In this document: positions 1-64,000 of the stretch, one piece after another | How positions within the stretch are numbered: the stretch's first letter is position 1 | How the letters are laid out: every line of letters starts with the position of its first letter | Source of the DNA: Guillardia theta CCMP2712 | Lineage: Eukaryota > Protista > Cryptophyta | DNA length: 64,000 bases | Reading direction: 5' to 3' | Assembly: GCF_000315625.1 (NCBI RefSeq) | Contig: NW_005434513.1 | Location: forward strand, 50,701 to 114,700 | Translations under genes and position numbers: made by a program | Notes under the pieces: model-generated | Databases searched by the model: none | Told to the model about the DNA's origin: nothing | Seen by the model: only the letters and a program-made list of their open reading frames with translations

Positions 1-3000
1 ATTGTATGTTTTGGTGTTGGAATTCGATGGAAACAAGGTTCTTGGTTTGAAGTTAGACACTCTTGGTGAAACATCCAGCGCTAAGACGATAACATACTTG
101 GACAGCGGTGTAGTATTCATCGGCTCCTGCTTCGGAGATTCTCAATTGATCCGACTCCATCCAGACAAGGATGAAAATGACAGCAATATCGAAGTCCTTG
201 AATCTTTCACCAACCTTGGACCCATTCAGGATTTCTGCGTCGTCGACTTGGAGAGACAGGGTCAAGGACAGGTGGTGACATGCAGCGGAACACTGAAAGA
301 TGGCAGCCTGCGTGTTGTGAGGAATGGGATCGGAATCAATGAGCAGGCAGCCGTGGAACTACCTGGAATCAAAGGACTTTGGTCTCTGAGAGAATCGATT
401 GACGCTCAGTACGACAAGTACCTCATTCAGAGCTTCGTCAATGAGACTCGAGTGCTGGAAATCGCGGATGAAGAACTTTCAGAAACTGAAATCGACGGAT
501 TCGATCACAACGCCCAAACGATCTTCTGCAGCAATGTTCTTGGGGATTGCTTGCTGCAAATCACCGAAGTCAGCCTGAGACTTGTTAGCACCAAATCGAA
601 GCAGCTCCTGAAAGAGTGGTTTCCTCCAAATGGCGAGCGAATTACAGTGGCTGGTGGCAATGTACAGCAGGTTGTGCTTACGTCTGGGAAACGCACTTTG
701 ATCTACCTCGATGTTTCTAATGGTGATGTCACCGAGGTGAAACGAATCGAGATGGATCAGGAGATTGCTTGCTTGAATTTGAATCCTCTTGGGGAAAAAT
801 CTGATCACAACAAGAGCGATTTTGTGGCAGTTGGACATTGGAATCTTTCGTTGTCAATGCTCAGACTCCCTTCCATGGAAGTCGTCTGCACTGAAAGCAT
901 CGGAGGGGATGCCATCCCAAGATCACTCCTCCTAGTCACCTTGGAAGGTGTTGACTACTTGCTCTGTGCTCTAGGAGACGGTTATCTGTTCACCTTTGCG
1001 ATTGATGCTTCAACTGCTCAGATAGGAGAGCGAAAGAAAATCTCATTGGGAACTCACCCAATGATCCTCAGCAAGTTCATGTCGAGAGGAGCAACACACG
1101 TCTTCGCTGCATCTGATCGACCCACAGTGATCTACAGCAACAACAGGAAGCTTCTGTTCTCCAATGTGAACCTCAAGGAGGTCACCCAAATGGCCCCGTT
1201 CAACTCAGAAGGATTTCCAGACTCGCTTGCAATCGCTACAGAGACGAGTCTCCGTATCGGTGTGATTGATGACATTCAAAAGCTTCATATTCGAACTGTA
1301 TATCTAAGGGAACAACCAAGGTGAGGCGTCGTTATCCCAGATTGCGTTGTTGACAGTCCCACTTCCAGGCGGATTTGCCACCAAGAATCATCCAAAACGT
1401 TCTGTGTTGCTACTCTCAGTATCAGGATCAATCGGGACGGAGAAGAAGTTGAGGAGCAGTTCATCAAGCTCTTCGATGATCAGACTTTTGAGGTTTGAGT
1501 TGTGTGCGGATGAATCTGAAGCCTCCTCATTGTTCATCTTCAGATTCTTGACACGTACCAACTTCAAGAGTTCGAGAACACTTGTAGCGTCGAATGCGCA
1601 TCCTTTAGTGATGACCCAACTCTGTACTACATTGTTGGAACTGCGACTGCGGTACCACAGGTGGGACAGGCTCGAAGAATTGTAGGTTGCAGCCTGACGG
1701 GTGGTAGGAGTCGGAGCCCAAGGAAGGAAGGCTGTTGGTATTCGAAGTGATCGATAGGAAATTGCACCTGAAAGCCTCCAAGGAGATCAAGGGGGCTCCC
1801 TATCAGGCAAGAATGGAAGTTGGGCCGGAAGCCCGTGACGGCTATGACAGATTAAACCGTTCAACGGAAAATTGCTGGCTGGGATCAACTCAAAGATCGA
1901 GCTCTTTCGCCTGTCCGACTCCGACACGGGTCACATGTAAGACTTGGAAGTCATGGAGCTTTCGTGGGTCTGACAGGTTGGGTCAGGGAACTTGTATCGG
2001 AGTGCTGTCATCGCGGCCACATCCTTGTGCTCTACCTTCAAACGCGCGGGGATTTTATCGTTGCGGGCGATCTGATGCGCTCAATCTCACTGCTCACCTA
2101 CAAGCAAGTGGATGGTCAGATCGAGGAGATCGCGAGAGATTTCAATGCCAACTGGATGACTGCAGTGGACATCCTCGACGACGACACATTTCTGGGTACT
2201 TGATTCGATGCGGCCTCTCAATGATTTGACAGACTGCTCAGGGGCCGAAGGATACTTCAACTTGTTCACAGTCAGAAAGAACACAGATGCAACATCCGAC
2301 GAAGAACGCGCGAGGCTTGAAGTAGTCGGCGAGTATCACCTGGGGGACATGGTGAACCGGTATGCTCCACATCGCCCTCTCGAACCTCCAATGGCTGCCC
2401 TCCATCCTGTCTATCCTGTTGCGTGAATTATGACAGTGACATCGCAGCTTCCAAAGGGGATCACTTGTTCTTCGAAGCAGTGACACGCCGACAACAGACA
2501 CCATCATATTCGGCACAGGTCTCTTGCTCTGAGCGAAGAGATAGGGGAGGTGATGCCGAGTCGCAGTGAACGGGATGATCGGGGTCATTGCCGTGCTCTC
2601 CAAGGAGGAATACGAGTTCTTGCTCAAAGTAGGACGGGACAGCAAGTGTGACGTGCCTGACGATGGATGCGCAGGTGCAGGATGCGTTGAACTTCGTCAT
2701 CAAGGGAGTTGGGGGCCTTCGACATGAAGACTGGCGATCCTTTGAGAACGAGCGGACGCAGGTGAGAGGGTCAGACTAGTTCAGCATCGTGTGACTTTCA
2801 AGTTGGCAGGGAGCGCGGGCACCCAAGGGCTTCATAGATGGAGACTTGATCGAGTCCTTCCTGGACCTGAGAAGAGAAAAGATGGAGGAGGTTTGACTTG
2901 TTTCTCGGCTCCTTGAGACTCACACCCTTCAAGGTCTGCCACGCCATCGGCAGCATCACAGTGGAAGAGCTCTCAAGGAAGATCGAAGAGCTGCAGAGGC

Positions 3001-3008
3001 TACACTAG
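1..3008 (+). CDS. DDB1: DNA damage-binding protein 1 (DDB1), 5'-truncated by the window, multi-exon
   Basis: ORF 2..1324 has DDB1 hallmarks ([71 protein letters not shown]). Later exons give CPSF-A motifs [23 protein letters not shown] and [14 protein letters not shown]. Stop TAG at 3006-3008. Short introns, including a GC-AG donor near 1807. Confidence 0.97.
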
Positions 3009-3223
3009 CGCATGAGCAAGGGACAATAAACGCAAGCGACGACAAGTGTGCGGTCTATCTTCTCACATCGATACACTCATCAGGAAAGGACATGTTACAA
3101 CATTTTATTTAATCCCTTTAGCTAACAGGGTTTAATTCACTCGGGACATGTACGTCCGTCCAAGACTCTCCAGTCCTGCTTACGACTTGTCAGATTGCTC
3201 GACTTCCCTTGGCTTCCAAGACA

Positions 3224-4105
3224 AGCAGAGCAACAAGTCGATCAGGAGGCATGTCCGCACTGGCTTAGAACGGCAGCCTTGCACAGAATCATAGTCGATC
3301 ATTTGGGGAAAGAAGGTTTGCTCCTCACGCCGACAGCACCAACAGCATACACGCAGACAAGAAATTTCGTCACCTGTAGCGAAGGGAGCAAGGTCTTCGG
3401 GTCAAGGCCCTGCAGCAGGCAGTCAGGCAGGTTGCTGGGAGCAGGTGAGGAGGGAGGGGTGGAGGAGGGGAGATGGCTCAGACATCCAAGGAAGATAAGG
3501 CTCTCATAGAGTGCGACCCCGGCTAAAGGCTCTCACTCTAGAGGGGTCAACTGCGAATGTTGATGAGACGAAAAGTGTATCGATCTTCGCCATGACATGT
3601 GTGGAGCAGTAAGACGGGCGGGCGGTACTAACCATTCTCATGCGGCCAACAACCCGACAGGAAGCTTCATGATCGACTGCAAGAGACGATTCAGACAAAG
3701 ACACGGCGCGGGTGTGCATGTAGACTAGCAGAGCAACAAGTCGATCAGGAGGCATGTCCGCACTGGCTTAGAACGGCAGCCTTGCACAGAATCATAGTCG
3801 ATCATTTGGGGAAAGAAGGTTTGCTCCTCACGCCGACAGCACCAACAGCATACACGCAGACAAAAGGTCAAGCAAAAATCACCTCTATCTCAAGATTCCA
3901 AGCTTGCGACGGGAGCTCTTGACCTGAAGACGATACGGTCAGGGCCAGACTCAGGCGGGGTAGGAGGGAGGGGGAGGAGGGGAGATGGCTCAGACATCCA
4001 AGGAAGATAAGGCTCTCATAGAGTGCGACCCCGGCTAAAGGCTCTCACTCTAGAGGGGTCAACTGCGAATGTTGATGAGACGAAAAGTGTATCGATCTTC
4101 GCCAT
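3224..4105. repeat. Imperfect tandem duplication, ~505-bp period
   Basis: 3224-3360 recurs at 3727-3863 and 3461-3593 recurs at 3973-4105. The intervening segments are diverged. Confidence 0.85.
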
Positions 4106-5282
4106 CGTAGGGGAGGAACAGGGAGAAGGGGGGGAGAGGACGAGGAGGTAGTGTAACCCACCATCATCATGTTCGCTCTCGAGTTCCTGCGATCAACGAG
4201 GTCAGGCAAGTTCACGTGGGTTGACAAAGACAAGAGACAACAAGGTTGAGGTCAGGTGGTTGATCCTGATAACTTGTATCATCATCAACGCATCAGAGAG
4301 ATTCCCATCTTTTGTCATCGTCCCTCAACTCCCCACACGCATCAAACGCAGCTCAGCTCACCTCCAGCTGAGGCAGTCGACGCGGCAGCTGACAAGTTCC
4401 CAACCTGCAGGGCCACATCAGCACGGGGCCATTGTAGTCAATCGGGGAGGGGGTGGGGGAGGAGTTCCGATCAGATAGGGAGTTTGGCATTTCCACTGTC
4501 TATCAACACCAAATAATTTTCTGCCTGGGGCGACAACTTCGGTCATCAGGTCGGAGTGGGAAGGAGGACACAAGGAAAGAGGCAGCAAACCGACCTTGAG
4601 CTGGACCCGACGAGGAGCAGAAACTCGGTATCTGTTGCAGTATATTGTCAGGGCACAGCAACACAAGAGGAGGAGGAGAGGAGGGTGGGCACGTGCGTCA
4701 GAATAAATTTACACACATTGAACAATCAGCATTCGGATGTCAGTCCGCCCGTTCGCTTATTTCATCAAACGCAGAGAGTGGGGTGGAGTAGGTGAGTTCC
4801 AAAGCTCCCCTAACCTTGTGCTTGCACCATGTACCGAGGGCACATCTGGCTCACTAGGAAACAAGCATGTCAACTAGGAAGAGAGCTGCGCAACATGGGG
4901 GGAGGAAGGGCAAAGAACTCAGATAAATCAAAGGACGGTAACTTCAAGATAGATCAGAAGCAGAACTGGCAGAATCCTTTCTTTCTTCACCGCTCGTTGC
5001 CAACAACAACACAGGGAACATCAGCACCTTGCTCTCTGAAAACCCAACCAGACAGAAGACTCCACTGTGAAAACAACAAAATTGCCATCAGAGTAAGTGG
5101 GAGCAGGAGGTGAGGGAGAGGAGAAACAACTAGTGCGAGGCTCAGGCAAGTCTGGTGTAAAGTTGTAATCAACGCGCAATCATAGTTTTGAGGATAGGTT
5201 GTCCTCACAGCCTCACGGACACAAACACATAGGGCATCAAGACAAGACAGCAGGGAGAATGCGATTTCACTCCTCACCTCTT

Positions 5283-5576
5283 TCACTTCTGTCCTGGAAG
5301 CTTGTTCGGATCCATGGTGACATGTCGCGTTGGGTCGATGTTCATTGCGTACTCCCCGTCTCCCTTCCGCTCTCCTTGCACGATCTGATGTCTCAGCATC
5401 TCCTCTGCCTCGTCCACATCTTGCATCAGCTGCTTCAGCTTCTCTGGATCCGACACATTGCGGTTTTCAAGGAAGTATCTCCTCAGCTCCCTCCTTGACT
5501 CTGCGAGCATCAGCAGGTCGTTCCTGAAGACTAGCTCACGAGCTCGCATCAACCTGACAACAAGATCAGAAGACAT
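5283..5576 (-). CDS. LYR-motif protein, LYRM7/MZM1-like (mitochondrial complex III assembly chaperone)
   Basis: MSSDLVVRLMRARELVFRNDLLMLAESRRELRRYFLENRNVSDPEKL...EAEEMLRHQIVQG fits the Complex1_LYR/MZM1 pattern (RAR..F..D...L...R..F, NIVQG-like motif). Confidence 0.75.
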   Translation of the reverse strand: MSSDLVVRLMRARELVFRNDLLMLAESRRELRRYFLENRNVSDPEKLKQLMQDVDEAEEMLRHQIVQGERKGDGEYAMNIDPTRHVTMDPNKLPGQK

Positions 5577-6214
5577 GCAAGACGCACCATCCCCTCCTCT
5601 CCTCCCTGTTTTCACACCTCTCCCCCGCAACTCGCCTCCTCGCTCCTCGCTCCTCGCTCCTCTCTCCCTCCTCCTCCTCTCTCCTCTCTCCGCCTCCCTC
5701 CCTCACCTCCTGTACGCGGCTCGTGCAGCCATGGAGTCGATGCAGGGGAGGGAAGCTTCTCTTCTTTATTGCAAATCTGAGCCAGGTGGGTAGGAGGGGG
5801 GGTAGGGAATATTTCATCTGTATGGTAGGTAGGGTATATATCGTTAGTAGGGGTGGGTGATCTCCTCTAGAACACCTCGCATTCTACTCTAAAATGTAGG
5901 GTGGGGTGATACAAAAGTGGGGGTATATTGTGACAGTACCGGTACATTACCAGCATCCTGGACGTCCGATTGGAAAGGGAGGTGGGGTAGGTCAGGTATC
6001 TGCACGTGCAAGGCACGAGGCTAAAATTAGTCAACCGCGACTGAAAGCCGCTCAGCTGGCCGACCGTAACTGGGTAGGCCGGGCCAGAGGCCGGGCCCGG
6101 GCCGGCTACCGTGCCCGGGGCCCGGTACGACTCTCAGAGATTGCACTCAGACTCGGAGCTGCGGGGCAGGAGAACTAACCGGCGTGTCGCAATCTACCAC
6201 CTCTCTCTCTCTCT

Positions 6215-6300
6215 TGCTCCTTCGTATCTGCTCCCCAGCGACCTGAGGCGCCAGCAGCCGGCTGATCGCCGACCGTACCGGTCTTCCCCGGTACTAGGTG
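6215..6300 (-). repeat. Degenerate fragment of the HTH-gene repeat family
   Basis: CTTCGTATCTGCTCC...CAGCCGGCTGATCGCCGACC matches the reverse complement of about 15060-15175 and of 13685-13745. Confidence 0.65.
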
Positions 6301-6424
6301 TGGGGGACGAGGTGAAAACAGCGCTCCAAGGCCACTGAGATCATTGATGAAGAATCTGGAGAGCCGGGGCAACGGGGTTGTGGAGCTCATGTCATCACCC
6401 AAAGAGCTCAGCACAAGTAGGAGA

Positions 6425-6955
6425 TGTAAGTCATCGCTTCTTGTAAGTCATCGCTTCTTGTAAGTCATCGCTTCTTGTAAGTCATCGCTTCTTGTAAGTC
6501 ATCGCTTCTTGTAAGTCATCGCTTCTTGTAAGTCATCGCTTCTTGTAAGTCATCGCTTCTTGTAAGTCATCGCTTCTTGTAAGTCATCGCTTCTTGTAAG
6601 TCATCGCTTCTTGTAAGTCATCGCTTCTTGTAAGTCATCGCTTCTTGTAAGTCATCGCTTCTTGTAAGTCATCGCTTCTTGTAAGTCATCGCTTCTTGTA
6701 AGTCATCGCTTCTTGTAAGTCATCGCTTCTTGTAAGTCATCGCTTCTTGTAAGTCATCGCTTCTTGTAAGTCATCGCTTCTTGTAAGTCATCGCTTCTTG
6801 TAAGTCATCGCTTCTTGTAAGTCATCGCTTCTTGTAAGTCATCGCTTCTTGTAAGTCATCGCTTCTTGTAAGTCATCGCTTCTTGTAAGTCATCGCTTCT
6901 TGTAAGTCATCGCTTCTTGTAAGTCATCGCTTCTTGTAAGTCATCGCTTCTTGTA
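6425..6955. repeat. 17-bp minisatellite (GTAAGTCATCGCTTCTT), about 31 perfect copies
   Basis: Directly visible perfect tandem array. Confidence 0.97.
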
Positions 6956-6972
6956 GGCAGGTGGTCAGCACC

Positions 6973-7497
6973 TGCTCGGTGAAAATACAGCACAGGCAGA
7001 ACATGTTGTCGATCTGGGGAGGCTGTGCTGGCGGTAGCGGCTTCCTCGGGTAGGTGACGTTCTCCTGGTCCGCATTCATGCCATTGAAGGTTTTTCATGT
7101 CCATGATCGGGATGCTTCATTGGTTCTATCTTGTTCCCCTCCAAACATCCTCCAAGACCTTCAGGCAGCAGACCAGGAACAAGATCAGGGACGCACAGAT
7201 CGCACCCGGACCGCCGCCGTCCCCTTGCATGTTCGCCGGCATATCCTGGTCATCCATGATCCGAGTCACATAGTCGTCATTCATGCGCACGGGCAGCAGG
7301 GGGGATCATTGCAGGTCGAGAAGTCGTTTCTCGACATGTATCGAATGCCCGCCCCTGAGAGCTCGGATCAGAACTCCACCCCCCCGTCCTAGGATACTGA
7401 TCCGCTGAACGAACCCGTCATTGAGGAGAATCGACATGTTGAAGATCCAGTTGTTCTCGCACCAATTGGACTCTTTCAACTGCACAATATCGTTCCC
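6973..7497 (-). CDS. Probable spliced hypothetical protein (partial model)
   Basis: Minus-strand exon-like segments (GNDIVQLKESNWCENNWIFNMSILL; MPANMQGDGGGPGAICASLILFLVCCLK; MNADQENVTYPRKPLPPAQPPQIDNMFCLCCIFTEQ) are separated by short GT..AG gaps. No family recognised. Confidence 0.35.
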
Positions 7498-7696
7498 GCT
7501 CCTCGACCGAGAGAGCTCGCGTCCAGCTGACTAAGTGCTGATCGTTCCCGCTCCTCGACCGAGAGAGCTCGCGTCCAGCTGACTAAGTGCTGATCGTTCC
7601 CGCTCCTCGACCGAGAGAGCTCGCGTCCAGCTGACTAAGTGCTGATCGTTCCCGCTCCTCGACCGAGAGAGCTCGCGTCCAGCTGACTAAGTGCTG
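7489..7696. repeat. 52-bp tandem repeat, 4 copies
   Basis: CGTTCCCGCTCCTCGACCGAGAGAGCTCGCGTCCAGCTGACTAAGTGCTGAT starts at 7491, 7543, 7595 and 7647. Confidence 0.95.
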
Positions 7697-7711
7697 CTGG
7701 AGACAAGCCCG

Positions 7712-9451
7712 TTACGAGTCAATGAGCTGCTGGAGATCAGCGAGCCTGTTGGTCTCGCCATAGACTTCTGCGTACACGTCGTCGATATCGACGTAAAGAC
7801 TTCTCCTCGCTGGATCCCTTGCCCCCGACGGATCCAAGAACAAGTCGTCCCAGTGGAACTCGAACCATCGACCTGTGTGGTAAGAGAGGAGAGGAGTAGA
7901 CAGGATCGCGCGCAAGCTCTCATTGTAGAATTGCTTCGGTTGTCGTCTGATGTGCTTGCTCTGCGCTATGAACATCGCACAGCACGACGCGAACGGGATC
8001 GAGGGTCCGCTCTTTGTTCGTCCGAACCTTCTTTCTATGCTTTCAAAGAGCCTCTTTGACTGCTGGAATACCTCTGGAGGCTCCTCCCACACCAGTCGCC
8101 GACCTCTCCTGTCCCACGGCTTCGATCGCTCCCTCAGCGAGATTACAGCTCGATAGATTTTATCAAGCACTGCTTGGCTCTTTGTGTCGTGTATCGACCT
8201 GTTCGTCTCCCTCTCGTAGTCGTTCACTGTATATGAGACAAAGCAGAGCGGCTCACGAAGCTCGTGGCAGTAGCAGCTGTTCAACGTCACCGGATTCTCA
8301 TCTATGAAGCCTACGAGCGACGAGTAGGCCGCAAGCTTCGCAATCTCCGGATACACAAGCGCGCCGCTCTCTCTGTCTCTCAGACGCGAGGCGACCAGGA
8401 GGTAGAACGCGCGAGATCGCTTGAAAACCGGCCTCAGCTGGCTGTGCCAGCTTGTATGTCCATGATCGTGTAGGAAGACGGTCATGGAGGGAAGCTTGTC
8501 GTAGTACTCCACCATGTACGCCAGGTACACTGCAGCCTCGTTGCCCTTGTTCGGCGCCAGAAGCTTCTCCTGCACTGTGATGCCACATGGGAAGCCAGCG
8601 ACCAGAGGAGACGAGAGCATCCCTGCTAGGTTCAAGCCCACGTCAGCTCGCCTGTAGAGCAGCACGAGGCTGTTGGTCAACCCCATCAGCCCGACGTCCT
8701 CCACCACCCTCATCGTCGGCGACGCGTCTCGCATGGCGACCACGACATGTACCTCTCCTTGCGGCAGCGCCTGACTGAGACATCGCGAGCTCGGTTCCTC
8801 TACCTGCATTCTCGATCTCAACGACTCGGTCTCCCCTACGTTCATCTCCCGCCATTCACACAGAGTTTCCCCTGGCGTGCAGATGCCGTGCGAGAAGAAG
8901 CTGTCCAGACAGTCACGATACCTGCTTCGCGCGTACTCGAGAGGCCTGCACATGGACCATGCTCCTGCCAGGTAGCAGTAGTTGCTCGTGACGTTCGCCG
9001 CCTTCGCCTGAGACGCAGACAGCAAGCGCGAGGACGGATCCAAGCACAAGAACTCTCCGTTGCTGCATATTCTCCACGATTCCTTGCCCGTCAGACAGTC
9101 TAGTCTCGGACTTGGGTCATTGAAGCCTTTGAGGCTAAACCCTGCTCAAGCATCAGCGTCGGGTCGTCGCTGCTCGGGCTCACCTGCTACTTGCGTGCAC
9201 CTGTACACTGAGCCGTCTAGGCTACATGCTCGACTTTGGCGCCGAGTTTTCATCTTGCTGTTCAAGCCATGAAGGCTGGCAGGCCGAGGGTGGGAGAGGT
9301 AAGTCAGCACCGCCGCCTGCAGCACCAGCATGCCTCCCCCTGCCCCTGTCAGCCAGCTCAGCCGCCACGAGGGCATTAGCGCTTTCCCGGACCTACGAGG
9401 CAAGTCCGCCCCATGATCATTCATAGACAGAAAAACAATTTCACAGGACAA
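7712..9451 (-). CDS. DUF3431-domain protein, probably with an N-terminal membrane anchor
   Basis: ORF 7712..9049 has NKGNEAAVYLAYMVEYYDKLPSMTVFLHDH..SWH, CCAMFI...IRRQPKQFY and GRWFEFHW, typical of DUF3431. Upstream ORF 9146..9451 supplies a hydrophobic segment and is probably exon 1. Confidence 0.75.
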
Positions 9452-9639
9452 AATCTCAACAAGCGGGACAGCGAGGAGGACGTACGCTTACATGGTGCTG
9501 TAGGTTCGTTCTCCTCCTCCTCCTCTTCCTCCTCCTCCTCTCCAACACTTGCGTCCTCTGGGTGTGCGGAGCAATTCTCTGTCAAGACACTACTCAGGCT
9601 CGTGCTCTCCGTCGCAAAGTGGCCTGATCGAGCCTGATC

Positions 9640-9770
9640 CATGTCTGCAGCAGACATGTCTGCTTGACAGCAGACATGAAGACATTCAGACATGTCTGCT
9701 GTCGAGCAGACATAAAGACATTCAGACATGTCTGCTGTCCAGCAGAAAGGATGACATTTGGACATGTCCC
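9640..9770. repeat. Degenerate ~39-bp repeats built on CAGACATGTCTG
   Basis: Recurring palindromic CAGACATGTCTG and GACATTCAGACATGTCTGCTGTC units. Confidence 0.7.
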
Positions 9771-9959
9771 CCTCCCCGCAAGGTCTGTGCGTTTTGTCGC
9801 GGCAAGGAGAGATCACAACTTGAGTGTTATGGGGCTAACCCTCTGTGTACATGTCTAGACATGTGCTGAAAGCAAATCACTCATAGCCAGCACTGAAGCA
9901 CTTACTCTTCAAACTTTGGCTTTAAGAAAACTAACAATCAATTTTTACTTAACTTAACA

Positions 9960-10050
9960 TTGAGGATAAAGGTGGTAGATGACGTCGCGTTTCTGGGCTT
10001 GACGAACAGCATCATCTACCTGTACCGTCCACACACCTACGAAAGGAGGA
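9960..10050 (+). pseudogene. Diverged inverted fragment of a DUF3431-gene paralog
   Basis: KVVDDVAFLGLTNSIIYLYR aligns by eye to RVVEDVGLMGLTNSLVLLYR of ORF 7712..9049. Confidence 0.6.
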
Positions 10051-10614
10051 TCAACAAGACTGTACGAGACCTCAAGAGACAAGACCTTACAACAAGTTTG
10101 ACTAGAGTCGCTGCTTCGACCTGTCTCGTAGGTTGGCGAACAGAGAGCGTCTCCCAAGCATTTCTCGCAGGTGCTAGATCGGTTTCAAGGCGTTCAGAAT
10201 AAGCACGGAGACCCGATGACCGGCAGGTTCGGGTTGCTGGTGAACTTAGATCACGACGCTTGATGCCTGGTCCCTAGCTCAACTCCTCTCCAGCAGGAAC
10301 ACGGAGAGGATGAGGGAGAGTCAAGAACAAGGACGAAACGCCGCGTCGGAAGGACGAGGATAACAGAACAAAGATGACGAGCATTGCGAGTACAACACTG
10401 TTGAAAGACGCGTCGACGAACATGAACCAAGAGAAAACTTGGTGGAGGACAACGAAGGAGGTCCAGATCCGCACAGCACGATGGAGGGGGAGGGGGGGGG
10501 GGGGGGGGCTCAAGAGAAGGAGGAGGCTGTCAGGATCAAAGGAGATTATTGACTCATACTCCTCGACATTGTTTTATTTCATAGAACAGCTGATTCCCTC
10601 TGCACACCGTTTCC

Positions 10615-11490
10615 GAGGAGAGAGAAGAAAAGAAGGGAAGAGAAGATAAGAGAAGAGAAGAGGAGAGGAGAGAAGAGGAAAAAGAGAAGAGAAGAAGAGG
10701 AGAGGAGAGGAGAGGAGAAGAGAGGAGAAGAGAAGAGGATATCAGATTCAGATCGGATCGGACGCTAACCCCACCTCACCTCACCTTGATGTGCCGTCAT
10801 TCATGTTACTTATCTGATCACCTCTCCTGTCCCTACCCTCCCCTCCTCTCCTTCTCCACTCCACTCCGCTCCCCTCTCCGCCCCGCTCCCCTTCGCTCCT
10901 TTCCCCTTCCCTTCTCTCCTCCCTTCTCTCCTCTCCTCCCATCTCCCCTTCCCTTCTCTCTTCTTTTGTCTTCTCCTCATCTCTCCTCATCTCTCCTCTC
11001 CCTTCTCTCCTCTCCCTACCCTTCCCTTCCCTTCCCTCCTCATCTCGCCTCTTCCCATTTCTCCTCGGAGTCCTCTCTTCTCTCCGCTCCCATCCGCTCC
11101 CATCCGCTCCCATCCGCTCCCCTCCCCTCCTCCCCTTCCCTCCTCCACTCTGCTCTGCTCTGCTCTGCTCTGCTCTACTCTACTCTGCTCTGCTCTGCTC
11201 TGCTCTGCTCTGCTCTGCTCTGCTCTGCTCTGCTCTGCTCTGCTCTGCTCTGCTCTGCTCTACTCTGCTCTCCCTTTCTCTCCTCTCTTCTCCCCTCCCC
11301 TGCTCTCCCTTTCTCTCCGCTCCGCTCCCCTCCTATCTCATCCCCTCCCTTTCTCTCCCTTCCGCTCCCCTCCCCTCCCTTCCGCTCCCCTCCCCTCCGC
11401 TCCCCTCCGCTCCCCTCCGCTCCGCTCCCCTCCGCTCCCCTCACTTTCTCTCCCTTCCGCTTCCCTCCACTCGCCTTCTCTCCTTCTCTC
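10615..11490. repeat. Polypurine/polypyrimidine microsatellite region: (GAGAG)n, (CTCTG)n, (CCGCTCCCCT)n
   Basis: Directly visible low-complexity tracts. The ORFs here translate to repetitive junk. Confidence 0.9.
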
Positions 11491-13324
11491 CCCGCGGGCT
11501 CGCTGTCGAAGTTCCGACTGCGCAGGCACATAACTGCTGGCGTGAGGTTCACTACCCCACGGATGGTTCTGTTAATGTTATCCTTCAGCAAATTCCGCCT
11601 GTGCATCAAGAGTAAGAAACCACTTACAGGTTGAACGGACTTCAGTGCAATAAGTAGTGTCACGCTTGACTTTGATGAAACGACCACACCTACTGACATT
11701 TTACATGAAAGAACCCAACCTGCTGGGTATGAGTGGTGCAGGCCAAACTCTTTTGTTCAATCGCGTCCTCNNNNNNNNNNNNNNNNNNNNNNNNNNNNNN
11801 NNNNNNNNNNNNNNNNNNNNNNNNNNNNNNNNNNNNNNNNNNNNNNNNNNNNNNNNNNNNNNNNNNNNNNTTGATTATTAATTGCACCAAACGAATAGGC
11901 CTCCGAGAACAAGGAGGGCTGAGGCCATGGAAATCAAAACAATGGCCCTCCTTTCACGTGAGGAGATACGGTATCGTCGAATGTTTCAACATCCCTGATC
12001 AGCACATGAGGGGTTCAATCCAAGCAATCTCTGTTTCAGGACGTTGTAATAAAAACCAACGTGGAGATCTCGGACCAACATCGCAGTGGTACACGAGACA
12101 GCAGGGAGCCAAGGATAGCCCCCTTACCTCAGGTACACAACACACACATCGTATCATCCACCATATGATGCAGTCAAGACGAGGTCGTCCTCTCTGACTT
12201 CTTGACAAGCGTCCAGCAAGATCGTCGGCGGCTCGAGTGCACAATCATCAGCAACCTCAACCAATGAAAGCGTGAAACAATCCTCACAAACAGTCGCCCA
12301 GTCTTATCCCCAACTCAATGATCACGCGTTCCTCCTTCGAGCTCTTCCATCGTCCTTCGTATCTGCTCCAGTGTGTCTTGTAGCCCCTCCGCCCCCGCCT
12401 CTACTTGCCTCCTCACCAGCCTCTCCGCGCTCCCCGGACTCAACAGCCGACTGATCGCCGACCGGCTCTTCCCATACAGACTCGACTGGTTCCCACTGAT
12501 GGACAGCCGCCAGATCTTGGACGGTCTCCCCGGAGGAGTATTAGAGACTGACGATGTCTGTCTTACTGCTTAGAGGTGAGGGGCTTCTTTGCCCGTGATG
12601 AGGNNNNNNNNNNNNNNNNNNNNNNNNNNNNNNNNNNNNNNNNNNNNNNNNNNNNNNNNNNNNNNNNNNNNNNNNNNNNNNNNNNNNNNNNNNNNNNNNN
12701 NNNNNNNNNNNNNNNNNNNNNNNNNNNNNNNNNNNNNNNNNNNNNNNNNNNNNNNNNNNNNNNNNNNNNNNNNNNNNNNNCCTACAGGAAGGAAGTCGGG
12801 GAGGGAGGGGGGCGGGAGGAGGGAGTCGGGAAGGAGGGCGGGGAGGGAGCCGAGGTCGGAGAGGGTGTCGGCGTCAGGGGGAGGGGGGAGGAGGTCGAGG
12901 GGGGAAAGGAAGGGTATGGGGAGGGAGAAGACGGAGGGGGACATTGGAAGGAGGAGGGGAGGGAGGATCGTTGGGAAGGAAGAGGGATTCGGATCCGTTA
13001 GGGAGGAGGAGGTTGAGGTAGGAGGCGAAGTTTTCTGAGGGACTGAGGGTAGACCAAGAGGAGGAGGTGATGGTAGGAGGTGATGGTGTGGAGGACGGAG
13101 CAGTTGATTATTATAGACAATGAATTTTTGTCCTCGATTCCCCCGGACTACTGACGTCATGTGTTCCTATACGTTTAACTTGCTGACACACCGTCTAAGC
13201 CCCCTACACCCTCTTCCTAGGGCCTAGTCGTCTCCTATGACCTACAGTCAAAGTAGTAAAAAACCCAACTCCTTGGCATTTGTAATAACCTAAAATAAAG
13301 GTGACAAGCAAGATTCATTGATGG

Positions 13325-13745
13325 TGAATATTCCTGTCCTCCTCCATTCCTCGAGTTCTCCATCCTCTCACTTCTACTTCAGTCCTGCCTCCCTCCTTCC
13401 CTCCTTCCCTCCTCCCTTCAACACAGACCTCCTGACCCCCCTCCCTCATACACAGACCCTTCCTCCCCTCCTCTTCCAATGACCCCCTCCGTCTTCCCCT
13501 CCCATTCCCCACTCGACTCCGCGACTCGACCTCCTTCTTCCTCCCGGGGGCCCTGATGCCGACCCTCTCTCCGACCGTCGGACCTCGGACCCCTCCCCGC
13601 CCTCCTTCCCGACTCCCTCCCCGAACCCTGAGTCTCCCCGACGACCCGGACCGCTGGCCTGACGCTGGCGAGGATGTACGGGAAGGGCCGGTCGGCGATC
13701 AGCCGGCTACTGAGGCAGGAGATACGAATGAGCAAGGGAGAGAGG
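13325..13745 (+). pseudogene. Internally deleted third copy of the HTH gene
   Basis: Matches 14400-14820, then jumps to CTGGCGAGGATGTACGGGAAGGGCCGGTCGGCGATCAGCCGG (compare 15038-15080). Confidence 0.75.
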
Positions 13746-14584
13746 GAGGAGGGCGGGCAGGGCGGGTGATACAAGGCTTGGACCATCGTCGTGACCCAGG
13801 ACCCGTGGTGGAGAGCCAGTGGGAGAAACACGGGTCTGGTGATGATGGGCGACGGGACGAGACGAGCGTGCGAGGGAGAAGAAGGGATTGTGTACTAGCC
13901 ATTACTGTGTCATGTCACGGTTCACAACGGTTTTACAAGGACAGACTTTAAAACGTTTTAGGACATGCGTCTACTTGGCGGTTGATTATTATCAATCTTC
14001 CGAAGAAGCGTGAGCCCTGACAAGGGTCAGACCCCCGATACCCCCAATGATGCAAGAGACATGAGGGGGTGGTTGGAAATCGTAGGGCCGCGGCCGTTGA
14101 ACGGTTGTCAGCAGCATACGTGGTGCTGTGGAACACCGTCAGCCTGGAAGTAAACCCCTTCCTTCCGCATCAGCCTCGAATCTTCAGGCCTCCCCCACAG
14201 TTGTCATGCTGCGCTTGTCAGGAGGGCTTGCACCCCTTGGCGCACCTCCGGGAGAGGTCAGGCTAGGGTCCGATCAGGCTAGGGTCCGATCAGTTGCTGG
14301 ATTGTGTGGTAAAGTTGATGTCCGGGAACACGAACGTAACTTGATGACAAGTCAATCTCTACCCATTGTAGCATGAGGAAAAAAAACCGGGATCAGTGGT
14401 AAATATTCCTGTCCTCCTCAATTCCTCGAGTTGTCCATCCTCCTACTTCTACTTCAGTCCTGCCCACCTATCCATCCTTGGCTCCTCCCTTCAACACAGA
14501 CCTCCTGACCCTCCTCCCACTGCGTCCTGTCTCCCCTCCTCCGTCCTCACTCATCCACAGACCCTCCCTCCCCTACTCCTTCCA

Positions 14585-15211
14585 ATGACCCCCTCCGTCT
14601 TCTCCCTCCCCATCCCCTTCCTTTCCCCCCTCGACCTCCTCCCCCCTCCCCCTGACGCCGACACCCTCTCCGACCTCGGCTCCCTCCCCGCCCTCCTTCC
14701 CGACTTCTTCCTCCCGCCCCCCTCCCTCCCCGACTTCCTTCCTGTAGGCTATCCCCTCTTCCTCCCTCCCCCCGACGGCTCCCTGAGTCTCCCCGACCAC
14801 TGCTGGCCTGACGCTGACGCTGGCCTACCTCCGGCCTCGCCTTGGTCGCCGCCTTGCGAGGCTGGGCAGGAGGCTCTGCCTGCGAGCTCCCGCTGGACCC
14901 TCCACGCCCGCATCCAGCACAGCGCCCTCTGCACGGGCAAGAAGCGCCTCACCTCTCAGCAGAAGACCGACATCGTCAGGCTCTACTACTCCTCCGGGGA
15001 GACGTCCAAGCGCCGGCGGGCGGTCCAGCAGTGGGACCTGGCGAGGCTGTACGGGAAGAGCCGGTCGGCGATCAGCCGGCTGCTGAGGCCGGGGAGCGCG
15101 GAGAGGCTGGTGAGGAGGCAAGTAGAGGCGGGGGCGGAGGGGCTACAAGACACACTGGAGCAGATACGAAGGACGATGGAAGAGCTCGAAGGAGGAACGC
15201 GTGATCATTGA
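14585..15211 (+). CDS. Small protein with a CENP-B-N/psq-like helix-turn-helix and a Pro-rich N-terminus
   Basis: GKKRLTSQQKTDIVRLY...VQQWDLARLYGKSRSAISRLLR matches the KRLT..QK..I...LA..YG.SRSAISR.L pattern of CENP-B/pogo-type DNA-binding HTHs. No DDE domain follows. The ATG at 14585 is conserved in the other copies. Confidence 0.65.
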   Translation: MTPSVFSLPIPFLSPLDLLPPPPDADTLSDLGSLPALLPDFFLPPPSLPDFLPVGYPLFLPPPDGSLSLPDHCWPDADAGLPPASPWSPPCEAGQEALPASSRWTLHARIQHSALCTGKKRLTSQQKTDIVRLYYSSGETSKRRRAVQQWDLARLYGKSRSAISRLLRPGSAERLVRRQVEAGAEGLQDTLEQIRRTMEELEGGTRDH

Positions 15212-16279
15212 GTTGGGGATAAGACTGGGCGACTGTTTGTGAGGATTGTTTCACGCTTTCATTGGTTGAGGTTGCTGATGATTGTGCACTCGAGCCGCCG
15301 ACGATCTTGCTGGACGCTTGTCAAGAAGTCAGAGAGGACGACCTCGTCTTGACTGCATCATATGGTGGATGATACGATGTGTGTGTTGTGTACCTGAGGT
15401 AAGGGGGCTATCCTTGGCTCCCTGCTGTCTCGTGTACCACTGCGATGTTGGTCCGAGATCTCCACGTTGGTTTTTATTACAACGTCCTGAAACAGAGATT
15501 GCTTGGATTGAACCCCTCATGTGCTGATCAGGGATGTTGAAACATTCGACGATACCGTATCTCCTCACGTGAAAGGAGGGCCATTGTTTTGATTTCCATG
15601 GCCTCAGCCCTCCTTGTTCTCGGAGGTTGTTGTCAGAGTGATTGTGTTCGATTCGTTTGTTTTGTCTTTTTTCCACGCTCCATGGGATGAAAGACTAGGT
15701 AGAGGGTGGCTCGACACTTGATCTCTAGTGAAGCACGCCAACTTCATTCAAAACTTTCACTTTGCAGTGAATTACTTCAACACGAAACTTTCTTTCTTTT
15801 CGTGAAAAATACAGGCACGTCAATCGGCTTGTGAAATCTCGGTGAGGGGTTTTGACTTTTTTTTCATGACGGGTGGTGCCACACGGATGGTCGCGGGGTG
15901 GCATTTCTTGTTCTTTGAAGAGGGGGTGGTTTTACAGATGATTGTAGGGGTAGAAAAAGTTCAGGGGGTGGGTATTGTTGTATCATGTGGGGTAGTGGAT
16001 CGGGGTGGCAGGGTAGTGCTTGAGGGGAAGAGTCGGGATGCAGAGGCAAGAGGAGAAGAGGAGATGAAGGAGAGAGACGGAGAGACGGAGGAGAGTAGCC
16101 TGAAGTGAGGAGGAGAGCGAGCTAGAGTCCGAGGAGGGCGCGAGGAGAGTAGAAAGGTACCAAGGAGGGTGGATGGAGGGTAGAAAGTTTTGAGAGGAAA
16201 GTGCACTGCAGATAGAAGCAGGTGACGGAGAGAGGACAAGTGATGAGATAGGTAGGAGAGAAGCTCAAGAGCTTGTCAG

Positions 16280-19008
16280 ATGGGAACGATGTTGCATGCG
16301 AGCTCGACAGCTTTTGCCGCATTTTTCTTGTGCATGGTGGTACAAGTTCAGGCTGTCAGTGTCCGAGTATCCCAGCAGCCGGGTAGAGCCGTCGCACTGC
16401 TCGCCATGCTCGACCAGGTCCGTGCTCCACGTCTCCTACCCCCACGCTGATGGCATGAGCAGCCGCAAGTGCTGGTGTCAGATGTCGCGTCAGGTGGCCT
16501 GGTGACGGTAAAGGTAGAAGAGGTATCAAGAGTACCCCTGGGAGGCAAACCGTCGTACATCACGTCAGGAGGGTTGGTCAAGTTCACCGACCTCTCAGTC
16601 CGTCAAAGTCAAAATTGCACCTTGCGCTTCTTTGTAGACGGGACGCCAGCAGAAGCGCTGTCGTCAAGCTTCTTTGTTGATGTGATTGCAATTGTTTGGA
16701 TGCTTGTAAGAAACATGAAAGTTTGATCTAGAAACCGGTTGCTAGCATCTATCAGCAATTCCTCGTGACCTCCTGGACCGCTGTAAGTCAACGACGATCT
16801 CATTCTTACTTCCTCTCTGAGCCGTTGCTGTGACTGCAGGGTCAATATTTGAACCCAGCGCCAAAGGCATTTCTCAGAAACAGTGACAACAACACACTGG
16901 TCAACGCTAGGTGATGCCTAGAAGGTAGTCTTGTAAGCAGGAGTAGTTGAGATCGGTGCCTGCAGGGTTCCAGTGTTTGCCACGTTGTTGGATGAACAAC
17001 AACGTGTTCAGGTTTCCTTTCCTTCACTTTGCTGTTTTTCCTGCTTGACTTGCCTCTGCAGAAATTTCAAGTCGAGAAATCACCACGGTCATGCTGTCAG
17101 CAAACAGATTGTTCTTTCTTATATCCGTATGGAAGCAGCATTGCTGTCCATGTTGATATCTTGACTTGTTGTGAAGGTTTTCAGTTGAGTCAAACTCGTC
17201 TTGCTGCGCTTGCAGTACAACCACATGGTGAAGACACTAACTTCCATGATGTTATGTGTGACATGTGGCTGAACATCATTTGGATGTGATTGACATGTGA
17301 CTGGATATGATGTTGTTGCATGTGTCGAGTGGCTGATGAACTTGTGTTCTCTTTATTCTTATCGTGGATGAGTGAGATTTGCTCTCAGTACGGCATGTAC
17401 GATGCCATCGGGCGGGTACGCGGAATTTCTGAATGCAACAGTTACCAAGTGAGGAGGTCCAATCATTATCAAGATACTAACTTCGAGTAGGGCTGGACGA
17501 TACTCGCTCAGTGTCAAGGTCCTCGAGTACGACGTGTCGGTAAGGAGACTGAAGTCAGAGATGTCAAACTTGACCGCGAGCCCTGCGACCTTAGCAAATC
17601 GAGTTCAACAGCATCAGTGTTCAGTTTGACATCTTGCCGGTAGTTTGCGATGTTGACAGAGATGGAGCAGAGAATAACTTTGACACAAGGGATCCGCTAC
17701 CAACCTGATGCTCCTTGAACCCCTCGTGACAAGTTACATCGATGGGCTGCAGTCAAGAGGTGGTCGTGTCGTGTCACCATAGACTTTTAATACGTTCCCA
17801 GCTCTCTCCCCAGCTCCTGTCATCCAGTTCAGTGACCAGTATGGCAACCCAACGGTCCTGTCCGACACAAGTCTGCCGGCAGTGACGGTAAGGAGGAGGA
17901 GGAGGAGGGTACAACGTTGTTCGAGTTGTAGTTGACGGGGAGAGCAGGTGTCTGCGGTGTTGTGCGTTGACGGGTCAGACGCAGCAGCTCGAGCAAGTTC
18001 AGCCTGCCTCTGCAACAACACGGTCTGACCCGCTCCTGTTGACTTTCCTGTCTCACCTGCTGCTGTTGACTTTCCTGTCTCACCTGCTGCTGTTGACTTT
18101 CCTGTCTCACCTGCTGCTGTTGACTTTCCTGTCTCACCTGCTGCTGTTGACTTTCCTGTCTCACCTGCTGCTGTTGACTTTCTGACGCATCTTATCATCA
18201 TCTTTTTCTCACCTTCTTATCAGGCTTGCCTCTCGTCTCAGTTCCAGAGCTCTCAGCCCTTCGGTGAAGCTTGTCGTCTGATGTTGTTGTGTGTAATGAG
18301 ATGGGAAGGGCTCGAGGGCAAGACAACCTCGGTCTTCGCCGGCAACACGGCAAAGTTCACAGACCTGCGAGTGACAGTGGCAAGGCAAGACTTGTTCCTC
18401 GCGTTTAAGCAGGTCAAGTTTGATTTGTTGATGTGACTTTCCTGTTCGTCTTGTTTCGTTCGTTTTCTCTCGTTGTGATGCGATAATTCAGTACGATTTG
18501 TTTGCTTGTCGTTCTTGATAGTCCGACCCCTCGTGTTCTCAATCTCTTACACCTGCCACTCTTTCGCCCCTCCTCTCTCCATCCTCTGCTGCCAGTCTTG
18601 CTTGTCCAGCTCTCCTCCTCCTCCTCCACGTCTTCTTCCCCTTAACCTTGGTTTTCATGACAATGTCACAGACTGTTCTCACATTGAGTTCGGACTTCAT
18701 TCTCTCCACGAAGTTCATTGTCAGTCCAGGGTCCTTGTCCAGGTAAGCCTTCTACATCTTCTACTTCGTGTACTACTACTTCTTCTTCTACCTCTTCTAC
18801 CTCTTCTACCTCTTCTACCTCTACTCAGTCTAAATTCACTTCTTCTCCTCCACCACCTCCCTCTTTTCTAACTTTCTGTGTCTTATGACTTACACCTTTG
18901 CGTGTAGTCTGGAGTTGGTACGAGATCCAGGTGATTTGCATTCCCCTGAGGAGCTACTGCAACAGCTGCAGCAGCTGCTGCTGTTGTTGTTGTTGTTGTT
19001 GTTGTTGT

Positions 19009-19066
<58 letters not shown>

Positions 19067-22000
19067 GGTGGTGGTGGTGTTTGTGGTGGTGGTAGTAGAG
19101 ATGATGATGTCCCTGGTCATGATGGAGGGACTGCTACTGAGCTCACTGCAGGTCTCATCAGCAACTGCCTCCGATGTCCTGTGGCGGTCAACGTTGCCGA
19201 CCAGCCGCTTGTTGCGACTGTTCGTCTTCTCGATCGCTTCCTCAACCTCATTTCCTTCTGCTCCTCCATCGCCTGCTTCGGCCTCTCCTCCTCCCCCATC
19301 GACGTCTCCCTCCTCCAGGCGCAGGCCAGCACCCCGCAGAGTCTCAGCAGGGGAACCACCAGCCAGGCAACAGCTGGACTTATAGACTTCACGGACTTGT
19401 TCGTGACAGGAGCAGGAGGAGGGTATCAGCTTCGCTTCTCCGTTCCAGGGAAGAACATCTCTGTCCTCTCCTCCTCCTTCTCCGTCGTCAACGGTGCCCC
19501 CAGGAGCTTCTTCGTCCTCAACGCCTCCTCAGTCATCGCCGACTCCAACTTCCTCCCCCTCCAGCCCACCATCCAAATCTCCGACGCGCGCGGCAACCGC
19601 GTCTCCTCCGACTGCTACACGAGCTGCTCCACCAAGGCAAAGTGTGACCCCCTTGCTCCTCAGGACTGCCCGGTGGAGGCAAAGGTTGCTCTCTCCTCCT
19701 CCTCCTCCTCCTCCTCCTCCTCCTCCTCCTATATCTTTGGGGCTCAGACGCTCTCGCTCGTCACTGGCACGGCGACGTTCACCGATCTTGCCATCTTCGC
19801 TCTTCCTCCCTCCCAGGACGCGTGCAAGTGTCTCAACGGGCTCGCGCAGCAGTTCGAAGCTTGTCCCGCCTGCTTGGATGTCGCGTGTTCCCTTCCCGCT
19901 CCCTTCCCCTTCTACCAGCTCAACTTCTCCTCCTCCACTGGAGACCCAACGGTTCGCAGCGCAACATGGAACGTAACGATGCAGCGGAAGGCGTCGAGGA
20001 TGTTCATCAGGAATCCACCGCCGTCAGTCGTGGCGCTCGAGCCGTTCGTGTCCCCGTTTGTCATCGAGTTTCACGACTGCAGCGGTCAAATCTCGACTTT
20101 GACCCGCGGACAAGTCACAGCTCGCATCAAAGACAACGCGGGTGGGGGACGTTTGACGTCTGCCTCCGGCTTGACAGCTCAGTCGAAAGATGTGAGGATT
20201 GAACATCTCTTCCTCCTCCTCTCCTCTCGCTTCTTACCTCCTTCCTCGCCATGCTCCCTCACCTTCTCTCCCTCCCTCTCCTGCCCTGCACCCCACCATC
20301 CCCTCGTCCCCTACTGTCGTGTTCCTCTCCCTCTCCCTTCTCAGCTTGCTCACCCTCCCTTCCTCCCCTCCCCTCCTCTCCTCTCCTCTCCTCTCCTCTC
20401 CTCTCCTCTCCTCTCCTCTCCTCTCCTCTCCTCTCCTCTCCTCTCCTCTCCTCTCCTCTCCTCTCACCTCGTCTCGTCTCGTCTCTTCTTATCTCGTTTC
20501 ACCTTAGGGAATCGCCGAGTTCACAGATCTCAGCATCGATCTCTTTGCCAACGGCTACACCCTCGCCTTCACCTTCAACAGCATCTTCTCGCTTCCTGAC
20601 ATCGTCTCTCCGGTCTCCGCTCCCTTCTTTCTCCTTTCTTTATCCTCCTCCTCCTCCCCCTCCTCCTCCCCCTCTTCCTCTNNNNNNNNNNNNNNNNNNN
20701 NNNNNNNNNNNNNNNNNNNNNNNNNNNNNNNNNNNNNNNNNNNNNNNNNNNNNNNNNNNNNNNNNNNNNNNNNNNNNNNNNCTCAGTCATCGCCGACTCC
20801 AACTTCCTCCCCCTCCAGCCCACCATCCAAATCTCCGACGCGCGCGGCAACCGCGTCTCCTCCGACTGCTACACCTCCTCCTCCTCCTCCTCCTCCTCTC
20901 CTCCTCCTCCTCCTCCTCCTCCTCCTCCTCCCTCCTCCTCCTCCTCCTCCTCCTCCTCCTCCTCCTCCTCCTCCTCCTCCTCCTCCTCCCTGTCTTCCTT
21001 CCTTCTCGTTCCCTTGTTCTCCTTCCCCTTCCTTTCTCCTCCTTCCCTTCTCCGCTCACCTTCTCTTCTCTCTTCCTGCTTCTCTTCCCTTTCCCTTTCT
21101 TACGTCTTCTCCTTCCCTCATTCACCTTCAGGCGTTCTCAGTCAAGAAACCCGTCAGAGCGCTGGTCATCGCCCAACAGCCTGTGGCCGTCCAAGGTCAA
21201 ACTCTCGAATTTGACTCCTTCGCTCCTACTGCCTCCCAATTTTCTCCTCGTATCATGAACTTTCAAGTTCCCTTCTTACATCGCCTCTTCCATGACTCGC
21301 CTCTCCTCCTACTCTCCTCTCCTCCTCTGTTCTCCTCTTTCCCCTTCTACTCTCTCCTCATCTCCTCCATCTCATCTCTGTGACTTGATCGTCGCCTCAG
21401 CCGGTCTTCCTCTCAAAGCTGCCAAGATCAACTGCAACGATGAGGATGGAAATCTCGTTGACCTCTCGCGTATCGCCGTCGATGCAAAGATTGAGCTGAA
21501 CCCAGCCAACCTGCAGGTGCGATCTCATCCTGCTCCATCTCATGCTCCATCTCCTGCTCCATCTCCTGCTCCATCTCATGCTCAATCTCCTGCTCCATCT
21601 CCTGCTCCTCCTTCTGGTCCTCCTGCTTGTCCGCCTGCTCCTCCTCTAGCTCCTCCAGCTCCTACTCCTTCTTGCTTCTCCTTCTCTACCACCATCCCTT
21701 CCACAAGCAACTCCGTTTTCTATTGCTACATCTATTGTCTGGTCCTTCGCTCAGTGCCTTCCTCCTCCCTTATTCGTCTCCTCCTCCTCCTACTACTACT
21801 ACTTCTCCTCCTCCTTCTTCTCCTCCTGCTTCTCCTCCTGCTTCTCCTCCTGCTTCTCCTCCTGCTTCTCCTCCTGCTTCTCATTCATCTTCTCCTTCTC
21901 TGTTTCTCTTTCTCCTCAACGACATTGCAGGAGCACGACCCGGGTCAGTCGGACCTCACAGGAACGTTGCAAGAGAGAGCTAATGGCGGGGTTGCGACTT

Positions 22001-25000
22001 TCAACAACCTCATACTGAACAAGGTAAGCGAGAGAGGACGAGGAGGAGGACGAGGAACAGGAGGAGGGAGGACGAGGACGAGGACGAGGACATGTTAAGG
22101 ATCTATGGTGGATGAGTGGTGGGGGGAAGGACGAGGATGGAGAGGACGGGGAAGCAGAGGATTGAGACAAGGAGGAGAAGGAGGAGGAGATGGAAGGCAA
22201 TAATAAAGAGAAGAATGAGCTGGAGGGAGAATGAAGGGGAGGGAGGAGGAGCAGGAGGAGGAGGGAGGAGGAGCAGAAGGAGGGAGGAGGAGGGAGGAGG
22301 AGGGAGGAGGAGGAGGAGGAGACTTACCAGGGTTTGCAGGCATCGCTGGGTCAGAATTTGACTCTTGTAGACTTCAAGATTTCATTTCAAGCTGCCGGAG
22401 CTTCAGTCTCCTCCCTTGCCTTCCAAGTGCTCCCAGGACCTTGGACCAAACTCTTCCTCCCCAAATTCGGACAGGTCCTCCCCCTCCTCCTCTTCCTCCC
22501 TCCTTCGTGATCATCCTCCTCCACCACTACCATCTCCTCCTCGTTCTCCTGTTTGTCCTCCTCCTGATCCTCCTGCTCCTCCTCCCTACCTTCGTTCCCT
22601 CCCCACGCTCTTGCTTCAGTTGTTTCACCTCCGCGTCTTCATTTCCTCCATCTTGTTCGTAGTCTTCCTCCCACATCTTGTCATTCTGGCTCAGCTCTGC
22701 TCTCTTTCTCTTCCTTCTCCTCGTCTCGTCTCTGCCCTGCTTGTTCCTTATGCAAGTTTTACAGCCCATCGGAGGAGAAGCGGGAAAAGTTTTAGTCCGG
22801 CAGGTGACCGCAGCACACAAAGAGGGGAGGTGGAAGGAGGGAGGAGATGGTGGCGGTAGAAGAAGGAGGAGGAAGAGGAGGAAAAGTTGTGGAAGCGAGA
22901 GATTGGAGGGAAAAAAGGAGGGGAAGAGGCGATAGGAAGGAGCGCAGGAGCGTTGGAAGAGAGGATGGGAGAACGCGAGGAAACGTAGAGAGGGAGGAGG
23001 AGGAAGAAGTAGAGGAGGAGGAGAAGAAGGAGGAGATGGAGGAGGAAGTGAAAGACTTGTGACTTTGGTGTTAGCCTATGGTTTATCTCGTGGATCAGTG
23101 GAACAACCGAGTCTGCGATGGCGCTTCTCTCGCTTGCCCAGCCAACGCGTCCGATGGGCTGCTGGTGTTTGTGACCCTTCAGGCGCCTGCTGCCGTGCAG
23201 GAAGCGAATTCATCGGTGAGGAGACTTAAGAGGAGAGGAGAGGAGAGGAGAGGAGAGGAGAGGAGAGGAGAGGAGAGGAGAGGAGAGGAGAGGAGAGGAG
23301 AGGAGAGGAGAGGAGAGGAGAGGAGAGGAGAGGAGAGGAGAAGAGAGGAGAGAGAGTTTAGGGGAGGGGAGGGAAGAGGACCAGAGCGGAAGGAAGGGAA
23401 TGGAAGGGGATGGGAGAGAGGACGAGAGAGGAGGAGAGGAAGAAGAGTGAAGTGTAAAAGTTGATTGATCGGTGTCTTTGTCTTTGACTTTTTTTTTTGC
23501 AGCTTCTGCTTCAAGACAGCTGCGACCTAATCTGCGAGGGTCTGCGACCCATCAAATGTAGGAGTTGTCAATATCACAACGCGACCGTTAAAGCTGGTAA
23601 GTCCTCGTGTTGTTGTCAAACTCTCTGTCGTTTATATCCTTGCATTCATTTCTCCTCCCTTCTCTTCCCAGCTTCCTCTACCTTCCTCTGTCCCTTTACC
23701 TCTGCCTCCTCTATCCCACCTGCTAGCCTCTCCCTCGTCTCGTCTCTTGTTCTTCTCGTTCTTGTCCCTCTCCCTCTCCCTCTCCCTCTCCCTCTTCCTC
23801 TTCCTCTTCCTCTTCCTCTCACCTGCCCTACCTCCTCTCACCTTCCCTCCAGGCATCGCCAGCTTCACGGATCTTCGCATCGATCGAGCATGCGACGCAG
23901 CTTGCGGCGGCTTCTCCTTCACCTTTCAGGCGCAATCAGTGGCGGCCACTAGCGACATCTTCTTCATACGCAACTCAGCTCCAGACTATCCCGTCATGTT
24001 GACTACCATGGCAGTTGACAACCCTGCAGACCAGGCCCTCCTTGTTCAGCCTCAGGTCACAGTCAGAGATCGTTTCGGAAACGCAGTAGCGCAAGACATC
24101 ATACCCAACAGGTCAAGTCCAACTCCTCCTTGCTCCCCCTTCCTCTTTGTACTTTCTCTCCCTTTGACCACCACTCTCTCGTCCGTCCTTGTCAATTTTG
24201 TTTTCTCCCCTCCCCTTTCCCTCCCCCTCCCCCTTCCCCCTTCCTCAACTCATCGCAGGACCGTCACAGCAACGCTCATCTCTAAGACCAGCATTCCCTC
24301 CTCTGGCACTCGCTGCGGCTTCTCCTTCACCTCCCTCGACGGCTCCTCCTCCATCCCCGTCAACGAGCAGGGCATCGGCGTCTTCACGGACCTGGCGATC
24401 AGGACGGCAGGAGCTGGGTTCAAGCTGGATTTTGCCTTCACGTCCTCCAAGGGTCTCATCCTTGTGAGTTCTTCGGACTTCAACGTGGTTCCAGGGCAGA
24501 CAGTCTCCCTCTGCTCTCTTGCCTCCCCCTCCGGCTGCTCCTCCAGAGCTGCCTGCTCCTTCTTCTCTCGTATCGCCTGCGTCGACCAGTACGGCAACGT
24601 CAACCAGCAGTGCCAGTCGGGGGTGGGTAAGACCGCGCTTATCGCCCCACCACAGGACAGGATTGACTACCAGTACCTCGACTGCGGGGCAGGAATATGC
24701 GTCAAGCTCGTTGCTCCCTCCTCCACCTCTCTCTCCCTCGCTCGCACGTGGACGAACTTCGTCGATTGCTCGCAGCGTCGGTGTGAAGAAGAGCCAGTAG
24801 CGGGAGTAGCTACTTTCACTCAGTTGTACTTCAAAGTGCCTTCGGCGCAGTACAAACTTCGCTTTTACATGTACCGAGTGAACGAGTTTCTTCAGAAGGT
24901 ATGATAATTATGATGATCATAATCATGATCATGATGATAGTGGTGGTGGTGGTGGTGGTGATGGTGATGATGATGATGATGATGATTTTTCATGGAAACG

Positions 25001-28000
25001 ATAGAGATGATGATGATGATGATGATAAAGATGCGAATGATGTGGAAGATGCAAAGGATTGGTCGTCTTTGTGGAGGAAGGAAAGGAGAAGTACCATGGA
25101 TGATGACGAAGAAGTTTTCTGAGGGTTCTTGTGAATGAATTGTTCATGCGATCAACGAGCAGAATAGATTTCTTGTTTGTTCAAAAAGCTTGACAGTTGT
25201 TGTTCCTGCGTCCAGGTGTCAACTTGGAGTGTTTTGACGGAACCCTTCACTATCCTTCCTCTTCCTCCTCGGCTCACCTCAGCGTTCTTCTCGGCCTCTT
25301 TCAGCCAGCTTGTTATCTACTTTGACAAGCCAACCAAGTAATCTTCAACTTTCGCTCTCCTCAATTCTCCTCCCTCCCTCTTTCTTTCACCTCATCCCGA
25401 TCACATCTTTTTCTCATCATTGCCTCCCGTCTTCTTTCACTCTGCCTTTGTTGTTCTTCACTCACCTTCTACTTCAGCATGAACAACTCCCCCGGCACAG
25501 CTCTCGCCCTTCCCTGCACGAACCTACTGGACCCGAAAGTTATCAGCCAGCTGGGCTCGAACCCGAGCTGCACCTGGTTGGACCCATACAGCATACAGGT
25601 GACGATGGGGCTGGGGGCGACGATCAGCATGGAGACGCAGATCTTGCTGGGGACCAGCTCGAACGTTACCTTCTCTTTCTCCTACAACGGCTCCCTCCTC
25701 ACATCTCTGCCAGCCACGACCTCCAAGACCTTCATCATCGACGGCAGCTCTCTTCCCACCATCTTCCCAGCTTCTCCTCCATCTCTTCCTTCCCCCACCC
25801 CCATCGTCGTCAGCCCTCAGCTGCTGGGTGCTTGTGACCCGGTGCGCATGGACGCGAGTTTGAGCTATGGAAGGGCCAGCAGGAGCTTCACGCAGTTGGA
25901 CTGGGCGCTGGACTTCAGCTCCTCGCTGCTCCAGGACGGCATTCTGACAGCTGGGAACGTGCCCTCATTCAGCAAACGGTCTATTCACTTCTCCTCCCTC
26001 CTTCCCGGCGACCGCAGCACCGTCACGGTCTCGCTGCAGCCCAACATTCCCCTCCTACCCGGCACCAACATCACCATCCACGGCCTCCCCGGATATTCGT
26101 CGCAGCCTCAAGCGTGCGGAACGCTGAGCGGAGCTGTAGAAGGTAGCGCGTGCACGTTGGGGCTGGACGCGAGTTTGACCTGCCACAACACGAGCATCAC
26201 AGGGAAGGACGCAGACCTGTTCGCCGGCGGAGGAGGAAACTTGTCGTTTGCAGAATGGGTGGACGAGGGGCTGAGACGCGGGAACCTGGTGATGAAGATG
26301 GGAGAAGGAAAGTTCATGTCAGAAGAGACGATCTCTGTGTTTTCCTTCGAGCTCGTCCTCCCGACTCTTGACGTCTCTTCCTGGATCACCGACGGCCAGC
26401 TTGTCTCATCAACGTCTCCCTACCCTCTTGCCATCTCCACAGACTCGCAGATTGGACGGATCGCCATGCAAAGCGCCTCTTCCGACATCATCCCAGCTAC
26501 TTTCCTGCTCGACCGGCGGCCACCCGACCTGGTACGAGGAAGCATCGCTCAGTCTTCCTCCGCCAACTCTGCTCTTAACTTCATCACCTTCTCCTTCTCG
26601 CTCTCGCTCTCCCTCGGCCCTGGGAGTCTCGTCAAGCTGAGCGGGCTGCTGGGCTCGCGCACCAAGAGCGGGAGAGTCTGCCCGGTGACTGAGACCGCGT
26701 CTTCCCAGCTCACCTGCGAGCTTTGTGCTGAACAGCTAGAGCTGGGAAAGGCAACTTTCGATCAAGCTAAGGGCGAGCTCACATTCCAAGTGGGAGGAGA
26801 CAAAAAGTTGGAGGCCGGCGCCTCTTACGCCCTCCAGTTTCCCCTGCTCAACCCCAGCAGCAGGCAGACAGCGAACTCTACAGTCCTCGTACAGTTTGTG
26901 GCAGGTGGGGTGACCGGCTCAAAATTCATCGTGGCTGGAAAGGTGCTGGAGGGAGGAGAGGCACCATCCTTCCTCTTCCTCTTCGCCTCACAGTCAAACA
27001 ACTTCCTCCATCTCCACAACCTGCTGGAGATCAGCTTCGCTCTCAACGTTCCCCTCCTCGACGGCACCGTCCTCCTCCTGGACCTCTTGGACTCTCGCGT
27101 GATGCTCAACGTGTCTGAGATGCAGCAGATGGCAGGCAACAGCAGCAGTTGCGTCCTCCTCAACTCCACAACTGGCTCCGTCCTCGAGTTTCTTGTAGCT
27201 GAGAACTGCACGATCGTAGCTGGGCAGCGGCTAGAGGTCAAACTTCTCGTGAAGAATGACGTTGCAACGATGCCTTCAGCGTCGCTGTCAATGTCTGCGA
27301 GCTCTGGAGTCTGTCGCTCCTGCTCGCTCTCCTGCGACTGCAACTCCATCCAGCCCTTCGACTTCAAGACACAGGTGACGCCGCTGGTAGGAGCTGTGAT
27401 GAGGGATGTACGGGAGATCGTGTTCAACATGGCCAAGGTGGTAGAGAACAACACGCTGATGCTGCAGGAGAACTTTCTCACTGTCAACTTCAGCGTCAAC
27501 GCACAGATATCAGCCGGTTCAAACATCACCATCATTGGTATCGCGGGTGCATCCACCGATCTTATGTCCCCAACTTGTGAGAGCGGGACTGAGGAGTCAT
27601 GTTGGGTAGACGTTACAGTCTTTGACGAGTTTGACCGTCCCAACGTCCTTGTCAGCGGCTTCTCAGCCCGTTTCCACCCTCTTGATGGCAACTTGACGCT
27701 CTCGCTCAACCGGACCCTTCCAACTGATCAGACCATCACCATCAGATTTGCCGTCGTCAACGGTCGTGTCAATCAAAATGCTCAACTTGTCGTCTTGGGC
27801 GAGCTGGTCGTTGACATCTGCCAGGGAAAGCTCAGCTGCAGTGAGACGATTGACATGATCAGCACCGTCGAAGTTTCTCGCGAAGTTGACGGGCAGGTCT
27901 TGCGGATGCAGGGAGCAGCTCAGATCTCCTCCTTCTCCCTCCACCAGTCCTCCTTCGCCTTCAGCGCTCCCAACATCATCACTGTCACGCTCTCCACCAA

Positions 28001-31000
28001 CTTCGCGCTCGTGGGGGGTCAAACGGTCCTGACAGTCTCCGGGTTCGGGCAGATGACGTCACCGTCCTCGGCCCCATGCGAGATCGTCAACGATACCAAG
28101 AAGCTGACGGAGCAGACTGGGAAGATCCTAGTAGCCAACGAGCTTCCAAGCCCCTCCATATTCTTCTCCTCGTCTTCCTCCTCCGAGTGCAAGTGGGAGC
28201 AGTCCCAGCTGACTCTCAACTTCACCGTCCCCGAGGACTTCCTTGCAGGTTGGAATCTTGTCTTCCATTTCCTCCTCTTCAACTCTGGGACCTCTCGCAG
28301 CCCGTCCACCCCCCAGCTCTCGCTGACCAGCGGCGACATCACCATCTCCTCGTTCGCCGCCGCCTCTCAATTTCTCGGAGGGTACGACAACCCCAAGTTC
28401 CTCAACGCGTCGGTGGATGCACTCGAGCTCATCTACGGCGGATTTTCTCTGCTCTCCATCTCCTTCGACACCAACATCCTCCTTCTCTCCGACCCAACCC
28501 CGGCTCGCGTCACCATTGCTGGTCTTGCGGGCTTCTCCTCCTCCTCCTCCTCCCTCGCTCTCTCCGGCTCAAGCCCTTTCTTGTCATCTTACACGGGCGC
28601 GGCGGAGTGGGACGAGCAGCAGAAGGAGGTAGTGCTCAAGGGAGGGACGGTGGGGACGAGCGTCTCTTTCCAGCTGTACCTGCGGCTGCAGAGCTACCAG
28701 GTAGCGGGAGCGAACGCGTGGGACAGCATCAGCATCGTTGCCTCGTGCAACTACGCGACTCTCCCCTCCTTTCCCGTCAAGTTCGTGCGACCCAAGACCT
28801 TTGTAGCTCAGGCCCAGCTGGTGAGGGCAGCGGTGGCGGAGGCGAATCAGATTCAAGGGCTGACCAACAGGATCACGTTGCGACTGACTTCTAACGTCGC
28901 TGTCTATCCTCTCTCTCAGATTGTAGTCTCTGGTCTCCTTGGCTCCTCCTCCCCCTCTAACCAGCAGCTCCCGCTGTACGGGGAGGATGCAAAGGTGTTC
29001 GGAAACGCAGGGAGCTGGGAACAAGGAGGAGGAACGTTGACCTTGACTGTATCTGCGGGGGTGACGGTTGAAAGCAACTTTGAGCTTGTCGTCTCCTTCG
29101 ATCTTGTCAATTCCATGCAGCCCAGCGCTGGCTCTGCTCCTACCGCTCAGCTTCTCCTCCGCTCCCCTCCTGAATCCCTCGACACTCAGGTAATCTCAAC
29201 AACTTCCGTCCTGTGTGAGGGGCCGAAGATCTTGACCGCGTCAATCTCGGCGACGTTTGCGAGGAAGGAGGTAGCGGAGAGCAACGCAGTCAACAACGCC
29301 TTCAACACCATCACAGTCACCATGATGCTCAACAGACCGGCTGCGACCAACTCGATCTTTCAGTTCGACGGCCTAGCGAGTCAAACGGCGTCAGGGAACC
29401 TTGTGCTGACAGGCAAGAGCGGGGGACTGTTCGGAGGGACAGGAGTGTGGAGCAGGGAGGGGTCGTCGATGAACGTGACCCTCACGTCTGACATCTCTGA
29501 ATTCCTTCTCATCGTGTTCTCCTTCTCCATGAAGAACGTCGACTGCCTGTCAAACTGCACCAGCCGTTCGATCTTCCTGTCGCTGATAGTGGACGGAATG
29601 AGAATCATCGACAGAAGCGAGGTCGTTGGCAAGGTAAGTGTCAGCAAGCTGACTAGTCTCGCGTTCATGACTGTCTCTGTAGGTGTTGGGGGCAGGCAGG
29701 AAGCTTTCATGGAGAAACAAGCTGATATCTCAGACCTCGTCGGTCGCCAACAACTACAACAAGTTATCTTTCACTCTCTCTCCTTCGGCTCCCATCTTCG
29801 GCGGGTCCTCCATCACCATCACTGGGCTGCAATCTGTTCAAGTTCGCCCCTGCAGCCTCTGCTCTCTGACCGACCAGGAGCTCATCGCTGGCCTCGGCTG
29901 CTCCCCAGCTTGCAAAAATTGCAGCCTGACGGACAAGAAGCGCTGCCTGCCGATCTTCTTGGAGGACGGCATTACACCCAACGTCAAGTTCGTCGACGCT
30001 CTTGCCACCTGGTCCCCCGACTTCTCGAGCGTCTCCTTCACGCTCGCGGCGGGGAGCTCCATGACGGAGTTTGACGATACGACCCTCTACGTCGTCGTCA
30101 AGAACTCTGCGACAAAGCAGACGCGCGCCGAGTGCTCGTCGATGACATGGCGAGAGGATGCGAGGACGGGCCGGTGTTTGACCGCTCTGACTGGGCATGC
30201 GACACTATGCGATAACGGCAACACCCTGACCGCCTGCTCCTCTCCCGCTCCCATCGCCACCATCCTTGCGGACGAGGCCCTCAACCGAACCCTCCTGCCC
30301 GGGTCCATCGACCCCTGCGAGATCTGCATCCGCCCTCTTCTTCTTGCAGGTGTGTAACAAGGGGAGAAGAAGTCAATGATGGAGATGATGGTGATGGTGA
30401 TGATGATGATGATGGAGATGATGATGATGATGATGATGATGATGATAATTATGATGATGATGATAGAAGGTGATGATGACAGGAGAATCAACAATGTTGT
30501 GAGGGTGAGGATGAGAATGAGGGCTGGGAAATGAATTGAGTGAGATGTACTCCACGATTGTCTTGTCATGATGCTGCTGATCATGAGAATAACATGAAGC
30601 CTTCATATCATATCCTTCATATCATATTATCCTCGTGATCAGCAGTATCAATATGCTCGTGATCAGCAACATCTAGCAAAAGAAGGAGAAGAGGGATTGA
30701 ATGAGGAGGAGAATAACGACTGAAATATCAGACATCGTTTTACTTGAAATATTTGTTGTCTGACAAACACCTGACAGCGGTCAATAACGCCTTGTCATTG
30801 AAGAAGACATTGAAAATCGACGGTCTTGTCTTGACGGTGTCAAACTCATCACAGACAGAGACTCTACCAGCTGTAATTTCATGTGCCTGCTGACAACCAG
30901 ACGGCTGACAGTGTGTCCAGGGCAACTATACCTTCTCACTGACCCTCGTCAACTGGCTAAGGTTGCAGACGGTGGGATCAGTAGCGATACAGAAGATTGA

Positions 31001-34000
31001 CGATTTCATTCCTCTCCTCTACGTCGTCAACATGCCAAGCATCGTTACCACCAGAGACAAGTCTCTTGAGCTTGAAGCCAACGCCTCTGCCTCCTCCTGT
31101 TTGACTGCCTCCTCCTCCTCTTCCTCCTCCCTTGCTTCCTCCATGCAGTACATGTGGCGGGTGATGTGCCTTCGAGGAAGCTGCATGCAGGTAGCTCCTT
31201 CAGTTCTGCTGGATGATATAGAGAACGCTTTCTGAGCGTCTCTGTCGAGCTGAGCTTGAGCTGGACGTGCCTGACTAGCCTTGCAGGACATGATTTTGAC
31301 TCAGAGTATCTTTCAGCCGATGACGTCAGCGACGAGATTCCTGCGCGTCAAGGCCAACAGTCTGAGCGTCGGCGGGACGTACCGGTTCACGTCAACAGCC
31401 ACATTCAACGGAAAGTCATCGAACGCGTCAGTTGATGTTTTCGTCACTCCTCGCAATTTGGTTCCCTTCATCTCTGGCATCAGGTAAGCGGCACAAGCTT
31501 CAATCCTCCTCCTCCTCACTCTCTCGCAGTTCGGATGGTGTCGTCGGCAACGCGAGTGCGATCGCCATCAGCGGCATCAACACTTGGGACCCTGACGAGG
31601 CGACGACGAAGTTGACAGCAGGAGGAGGAGGCTTCGTTTTCTCGTGGAGCCTCTTTCAAGTTGACATCTCTCCTGAGTTTGTCAACGGCGACTGGAAGCA
31701 GCCGGTGGAAATCTTGACCGACAGGTCTCTTGCTGCTGCTGCTCCCTCCTGCTTCCCTTCCCTTCAACTTCTTCATCCCCCTCCTTCATCTCCTCCTGCT
31801 TCTGCTTCTGCTCTTGCTCACCTCGTTGCAGATCTTCTGCCTTATCGGTCAGTTCCGACAAAGTCTCGGCAAGCATAGCAGGATCAGCTTTGCAGGCAGG
31901 CAGGCGCTACAGAGTCGCCATGACTGTCACGCGCGACAGCTCGCGATTGACGTCAAACTTGCCATCGCTTCTCAGCTCTGACATTCTCCACCTCTTTACC
32001 ACCAAGGCAAACACGACAAAGGACTTCACGTATCAGATTGGAAGCTACGTCAACGTTGACATTTTCCCGTGCGAGACTGACAAGCCTTTCTCAACGCAAC
32101 TCTGCTCGGCGAGAACCCAGAAGTTTTTGCTGGCCTCGAGCAAGACCGTTCTCTTTGCCTCCAACAACGCGGCCGACGCATCCAAGCTGAACTTCGAGTG
32201 GAGCATCGAGAGTTCAGCCGACAGCCAGCTGGTCAGTCAGCCACACGTGTCTCGAACTTTCTCTGAGCGTTGGGTGCAGGCAAACTTGTCACAGGTGTCG
32301 CTTAAAGTCTTGTCGGGTCAAATTCTCTCAATCCAGCCCGGCGTCTTTGTCCCCGGCAGGACCGTCAAGTTCAGAGTCTCTATCTTTGACTCGTCCTCCT
32401 CCTCCCTACGCGGCGCTGCCGTCCTGTCGCTCTTCGTCCGCAGCCCTCCCAGGGGGGGGAACTTCAGCATCGAGCCCAGCAACGGCGAGGCTCTGACTAC
32501 TACTTTCTCCTTCCTCGCTGACGGCTGGACGACCGAAGTCGATAGCCTGCCTCTCACCTACTCGTTCTACTTTCTCTCGCAGGTGGAGGGGGCGAGCATG
32601 GAGGTCGAGGTGGGAAAAGGAGAGCAGTACGTGCAGACTTCAATCCTCCCTAGCGGAAGCGCGGCCAGCAACTGGCAGGTCACGGTCGGGGTGTACATCT
32701 ATGATGTCTACCTGGCGTTCAGCTCGGCAAAGACAACCGTAAAAGTGACAGAAGCGATCGCTGTCAAGTCCGTGCTCGACCTGACTGCCCTCATCTCCTC
32801 GGTCGACAGCCTCCTCGAGTCTGAGGTATCCAGCAAGATAGCAGACAAGGACATCGCAGGAGCCCAGTGAGTTCCCAGCTGCTGCTGTGTCCCGCTCAGT
32901 TGACGCCGGTGGTTCAGGTCGATGCTTGCAGTCGCTGCCAACGTCATTTCATCGCAGACATTCTGTAAGGGCGTCCAGGCGGCTGCTGCTGAATGCGCCG
33001 GCGCCATCGCGTCAAAGTCATCTCTGCGCTTTCGAATCCTCCTGAAACTGTCGGAAGCGAACTTGACGCAGCCCCCGACCCTCGCGACTCTCGCAAGTCA
33101 GTCAGTCGCTTTCTCGCTGATCTGCAGCGACCCGGTCGAGATCGACACGAACCTGCAGCGGTACAGCATCTCCTTTCTCAACCTCGCCATCGGATGCTAC
33201 CAGACTTACCCCCAGGTGACTTGGCTCCTCCTCTCGCTCCCTCTTACTGCCCTCAGATGATCCTTGGACCGGTCTCTGACCGACTGGTGGGCACCATAAA
33301 CGTGGTCCTGCGCACGTACTCCTCCAGCGGTTTGACATCGCGAGGGACCTGGAAGAGCAACACGATGGCAGCGAGAGGTCAGCTGAGAGCACTCACGAGC
33401 GATCAGAACTATCAGAAGATGGCGCTGAACATCCTCTCGTCCATCTCGTCGCTGGCAGCGAGAGGTCTTCTGGTTGGCGAGGTGAAAAACTTTCAACGGC
33501 TTGTCAATTGTCTCCTTGTTGCGTCCGTGACTTGCGTTCAAAACTACTTGTCCTTTTCTTCTATTTTCACTTTCTTGTCTCTATTCCCCTGCCTCCATCC
33601 CCCCCGTGCATTCTTGTTTGTTTGTTGTCTCCTGCGCCTGTACTATTTGACAACTTTCTGCAGCCTCCTCTCCAGATGAACATGTCGGAGTTCACCTTGT
33701 CAACTTGGGCTGTCAACAAAAACTCACTCAACGACTTCGAAGTCTCCAACGGCCTCACGTCAGCTGCTGTTTACGCCAGTCAGATCCGAAGCTTGGTGCC
33801 AGACGTCGTAGAGGTTATGGTCGTCTTCTGGAACCAGACGGCGAAGCTCCTGCAGGTGGGTCTTGACGGCTCTTCATCAGTCGAGCCTATCTTGGGGGGG
33901 ATGTTCACCCTCGAGCTGCGAGCATCAGGAGCGATCGATCCTCTCCCGATCTCCGACGCAACGCACGAGCTGCTTCGACTCTCGCAGGACCTCAAGCAAG

Positions 34001-35245
34001 TCTACCAAGCCAACCCTGCCATGACAGTCGTCGGCGCATCATTTGACTTTGACAAGTGGAAGTGGAGCATGTCAGGCATCGTCGAGCGAAGTTTCCAGAG
34101 CTCGACGTTTGTGTTTGCCAGCAGCCATCTCTCCTACTTCGCTGCACTTCATGTCAAAGTTGGTTGCGACGGCGTTCCTCTCAGCCCGTTGGCGTTGGAC
34201 GCCTGCGGAGTTTGCAACGGAGGAAACCAGTCTTGCTCGGGTTGCGATGGGATCCCGAACACAGGCCGAGACAAGACCTGCAGTGGACACGGGCAGTGCG
34301 GCGAGCTGGTGAGGGGGAAGAGAGGTGAGGTTGTGAGGTGAGGTTTGTGCGACAGGAATGTTCTTGTCAGACAAGATGGTTTGGAGTTCTATGCCAGAAC
34401 TACTGCACTGAAGGCCTCACCTGGTACATTCGCTTCTCTCTTCTCACCTCTGTCTGAACTGTCTCAGCTCTGGCCATGGCATCTGTGACTCGCTCCTCGG
34501 CAATCCCTGCGTGTGCGACAAGGGATGGCAGAGCGACGCGACGAGCGCGACCTCGTTGCGCTACTGCAGCATCCCGGTGACCCAATCGCGGCCGGGCAGC
34601 TCGAGCAGTCTGCCGATGAAGCTGTGGGAGATGGTAGTCATCATCGTGTGCTGTGCCTTTGTTGTGTTCGTGACCTGCCTGGTTGTCATCGTCCGCTTGT
34701 GCAAGTCAAGCATGAGCATGGAGAAAATGCGCGACTCCCTCGTCGTTGTCAACGATCCCTTTGACCTCCCTGTCGATCAGCCCCAGCTCTCGCCAAGCGG
34801 TAGCCTTCACTCCTCCTCCTCCTGCTTCTTGACGTTTCCGTTGCAGAGGTCAAAGACTCGCTCGTCGACATGCGGAACATGTTTGCCGAGGAGCCGCCGG
34901 CCTATCACGCTGATCTTGTCTATGGCACGCTGGTTCCCGCCAAACCGGAGCCTGTGGTGGTGTACGAAGAGGAGGAGGAGGAGGAGGACATGAACGGGGG
35001 GGGCGAGTACAACGAAGCGAGTCAGCTGGTCATGTGGTAAGCAAGCTGATGCCTCTGCGGCTCTCCATGACATTCGCGCAGGCACCAGGACGACAGTCAA
35101 AGTTCCTCAGTCAACTCAACCGACGATGCCTTTGATAAGGTCCCTCCTGCTGCGGTTCTGCTGGGGGTATCATTGACTATGCTTGCAGGACTTCTTCAAC
35201 GTTGGCACGTTCTTCTCCAAGATTTACTCCACAAACGGCACTTGA
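16280..35245 (+). CDS. Giant multi-exon type I membrane protein: signal peptide, Ig-like repeats, beta-rich repeats, REJ/PKD-like module, GPS-like motif, Cys-rich/EGF region, one TM helix
   Basis: N-terminus MGTMLHASSTAFAAFFLCMVVQVQA. Repeated G.A.FTDL units and repeated S....N.IT.......I.ISGL.G units in ORF 25479..30074. REJ-like PPRGGNFSIEPSNGEALTTTFSFLADGW...LPLTYSF. GPS-like W.WS..G...SSHLSYFA. GCDGVP..LDACGVCNGGNQSCSGCDG and EGF CSGHG. TM MVVIIVCCAFVVFVTCLVVIV. Probable stop at 35243-35245. The exon structure is approximate and crosses an N gap. Confidence 0.75.
18035..18183. repeat. Intronic 27-bp tandem repeat, ~5.5 copies
   Basis: CCTGCTGCTGTTGACTTTCCTGTCTCA repeated. Confidence 0.9.
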
Positions 35246-35596
35246 ACATCAGCGATTCTGAAGGATCTTGCAGTTTTGTTGTACATTTCATTCCCTTGTA
35301 AATGAGTTCTACCAAGCCTGTCGTCCAACAGAGCATTGGCAACGTCCCCCACCAAACCTTCAGCTGACTCCAAGCCTCAATCTGCTTGCTTGCAGTGATA
35401 GCACGACATCTCGATCAGAAACGGGGTTTTCGATTCGGGAATTGTGTTACATCAAGATATATTCACAAAGACAAAATAACAACATCTCTATTCTTCACCT
35501 GACAGGCAACAATTATCTCCTTTCAACTTTCTTGCTATCATGAGCTGTGATCAGACAAGACAAGCTTCATGAGCTACGATCTGACAACCTTCAAGA

Positions 35597-38500
35597 TCAT
35601 TTGTTGATCTTCGACTTTTTCCTCGATCGATCTTTCTTTCGGTCTCCCGACTGCAGTCCTCGTCATGGCACGAAGCCCTCCTCCCTCCTCCTACCTTGTG
35701 CTTCTTCTTCCCTCGCAGCTTCCGACGAGCTTGTCGCTTCCTCTCGCGGTTCGAGAATTTCTTCTGGCGCCGTCGAATGCAGATGCCGACACAGATGCTG
35801 AGCCAGCGGTCAATGCAGGGAAGGAGGAGGGCGGAGGAGGAGAAAGGGAGGAGAGGGGAGGAGGCAAGGAAACAAGGGGAGGACAACGAGAGCACAGCAC
35901 GTGAAGTACCAGCAGCAGCACACGAGGAACGAAGAGCTTGAGATGAGAATGACAGGCAGCCAGTCATACGGTCCATTGTCACAGATCTTGCCGCTCCATC
36001 CGCCGTAGCACAGACATGCTCCTTGCTCGTCGCACTCGCCATGGCCGCTGCAGACTTTGACAGTCACCAGCTCTCCCTCCAGATACGCCAGCAGCCCTCC
36101 AGCACACTGCAATGAGCAGTTCGCTCCTCGGTAGCCCACGCGACATGAGCAGACGCAGTCCTGCGTGCACGTCCCATGGCCATAGCAAATGTTGTCGTGA
36201 CCTCCCGGGCACTCGCAAGAGCTGGGCAGTGGGTCATGAGGGGGAACAAGGTCAGGCACACGGCACCAGTCAGGACGACGGAAGCCAGTGTAGCAACGGC
36301 AGCTGCCGTCCAGGAGACATTCCCCGTTGTAGGAGCAGGGGTTCGACGCCCCTCCCTCGCACTCGGTCGAGCAGTTGAGACCCGTGAACCCGGTGTAGCA
36401 GGAGCAGGCCCCGTTGACGCACAGCCCGAGGTCCGAGCAAGGGCTTGACATCGCTCCCGGGCATCTGCAAGGGTGGTGAGCTGTATGAGGGTCGAGTTCA
36501 TAGTGTGACCTCAGGGAGCAGTTCCCTCCTGAGTAACCTGAGTTGCACTCACAAACTCCTGTCGGCAGACACTCGCCTGTTACTGCCGTTACGCCCTCAC
36601 ATCCTCCAGCTCTCCCCCGCCTGTACCATTCCCAGAGCACGGGTTCAGAGCTCCTCCCGGGCACTCGATCTCACACGCGCTTCCAGTGTAACCCGAGAAA
36701 CACAGGCAGTATGAGGAGCTACAGGAGGCGTCAGAGAACCTGCAAGAGGATGCAGCCCAAGCAAGTCACCCTGTTCCCGGGATAATGCAGTCTCCGTGTA
36801 GAGAGCAGGCGTTTCCTACTCCTCCAGGGCACTGGTCCGAGCATACAGAACCCCTGTATCCTGTATCGCAAATGCAAACTCCATTGCTGTTGCAGGTCCC
36901 GTGCCCTGAGCATGGGTTGCCTTGCTCCCAGCAGCCTGCGGAAACTCAGCACTCTCTTCTTGTGCCCACGTCATCACCTGTCGCTGCAATAGTATGATAC
37001 GCTCCAGATGCAATCACGTACACGTTGGCACCGACAAAGCTGCTTATCTTCGTGGGAAACCTGCGGATAATATCACTTCAAACGCATCGGAGAAAAAGCT
37101 TCTCACTTTCTAGTAGTTTTGTCACCTAGCCCAAGCATGCCGTAATCGTTGTTGCCGAAAGCGTAAACAATCTGTTGGTCAAAGTCAAGAGAGGACGGGT
37201 CAAACTTCACCGACTCACCCCTGACTCGTCAATGGCGAAGATCGTTCGCTGTCCTCCGAAAACCTTGTACACGTTGGCACCTTAGCAAACTTGGTCAAGG
37301 TGGCTGTCGAGACCTTGGATCTCACTTACCGTCGTTCTTCAAGCTTGGAATCAATGAGGGCTCATTGTATGTCACGGCCGCACTTTGACCCAATTGACCG
37401 AAGCTGTTGTCACCCCAAGCAAACACTTCTCCAGCATCAGAAATCTTGACAATGAGTCAGATCAAAGGTCAAGACAGCCCTATGAGAGCGGCCTCACAGC
37501 ATATGACGCATAATCGCCACAAGCAATAGACGAAATGTTCTTTGTCGCAAGGTACTTGATCAACGTCGGAGCCTTGCGCGAGGAATAATCGCCAAGTCCA
37601 AGCTTGTGTGCGAATAAGAACAAGGCACTGACCTCCGCCCTCCCTTTCTCACCTGCCCGTTGGCGTTCAACCCCATGCTGTAAACTTGCCCGAAGTCTGT
37701 CAGAACCAAGGAGTGGTACGACCCTGCGGCGACTTTGACAGTATTCAAACCATCCATGTACACAACTTTGGCTGGCTGAGAGCCTAACGACAAGCATGTC
37801 AGCTTATCGACGAGAATCGCAGCGAATACGTTGAGATAGATCTCCCACTCCGAGCTGTCCTTCGACATTGTTGCCCCACGACCAAACCTTATCACAATCG
37901 CTGAGTCTCAGCCGAAGAAGACATAACAAACCTCTCCAAGATCATTCAGAGCAATCACGTGGAAATCTCCTGCAGGAACAACTAGTGCTCAACCAACCAA
38001 TTGCAACATCCAAATGCAAGACGTGATCACCAGCCGCAAGCTCAAGAAAATGAAGGTCTTGAATAGAATTAATCTACTCTATCCATCAGGTACACGTGGT
38101 ATCAAATGAACATGAACCAGCATCGGGACACTGCGAAAGTACTTCCCATCAGGCCTTGCCAACATCTCTTGCTATGATACACGTGTAAGTTTCCATTTCA
38201 CGATGCACATGGAGATTTAGATGCCTGAAAGTCCGTAATCCCAAGTTGACCCCAGTCATTTGCACCCCATGAAAAAATCTTCCCGTCCTGCTCCACGAAT
38301 CAGGTGAAGAGGCATCATCCTCGAGGGTAACGCACCTTGGTCAACACGAACGTGGAGTCCACAGAGGCGACGGTCTTTTGGAGGGATAGAGGATAAGATC
38401 AGAGCCGAGCTGAGGTCTAACCATCATTTCTCACCTGCACGATTTGTGGCTGAGACGCACTTCCCCATACGACATCCTGCGGCTTCATGCATTGCATGTC

Positions 38501-39216
38501 CGAGGCCTGGTTCTATACTTGAGTAACTCTAAACACCTTGTCGACTCCCAACACCTTCCAGTAGGAGTTTGCAGACCCATAGCTCGTGCACTTGCTGGCA
38601 TCGCAAACAGGTTTGCACAGGCTTGGATTACAAACCCTACAAGTACATGAGACGAACTTCCGGTCATAGCAAGAGCTTCAACCAGCTGTTGGGCTCTGGA
38701 CAAGCTTTCCATTGGACCGCTTGCGGGGAGAGAGAGGTCTGCCATACAGCTCTCACACAGCTCACAAAGGCTGACTAAATTACCCAGATTGGTCCTAGGC
38801 CAAGCTGTCCTTTGCTGTTCCTGCCCCAGGTGTACACCAGCCCTGAGACACGAGGTATCAGCATGGCAATAGAATTGCAGACATGCGAGGTATCCGCGTT
38901 GAAGACATGTGTGGTATCAGCATTGCAGATATGCCAGGTGTCAGCATTGTAGTCAGATCCACTAACCTTGTGTTGAGCTTGTGTCTCCGAGAGCAACCGA
39001 GTGATACAACCCAGCAGCTAGACCATACGTACGGTCTAAAGGGAGCTTACTATCTATAAGAGTCTCTGTTGTTCTTTCAAGATAGTCGCCGAGACCAAGC
39101 TGACCCCAGTCATTGTAGCCAACCACATAGACGTCGTTGGCTGCAACGACATCAAAGAAGCATGCTAGGCTCAAACATGCGATGCTGGCCCTCTTTGCCC
39201 AAGGTTTCCACTTCAT
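35597..39216 (-). CDS. Secreted/membrane protein with RCC1 beta-propeller repeats, multiple EGF (tenascin-like) repeats, one TM helix and a basic tail
   Basis: Signal peptide MKWKPWAKRASIACLSLACFFDVVAA. RCC1 motifs VYVVGYNDWGQLGLG, AAGLYHSV, VYTWGRNSKGQLGLG and VAAGSYHSLVL..GQVYSMGLNANGQ. EGF repeats in ORF 35810..36664 (CSGHGECDEQGACLCYGGWSGKIC). TM WLPVILISSSSFLVCCCWYF followed by RRRQKKF...KKKHK. Confidence 0.85.
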
Positions 39217-39777
39217 GTTGACTTGCTTGGAGGGAAGGAACTTGTTAGGAGGAGACTGTGACGCTGAGAGGACATGGGCACGGTCGTGTACTTGCTCACA
39301 TGGGCTCTTGTCTCCTCCTCTCCCCCCCCTGCATGTCCTTCCGCCCGCCCAGCTCCTCCCCCTTGTCCCCGATCGCGATCAGAACCATCGATCTCGATCT
39401 CATCCGTATCAACGAAATGCAACCGCCAGGTAACGAAGCAACAGAATTGCGGACGGATCGTAACTGCCGCAGTAAAACCGTTAAAGATCGTAAGAACAGG
39501 GTGAAGGAGGTTTATTGATGGCGAAGGAACGAAAGGGAAGAGGGGGAGGGGAGGAGGGAGGGAGAGAAGATGGGTATGCATGCGTAGAAGTATCAGAGCA
39601 AGATGCTGATGCATGAAGAAGAAGGATACAGCAGAGCATCTGCGGTGTTCATGTACAAATCACTCAGCTTAGATTCATGTCATGCGAGATACAAGTTGAT
39701 TTTTCGTACCTTTGACATATGAACACTTTGTTTGCTGTTTCGACCATGATTCTTGTGCAACAGCTAAACGAGGGAGT

Positions 39778-41944
39778 ATGGAGACATCTGCAATGGATGC
39801 TGCAAAAGGTGACGTGACTTCAAGTGATTTGGTGAGACCCTGCAAGTGTTCTCATGCGTTTGAGCAGAATGGTTGGAGATCGACTTCCATGTGCCGACTC
39901 GAACAGTCGTGCAGTCGCTCGTTGAGAAAGCAGACACCGCAAGCATCAGCAAGATGTTTGTGCCCAGAATCGCCTTCGGCACTGCCGGTCTCCGAGGGCC
40001 GATGGGGGCCGGGTACGGGAACATGAATCACATCACGGTGATGCAGTGCACGCAAGGGATACTCGCATACCTCGAGAAGACTCTCGGAAGCGACGAGGTC
40101 AAGGCAAGAGGTGTTGTTATCGGCTACGATCATCGATGGAGTGCGACTGGCGTCGACTCTGAAATGATGGCGAGGACAGCAGCTGCTGTCTGTGTTCAGA
40201 GAGGCATCAAGGTGTACCTCTTCAGCAGCATGGTCGCGACGCCCTTGGTTCCCTTCTGTGTGAAGCACAAGAGATGTGCGGCAGGGATGATGGTGACAGC
40301 CTCTCACAACCCCAAGGATGACAATGGCTACAAGATGTATGGAGCCAACGGAGCTCAGCTGTGCGAGCCACATGACAAGTCGATTGCCGGACTCATTCTG
40401 GAGCACCTCAAGCCATGGGCTGACTACGGCACTGCCATCGAGTCTGTCCGTGACTCTCCACTTTGTGTTGACATCCTGGAGGAGGCCAAGGACGCCTACT
40501 TCAAGGAGATGGCTGCGAGCTTGTGCCATCACGCTCAAGACAACGCTGTCTCATCGTTACCCATCGTGTACACAGCCATGCACGGAGTAGGGGCTCCTTT
40601 CACGGCCCGATCCTTTGAGGCGTTCAAGCTCAAGCCATTCTTTACCGTCTCTGAGCAGAACGATCCCGACCCTTCGTTTCCTACCGTTGCTTACCCGAAT
40701 CCAGAGGAGGGCAAGGTCTACCCTCAACTGCTGAGGCTGAACAAACTGAAGTGAGCAACAGGGAGCGCTGGAGCTATCTTTCAGCAAAGCCTTGTCCGTC
40801 AACTCCCCTCTCGTCCTTGCTAACGATCCCGACGCTGATCGCCTGGCAGTGGCTGAGCTCCAGGTCGACTTGGCGTGCGAGGAGAAGACATGACGGGTGA
40901 CTTGTGCAAACAGGATGGTGGAAAGTGGAAGATCTTCAGTGGAAACGAAATCGGCATGCTCCTTGCTCACTGGCTTTTCCGAAAGGCTGTTGAGAAAGGA
41001 AAGTCGCCAAACAAGCTTGCTGTAGTTGCCTCTACAGTCTCATCCAAGATGACTCGCGCGCTGGCTGAGAAGGAAGGCATGCGATTCGAAGAGACTCTGA
41101 CAGGGTTCAAATGGATCTGCAACAAGAAATTTGATCTTCAACAGGAGGGATATGAGGTTTGACTGATGTAATCTTTTGTGATCGCCTGTCATGTGCTTGT
41201 CTAGGTCATCTTGGCCTTTGAAGAATCAATCGGCTTCTGCTGCGGAGACTTGGTGAACGATAAGGACGGAGTCTGTGCTGCTGCAGTCTTCGCGGAGATG
41301 TCTGTGCAACTGTACAAAGCAGGCAAGACGGTGTCAAAGCACCTCAACGACCTTTACGAGTCATACGGTCACTTCATCTCGCGGCAAGGATACGTCTTGG
41401 TTCCCAACCCCAGGTGACAATTGCGTCAAGTTGCCACAAGTTCTCAGGCTATCTGCAGGTTAACTGTTGAGATCTTCGATAAGATTCGGAACAAGAGCAA
41501 CTATCCTACTTCAGTGGGCCCATATAAGATAGCACAGGTGAAAGCAACCTCAGAGTTTCAGCCATGAAATGGCAACAGGTTAGAGACCTGACAACCGGGT
41601 ACGACTCGTCGACTGCAGATAACAAAACTACTTTGCCAGCTTCTACTTCAAGCCAGGTGCCTCCTCCAGTGCCGACCGTACAACTAACTCGAGTGCAGCA
41701 CCTGACCTTCACGTTTGAGAACGGTTGTATAGCAAACCTGCGAGGCAGTGGCACGGAGCCGAAGCTCAAGTACTACGTCGAGCTGCACGGCAACGACCCT
41801 GCCAAGGTGAGAACCGCTTGTGCTCTCGTGCGTGTAACGCTGCTGCTCCAGGTCACAGAAACCCTGCTGGACATGGTGAAGCTCATTGTTATCACGCTGC
41901 TGGAACCAGAGCTCAACGGCCTCAAGTGGGCTGGTGTTGAGTGA
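39778..41944 (+). CDS. PGM2: Phosphoglucomutase-2 / phosphopentomutase (alpha-D-phosphohexomutase), multi-exon
   Basis: FGTAGLRG, catalytic [25 protein letters not shown], metal loop DPDADR (~40826), TLTGFKW, AFEESIG, DKDG and [14 protein letters not shown]. Confidence 0.93.
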
Positions 41945-42076
41945 AACTTGCGGGATAACGTATGAAGACTGAGATGAGAGGTACAAGGAGAAATGAAGAA
42001 CAAGTGAACTCGAAGTTCTCCCGATAGAAAACACGTCCTGTAGAGCTCCTCCTTCTATTTCCTCCTGGTGTTCCAT

Positions 42077-42212
42077 GTTGTTATTCCTGCAGCAGTGTGC
42101 CCCAGGATGTCACTTTTCATCTTGTAGCTTCGATCAATCTTGTTGTTATTCCTGCAGCAGTGTGCCCCAGGATGTCACTTTTCATCTTGTAGCTTCGATC
42201 AATCTTGTTGTT
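42077..42212. repeat. ~66-bp direct tandem duplication
   Basis: TTGTTATTCCTGCAGCAGTGTGCCCCAGGATGTCACTTTTCATCTTGTAGCTTCGATCAATCTTG occurs twice. Confidence 0.9.
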
Positions 42213-42763
42213 CATTCTGCAACAGTTGCTTAAGGAGGTAACTTTCCATCTTGTAACTTGGATTCTTCTGGACTGTGGAGGTAAAAGAACTCTCAAGAAC
42301 CGACCCTAAGATATCGAATGACCAGGTAGTCTCTCTCAAGAACCGGCCGTCCTGCCTGATTCTTCTCGATTCATCAACTCGACATCGCAACGACGCATCC
42401 CACCCATCCTCGCTCATTCACGGGCTGAGTACTGCTTCCTGTCCTCACTTGACTAGCTGAGTAATGCTTCCTGTCCTCACTTGACGGGCTGAATACCTGA
42501 TCACGATTACCGATGTGACAAGTCAACGTTTTTACCTTCCCGAGCCCAAGACGTGAAGTCAAGGACGACTCTCAAGTGAGTTAGGTGAGCGAGACGATAA
42601 GAGCCTGCGAACATACTTGAGAAATGATGATCGATAGCTCGATAGCATCGTATCTCCATGACACCCTTTTCACAGAAGTCTCATGTAGACAACGAGGCAG
42701 TGAGGCTTGAACTAGAGGCAAGAGAATCATTTTATCAAAGTGACTTGATAGCTGAGTCAGAGA

Positions 42764-45363
42764 CTACTCCGTGCCAAGACTTTGAAGATACTCGACAACA
42801 TCTGAGTGATTATTGAGTCTTGCTTCATCATTACAAGTTTTTCCATCCAAGGCTTTCTGCAGCAGAAGCTGCTTCCCGCATGTCTCTGCCAGGTATCGCA
42901 ATGTCTCCAGATGCCCTTCATGACTTGCAGTATGTGCGCAGGTTTTACCAGCTTTGTCCTTGTCCCTCAGCAGCTCCTTTCCGCACGTCTCACCGAGGTA
43001 CCGTAGTACCCCTACATGCCCGCCATGACTCGCTCCATGCGCGCATGTCCTCCTGCGTTTGGTCTTGACTCTCAGCAGCTCTTCCCCGCATGTCTCTGCG
43101 AGGTACTCAAGCACCTCCAGGTGACCCCCGTAGCTTGCATCATGCGCACATGTCCTGCCTTCATCGTCCTTCTCTCGCAGCAGCTCTTGCCCGCATGTCT
43201 CCTCGAGGTATCGCAGTATCTCTACGTGCCCCGCTTGACTCGCCTCATGTGCGCATGTCCTACTGCGGTTGTCTTTGTCGCATCCTCCAGCTTTGAGCAG
43301 CGGTATCAGCTCGCCCTGTCCTCGTATGACTGCCCTCACTGTCGGAGGCTCCGCTTGGTCCTCTTCGCTTGAGATCGACAAGCCGTACATCCCACACAAC
43401 CGTTTGCTCAGCTCTAGTCTGACGTCATCGCCTGCTGGAGTAAGCGAGCTGATCTTGTACATCAGACCCGCCATCGTCCTCCAATACACTGATCTCATCA
43501 CTTCGTTGCCAAGACTGGAACACTTGTTGTCTCCCGTGGTATCTTCGATCCAGTGTCTGAGCTTATTGATCGCCATGTCTTTCATTGAATTTGACAGCTC
43601 GATCGCCTCCTTGTACCTCGAGTCCTCGTTGTACCACTCCGCCTCCCTCCCTCTGCTTACCTCCACCATGGCCCGACATTCTCTCTCTATCGAACGGAAG
43701 AGAAACTGTGAAAGATTAGAAAGTCTATCCCTGAAAGCAGACCTCAACCGCTCCTGGATCCTCCCTGCACAACCCACAAGCTCTCGTTCTACCTCCCTCG
43801 CGATGTTCTCCAACAGCCCCACGTACAGCTGCTTCCTTTTCCCCAGCATCTCTTCGATCGTCGAGCTCGTCGTGTTCGCGTTGATCCTCAGCGTCAGCAC
43901 CTTCACTCTCTCTCCTTCCATCATGCTGTATCGCGATTCCTTCAGCACCTCCAAGTACGACAGCGGCGGAAACAACATCTCCTCCTCTCCCGGATACTGA
44001 GACAAAAACGCCAAGCTCGCCCCCCGGTCAATCGCTCCGCAGCTGATCTCCAGCAAGATCGGCTCTTCCCCCTTCCCGGCGTACTGGATCGCCGTCCCAA
44101 CGTCTGTCGTCGTGCTCAGCAGCCCGTACTCGACTCCTCCTGACACCCCAAGCCCGTCCTCCTTCAGGAAGCTCTCCGGGAGCCTCATCCCCTTCACTCC
44201 CCTCCACACTCGCCGATCCTCCGGTAGAGGCGAGTGTAGTGACAGCTTGACGACGCCGCTGACGACGCAGTGGATGGTCGTCGTGTACCTGTTGGCGACC
44301 TTGTCTGGGGCTCGCAGAGAGATATTGTACTTGTGGTACATCTGTCCTGTCGTTATGTCAAACCTGTCAGTCTCTCCTGCCTTCCCCGTCCCCTTTCCCT
44401 TTCTCCCTCACCCGTACCTGTGTAAAGCTGCAGCGCTATCAGCTCCTCTTCTCGCAGCTCCGCCTTGATCGACATTTCGAGCTTCTTGAGCTCCTCCATC
44501 GCTCGGATGACCCGCGTGCCGTCCGACAGCCTTCGCCTCCTGTCCGGGTCTATGACGTTGAGCCACTCCTCCTTGGCTGTCGTCCTGATGTTGTAGTTGC
44601 TCGTTGTGAACGCTTCCTCCGAGTCCTTGCCCTTGCAGTGCTCCTCCTCCATCCCCTTCATCAGCTCCGTCTGAGGTAGCCCGATCCGCCCTATCAGCCC
44701 CCCGAAATATTCCTTGATACCGCCATACACGGCCTCCTGTACCTCCCTGCTGCCTTTCGCGTTATCTGACTCATTGAGCGAGTACTTGCTGTTGTTGACG
44801 TGCAACGTCTGACCGTCTCCTCTCGCCTTCATCGGCCTCTTGAGCGCCTCCTCGAGCCTCCCTGCTATCGCCGTCTGCCATAGAGCCGACAGAGCGCTGG
44901 CTGTCATCCCCTGCAGCCCCGCAAGAGGACTCTCTACATTCCCGCCGGGGATGCACTCCGCCATGACTCGGAGGATCTTCAGGTCGTCGAGGCTGCTGGC
45001 CTTGCGCTTGATCTCCCACTCTCTTGCGACTCTGACCTCAAAGTCTCCGTAAGAGAGCTCCTCAGAGCCTGCGTGCTGCATGAGGGTGGACACGTCGATG
45101 CCCAGAGATAGGAGGAGGTCGTTGTCGAGGAGCTTGAACCGCTGCTGGTCGTGGGAGAGGTGGAAGAGCTCGCGCAGGGAAGTTCGAATCTCGTTAGGGA
45201 GGGGCCAGGTCAGCTCCTGCTGGGGAACGAAAGGCGACTGTTCGGGCTTTGTGGAAATGAGGGAGAGAGCAGAGATATGGTGCTTGAGCACTTGGTTCCT
45301 CGCTTTGAGCCTCTCGATCTCCAGCTGCAGCGCCAGCACTTCCTCCTTCCTGCCTCCCTCCAT
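42764..45363 (-). CDS. R-S-E-class ADP-ribosyltransferase-domain protein with C-terminal ankyrin repeats (2 exons; intron 44347-44417)
   Basis: Splicing joins LQLYTG|QMY. ART motifs VWRG, GLLSTTTD and SQYPGEEEMLFPPL. About five ankyrin repeats (TCAH.AS.GGH...L.YL.ETCG.ELL). Confidence 0.85.
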
Positions 45364-45720
45364 TAGGGGGGCCTGTCCCTTAAGTCAGTTATGTGAAGCA
45401 GACAGAGACAGGTGAGAGGCAGAAAAGCAAAGGCATCAATGAAAGAAGAATAGTTTGAGTCTTAAGAATGAAGAAAATTCCACAAAAACAAATAGAAAGG
45501 GAAAAATGAAACACAAGGATGGGTGGAGTGAGAGAACTTGCAGGATGCTTAATCACCCTAGCAAAAAAAGCCGGTCTAAGGAAGCTAGTGGAGATCAGCA
45601 AAGAGGCACAAGAAGGTAGACAAAACGCAAGGTCAAGAGAAAGGTCAGATGCAGATGGAGTGAAGAGGACAGATGGCGTAAAGCTAACTCAATCATCACT
45701 ATAAAAAATTACGAGGTACA

Positions 45721-45774
45721 GACTGACCGACCGACCGACCGACCGACCGACCGACCGACCGACTAACTGACTGA
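45721..45774. repeat. (GACC)n microsatellite
   Basis: Directly visible. Confidence 0.9.
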
Positions 45775-45853
45775 TGACCCCAGCTAACTCCATCCTCCTC
45801 CCTTCTCTGTCACTCGCAGGTCTTTTTTGCAACTACTCTCTCCTCTCCTCTCC

Positions 45854-46715
45854 TTGATTTTCCTAATTGGGACTCAGCGAAAATGCTGCTGCAGTCATCA
45901 CCATGGAAGGATGTGTAGGTTACAAGAGACTCAGTAGTTGCATCATGTCGTGCTGGAAAGTGAGATTTTAATGACATCTGTAACATTTCATTGATGATGT
46001 ACTTTGACTATTGAATACGGTAACCGTACCATACGTCAGATACAATCTTCATGGCCATCATTGATCAGTGAAAAAGGCTTTTGTGGTGATGAACCATGTG
46101 CAATGGATTCAAACTTGTATGTATGTCAACCCTTTTCGAAGCCAGGGAAAATGTTGATTGTTAGCGAGATATTGATTCATCTCAGCCAATATCTATGTCA
46201 TCTGCTGTGAGAGGAACTGGTGAATATGGCCCATCAACTTTAGACTGGAGTGACAGCCATCAATTTTATTATCAGAAAGAGAGTAATTTGCATCAACAAG
46301 CTGTGTTCAGGCACTCCAGTCTAAAGTTGATGGGCCATATCCCCCAGTTCCTCTGACAGCAGTTGACTTAGATATTGGCTGAGATGAATCAATATCTCGC
46401 TAACAATCAACATTTTCCCTGGCTTCGAAAAGGGTTGACATACATACAAGTTTGAATCCATTGCACATGGTTCATCACCACAAAAGCCTTTTTCACTGAT
46501 CAATGATGGCCATGAAGATTGTATCTGACGTATGGTACGGTTACCGTATTCAATAGTCAAAGTACATCATCAATGAAATGTTTACAGATGTCATTAAAAT
46601 CTCACTTTCCAGCACGACATGATGCAACTACTACTGAGTCTCTTGTAACCTACACATCCTTCCATGGTGATGACTGCAGCAGCATTTTCGCTGAGTCCCA
46701 ATTAGGAAAATCAAT
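45854..46715. repeat. Long foldback: ~400-bp near-perfect inverted repeats (45854-46252 and 46312-46715) with a ~60-bp spacer
   Basis: Arms run from TTGATTTTCCTAATTGGG to CCCAATTAGGAAAATCAA. ORFs 46004+ and 46560- mirror each other. The mismatches I noticed lie near the spacer. Confidence 0.95.
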
Positions 46716-46874
46716 TAGGAAAACTTGAGTGAATATTTACTCAATCATATAGGACTCTGACTATATAACCTCCGGAAGGTCCCGCCTATATAGGTAAATA
46801 TTTACTTAAATTGTTGCTGGAAGGGAAAGGAGCATGCCAGCGCGATGAGTTAGAGGAGGAGTAGGCCGCCTCTG

Positions 46875-47204
46875 AGGACAGAAGCAAACCCCAGCTGTAG
46901 GCGACAGTGAGAGGACAGAAGCAAACCCCAGCTGTAGGCGACAGTGAGAGGACAGAAGCAAACCCCAGCTGTAGGCGACAGTGAGAGGACAGAAGCAAAC
47001 CCCAGCTGTAGGCGACAGTGAGAGGACAGAAGCGAACCCCAGCTGTAGGCGACAGTGAGAGGACAGAAGCGAACCCCAGCTGTAGGCGACAGTGAGAGGA
47101 CAGAAGCAAACCCCAGCTGTAGGCGACAGTGAGAGGACAGAAGCAAACCCCAGCTGTAGGCGACAGTGAGAGGACAGAAGCGAACCCCAGCTGTAGGCGA
47201 CAGT
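46875..47204. repeat. 37-bp minisatellite, 9 copies
   Basis: AGGACAGAAGC(A/G)AACCCCAGCTGTAGGCGACAGTGAG in tandem with no spacers. Confidence 0.95.
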
Positions 47205-47575
47205 GGCGCATCAAGGAGCTTGGACACAATGAAACGCAGGGTCCCCTGTATACTCATCCTTGCTTACAGGGTTTATTTTTGGTGGTACTTTCGGATTATA
47301 GTAGAGTAGGCGTAAAAATGCGTATAGAAGAAGAGGGAGGAGATGAGAGCAGCAGAAAAGAGCAGAAACTCTTGCTGAAAATCGCCAGCTGTCAGGATCT
47401 TGCATGATGAAGTCGTTGCGCATGCTGATGATGAGGGAATGAAAATCACAGGTAGAGGAAAGGAAAGTGATAAGTATTGGGCGAGAGAGATGAAGGGGGT
47501 AGATGAAGACCAGGTGATGATGAGTTGTGGCAGGGAGCTGGGAGCAAACAAGGTGATCGCATGCGAGTCTAGCTC

Positions 47576-49891
47576 ATGTCCCGACTACATATTTGCTTTG
47601 CAACAGCCTGTTTGCTAGGGATGATCGTCACCAGTAGCACTGCTACTCGTCCAATTTCAACTAGTGAGAAATCAAGATCGTCAACTAAGTCTCACAATCA
47701 TTTCTCCAAGCGACCGCGGAGGAGTGCAGATGGATCTTTGGGCTATTCTGCCATGCAGGATCCTTACATCAAATACCTGATGGAAGAGCTTCAGAAATGC
47801 AATGACGAGCGCAAATTTGCGAAACTCAATCTGGAGCTAAAGGCGGCACTAGAAAGGCTGGCGTTGAGGGAAGAGCGTCTGAGGCTTGAGGGGATGATGT
47901 TTACGTGCCAAAACCCGGAAGGGAAGGAGGAGCTAAAGGCGGCACTAGAAAGGCTGGCGGTGAGAGAAGAGTTGATAAGGCATGAGGAGAATTTCAGAGA
48001 AGAGCTAAGGAGGGCTGAACAGAATATGAAAGAAGAGCGTCTGAGGCTTGAGGGGATGATGTTTACGTGCCAAAACCCGGAAGGGAAGGAGGAGCTAAAG
48101 GCGGCACTAGAAAGGCTGGCGTTGAGGGAAGAGCGTCTGAGGCTTGAGGGGATGATGTTTACGTGCCAAAACCCGGAAGGGAAGGAGGAGCTAAAGGCGG
48201 CACTAGAAAAGCTGGCGGTGAGGGAAGAGCGTCTGAGGCTTGAGGGGATGATGTTTACGTGCCAAAACCCGGAAGGGAAGGAGATGCTGATATTGAGATG
48301 GAAGCAATTTGAGAGACAAATTTATCGAACACCAATACAACTATCATCGTTCTTAGCAATCAGGAAGATACCAGAATACAGTAACAATTCCGAGTTTATC
48401 AGGTTTCCAGCCCAGTATCTAAAACTTGCCGGTGTTGGGGAACATTTAGCGGAGAAGGAAAATGATAGCATGGATGCTATGGTATATTGTCGACAGGCAG
48501 TCCAAGAGCAAATGAAATTCATGCAAGAAGCAGTGATGAAGAGAGGTTGCTTTGGATGGGTGAATGGATCGCCAGGGACAGGAAAGTCATTGACGGCTCT
48601 TGCCTTTTGTCTCGGACTTAACAGTAGCGCATGGAATGTTTGCTGGCTTCATTTGTCAATGTTCAATTTACCGGAAGGGCTTCTCAGGAATGAGCAAGGT
48701 GTTCGCGCAGTAAAACTATTAAGATACTCTGATGAAGACATGCTGAGTGGCTTGGGACTGAATGAGTTCAATCGTCCAGGGTTGATCATTCTAGATGGAT
48801 ACCGGAAGACGGAGCGATATGAGTTGCTGATTGAATTACTGAGTGATTGGCGAAATCAAGACAAGAGTATGCGTCGTTTACTTGTTGTGACTTCTATGTC
48901 AGGGAACATTAAAATTCAAGGAGGAGAAGATACTAGACTTGGAATGGAGTTTTTCTTTGTCAATCCATGGACAGAGCAGGAATATCTTTCTGCCATAAAG
49001 TGCAACGAGTTCTACGAATTAGTGAAGGAAAACCTTGATACGGAGATGTTCCTGGAATCTCATGGCAAGAAGAGTGATCGTAGCATCCGTAGGATCAGAA
49101 TTCGATCGAAGTATTTTTATGCTGGAAAGTCATCAAGGTGCATGTTTGCATGGAATACGTCAGAGGTGATAAAACGACTTAGACGAGCCTTGACTGCTGT
49201 CCAAGACTTTGAATCACATATGAGTTCGGGAACGCAGTCTCCAAATTTGATCGACGGCCTGTTCTCAGTAAGAAGAGATGCTGTCAGCCAAAGTGATTGC
49301 CTGACATTTGTCAGTGAATTTGTGGCATTCGAATTTGCCATTCGTATGGGCCCAGACCGATTAAGAAAGTGCGCAGCATTGTTCGAACCAAATGACCCGA
49401 TAATGCAAGGGAAATTTTTCGAAATATTGTTTTTTGCCACGATTGCTGCACAAGACCTTAAGATTTTCTGGAGAGTTGGGGGAAATGGCACAAAAATCTG
49501 GCCTAAAGGTGTGGTCAAGATAGTGTCAAACAATTTCGATCAGACTTTTTTCGATGGGAATGAAAATGGTTTGTGGGCAAAGCCATTGAACTTCAATCAT
49601 CCAGCCTATGATGGTGTTTTTCTGAACAAGACAGATGGATCAGTGCGCTTCGTGCAAGTAACAATCGCCAAAGAGCACTCGTTCAATCTTGCTCCATGTG
49701 CAAAGTTCTTGGAAAAAATGACAAATATCGGCTTCTGCGTCAGAAATGTGGAATTCTACTTCGTTGTGCCTAAAGCACTTGAGCGATTCAAGGTATCAAA
49801 TTTTTCTAATCCTAGCGCATTGACAAACTATGGTTGGGAAAATGGTGCGGAATGGAACAAGATTCAAGTAATAGGCATCGATATCAATTAG
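47576..49891 (+). CDS. Crinkler/RHS (CR)-type protein: signal-like N-terminus, coiled-coil repeats, P-loop NTPase, C-terminal PD-(D/E)xK REase fold
   Basis: Intronless 771-aa ORF. Walker A GSPGTGKS and Walker B LIILDG. G..FE helix (GKFFEILFF) and WAKPLNFNHPAYDGVFL...VRFVQVTIAKEH, the REase motif pattern of CRN/RHS proteins. Four copies of EERLRLEGMMFTCQNPEGKE. Confidence 0.8.
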   Translation: MSRLHICFATACLLGMIVTSSTATRPISTSEKSRSSTKSHNHFSKRPRRSADGSLGYSAMQDPYIKYLMEELQKCNDERKFAKLNLELKAALERLALREERLRLEGMMFTCQNPEGKEELKAALERLAVREELIRHEENFREELRRAEQNMKEERLRLEGMMFTCQNPEGKEELKAALERLALREERLRLEGMMFTCQNPEGKEELKAALEKLAVREERLRLEGMMFTCQNPEGKEMLILRWKQFERQIYRTPIQLSSFLAIRKIPEYSNNSEFIRFPAQYLKLAGVGEHLAEKENDSMDAMVYCRQAVQEQMKFMQEAVMKRGCFGWVNGSPGTGKSLTALAFCLGLNSSAWNVCWLHLSMFNLPEGLLRNEQGVRAVKLLRYSDEDMLSGLGLNEFNRPGLIILDGYRKTERYELLIELLSDWRNQDKSMRRLLVVTSMSGNIKIQGGEDTRLGMEFFFVNPWTEQEYLSAIKCNEFYELVKENLDTEMFLESHGKKSDRSIRRIRIRSKYFYAGKSSRCMFAWNTSEVIKRLRRALTAVQDFESHMSSGTQSPNLIDGLFSVRRDAVSQSDCLTFVSEFVAFEFAIRMGPDRLRKCAALFEPNDPIMQGKFFEILFFATIAAQDLKIFWRVGGNGTKIWPKGVVKIVSNNFDQTFFDGNENGLWAKPLNFNHPAYDGVFLNKTDGSVRFVQVTIAKEHSFNLAPCAKFLEKMTNIGFCVRNVEFYFVVPKALERFKVSNFSNPSALTNYGWENGAEWNKIQVIGIDIN

Positions 49892-50554
49892 CTATTGTGG
49901 TCTAGAGTGTGATACAAGCTGCTGCTCTGATCAATAGATTTCTATTAAACGCCTTCTGGTTCCCATCCGAATTTGTGGCGAATGAGCATACTTTCAATGA
50001 AGGTTACATTCATGATACATCATTACATTCGATTGAGTATTCATCAGAGAGTCCATTTTGAAGAGAGCTTCCAGAATGATGCTAACCTCTGATGAATCTC
50101 AAGTCGTTACTACGCTCTTCCCAACCTCGTATCATATCCTTAGATATTCCACCTGAAACTTGATCTGTTCAAAGTGGACGGCCTTCCTATATCTTGTTCC
50201 TTTCTGAGCTTCCCTCTCGTTCATCGTTCTCAAAGCAGAAGGGGCAAGCAGAAGGATGCTTGTGCATGACCCGTCTGCTTGAAGTGCTTCTCATCTCCGA
50301 CCGGAAGAACGTCTCTCGACCAACGAGTTTGATGTCGACCTTCTCGTAGCAGCAAAAGAAATCTCGTCGCCGATATGCAAATCTTGCCATATATGCATGA
50401 AGACACGTCTGCAACGTAGTTTTCTCTTGCGGGACAGTCTTCTGTTTTTCAAGGATTTTGAGGGGAGAGACAGGATGTGTATTCATTATCATACGAGGAA
50501 GAAGTTGTTACAGTGAGTGCATGATGATTCGTGTCATCTGGGTAAAACGAAAAC

Positions 50555-50760
50555 TCGTTGAAGTCACCTCATTGCCTGCTGTGGCGGTGTATGTCTCGAC
50601 ATTCTGCTTCTTGGCTTCAGCTTCGAGGACCGAAGCATCCACAAGCTCGCTCTGCGTGTATTGGCATGATCTCCGATACAGCATGTTGCCAACGCTCTCA
50701 TCATACTGAAGAACCATACTTAGAAAGCTGTTTGAACTATACCAGAGGGGGCTTTCCTAG
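50555..50760 (-). pseudogene. Degenerate, deleted, inverted relic of the telomere-associated ORF1 family
   Basis: MVLQYDESVGNMLYRRSCQYTQSELVDASVLEAEAKKQNVETYTATAGNEVTS matches the N-termini of ORFs 55103, 57096 and 60844 with an internal deletion. Confidence 0.85.
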
Positions 50761-50920
50761 CCGTCTTGCTAACTGCGGCAGACGCCGGGCCTCATGTCTG
50801 GATGCTTGGGTTTCACATCCTAGCATACAGTCTATCTCTCATGTGCTCCTCAATTCAGGTTTTGTGTGCATTACACAAAACTTGAGTCTTCCCCTCGCCA
50901 TTATTCTTCTCTGAGTCATG

Positions 50921-50999
50921 GGCACCGGGCCCCTGACAGAGGCACCGGGCCCCTGACAGAGGCACCGGGCCCCTGACAGAGGCACCGGGCCCCTGACAG
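50921..50999 (+). repeat. 20-bp tandem repeat (GGCACCGGGCCCCTGACAGA)x4, related to the family-B 5' terminus
   Basis: Resembles GGGCCCGTTGACAGAGGCA at 56954-57034. Confidence 0.85.
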
Positions 51000-53162
51000 T
51001 GATATGCTATGCTGCAAATTTCTGGAGGACTGGCGATCGGAGCCTCAGGAAGTCACAAGACGACCTGATCGTCTACTGCAAGGAGTCGGAACAAGAGAGA
51101 ATAATTGTCCAACTCACAGTACACCTGATCCCTGAACAGTCGGAGGAGCTACAAGAGTACCGGAGGAAGAAACATGACAACCCTCAAGCCTCTGCCAAGC
51201 AGGAGAAAAAAAGGAACCAAGTGTGGTCCGCAATTCACGGCGACATATCACGAAACAGGAAGGGTCGATCAATGTCGATAGGATACAGCACGCAAGACAA
51301 GGAAGGAGAACAGGAACGCGGAGCGATCAAGATACACGGAAAATGTAGCGTTATCAGAGCACATACCATCGCACTCTGCATACTCCTACAAGCGATTTGG
51401 GAACAAAGAGGCAAACAAAAAACAATCAGGAAAATCTTCGTCCTCTTTAAATCAACCCGAATGCATCGCTTTCTTACGGACACCCTCAGGTGGTCAACCA
51501 TGCAGTATGAAGATGAGCTCGTGGATGACTTGGCGGGAAGACTGCAGGATTGCCTGATCAAATTTCAGCGGGAAGGCATCGAGATCAACCTCTCCATGAT
51601 TACAGATCACACCGTAGTACAAGAAGCAGCGGAAGAAGCCCGTAAGGCAAAATCCTCCTTCTCCTCCACATGGGAACGAGCCCTCATCGACGGCGACCTG
51701 GGATTCTGCATTGCAGACGAAGAGAACTTCAAGCCTGGTATGGATCGATTGAAGGTCTGGGATAAAATAATCCGAGAAGAACAACTGGAATTGAGGAGGA
51801 AAGAAGCTCCCCTCACCTTGACGGAAACCTTTCTCCTGGAACCACAAGTGGGCAGAAGGATCCTAGGTCGAGCCTTACAGAGGTGTCGCGGATCAGTACT
51901 TCGGACAACTATCCAAGCTATTACCTGGTCAGCACCAACGAGGAAAAAGCTGTTCCAGTGGAAGAAGACGACATCCCCCTGCTGCCCTTGGTGCGAAGGA
52001 AGGGAAGAAAGCTGGGTACATGTTCAGCTAGCCTGCAAGGAATTTGAGCTCATGATTGCTCTGGCACACAACAGAGTAATGGAGACAATCAAGGGATGCC
52101 TGAGAGAAAGCTGGAAGAAGAAAAATATTGAACAGGAGAGTTGGTGGCAAACGCCAATCAACTCTATGACAGGGCTAGGACTGACTGCACCAGCACACGG
52201 CAATCTCATACCGGATGGGCTCTGCTTCTTCAGAGGGAGCAATCGCATTGTACTAGTGGAGATTGCAAGAACTTCAGAATTCACGGGCGAGGGAAGCAGC
52301 CTGGCAAACCTGCAAGCAAAGTTTCAAGAGAAAGAACAGAAATATGCAGCACTGCGGGCAGAGATGACCAGTAGGAGCGACAACACGGAGGTTATACAAG
52401 CCACGTTCATCGCAGGAGTGAGAGGCAGTATTATGGAGCAGGAATGGACCACAAATTTTCAGAACTTGCTTATGGATGAGGATATGATTGACAAAGCTAT
52501 GACCAAGATAGTCATCCAGCTGCTCGAAGTGCAACACATGCTGTGGACCTCAAGGAGAAGAGGAGACACGACTAACAGACAGGAAAGACGGTGAACTACA
52601 ATCAGAAGGTGGAAAGGGAACAGAGGACCAAGGGCAACAGGCCAACGATAGATACAGCGCAGAGAACAAGCGCGAAGGATATGAGAAGGCTGGCAGACGA
52701 CAGGGTAAAGACCAACGAGGACAAATCAAAAGGGAAGCCTCAAAAGCAAGCAACTAGGATCAGCATGGCAGGGAAGGGGAAAGGACACACGAGACAGCTG
52801 GAAGATGACAGGGTAAAGGTCAACGCGGACAGACCGAAGGGGAAGCCCCACAGGCGAAAAAACAGGACCAGCATGGCAGGGAAAGGGCAAGGACTAATTT
52901 TAGCGCAACAAACAGGTGGACGGTTACACTGAAACCGTCGAGCCGGGCCCGGCCGCGGAGGCGCGGCACCGGCGGCTCAAACCGGAGGACCACGGAAACA
53001 ATAGGAACAGCGAAACAGCGATCGAACCCTGGATGCCACAAAGGGCCATCCAAGATGGGCCGCTCTGCCAAGCGTGAGAACCCCTTTAGACTAGAATAGG
53101 CCGGGGAGGTACCCGGTACGACTAACTTCTAGCATTCAAATAAACTCGACTGACTACTACTA
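50999..53162 (+). mobile_element. 3' portion of an RLE-clade non-LTR retrotransposon (RT region missing) ending at telomeric repeats
   Basis: ORF 50999..52594 has a degenerate RNase H-like region, CCHC knuckle CPWC..REESWVHVQLAC, AHNRV (RHN motif), PDGL...IVLVEIA (PD..E) and EKEQKY (K..KY). The 3' UTR has AATAAA and an (ACT)n tail joined to TAGGG. Confidence 0.88.
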
Positions 53163-53207
53163 GGGTTTTTTAGGGTTTAGGGTTTAGGGTTTAGGGTTTA
53201 GGGTTTA
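53161..53207 (+). repeat. Interstitial telomeric tract (TTTAGGG)n no. 1
   Basis: Directly visible. Confidence 0.95.
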
Positions 53208-53525
53208 CAGGCGCCGGTTATTTCAGGCAGGCGCCGGTTATTTCAGGCAGGCAGGCGCCGGTTATTTCAGGCAGGCAGGCGCCGGTTATTTCAGGCAGGC
53301 GCCGGTTATTTCAGGCAGGCGCCGGTTATTTCAGGCAGGCGCCGGTTATTTCAGGCAGGCGCCGGTTATTTCAGGCAGGCGCCGGTTATTTCAGGCAGGC
53401 GCCGGTTATTTCAGGCAGGCGCCGGTTATTTCAGGCAGGCGCCGGTTATTTCAGGCAGGCGCCGGTTATTTCAGGCAGGCGCCGGTTATTTCAGGCAGGC
53501 GCCGGTTATTTCAGGCAGGCGCCGG
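53208..53525 (+). repeat. 20-bp tandem array (GCCGGTTATTTCAGGCAGGC), ~15 copies; variant of the family-A 5' terminus
   Basis: Unit resembles GGCGCCGTTATTTTCGGCA at 60740 and GCGCCGGTTATTCCAGGCA at 63412. Confidence 0.92.
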
Positions 53526-53792
53526 AAGGCTTAGGTCAGAAAGGCTTCGTCGCTGTAGGGGCCAACGTCATCTGGAGACAGAGGGAGGTCGAGTGGATTA
53601 TCTCCTCGAGCTGCCCAGAGGCGAATGATACAGCATTTCGAGCTTTCCGAGAGAGCGAAGCGATGGAGGGAGCATCATCTTCCCTCATCTCCACCCGCAG
53701 TCGGTCCTTCTTGCACATGCATCTCTGCGAATTTACTCCTGGCAGTGCTATGAACAGGAAGCTAAGAGGTCGACGCTCTATGTCGTCGCTCC
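53526..53792. mobile_element. Rearranged family-A remnant: a forward internal piece fused to an inverted 3' piece
   Basis: 53526-53670 matches 56047-56192 (+). 53673-53792 is the reverse complement of about 60066-60203 with small indels. Confidence 0.85.
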
Positions 53793-55021
53793 ATTCTGTA
53801 GGATTTTGGTCAGGTAGGCATATACGGTATCTTGTAGGGTAGTCCCTGGGAATCGAGGGGTGGTTTAGGGATTTCAGTTATTTGTACCAGGTAATTTGAG
53901 ACCTTACGAAATTTATTTGAAATGTTCACTAGAATAATTTTTATATGTCGATAACAGTACAAAATGAAAAATATTTTATTTTGTTGCCTCCTTGTCCTTT
54001 ACCCCTTCCCTGATGCTGGCATAGATGCAAACCATTCTGCTGTGGACCATTGGATGAGAAGCAGCTGAGAGAGACAATGACACAGGTGAATCAGAAGCCC
54101 AACATGCATGTGTGCTGGAAGGCTTGCGACGGATGTGTGATTCGGAAGCTTACACATGTGCTTTGAGTTTTTCAATGAGAGTTTTCCTCCAAAATATTTT
54201 ATTTTGCTGCCTCCTTGTCCTTTGCTGATGTGGACCATTGGATGAGAAGCAGTTGAGAGAGACAATGACACAGAAGGTATCGCAGATATCTGGAAGCCAT
54301 GCAGCCCAATGATCGTTGTGAGAGCATTCAAACGGATAATCTCCGTGTTTCACTTCCCTTGTTACAACACTGCGCGCTGGAGAGTTCACAGATACTCTGC
54401 AGAGATGACTAGCTTCTCAAGAGACTTTCAGATAGAATTCCAGCAAGAAAAGCATGCAGGCTTGATTTTGACATATATATTCCTGGATTCAAATGAATAA
54501 TTGCTCTGTCGCAGAAAATTATTGTTGATGCAAAGCTTGACATCTGACTTGCAGCGAAAAGCAGCACACTTGCTGCTCAGATGCAGAGATGTTAAACCAA
54601 GCTTTATTTGAGAGGACCCTCATCTTTAGTTTAGTAAACTATCATTAAGCTCAAATTCAATCTACCATATTGAGTGGAGGAGGTTATCTAAACATATGGA
54701 AACACACTCTGACAATCTGATTATTACGATCAGAAAATCACAAGTGTTGCATGAATCAGTATCGTAGACCATAAATTTTATAGGAGAACATCCGCTTCGC
54801 ACCTGCCTAGAACATTTAAAATGAGGCTACCTACATCTGATTGATGGTACAATATGCAGCTATGAGGAAAGCTTAACGCATTTGGGAAATTTCCTCAAAT
54901 TTTTCCTGGCCCAAACTTTCTTCATTGTCACGAGTCTTTCCATACCATCTTCGAAGAAGCAACATCCTCTTCATACATTTACATGTGTCCATGCTTCTTC
55001 ATACGTTTGCATGTGTCCATG

Positions 55022-55077
55022 TTTAGGGTTTAGAGTTTAGGGTTTAGGGTTTAGGGTTTAGGGTTTAGGGTTTAGGG
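55022..55077 (+). repeat. Interstitial telomeric tract no. 2
   Basis: Eight TTTAGGG units, one of them the variant TTTAGAG. Confidence 0.95.
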
Positions 55078-56927
55078 CCGTTATTTTCGGCAGCATGGCT
55101 CCTTGCCAGGTGTAGGGGAAGCCGCCAGGGCGCCAAGGAAGCTGCAAGCGAGAGGTTTGTATACTTCAAATAGCTTTCTAAGTATGGTTCTTCAGTATGA
55201 TGAAAATGTTCGCAACCTGCTGTATCGGAGATCATGCCAATACACGCAGAGCGGACTTGTGGATGCCTCTGTCCTCGAAGCTGATCTCGTCGAGAGGGTG
55301 AAGAGCTTCGCGAAGCGTTATCCGAACAGCAGGACAGCCCAGGCTTGCAAGGCTGTGGAGGGATGCACCCCCGACGCTATCGCAGAAGCCATCCGCTCGA
55401 CATGTCAGCAGGCACGACGGGAGCTTCTACAAGAAGCAATGACTGGATGGAGTGACGCATCCAGAGAATGGTTTATGCAGCAGATTGAAGAAGCCAAGAA
55501 GGAGAAGGTCGAGACATACACCGCCTCAGCAGGCAACGAGGTGACTTCCTTCATCTCCATGACTCTCCTGGGCATCTCCTCGGTGTATGTCAACCATGAA
55601 GAGAAGTTGAAGAAGAAATTCGAAGAGATCGGACTGATCGTAGACTCAGTGCAAGAGAGTAAAGCAATCATGTGGAAGGCTCCGTATAGACCCGAGATAG
55701 CGAGTGCTGAGGAGATCCCGGTGACTGTTTCCTTCCTCCGCAATGCACAAGCGGAGAAGCTCTGGCAGGGAAGAGAGGACTTCGCGATCGATGGTCGCAA
55801 GTTCACAGCTGTACATGTGAGCATCGTGCACGATAGATCTTTCAAGATTCGAGCCAAGAGAGGACCCCGGGGGCAAAGGGGGCAGCTTGGCAGAGCTGAC
55901 CCACCTGCTAACCTTGGGCGGCATGACAACGGCTGAGATAGCTGCCGTCTATCGCTATCAGCTGCTGCGCCAGTCCCTTGCAGCGGTCCAACTCCAGCCG
56001 CTGGCAGGCATGCTGGTCGCTGGGGCGCCAGGACAGCAAGTCCACAAAGGCTTAGGTCAGAAAGGCTTCGTCGCTGTAGGGGCCAACGTCATCTGGAGAC
56101 AGAGGGAGGTGGAGTGGATCGTCTCCTCGAGCTGCCCAGAGGCGAATGATACAGCATTTCGAGCTTTCCGAGAGAGCGAAGCGATGGAGGGAGTACACCT
56201 GACTCTGTTCAGCGAGGACCCGAAGATCAGAGAGGCGCTCGCAGTCGAGTTGACAGCTGATCGCTTTGTGTCCAGAAATAAGTTGAAGAAGGCATCAAGG
56301 ATGCAGAAGAAGGCAGGCGGCAAGGACGGCAAGGAGATCAAGATCATCATCAAGTCGACGGCGGCATCTGGTCGCTTCACGAGGAAGGAGATGGAGGGGC
56401 TGTGCAACGGCGGCAACACGTCCATCGCAAGAGTCAAGAGAGTCCTTAACAGGCTCGAGATCAAAGTTGAAGGCATCGACATGGAGGAGGATTTGAACAC
56501 CAAGTCCTGGAACGGGTCCAAGCTATGCATCCTCCTCGGCTCCACGGAGGATGCTCGATGCATGATGAAGCAGCTGCCCTTCTCTCTAGAAGGCGCAGCA
56601 ACCAAGCTCGAAGCAGTCGGCTTCGACAAGGAGCCTGAGGCGGCTGGTCAGCGGGGCACCAGCGACGCAGCGCAGCGACAGGAGGAGAGCGAGGGAGAGT
56701 GGCTGGAGTTTACAGACCTGGAGAGGATCACAATGGAGCAGCATCTCCGTCAAGCCAAGAGGACATGCAGCTCGTCAGCGAGCTGTCAGCAGTCATCGAA
56801 GATGCAACTTCTTTGAACGAGGCGGGGACGAGCGAGCCGATCAAGCTGGTCCTGGACAAGGCCGTTGGCAACCTCCACGACACCTTCTACTCTCCGGGGA
56901 GCCTGGAGTTCATGTCGCTGGGAGAGT
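55077..56927 (+). mobile_element. Family-A ORF1-only element, copy 1 (frameshifted, 3'-truncated, capped by TTTAGGG)
   Basis: Near-identical to 60760-62620. ORF pieces 55103..55936, 55887..56816 and 56699..56938. Ends GGGAGAGT|TTAGGG. Confidence 0.85.
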
Positions 56928-56954
56928 TTAGGGTTTAGGGTTTAGGGTTTAGGG
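56927..56954 (+). repeat. Interstitial telomeric tract no. 3
   Basis: Four TTTAGGG units. Confidence 0.95.
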
Positions 56955-57122
56955 GGCCCGTTGACAGAGGCAGGGCCCGTTGACAGAGGCATGCTGCTCT
57001 GTGGCGCGTAGGGAGGGGCCCGTTGACAGAGGCATGCTGCTCTGTGGCGCGTAGGGAGAGCGCAAGGGCACCGGAGGAAGCTGCGAGCAAGAGGTTTGTG
57101 CAGTTCAAACAGCTTTCTAAGT

Positions 57123-59270
57123 ATGGTACTACAGTATGATGAGAGCGTTCGCAACCTGCTGTATCGGAGATCATGCCAATACACGCAGGGTGAGCGCTCA
57201 GGAGGCCACGTCGAGGAGGCCGACCTCGTCGAGAGAGTGAAGAGCTTCACCAAGCGTTATCCGAATAGTCGGACAGCTCATGCTTGCAGAGCTGAGGGGG
57301 GATGCACTCCCGACGCTATCGCAGAAGCCATCCGCTCGACATGTCGGCAGGCGAGACGCGACCTGTTTGAAGACTCTCTGAGCGCATGGAGCCCAGAGTC
57401 GAAAGCATGGTTCATGCAACAGATGAAAGAGGCCAAACAGCAGAATGTCGAGACTTACATCGGCACCGAAGACACCGAGGAGACCTCCTTCATCTCCATG
57501 ACTCTCCTGGGCATCTCCTCGATGTATGTGCGACAAGAAGACAAATTGAAAATGAAGTTGACGGAGCTGGGACTCATAGTAGACTCAGTCGATAGAGACG
57601 ACAAGTCCATCATGTGGAAAGCACCTTACAGACCTGAGATAGCACGAGCAGACGACATCTCAGTCACCATCTCCTTCCTTCGGAATGAAGAAGCCATCGC
57701 ACTCTGGCAAGGCAGCAGAGAGTACAGCATCGACGGGCGAATTTTCAGAGCAACTGAAGTCAGCATTGCACACGACCGGTCGTTCAAGCTCCGAGCCAAG
57801 CGAGGACCTTGGGGCAAGGGAGGGAGCCTTGCCGAGCTATCGCAGCTCCTAGCTCTTGGAGGAATGTCGACGGCGGACATAGCTCGGATCTATCAATTCC
57901 AACTGATCTCGCAATGTCTCGCCGCAGCAGAGGTACAACCGCTGGCGGGCATGCTCGTGCAGGGTGCTGGGCAGAGAGGTCGCAAGGGGCCGAGCCCGAA
58001 GACGTATGTTGCTGTTGGAGCAAGCACCGGAGCTCTGCAGCAGAGAGAGCTCGAGTGGGTACTATCCTGCCCATCGACGGCCAGCTGCGAGCAGACGTTG
58101 GCCTCGTTCAGAGAGAGCGAGGCGATGGAGGGGGTGCACCTGACTCTCGTCAGCGACGACGCCAAGCTCAGAGAGACGTTTGCAGTCGAGCTCACAGCAG
58201 ACACCTTCGTGCCGAGAGGAAAGATTGCCAAGCAGAGGAAGGTACTTCGCGACAGGGAGCAGGCTCCAAGCGGCAGCTTCAGGGTGCAGATCAAGTCGAA
58301 GTCAAGCATGAGCACAGGCCGCTTCTCGAGGAAGGAGATGGAAGCACTGTGCGGAGGAGGTAACACATCGACCACGCGAGTCAAGCGAGCCATGTTGGAA
58401 TTAGCAAGAAGAATGAACCTGAAGCTTGCCAGCATTGAGGTTCAAGAAGATCGAGACACGCTGAGCTGGGATGGGAGCCTGATAACTCTCTCCCTGGCGA
58501 CCAAGGCAGAGGCTCGACGTCTGATGGAAGACATCCCCTTCTACTTGGAAGGGGTCCTGGAAGTCAAGCTGGAAGCTGTGGGTTTCAAGTGGAGCTCTCA
58601 GGATGAAGAGGAGAGCGAGGAGCAGGCTCAGGAGCCCCAAGGGCAGCAGCAAGGCGCTGGATGGCTGGAGCTCAGCGACATCGACAGGATTACTCTGGAG
58701 GCGGCCTCGCCGTCAGGACCAGTCGACCAGCAGGTCTTGGTCGACCTCTCGACGATGCTCCTGGAGACGTCAGAGGAGGATCTACTTGCTGGCAAGCCGA
58801 TCCCGCTGGAGCTAGACAAGAGTGTCGGCAAGCTGCATGACACCTTCTACTCGCCGGGCAACGTGGAGTTCATGACGCTCGGAGCTTGGGCAGCCACGCC
58901 GTCGTTGGGATCGAAGCGCAACATGTTGAAGGAAAAGCTGAGAGCGTACCTGGGCAAGCAGCGCTGGACTCAGGTACAGGGGAACAAGAAGCAGAAACAA
59001 GCAGCGAGGAGGGGCAGCGCTTTCTCTCCAAGAGCAGCAGCAACTGATGCGCTTGAGCAGGAGGCTGAGAGCGATGACATCGAGAGTCGATCTGTGAGCC
59101 TCTTGTTTCTTGCGATCAGTAAATTTGCTGAAAACCAAGGCCTGAAATGCACGGGCAAGGTCGACAAGCGAGACCGACTGCGGCTGATGCTGAAGGAAGA
59201 AGTCGACATGGAAGCTGAGGAGGGCGAGGGCGTGGAGGAGGAGGCTGGCGCAGGCCTCTCGCGCGCTTGA
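57123..59270 (+). CDS. Family-B ORF1-like protein (~715 aa from MVLQY), an intact diverged paralog of the family-A ORF; possible RRM-like domains and acidic tail
   Basis: Uninterrupted intronless ORF 57096..59270, colinear with the family-A ORF with many substitutions. No RT (YxDD) or nuclease motif seen. The element starts at ~56954, right after the telomeric tract. Confidence 0.8.
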   Translation: MVLQYDESVRNLLYRRSCQYTQGERSGGHVEEADLVERVKSFTKRYPNSRTAHACRAEGGCTPDAIAEAIRSTCRQARRDLFEDSLSAWSPESKAWFMQQMKEAKQQNVETYIGTEDTEETSFISMTLLGISSMYVRQEDKLKMKLTELGLIVDSVDRDDKSIMWKAPYRPEIARADDISVTISFLRNEEAIALWQGSREYSIDGRIFRATEVSIAHDRSFKLRAKRGPWGKGGSLAELSQLLALGGMSTADIARIYQFQLISQCLAAAEVQPLAGMLVQGAGQRGRKGPSPKTYVAVGASTGALQQRELEWVLSCPSTASCEQTLASFRESEAMEGVHLTLVSDDAKLRETFAVELTADTFVPRGKIAKQRKVLRDREQAPSGSFRVQIKSKSSMSTGRFSRKEMEALCGGGNTSTTRVKRAMLELARRMNLKLASIEVQEDRDTLSWDGSLITLSLATKAEARRLMEDIPFYLEGVLEVKLEAVGFKWSSQDEEESEEQAQEPQGQQQGAGWLELSDIDRITLEAASPSGPVDQQVLVDLSTMLLETSEEDLLAGKPIPLELDKSVGKLHDTFYSPGNVEFMTLGAWAATPSLGSKRNMLKEKLRAYLGKQRWTQVQGNKKQKQAARRGSAFSPRAAATDALEQEAESDDIESRSVSLLFLAISKFAENQGLKCTGKVDKRDRLRLMLKEEVDMEAEEGEGVEEEAGAGLSRA

Positions 59271-59538
59271 GTCTTAGAGGTGGACAAGAGGCGGAGCGGA
59301 GCTGTGGGCCCCAAGGGGGGAAGGAGGAAGAAATAAATGAGGTGGACACGGGGCAAGCAACGAAGGTAAGGCAGGTAAGCCGGTGGGGGAGGGGGGAGGG
59401 GGGGGCGGGGGGGGAGGAGGCCGGGCGGCGACCGGCCGGGCTTTCGGGCCCGGTCGTGACCGAGGCCCGGGGGAAGGGACGTGAGTCCCAGGGACTCATC
59501 CACAACCCACTGCCACCTCACCCATCATCCACTCACCG

Positions 59539-60702
59539 GCCCTTCTATCTCGAAGGCGCAGCAACCAAGCTCGAAGCAGTCGGCTTCGACAAGGAGCCTG
59601 AGGCGGCTGGTCAGCGGGGCACCAGCGACGCAGCGCAGCGACAGGAGGAGAGCGAGGGAGAGTGGCTGGAGTTTACAGACCTGGAGAGGATCACAATGGA
59701 GGCAGCATCTCCGTCAAGCCAAGAGGACATGCAGCTCGTCAGCGAGCTGTCAGCAGTCATCGAAGATGCAGCTTCTTTGAACGAGGCAGGGACGAGCGAG
59801 CCGATCAAGCTGGTCCTGGACAAGGCCGTTGGCAACCTCCACGACACCTTCTACTCTCCGGGGAGCCTGGAGTTCATGTCGCTGGGAGAGTGGGCGAAGA
59901 CGCCAGAGGAGCAGGGAGTTGGGCGCAACGTTCTCAAGGAGAAGCTGGGGAAGTGGCTGCAGAGCAAGCGCTGGACTCGCGTGCAAGGAGAGAACAAGAA
60001 GGCAAGGAGGGGCAGCGCGTTCTCGCCACGGGCAACGGCAGCTGCTGAGCTTGAGCAGGAGGCGGAGAGCGACGACATAGAGCGTCGATCTCTTAGCTTC
60101 CTGTTCATAGCACTGAGTAAATTCGCAGAGATGCATGTGCTGGCCTGCTCGCTGAAGGTGGACAAGAAGGACCGACTGCGAGTGGAGATGAGGGAAGATG
60201 ACGAAGAAGAGGAAGACATGGAGGAAGAGCAAGGCGAGGGCGAGGAAGAAGACAGGGCGAGCCCGTACCGAGCTTGAGCTGAGCTCAAGGTAAGGAGAGA
60301 AGGTAGGAGGCGACCGAAGGCCAAGGTGAGGAGAGGCAACTCTCCTGACTGAGGCTGAGGAAGCTGAATGGAGGAGGAGTAGGTGGCGACCGAAGGCCAA
60401 GGTGAGGAGAGGCAACTCTTCTGACTGAGGCTGAGGAAGCTGAATGGAGGTAGAGTAGGTGGCGACCGAAGGCCAAGGTGAGGAGAGGCAACTCTCCTGA
60501 CTGAGGCTGAGGAAGCCAAGAGAAGACAGAAGAAGTAGAAAGTAGAAAGACGCCTCAGAAGCAGGGTTCGCATTGTAGGCCGTGTACTCCCAGTGCTCGC
60601 GCGCCTCTTTAGACTAGGATCAAATTGCATAAGCCCACAACGAGGCCGAGCAACATTCTAGCATTCTAATAAACTCACATAATAATAATAATAATAATAA
60701 TA
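59539..60702 (+). mobile_element. Family-A element, copy 2 (5'-truncated, complete 3' end with (TAA)n tail)
   Basis: Matches 62270-63403. ORF stop at 60277, then 76-bp UTR repeats, AATAAA at 60668 and an (ATA)n tail joined to TAGGG. Confidence 0.88.
60309..60515 (+). repeat. 76-bp 3'-UTR tandem repeat (~2.7 copies) with an AGGAGAG-GCAA-CTCTCCT hairpin; second occurrence at about 63043-63245
   Basis: CGACCGAAGG at 60311, 60387 and 60463. Confidence 0.9.
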
Positions 60703-60738
60703 GGGTTTAGGGTTTAGGGTTTAGGTTTAGGGTTTAGG
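60701..60738 (+). repeat. Interstitial telomeric tract no. 4
   Basis: TAGGG(TTTAGGG)n with TTTAGG variants. Confidence 0.95.
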
Positions 60739-63404
60739 AGGCGCCGTTATTTTCGGCACAGGCGCCGTTATTTTCGGCAGCATGGCTCCTCGTCAGGTGT
60801 AGGGGAAGCCGCCAGGGCGCCAAGGAAGCTGCAAGCAAGAGGTTTGTATACTTCAAATAGCTTTCTAAGTATGGTTCTTCAGTATGATGAAAATGTTCGC
60901 AACCTGCTGTATCGGAGATCATGCCAATACACGCAGAGCGGACTTGTGGATGCCTCTGTCCTCGAAGCTGATCTCGTCGAGAGAGTGAAGAGCTTCGCGA
61001 AGCGTTATCCGAACAGCAGGACAGCCCAGGCTTGCAAGGCTGTGGAGGGATGCACCCCCGACGCTATCGCAGAAGCCATCCGCTCGACATGTCAGCAGGC
61101 ACGACGTGAGCTTCTGCAAGAAGCGATGACTGGATGGAGTGACGCATCCAGAGAGTGGTTTATGCAGCAGATTGAAGAAGCCAAGAAGGAGAAGGTCGAG
61201 ACATACACCGCCTCAGCAGGCAACGAGGTGACTCCCTTCATCTCCATGACTCTCCTGGGCATCTCCTCGGTGTATGTCAACCATGAAGAGAAGCTGAAGA
61301 AGAAATTCGAAGAGATCGGACTGATCGTAGACTCAGTGCAAGAGAGTAAAGCAATCATGTGGAAGGCTCCGTATAGACCCGAGATAGCGAGTGCTGAGGA
61401 GATCCCGGTGACTGTTTCCTTCCTCCGCAATGCACAAGCGGAGAAGCTCTGGCAGGGAAGAGAGGACTTCGCGATCGATGGTCGCAAGTTCACAGCTGTA
61501 CATGTGAGCATCGTGCACGATCGATCTTTCAAGATTCGAGCCAAGAGAGGACCCTGGGGCAAAGGGGGCAGCTTGGCAGAGCTGACTCACCTGCTAACCT
61601 TGGGCGGCATGACAACGGCTGAGATAGCTGCCGTCTATCGCTATCAGCTGCTGCGCCAGTCCCTTGCAGCGGTCCAACTCCAGCCGCTGGCAGGCATGCT
61701 GGTCGCTGGGGCGCCAGGCCAGCAAGTCCACAAAGGCTTAGGTCAGAAAGGCTTCGTCGCTGTAGGGGCCAACGTCATCTGGAGACAGAGGGAGGTGGAG
61801 TGGATCGTCTCCTCGAGCTGCCCAGAGGCGAATGATACAGCATTTCGAGCTTTCCGAGAGAGCGAAGCGATGGAGGGAGTACACCTGACTCTGTTCAGCG
61901 AGGACCCGAAGATCAGAGAGGCGCTCGCAGTCGAGTTGACAGCTGATCGCTTTGTCTCTAGGAATAAGTTGAAGAATCAAGACTGCAGAAGAAGGCAGGC
62001 GGCAAGGACGGCAAGGAGATCAAGATCATCATCAAGTCGACGGCGGCATCTGGTCGCTTCACGAGGAAGGAGATGGAGGGGCTGTGCAACGGCGGCAACA
62101 CGTCCATCGCAAGAGTCAAGAGAGTCTTGTTGGAGATCGCTAACAGGCTCGAGATCAAAGTTGAAGGCATCGACATGGAGGAGGATTTGAACACTAAGTC
62201 TTGGAACGGGTCCAAGCTATGCATCCTCCTCGGCTCCACGGAGGATGCTCGACGCATGATGAAGGAGCTGCCCTTCTATCTCGAAGGCGCAGCAACCAAG
62301 CTCGAAGCAGTCGGCTTCGACAAGGAGCCTGAGGCGGCTGGTCAGCGGGGCCGCACCAGCGACGCAGCGCAGCGACAGGAGGAGAGCGAGGGAGAGTGGC
62401 TGGAGTTTACAGACCTGGAGAGGATCACAATGGAGGCAGCATCTCCGTCAAGCCAAGAGGACATGCAGCTCGTCAGCGAGCTGTCAGCAGTCATCGAAGA
62501 TGCAGCTTCTTTGAACGAGGCAGGGACGAGCGAGCCGATCAAGCTGGTCCTGGACAAGGCCGTTGGCAACCTCCACGACACCTTCTACTCTCCGGGGAGC
62601 CTGGAGTTCATGTCGCTGGGAGAGTGGGCGAAGATGCCAGAGGAGCAGGGAGTTGGGCGCAACGTTCTCAAGGAGAAGCTGGGGAAGTGGCTGCAGAGCA
62701 AGCGCTGGACTCGCGTGCAAGGAGAGAGCAAGAAGGCAAGGAGGGGCAGCGCGTTCTCGCCACGGGCAACGGCAGCTGCTGAGCTTGAGCAGGAGGCGGA
62801 GAGCGACGACATAGAGCGTCGATCTCTTAGCTTCCTGTTCATAGCACTGAGTAAATTCGCAGAGATGCATGTGCTGGCCTGCTCGCTGAAGGTGGACAAG
62901 AAGGACCGACTGCGAGTGGAGATGAGGGAAGATGACGAAGAAGAGGAAGACATGGAGGAAGAGCAAGGCGAGGGCGAGGAAGAAGACAGGGCGAGCCCGT
63001 ACCGAGCTTGAGCTGAGCTCAAGGTAAGGAGAGAAGGTAGGAGGCGACCGAAGGCCAAGGTGAGGAGAGGCAACTCTCCTGACTGAGGCTGAGGAAGCTG
63101 AATGGAGGAGGAGTAGGTGGCGACCGAAGGCCAAGGTGAGGAGAGGCAACTCTCCTGACTGAGGCTGAGGAAGCTGAATGGAGGTAGAGTAGGTGGTGAC
63201 CGAAGGCCAAGGTGAGGAGAGGCAACTCTCCTGACTGAGGCTGAGCAAGCCAAGAGAAGACAGCAGAAGTAGAAAGTAGAAAGACGCCTCAGAAGCAGGG
63301 TTCGCATCGTAGGCCGTGTACTCCCAGTGCTCGAGCGCCTCTTTAGACTAGGATCAAATTGCATAAGCCCACAACGAGGCCGAGCAACATTCTAGCATTC
63401 TAAT
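60739..63404 (+). mobile_element. Family-A ORF1-only element, copy 3 (near full length, ~2.67 kb; one frameshift near 61976)
   Basis: 5' motif x2, ATG 60871 (MVLQY), ORFs 60844..62190 and 62073..63011, then the 3' UTR with the conserved terminal motif. There is no room for an RT ORF. Confidence 0.88.
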
Positions 63405-63544
63405 CCAGGCAGCGCCGGTTATTCCAGGCAGCGCCGGTTATTCCAGGCAGCGCCGGTTATTCCAGGCAGCGCCGGTTATTCCAGGCAGCGCCGGTTATTC
63501 CAGGCAGCGCCGGTTATTCCAGGCAGCGCCGGTTATTCCAGGCA
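63405..63544 (+). repeat. 19-bp tandem array (CCAGGCAGCGCCGGTTATT), ~7 copies, forming the 5' end of copy 4
   Basis: Directly visible. Runs into GGCACCATGGCT, the element leader. Confidence 0.92.
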
Positions 63545-64000
63545 CCATGGCTGCACGCGTGGTGTAGGGGAAGCTGCCAGGGCGCCAAGGAAGCTGCAAG
63601 CGAGAGGTTTGTATACTTCAAATAGCTTTCTAAGTATGGTTCTTCAGTATGATGAAAATGTTCGCAACCTGCTGTATCGGAGATCATGCCAATACACGCA
63701 GAGCGGACTTGTGGATGCCTCTGTCCTCGAAGCTGATCTCGTCGAGAGGGTGAAGAGCTTCGCGAAGCGTTATCCGAACAGCAGGACAGCCCAGGCTTGC
63801 AAGGCTGTGGAGGGATGCACCCCCGACGCTATCGCAGAAGCCATCCGCTCGACATGTCAGCAGGCACGACGTGAGCTTCTACAAGAAGCGATGGCTGGAT
63901 GGAGTGACGCATCCAGAGAGTGGTTTATGCAGCAGATTGAAGAAGCCAAGAAGGAGAAGGTCGAGACATACACCGCCTCAGCAGGCAACGAGGTGACTCC
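63405..64000 (+). mobile_element. Family-A element, copy 4 (runs off the window end)
   Basis: ATG 63636 (MVLQYDENVRNLLYRRSCQ), near-identical to copies 1 and 3. Confidence 0.88.

Follow-up and report, generated by a model that had tools for sequence, protein, structure and literature searches.

The window analysed here is a 64,000-nt stretch of a Guillardia theta CCMP2712 contig whose last position, 64000, is the contig end, and its last ~13 kb (50.56–64.0 kb) form a head-to-tail array of retrotransposons (Table 1). Proteins with 100% identity to GUITHDRAFT models identify the genome as that of G. theta. The array holds elements of two families, A and B, that encode only an ORF1 protein, together with the tail of a 5′-truncated LINE with a CCHC finger and an RLE. 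The sequence TTTAGGGTTTAGGG occurs 13 times in the window, on the plus strand only and always beyond position 53169, and was absent from shuffled sequences. No telomeric or element-like sequence was found upstream of 50560. The four short TTTAGGG tracts of the original prediction were all confirmed. The elements had also been described as co-oriented with the G-rich telomere strand; this holds for every large element piece, all of which lie on the plus strand, and fails at the inner edge of the array because of an inverted family A 5′ fragment.

Table 1. Features of the retrotransposon array at the end of the window (coordinates are those of the window).
Feature	Position	Strand	Details
Inverted family A 5′ fragments, inner array edge	50562–50742	−	blastn: A 399–455 and 68–193, 91–93% identity
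20-nt repeat capping the truncated LINE	50921–50999	+	TRF: period 20, 4.0 copies, 100% match
5′-truncated copy, LINE-1 subfamily	51000–53162	+	87% nt identity to L061:8141–10298; 93–94% to other genome copies; includes 3′ UTR
LINE-1 ORF2, C-terminal 531 codons	50999–52594
LINE-1 CCHC	~51980–52036
LINE-1 RLE core	~52190–52480
LINE-1 3′ hairpin motif	53086–53147
LINE-1 (CTA)3 tail	53154–53162
Telomere tract 1	53163–53207	+
Rearranged element remnant	53208–53791	+	starts with 20-nt 5′ repeat ×15.5
Remnant, family A internal fragment	53526–53672
Remnant, inverted family A fragment	53675–53791
AT-rich piece, unrelated dispersed repeat	53792–55020		telomere repeats joined directly to right end
Telomere tract 2	55021–55077	+
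Family A copy, 5′ end complete	55078–56927	+	cut within ORF1 at 56927; A 1–1847, 97% identity
Telomere tract 3	56926–56954	+	added de novo on broken element
Family B ORF1-only element	56954–59538	+	5′ reiterated units 56954–57058 (19 nt ×2, 43 nt ×2)
Family B intact ORF1	57123–59270	+	715 aa, then partial 3′ UTR
5′-truncated family A 3′ part	59539–60702	+	99% identity to 62270–63404
76-nt UTR repeats of this part	60294–60516
3′ hairpin of this part	60609–60676
(TAA)n tail of this part	60678–60702
Telomere tract 4	60701–60738	+
Full-length family A element	60739–63404	+	5′ unit ×2 at 60739–60779; 76-nt UTR repeats 63028–63250
ORF1 of full-length family A element	ATG 60871, stop 63011		frame broken by 4-nt deletion near 61975
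19-nt 5′ repeat ×7.4, then 5′ part of another A-type copy	63404–64000	+	cut by contig end

The joins between these pieces are of several kinds. The 20-nt repeat that caps the truncated LINE is a 5′ unit of the family B type, and such units head family B copies elsewhere. The AT-rich repeat at 53792–55020 has 10 more copies on other contigs (96–98% identity), none of them at a contig end. Where the first family A copy is cut, ...GGGAGAG is joined directly to TTTAGGG, that is, tract 3 stands on ORF sequence. The junction of the family B element with the family A piece that follows it (59538/59539) is a chimeric direct fusion without a telomere tract. Similarly, the full-length family A element has a 3′ end cut 6 nt short and a junction at 63404 that lacks a tract. 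Contigs from other sequencing runs have four additional letters after position 61975 of this element.

Family A is a 2.67-kb unit, of which at least 39 genome copies cover more than 1.9 kb of the full copy at 60739–63404 with 96–100% identity. Its initial description as a ~2.7-kb element encoding a 715-aa protein without RT or endonuclease was borne out, as a Pfam search with its ORF1 gave no domain at all, these two included. The 715-aa ORF was intact in 24 of the 29 copies fetched, and no stop codon was present in 60 of 62 scored ORFs. Family B is related to family A at 69–71% nucleotide and 59% protein identity, and its protein in the window has 89% amino-acid identity to GUITHDRAFT_109521. 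The dN/dS between the two families is 0.24, and their ORF1s are, as judged from sequence comparison, under purifying selection. The proteins of both families show homology to LINE ORF1 at 30–33% identity, which for family A holds over the full length in comparisons with LINE-1 and LINE-2-type elements; phylogenetically, the ORF1-only proteins form a clade apart from LINE ORF1, together with sequences from Hanusia phi (100/100 support). The predicted fold is RRM-like (match to Prp24 with E 3e-5; residues 381–485 with Z 7.0–7.6; mean pLDDT 68.7), and ORF1 is predicted to be a multi-RRM-like RNA-binding protein, with fold evidence that is middling (Z < 8).

RNA-seq yielded 4,527 reads, of which over 99% came from a single strand, with the depth maximum at the family A 3′ UTR, and the poly(A) loose ends of reads identified the transcribed strand as sense. 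The 98% identity among copies, the intact ORFs and the RNA suggest that the elements are active. The ORF1-only partners far outnumber the LINEs, whose enzymes they probably use in trans.

The LINE copy in the window gave a zf-RVT match in Pfam, and its APE/RT part is absent through 5′ truncation. Its original designation as an RLE-clade LINE had to be abandoned once full-length copies were considered. These copies, 10.4–10.8 kb in length, encode an ORF1 of 701 aa and an ORF2 of 2,481–2,504 aa with APE, RT, CCHC and RLE in one ORF, which is the Dualen/RandI layout. The whole LINE was read from independent metagenome contigs (L061 and L062), and in the genome the domain coordinates were checked by search. 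In L061, the APE (residues 428–611) lies upstream of the RT (1146–1399) in the same ORF as the CCHC and RLE, and APE (PF03372) and RT (PF00078) were likewise found in one open frame, of 2,482–2,504 aa, at four genome contigs (C15, C7, C64 and C176). Nor is the LINE otherwise unlike family A, as had been thought: in its complete form the LINE encodes an ORF1 with homology to the protein of family A (E 3.9e-77, 30–32% identity), and the copy in the window is without ORF1 solely because it is 5′-truncated. One other candidate for the LINE's own ORF1, P0016, was ruled out; its position on contig C39 is that of a separate family B element before a truncated LINE. A second autonomous lineage, LINE-2, carries a C48 peptidase. 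The nearest long RT relatives have C48, or SET, C48 and RT, with the combination of SET and C48 in the more distant ones. Both LINE-1 and LINE-2 show the same pattern of location and orientation at contig ends as family A, and MMETSP transcripts of G. theta cover the LINE-1 ORF1.

Based on domain order, we assign the LINE to the dual-endonuclease Dualen/RandI layout published for cryptophytes, in which, as here, a single long ORF carries the APE upstream, and the CCHC and RLE downstream, of the RT. In alignment, the CCHC finger (Cx2Cx8Hx4C) and the PD, E and K columns are invariant. A Foldseek search with the predicted fold of the RLE (window 51779–52591; low model confidence, pLDDT 55) returned R2Tg (9dou_A) as the best match (E 1e-3, probability 1.0, TM 0.49), with further matches to the R2 proteins 9nl3 and 8gh6 (Bombyx R2) and to viral PD-(D/E)xK nucleases. 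When the RLE region was compared with solved structures by sequence, whether singly or as a profile, no relevant match came up, and the relatives were found by fold comparison alone. The solved structures nearest to the LINE RT were those of R2, followed by L1. Dualen elements have already been reported in cryptophytes, where the layout of SET, C48 and RT has been called unique to cryptophyte Dualens (PMC5029228), and one survey describes an expansion of LINE/Dualen throughout the cryptophytes, with G. theta as the sole exception (PMC12747079). An RNase H domain has been reported for Dualen (PMC4640811, PMC5029228); the ORF2s of L061 and L063 gave no Pfam match to RNase H at E ≤ 0.1.

It had been predicted that the 3′ junctions would fall between TA and GGG of the repeat and near scaffold ends, and all 29 distinct intact 3′ ends were in that register, with (TAA)n or (CTA)n (n = 3–9) followed by TAGGG and with the element co-oriented with the G-rich strand. 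The telomere tracts at junctions were 17–485 bp long (median 43 bp). At the 5′ junctions, TTTAGG was followed by AGGC in 35 of 80 cases. Plain segmental duplication, which would leave identical junctions, is not what these copies show: tail and tract lengths differ from copy to copy while the register is fixed, and for this reason we treat the intact junctions as independent insertions. Where the 3′ side of a copy is broken or truncated, the telomere repeats that follow vary in register, which is the pattern expected of healing by telomerase. With respect to location, family A is present at some 50 contig ends. All 18 of its minus-strand copies with a length of 1.8 kb or more are found in the first 11 kb of their contig, and plus-strand copies sit at right-hand contig ends. 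The same junctions were identified in an environmental contig (L063) and in a Hanusia-like contig (L065).

The 3′ signature that had been seen in both the LINE and a family A copy (53084–53165 and 60607–60705, respectively) is real and was found again in every family examined. It consists of a hairpin closed by UUAGA/UCUAA and CUAG/CUAG, the motif UAAUAAA(C/A)UC and a (UAA)n or (CUA)n tail. The same base helix of the hairpin was obtained in seven of eight family variants folded singly (z −1.6 to −4.1). For seven 3′ ends aligned with MAFFT, RNAalifold predicted no pairs, since the variable apex of the hairpin cannot be aligned. The hairpin base of family A resembles that of LINE-1, and for the last 25 nt of family A and its (TAA)n tail the closer match is LINE-2 (24 of 25 positions), not the LINE of the window. 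Based on these similarities, we propose that the 3′ module is a putative RT recognition module common to the partners and the LINEs.

The 5′ ends have their own peculiarity, in that the tandem unit found there is always the element's own first 18–43 nt, present in 0–40 copies. The boundary of the unit varies between copies and the units differ between families; in the autonomous LINEs, the 5′ block is composed of reiterated 18–21-nt units. At locus L045, where a LINE-1 has been 5′-truncated, the sequence at the new 5′ end is repeated to give five copies; L061 has it only once. Among the loci scanned, no further case of reiteration at a truncated 5′ end was found. We infer that such tandem units may be made by the RT re-copying the 5′ end of its RNA.

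Together, the common 3′ end, the single register and the occurrence at scaffold ends genome-wide bear out the core of the original prediction, that of a telomere-repeat-targeted, RT-coding LINE with RT-less, protein-coding partners. Drawing on the observed anatomy, junction registers, copy variation, homology, selection and transcription, we propose that this G. theta chromosome end was built by telomere-repeat-specific LINEs of the Dualen type and the non-autonomous families A and B. In this proposal, an endonuclease of the element, either the RLE of the original prediction or the APE, would nick the C-rich strand where the telomere tract is double-stranded, and the freed 3′ end (...CCCTA or ...CCC) would prime the RT on the triplet tail of an RNA selected by its 3′ hairpin. 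Such priming by the C-strand end would be why intact copies all end in ...TA followed by GGGTTTAGGG and have their 3′ end toward the chromosome tip; orientation is the one basis on which we take the C strand to be the priming strand. For the ORF1-only elements, the ORF1 protein would coat the RNA from which it was made, and the LINE ORF2 protein would supply the copying in trans. On reaching the RNA 5′ end, the RT would repeat the terminal 18–43 nt a variable number of times, which would produce the 5′ tandem repeats. The outermost copy would subsequently lose sequence at its 3′ side until telomerase heals it with a fresh tract, which would then be the next target. We put the probability of this reading, with its mechanistic steps, at about 0.85. 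Recombination or template switching also shapes the arrays, as parts are rearranged or chimeric (50562–50742, 53526–53791 and 59538/59539).

A larger share for recombination would make the arrays relics that now spread mainly by BIR, unequal exchange and segmental duplication, with the ORF1-only units as amplified subtelomeric repeats. The non-canonical junctions in the window, that is, the inverted pieces at 50562–50742 and 53675–53791 and the fusion of B to A, are in keeping with this, as are A-LINE and B-LINE chimeras at other loci, the repetition of some neighbouring structures on one contig (L027/L028) and the expansion of MoTeR arrays by BIR (PMC7367193). We nevertheless consider this explanation very unlikely, given that the register is fixed while tail, tract, number of 5′ repeats and 5′ unit boundary all vary, that nearly all ORF1s are free of stop codons at a dN/dS of 0.24, and that sense-strand RNA and intact ORF2s of ~2,500 aa exist.

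The chance is slimmer still that the ORF1-only units have been domesticated, with the RRM-like protein or the arrays protecting chromosome ends and host selection keeping the ORFs. An ORF1-only clade that is old, common to Hanusia phi and apart from both LINE ORF1 lineages would fit domestication, as would purifying selection on well-transcribed units at so many contig ends. However, purifying selection is equally expected for a protein that acts in cis on its own RNA, and the conserved hairpin, the tail and the fixed register argue that the units still move as retroelements. Moreover, no replacement of telomerase is needed, because telomere tracts are still made and are able to heal broken copies. 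Lastly, we give next to no credence to an assembly artefact at a repeat-rich Sanger-era scaffold end, for although the contig stops inside a repeat and the short-read unitigs (84–195 nt, DNA runs X1 and X2) are too short to bridge the elements, the order of element, tract and element recurs at dozens of contig ends and the same organisation is present in independent metagenome assemblies (L061, L062, L063 and L066).

A telomere-targeted Dualen system such as we propose has likenesses in several other organisms. Drosophila HeT-A is a Gag/ORF1-only element that far outnumbers the RT-coding TART/TAHRE elements on which it depends, and it forms head-to-tail terminal arrays. The likeness to HeT-A drawn in the original prediction stands in so far as the Guillardia arrays are also terminal and head-to-tail, and contain an ORF1-only partner that is homologous to the LINE ORF1 and much commoner than the RT-coding elements. 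It does not extend to orientation and target: fly elements join the bare chromosome end with their 3′ end centromere-ward, in place of telomerase, whereas in Guillardia the 3′ ends point outward, the copies are embedded in TTTAGGG with a constant register, and those that have broken are telomere-healed. To our knowledge, telomere-specific retrotransposons with a protein-coding, RT-less partner have been detailed only in Drosophila, where they replace telomerase. The Guillardia system would thus represent a similar sharing of tasks in a cryptophyte, a distant eukaryote in which TTTAGGG repeats are still being made, and a second, independent case for the long persistence of Gag/ORF1-only elements.

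In SART1, the 3′ end is followed by the G-strand repeat, which likewise adjoins the 3′ end of the Guillardia elements. SART1 of Bombyx mori is an APE-type, telomere-repeat-specific LINE of the R1 clade (PMC7265360). TRAS1 of the same moth is another LINE of this kind. Like SART1/TRAS1, the Guillardia elements occupy one register and orientation in a telomerase-made repeat, have a 3′ UTR structure that would serve template choice and probably coexist with telomerase; unlike them, the Guillardia LINEs are of the Dualen type with two nucleases, have no poly(A) in their DNA copies and are accompanied by abundant ORF1-only partners.

MoTeR1 and MoTeR2 of Magnaporthe oryzae are an autonomous/non-autonomous pair arranged head-to-tail in telomere repeats with short tracts between them; MoTeR1 encodes a CRE/SLACS-type RT and REL-ENDO only, and MoTeR2 has both termini in common with MoTeR1 and a 786-bp insert without obvious function (PMC7367193). 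The predicted resemblance to MoTeRs was found in this pairing, in the short 5′ repeats of variable number and in truncation followed by de novo telomere addition. It does not hold for the partners, which in Guillardia encode a conserved 715-aa protein and have the 3′ module alone in common with the LINE, or for orientation, which is opposite in MoTeRs because truncation hits their 5′ end. The GilM/GilT elements of Giardia and Zepp of Chlorella are, like the Guillardia elements, protist or algal LINEs in tandem at chromosome ends, and those of Giardia have an RLE. We know of no protein-coding, RT-less partner or dual-endonuclease ORF2 for any of these.

Dualen is the one LINE group with both ancestral endonuclease types, and because it carries both, the system offers a natural test of which nuclease specifies the target. 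Published Dualens have not been reported as telomere-specific, the Chlamydomonas element being dispersed with very long target duplications, and they differ from the Guillardia elements, which have a separate ORF1, ORF1-only partners, triplet tails and reiterated 5′ ends. In the papers searched on Dualen and on telomere retrotransposons of Guillardia or cryptophytes, we found no report of telomere targeting by Dualen or of such ORF1-only partners. The reiterated 5′ ends hint that a LINE RT may be able to copy reiteratively. We also entertain, as unlikely, a bolder reading in which the ends of Guillardia and Hanusia would be the joint work of telomerase and a retroelement consortium of long standing, with a telomere role for the abundant RRM-type protein of the ancient ORF1-only lineage and telomerase-like re-copying of short templates by the Dualen RT. 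If true, such ends would exemplify, in living organisms, an intermediate between end maintenance by telomerase and by retrotransposons. The arrays themselves may be read as a history of chromosome ends at which copies were repeatedly inserted, eroded and healed, and in the G. theta reference genome the families explain a large number of scaffold ends as well as dozens of "hypothetical protein" gene models.

The map of the telomeric array (see the table) combines TRF results, the list of ORFs, inspection of the sequence and comparison of the window with itself. The window has 13 occurrences of TTTAGGGTTTAGGG, the telomere unit doubled, all of them on the plus strand and beyond 53169 (0 in 100 shuffles), and contig C161 terminates at window position 64000. 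With the G-rich strand running in the direction of the contig end, the chromosome tip lies to the right, and the 3' ends of all large elements face outward. The full-length family A copy is frameshifted after 61975, since contigs of other runs have four extra letters there. Left of 50560, the window has no telomeric and no element-like sequence. The AT-rich segment within the array represents part of a dispersed repeat, with 10 further copies (96-98% identity, most over the whole query) on other contigs and away from contig ends; its right end is joined directly to telomere repeats. Just inward of the array (window 46874-47205, 47576-49891 and 48032-48283) there are a 771-codon open frame with only weak, P-loop/NPHP3_N-like Pfam matches and, flanking or within it, tandem repeats of 37 nt (x9) and 96 nt (x2.6). 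A 17-nt tandem repeat (31 copies, window 6425-6955) has no relation to the array.

Features of the array at the right end of the window
Feature	Window position	Details
Inverted family A 5' fragments	50562-50742	
20-nt repeat	50921-50999	x4
LINE 3' part	51000-53162	2.2 kb; 531-codon open frame to 52594, 3' UTR, (CTA)3 tail
Telomere tract 1	53163-53207	
20-nt repeat	53208-53525	15.5 copies
Family A fragments	53526-53791	two, small
AT-rich segment	53792-55020	1.2 kb
Telomere tract 2	55021-55077	
Family A copy	55078-56927	interrupted within ORF
Telomere tract 3	56926-56954	joined straight to family A ORF break
Family B element	56954-59538	715-aa ORF intact
Family A 3' part	59539-60702	5'-truncated; fused to family B without tract; (TAA)n tail at end
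Telomere tract 4	60701-60738	
Family A copy	60739-63404	full-length
19-nt repeat, then beginning of further family A-type copy	63404-64000	7.4 copies of repeat

GUITHDRAFT models of Guillardia theta CCMP2712 match the family A protein at 100% identity. A genome search identified at least 39 copies of the element at 96-100% identity, each spanning >1.9 kb of its 2,666-nt length. From 666 candidates, 62 ORF matches at 97-100% were scored, 60 of them stop-free. The original prediction that copies would be found near scaffold ends was borne out on both strands: the 18 copies on the minus strand that are 1.8 kb or longer all begin within 11 kb of coordinate 1 of their contig, and plus-strand copies are found at the right ends of C161, C29, C157, C33, C45, C83, C134, C435, C15 and C19. 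All intact family A 3' ends read ...AAACTCACA(TAA)n TA|GGGTTTAGGG, with n = 3 to 9, and are followed by tracts of widely different lengths. Across 80 distinct tracts (17-485 bp, median 43 bp), the 5' junction was TTTAGG|AGGC in 35 cases, while the TA|GGG 3' junction, also anticipated, was present in 29/29 distinct intact 3' ends, for (TAA)n and (CTA)n tails alike. That the register is constant while tails and tracts vary indicates independent insertions and not copies of one duplicated segment, for which identical junctions had been expected.

Recombination, as a process that might build the arrays instead of insertion, clearly reshapes them, as the inverted and chimeric parts of the array show, but it cannot yield a fixed register together with variable tails. 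An assembly artefact, which had also been raised against the original prediction, is unlikely: the DNA runs gave short unitigs only and the long-range order of this contig is unconfirmed, but dozens of concordant contig ends and independent assemblies speak against it. Domestication of ORF1, though possible, need not be invoked. At 3'-cut elements the telomere repeats are attached in mixed registers, as de novo telomere addition would give. One stub between two tracts (L027:1295-1375, the same as L028:4150-4230) consists of just two family B-type 5' units and is an element that was nearly all eroded and then healed.

Since the sense strand runs along the G-strand and the tail adjoins GGG, the priming 3' end must belong to the C-rich strand of a double-stranded tract. 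This is like SART1 and unlike HeT-A, which uses the chromosome's own G-strand end, a primer that is ruled out here. The C-strand might be nicked at either CCCTA|AA or CCC|TAAA, both of which are compatible with the data, since both tail types end in UA, so that the junction "TA" could be supplied either by the tail or by nicking of the C-strand at CCCTA|AA. Under this scheme, the prevailing 5' junction, TTTAGG|A, would correspond to two cuts placed 2 nt (plus 7n) apart.

The LINE fragment of the window matches about 20 other copies in the genome. RVT_1 matches are located ~1.7 kb upstream of these, in open frames of 2,482-2,504 aa that also have Exo_endo_phos (APE) matches. Whole copies of this lineage, LINE-1, were read from two independent metagenome contigs, L061 and L062, which have 97-99.9% identity to the G. 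theta genome pieces compared. These copies have 21-nt 5' repeats, a 701-aa ORF1 and a 2,481-aa ORF2 (APE 428-611, RT 1146-1399, zinc finger 2261-2298), with a 3' hairpin motif at the end, followed by a (CTA)n tail and then TTTAGGG repeats. The window copy has 87% identity to these copies; identity rises to 93-94% with a subfamily on C17, C63 and C305. In its C-terminal 271 residues, the Cx2Cx8Hx4C, PD, E and K columns are invariant relative to relatives at 52-55% identity. The AlphaFold model of this part is of low confidence (pLDDT 55; core 60-80); its best Foldseek match was the R2 protein 9dou_A (E 1e-3, probability 1.0, TM 0.49), followed by the R2 structures 9nl3 and 8gh6 and viral PD-(D/E)xK cap-snatching nucleases. 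By sequence, the RT is nearest to R2 among solved structures (1.5e-23), with L1 ORF2p next. Cryptophyte Dualens have been published with SET, C48 peptidase, APE, RT, RNase H, CCHC and RLE domains (PMC5029228), and the nearest long relatives of the LINE RT carry C48, or SET and C48. Based on these domains in its relatives and its own APE, RT and CCHC/RLE anatomy, the element has a Dualen layout; the "RLE clade" assignment describes just the half of the element preserved in the window, and full copies possess an APE as well. In an alignment of ORF2s, the last conserved APE motif is KLDAV in LINE-1 (L061, ~residue 650) and KLDHV in LINE-2 (L063), a hint that the LINE-1 APE may lack the catalytic histidine of APE-type nucleases.

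The second autonomous lineage, LINE-2, was identified on the environmental contig L063, with a 713-aa ORF1 and a 2,575-aa ORF2 containing C48, APE, RT and CCHC, and is also present in L066. G. theta has about 25 LINE-2 copies at contig ends, outward-pointing; their open frames reach 2,261 aa, and each has its own ORF1 immediately upstream. The LINE-2 end, ...CTAATAAACTCAAA(TAA)n, has the family A tail type and agrees with family A in 24 of the final 25 nt, and the base of the family A hairpin (CUAG...CUAGCAU) has the LINE-1 form; both LINE-1 and LINE-2 are therefore candidate drivers of family A. As RNAalifold could not align the hairpin apices, variants were folded singly, and 7 of the 8 family variants, two of them from the environmental contig, formed one extended hairpin. 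Its order is a UUAGA/UCUAA closing helix, a CAU bulge (or sixth pair) and CUAG/CUAG, then an apex that is unrelated in sequence between variants and always paired (z -1.6 to -4.1); 3' of the hairpin are an unpaired UAAUAAA(C/A)UC and the triplet tail. Pairing in one helix is kept across a G-C to A-U change between two LINE-2-type variants, and the closing helix of the window's own LINE copy is mutated (UCAAA).

No Pfam domains were found in the family A and family B proteins, and 1.84 billion representative proteins, searched exhaustively and without a profile, yielded only 46 relatives. One of these, P0049, is the LINE-1 ORF1 (E 3.9e-77, 30-32% identity, full length); it is encoded at C15:1036385-1038472, immediately before ORF2, and directly downstream of a family A copy in locus L005, and MMETSP transcripts of G. 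theta fall in its cluster. In a maximum-likelihood tree, the G. theta ORF1-only proteins (A and B) clustered with Hanusia phi sequences and were separated from the three LINE-linked ORF1s with support of 100/100. The Hanusia-like contig L065 (2,349 nt) begins GTTTAGG|AGGCC and has only a 688-aa ORF1 and a GA-rich UTR. Together with a dN/dS of 0.24 between families A and B (dS 1.2), the separate clade indicates that the RT-less lineage is of long standing and under selection, and did not arise by recent deletion from either LINE. A so far unsampled LINE with an A-like ORF1 is a possible alternative. AlphaFold predicts the family A protein as successive alpha/beta modules (pLDDT 68.7); for this model Foldseek placed the four-RRM protein Prp24 first (E 3e-5), with many tandem-RRM proteins after it. 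Residues 381-485 superposed on single RRMs with Z 7.0-7.6 and rmsd 2.3-3.0 A over 77-85 residues, and ACT domains scored similarly. There is moderate evidence, from modelling, that this is an RRM-like nucleic-acid-binding protein, as are other LINE ORF1 proteins.

The 5' tandem unit is always the element's own first 18-43 nt. It is uniform within a copy, and between copies it varies in length and boundary (18, 19, 20, 21, 26, 37 or 43 nt) and in number (0 to 40). At locus L045, a LINE-1 truncated at position 8791 and preceded by a telomere tract begins with its new terminal 20-27 nt in five copies, and this sequence is present just once in the full LINE-1. As the units match even this truncated end, the repeats appear to be made at whichever 5' end integrates, and we infer from this one truncated case and the pattern at full-length ends that the RT re-copies the template end repeatedly. 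Other truncated copies are joined directly to telomere repeats, carry another family's 5' units (as in the window LINE fragment) or are fused to ORF1-family sequence. The foreign units and fusions suggest template switching between co-packaged RNAs, through which the ORF1-only elements could have originated. At L046 (C96:289357-290527), L051, L043 and L053, ORF1 sequence of family A or B is fused, in sense orientation, to the LINE-1 3' part; in L046 an open frame continues across the join into the RLE. These chimeras are possible evidence of template switching between element RNAs.

Dualen elements in cryptophytes are already known, as are telomere-specific LINEs and autonomous/non-autonomous telomeric pairs in other systems; one survey names G. 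theta as the exception among cryptophytes, lacking a Dualen expansion (PMC12747079). Our literature search, which extended to neither Repbase nor many subscription papers, found no report of telomere targeting by Dualen elements, of G. theta chromosome ends built by telomere-targeted LINEs and partners, or of an ORF1-only telomeric partner in a protist.

Raw RNA-seq reads of a 2026 run with the same species label were mapped to window 57000-62999, giving 4,527 reads, >99% in one direction. Depth was highest in the family A 3' UTR (60200-60700, up to 260x) and at 61000-61400, and family B coverage was weak; coverage was patchy, as with a 3'-biased library, and levels are not comparable between elements. 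Untemplated pure-A runs follow 61364 on the plus strand in 31 reads (window 61338-61364), showing that the read direction is sense, and an AGTAAA hexamer lies ~12-17 nt upstream in family A ORF1. A fraction of family A transcripts thus seems to be polyadenylated prematurely, within ORF1. Six metagenome runs from six studies (X10-X12, X14, X18 and X19; freshwater, lake and runoff) contain 42-45% of the 31-mers of window 56800-62799, which is unexpected for a marine alga and could reflect close freshwater relatives with near-identical elements, or contamination. A EukProt protein from the transcriptome of the dinoflagellate Heterocapsa arctica (P0013) matches family A ORF1 at 100% identity along 461 aa and shares a cluster with a G. 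theta model; its likeliest source is G. theta RNA, from prey or cross-contamination, and its presence in transcriptome data is further evidence of family A transcription.
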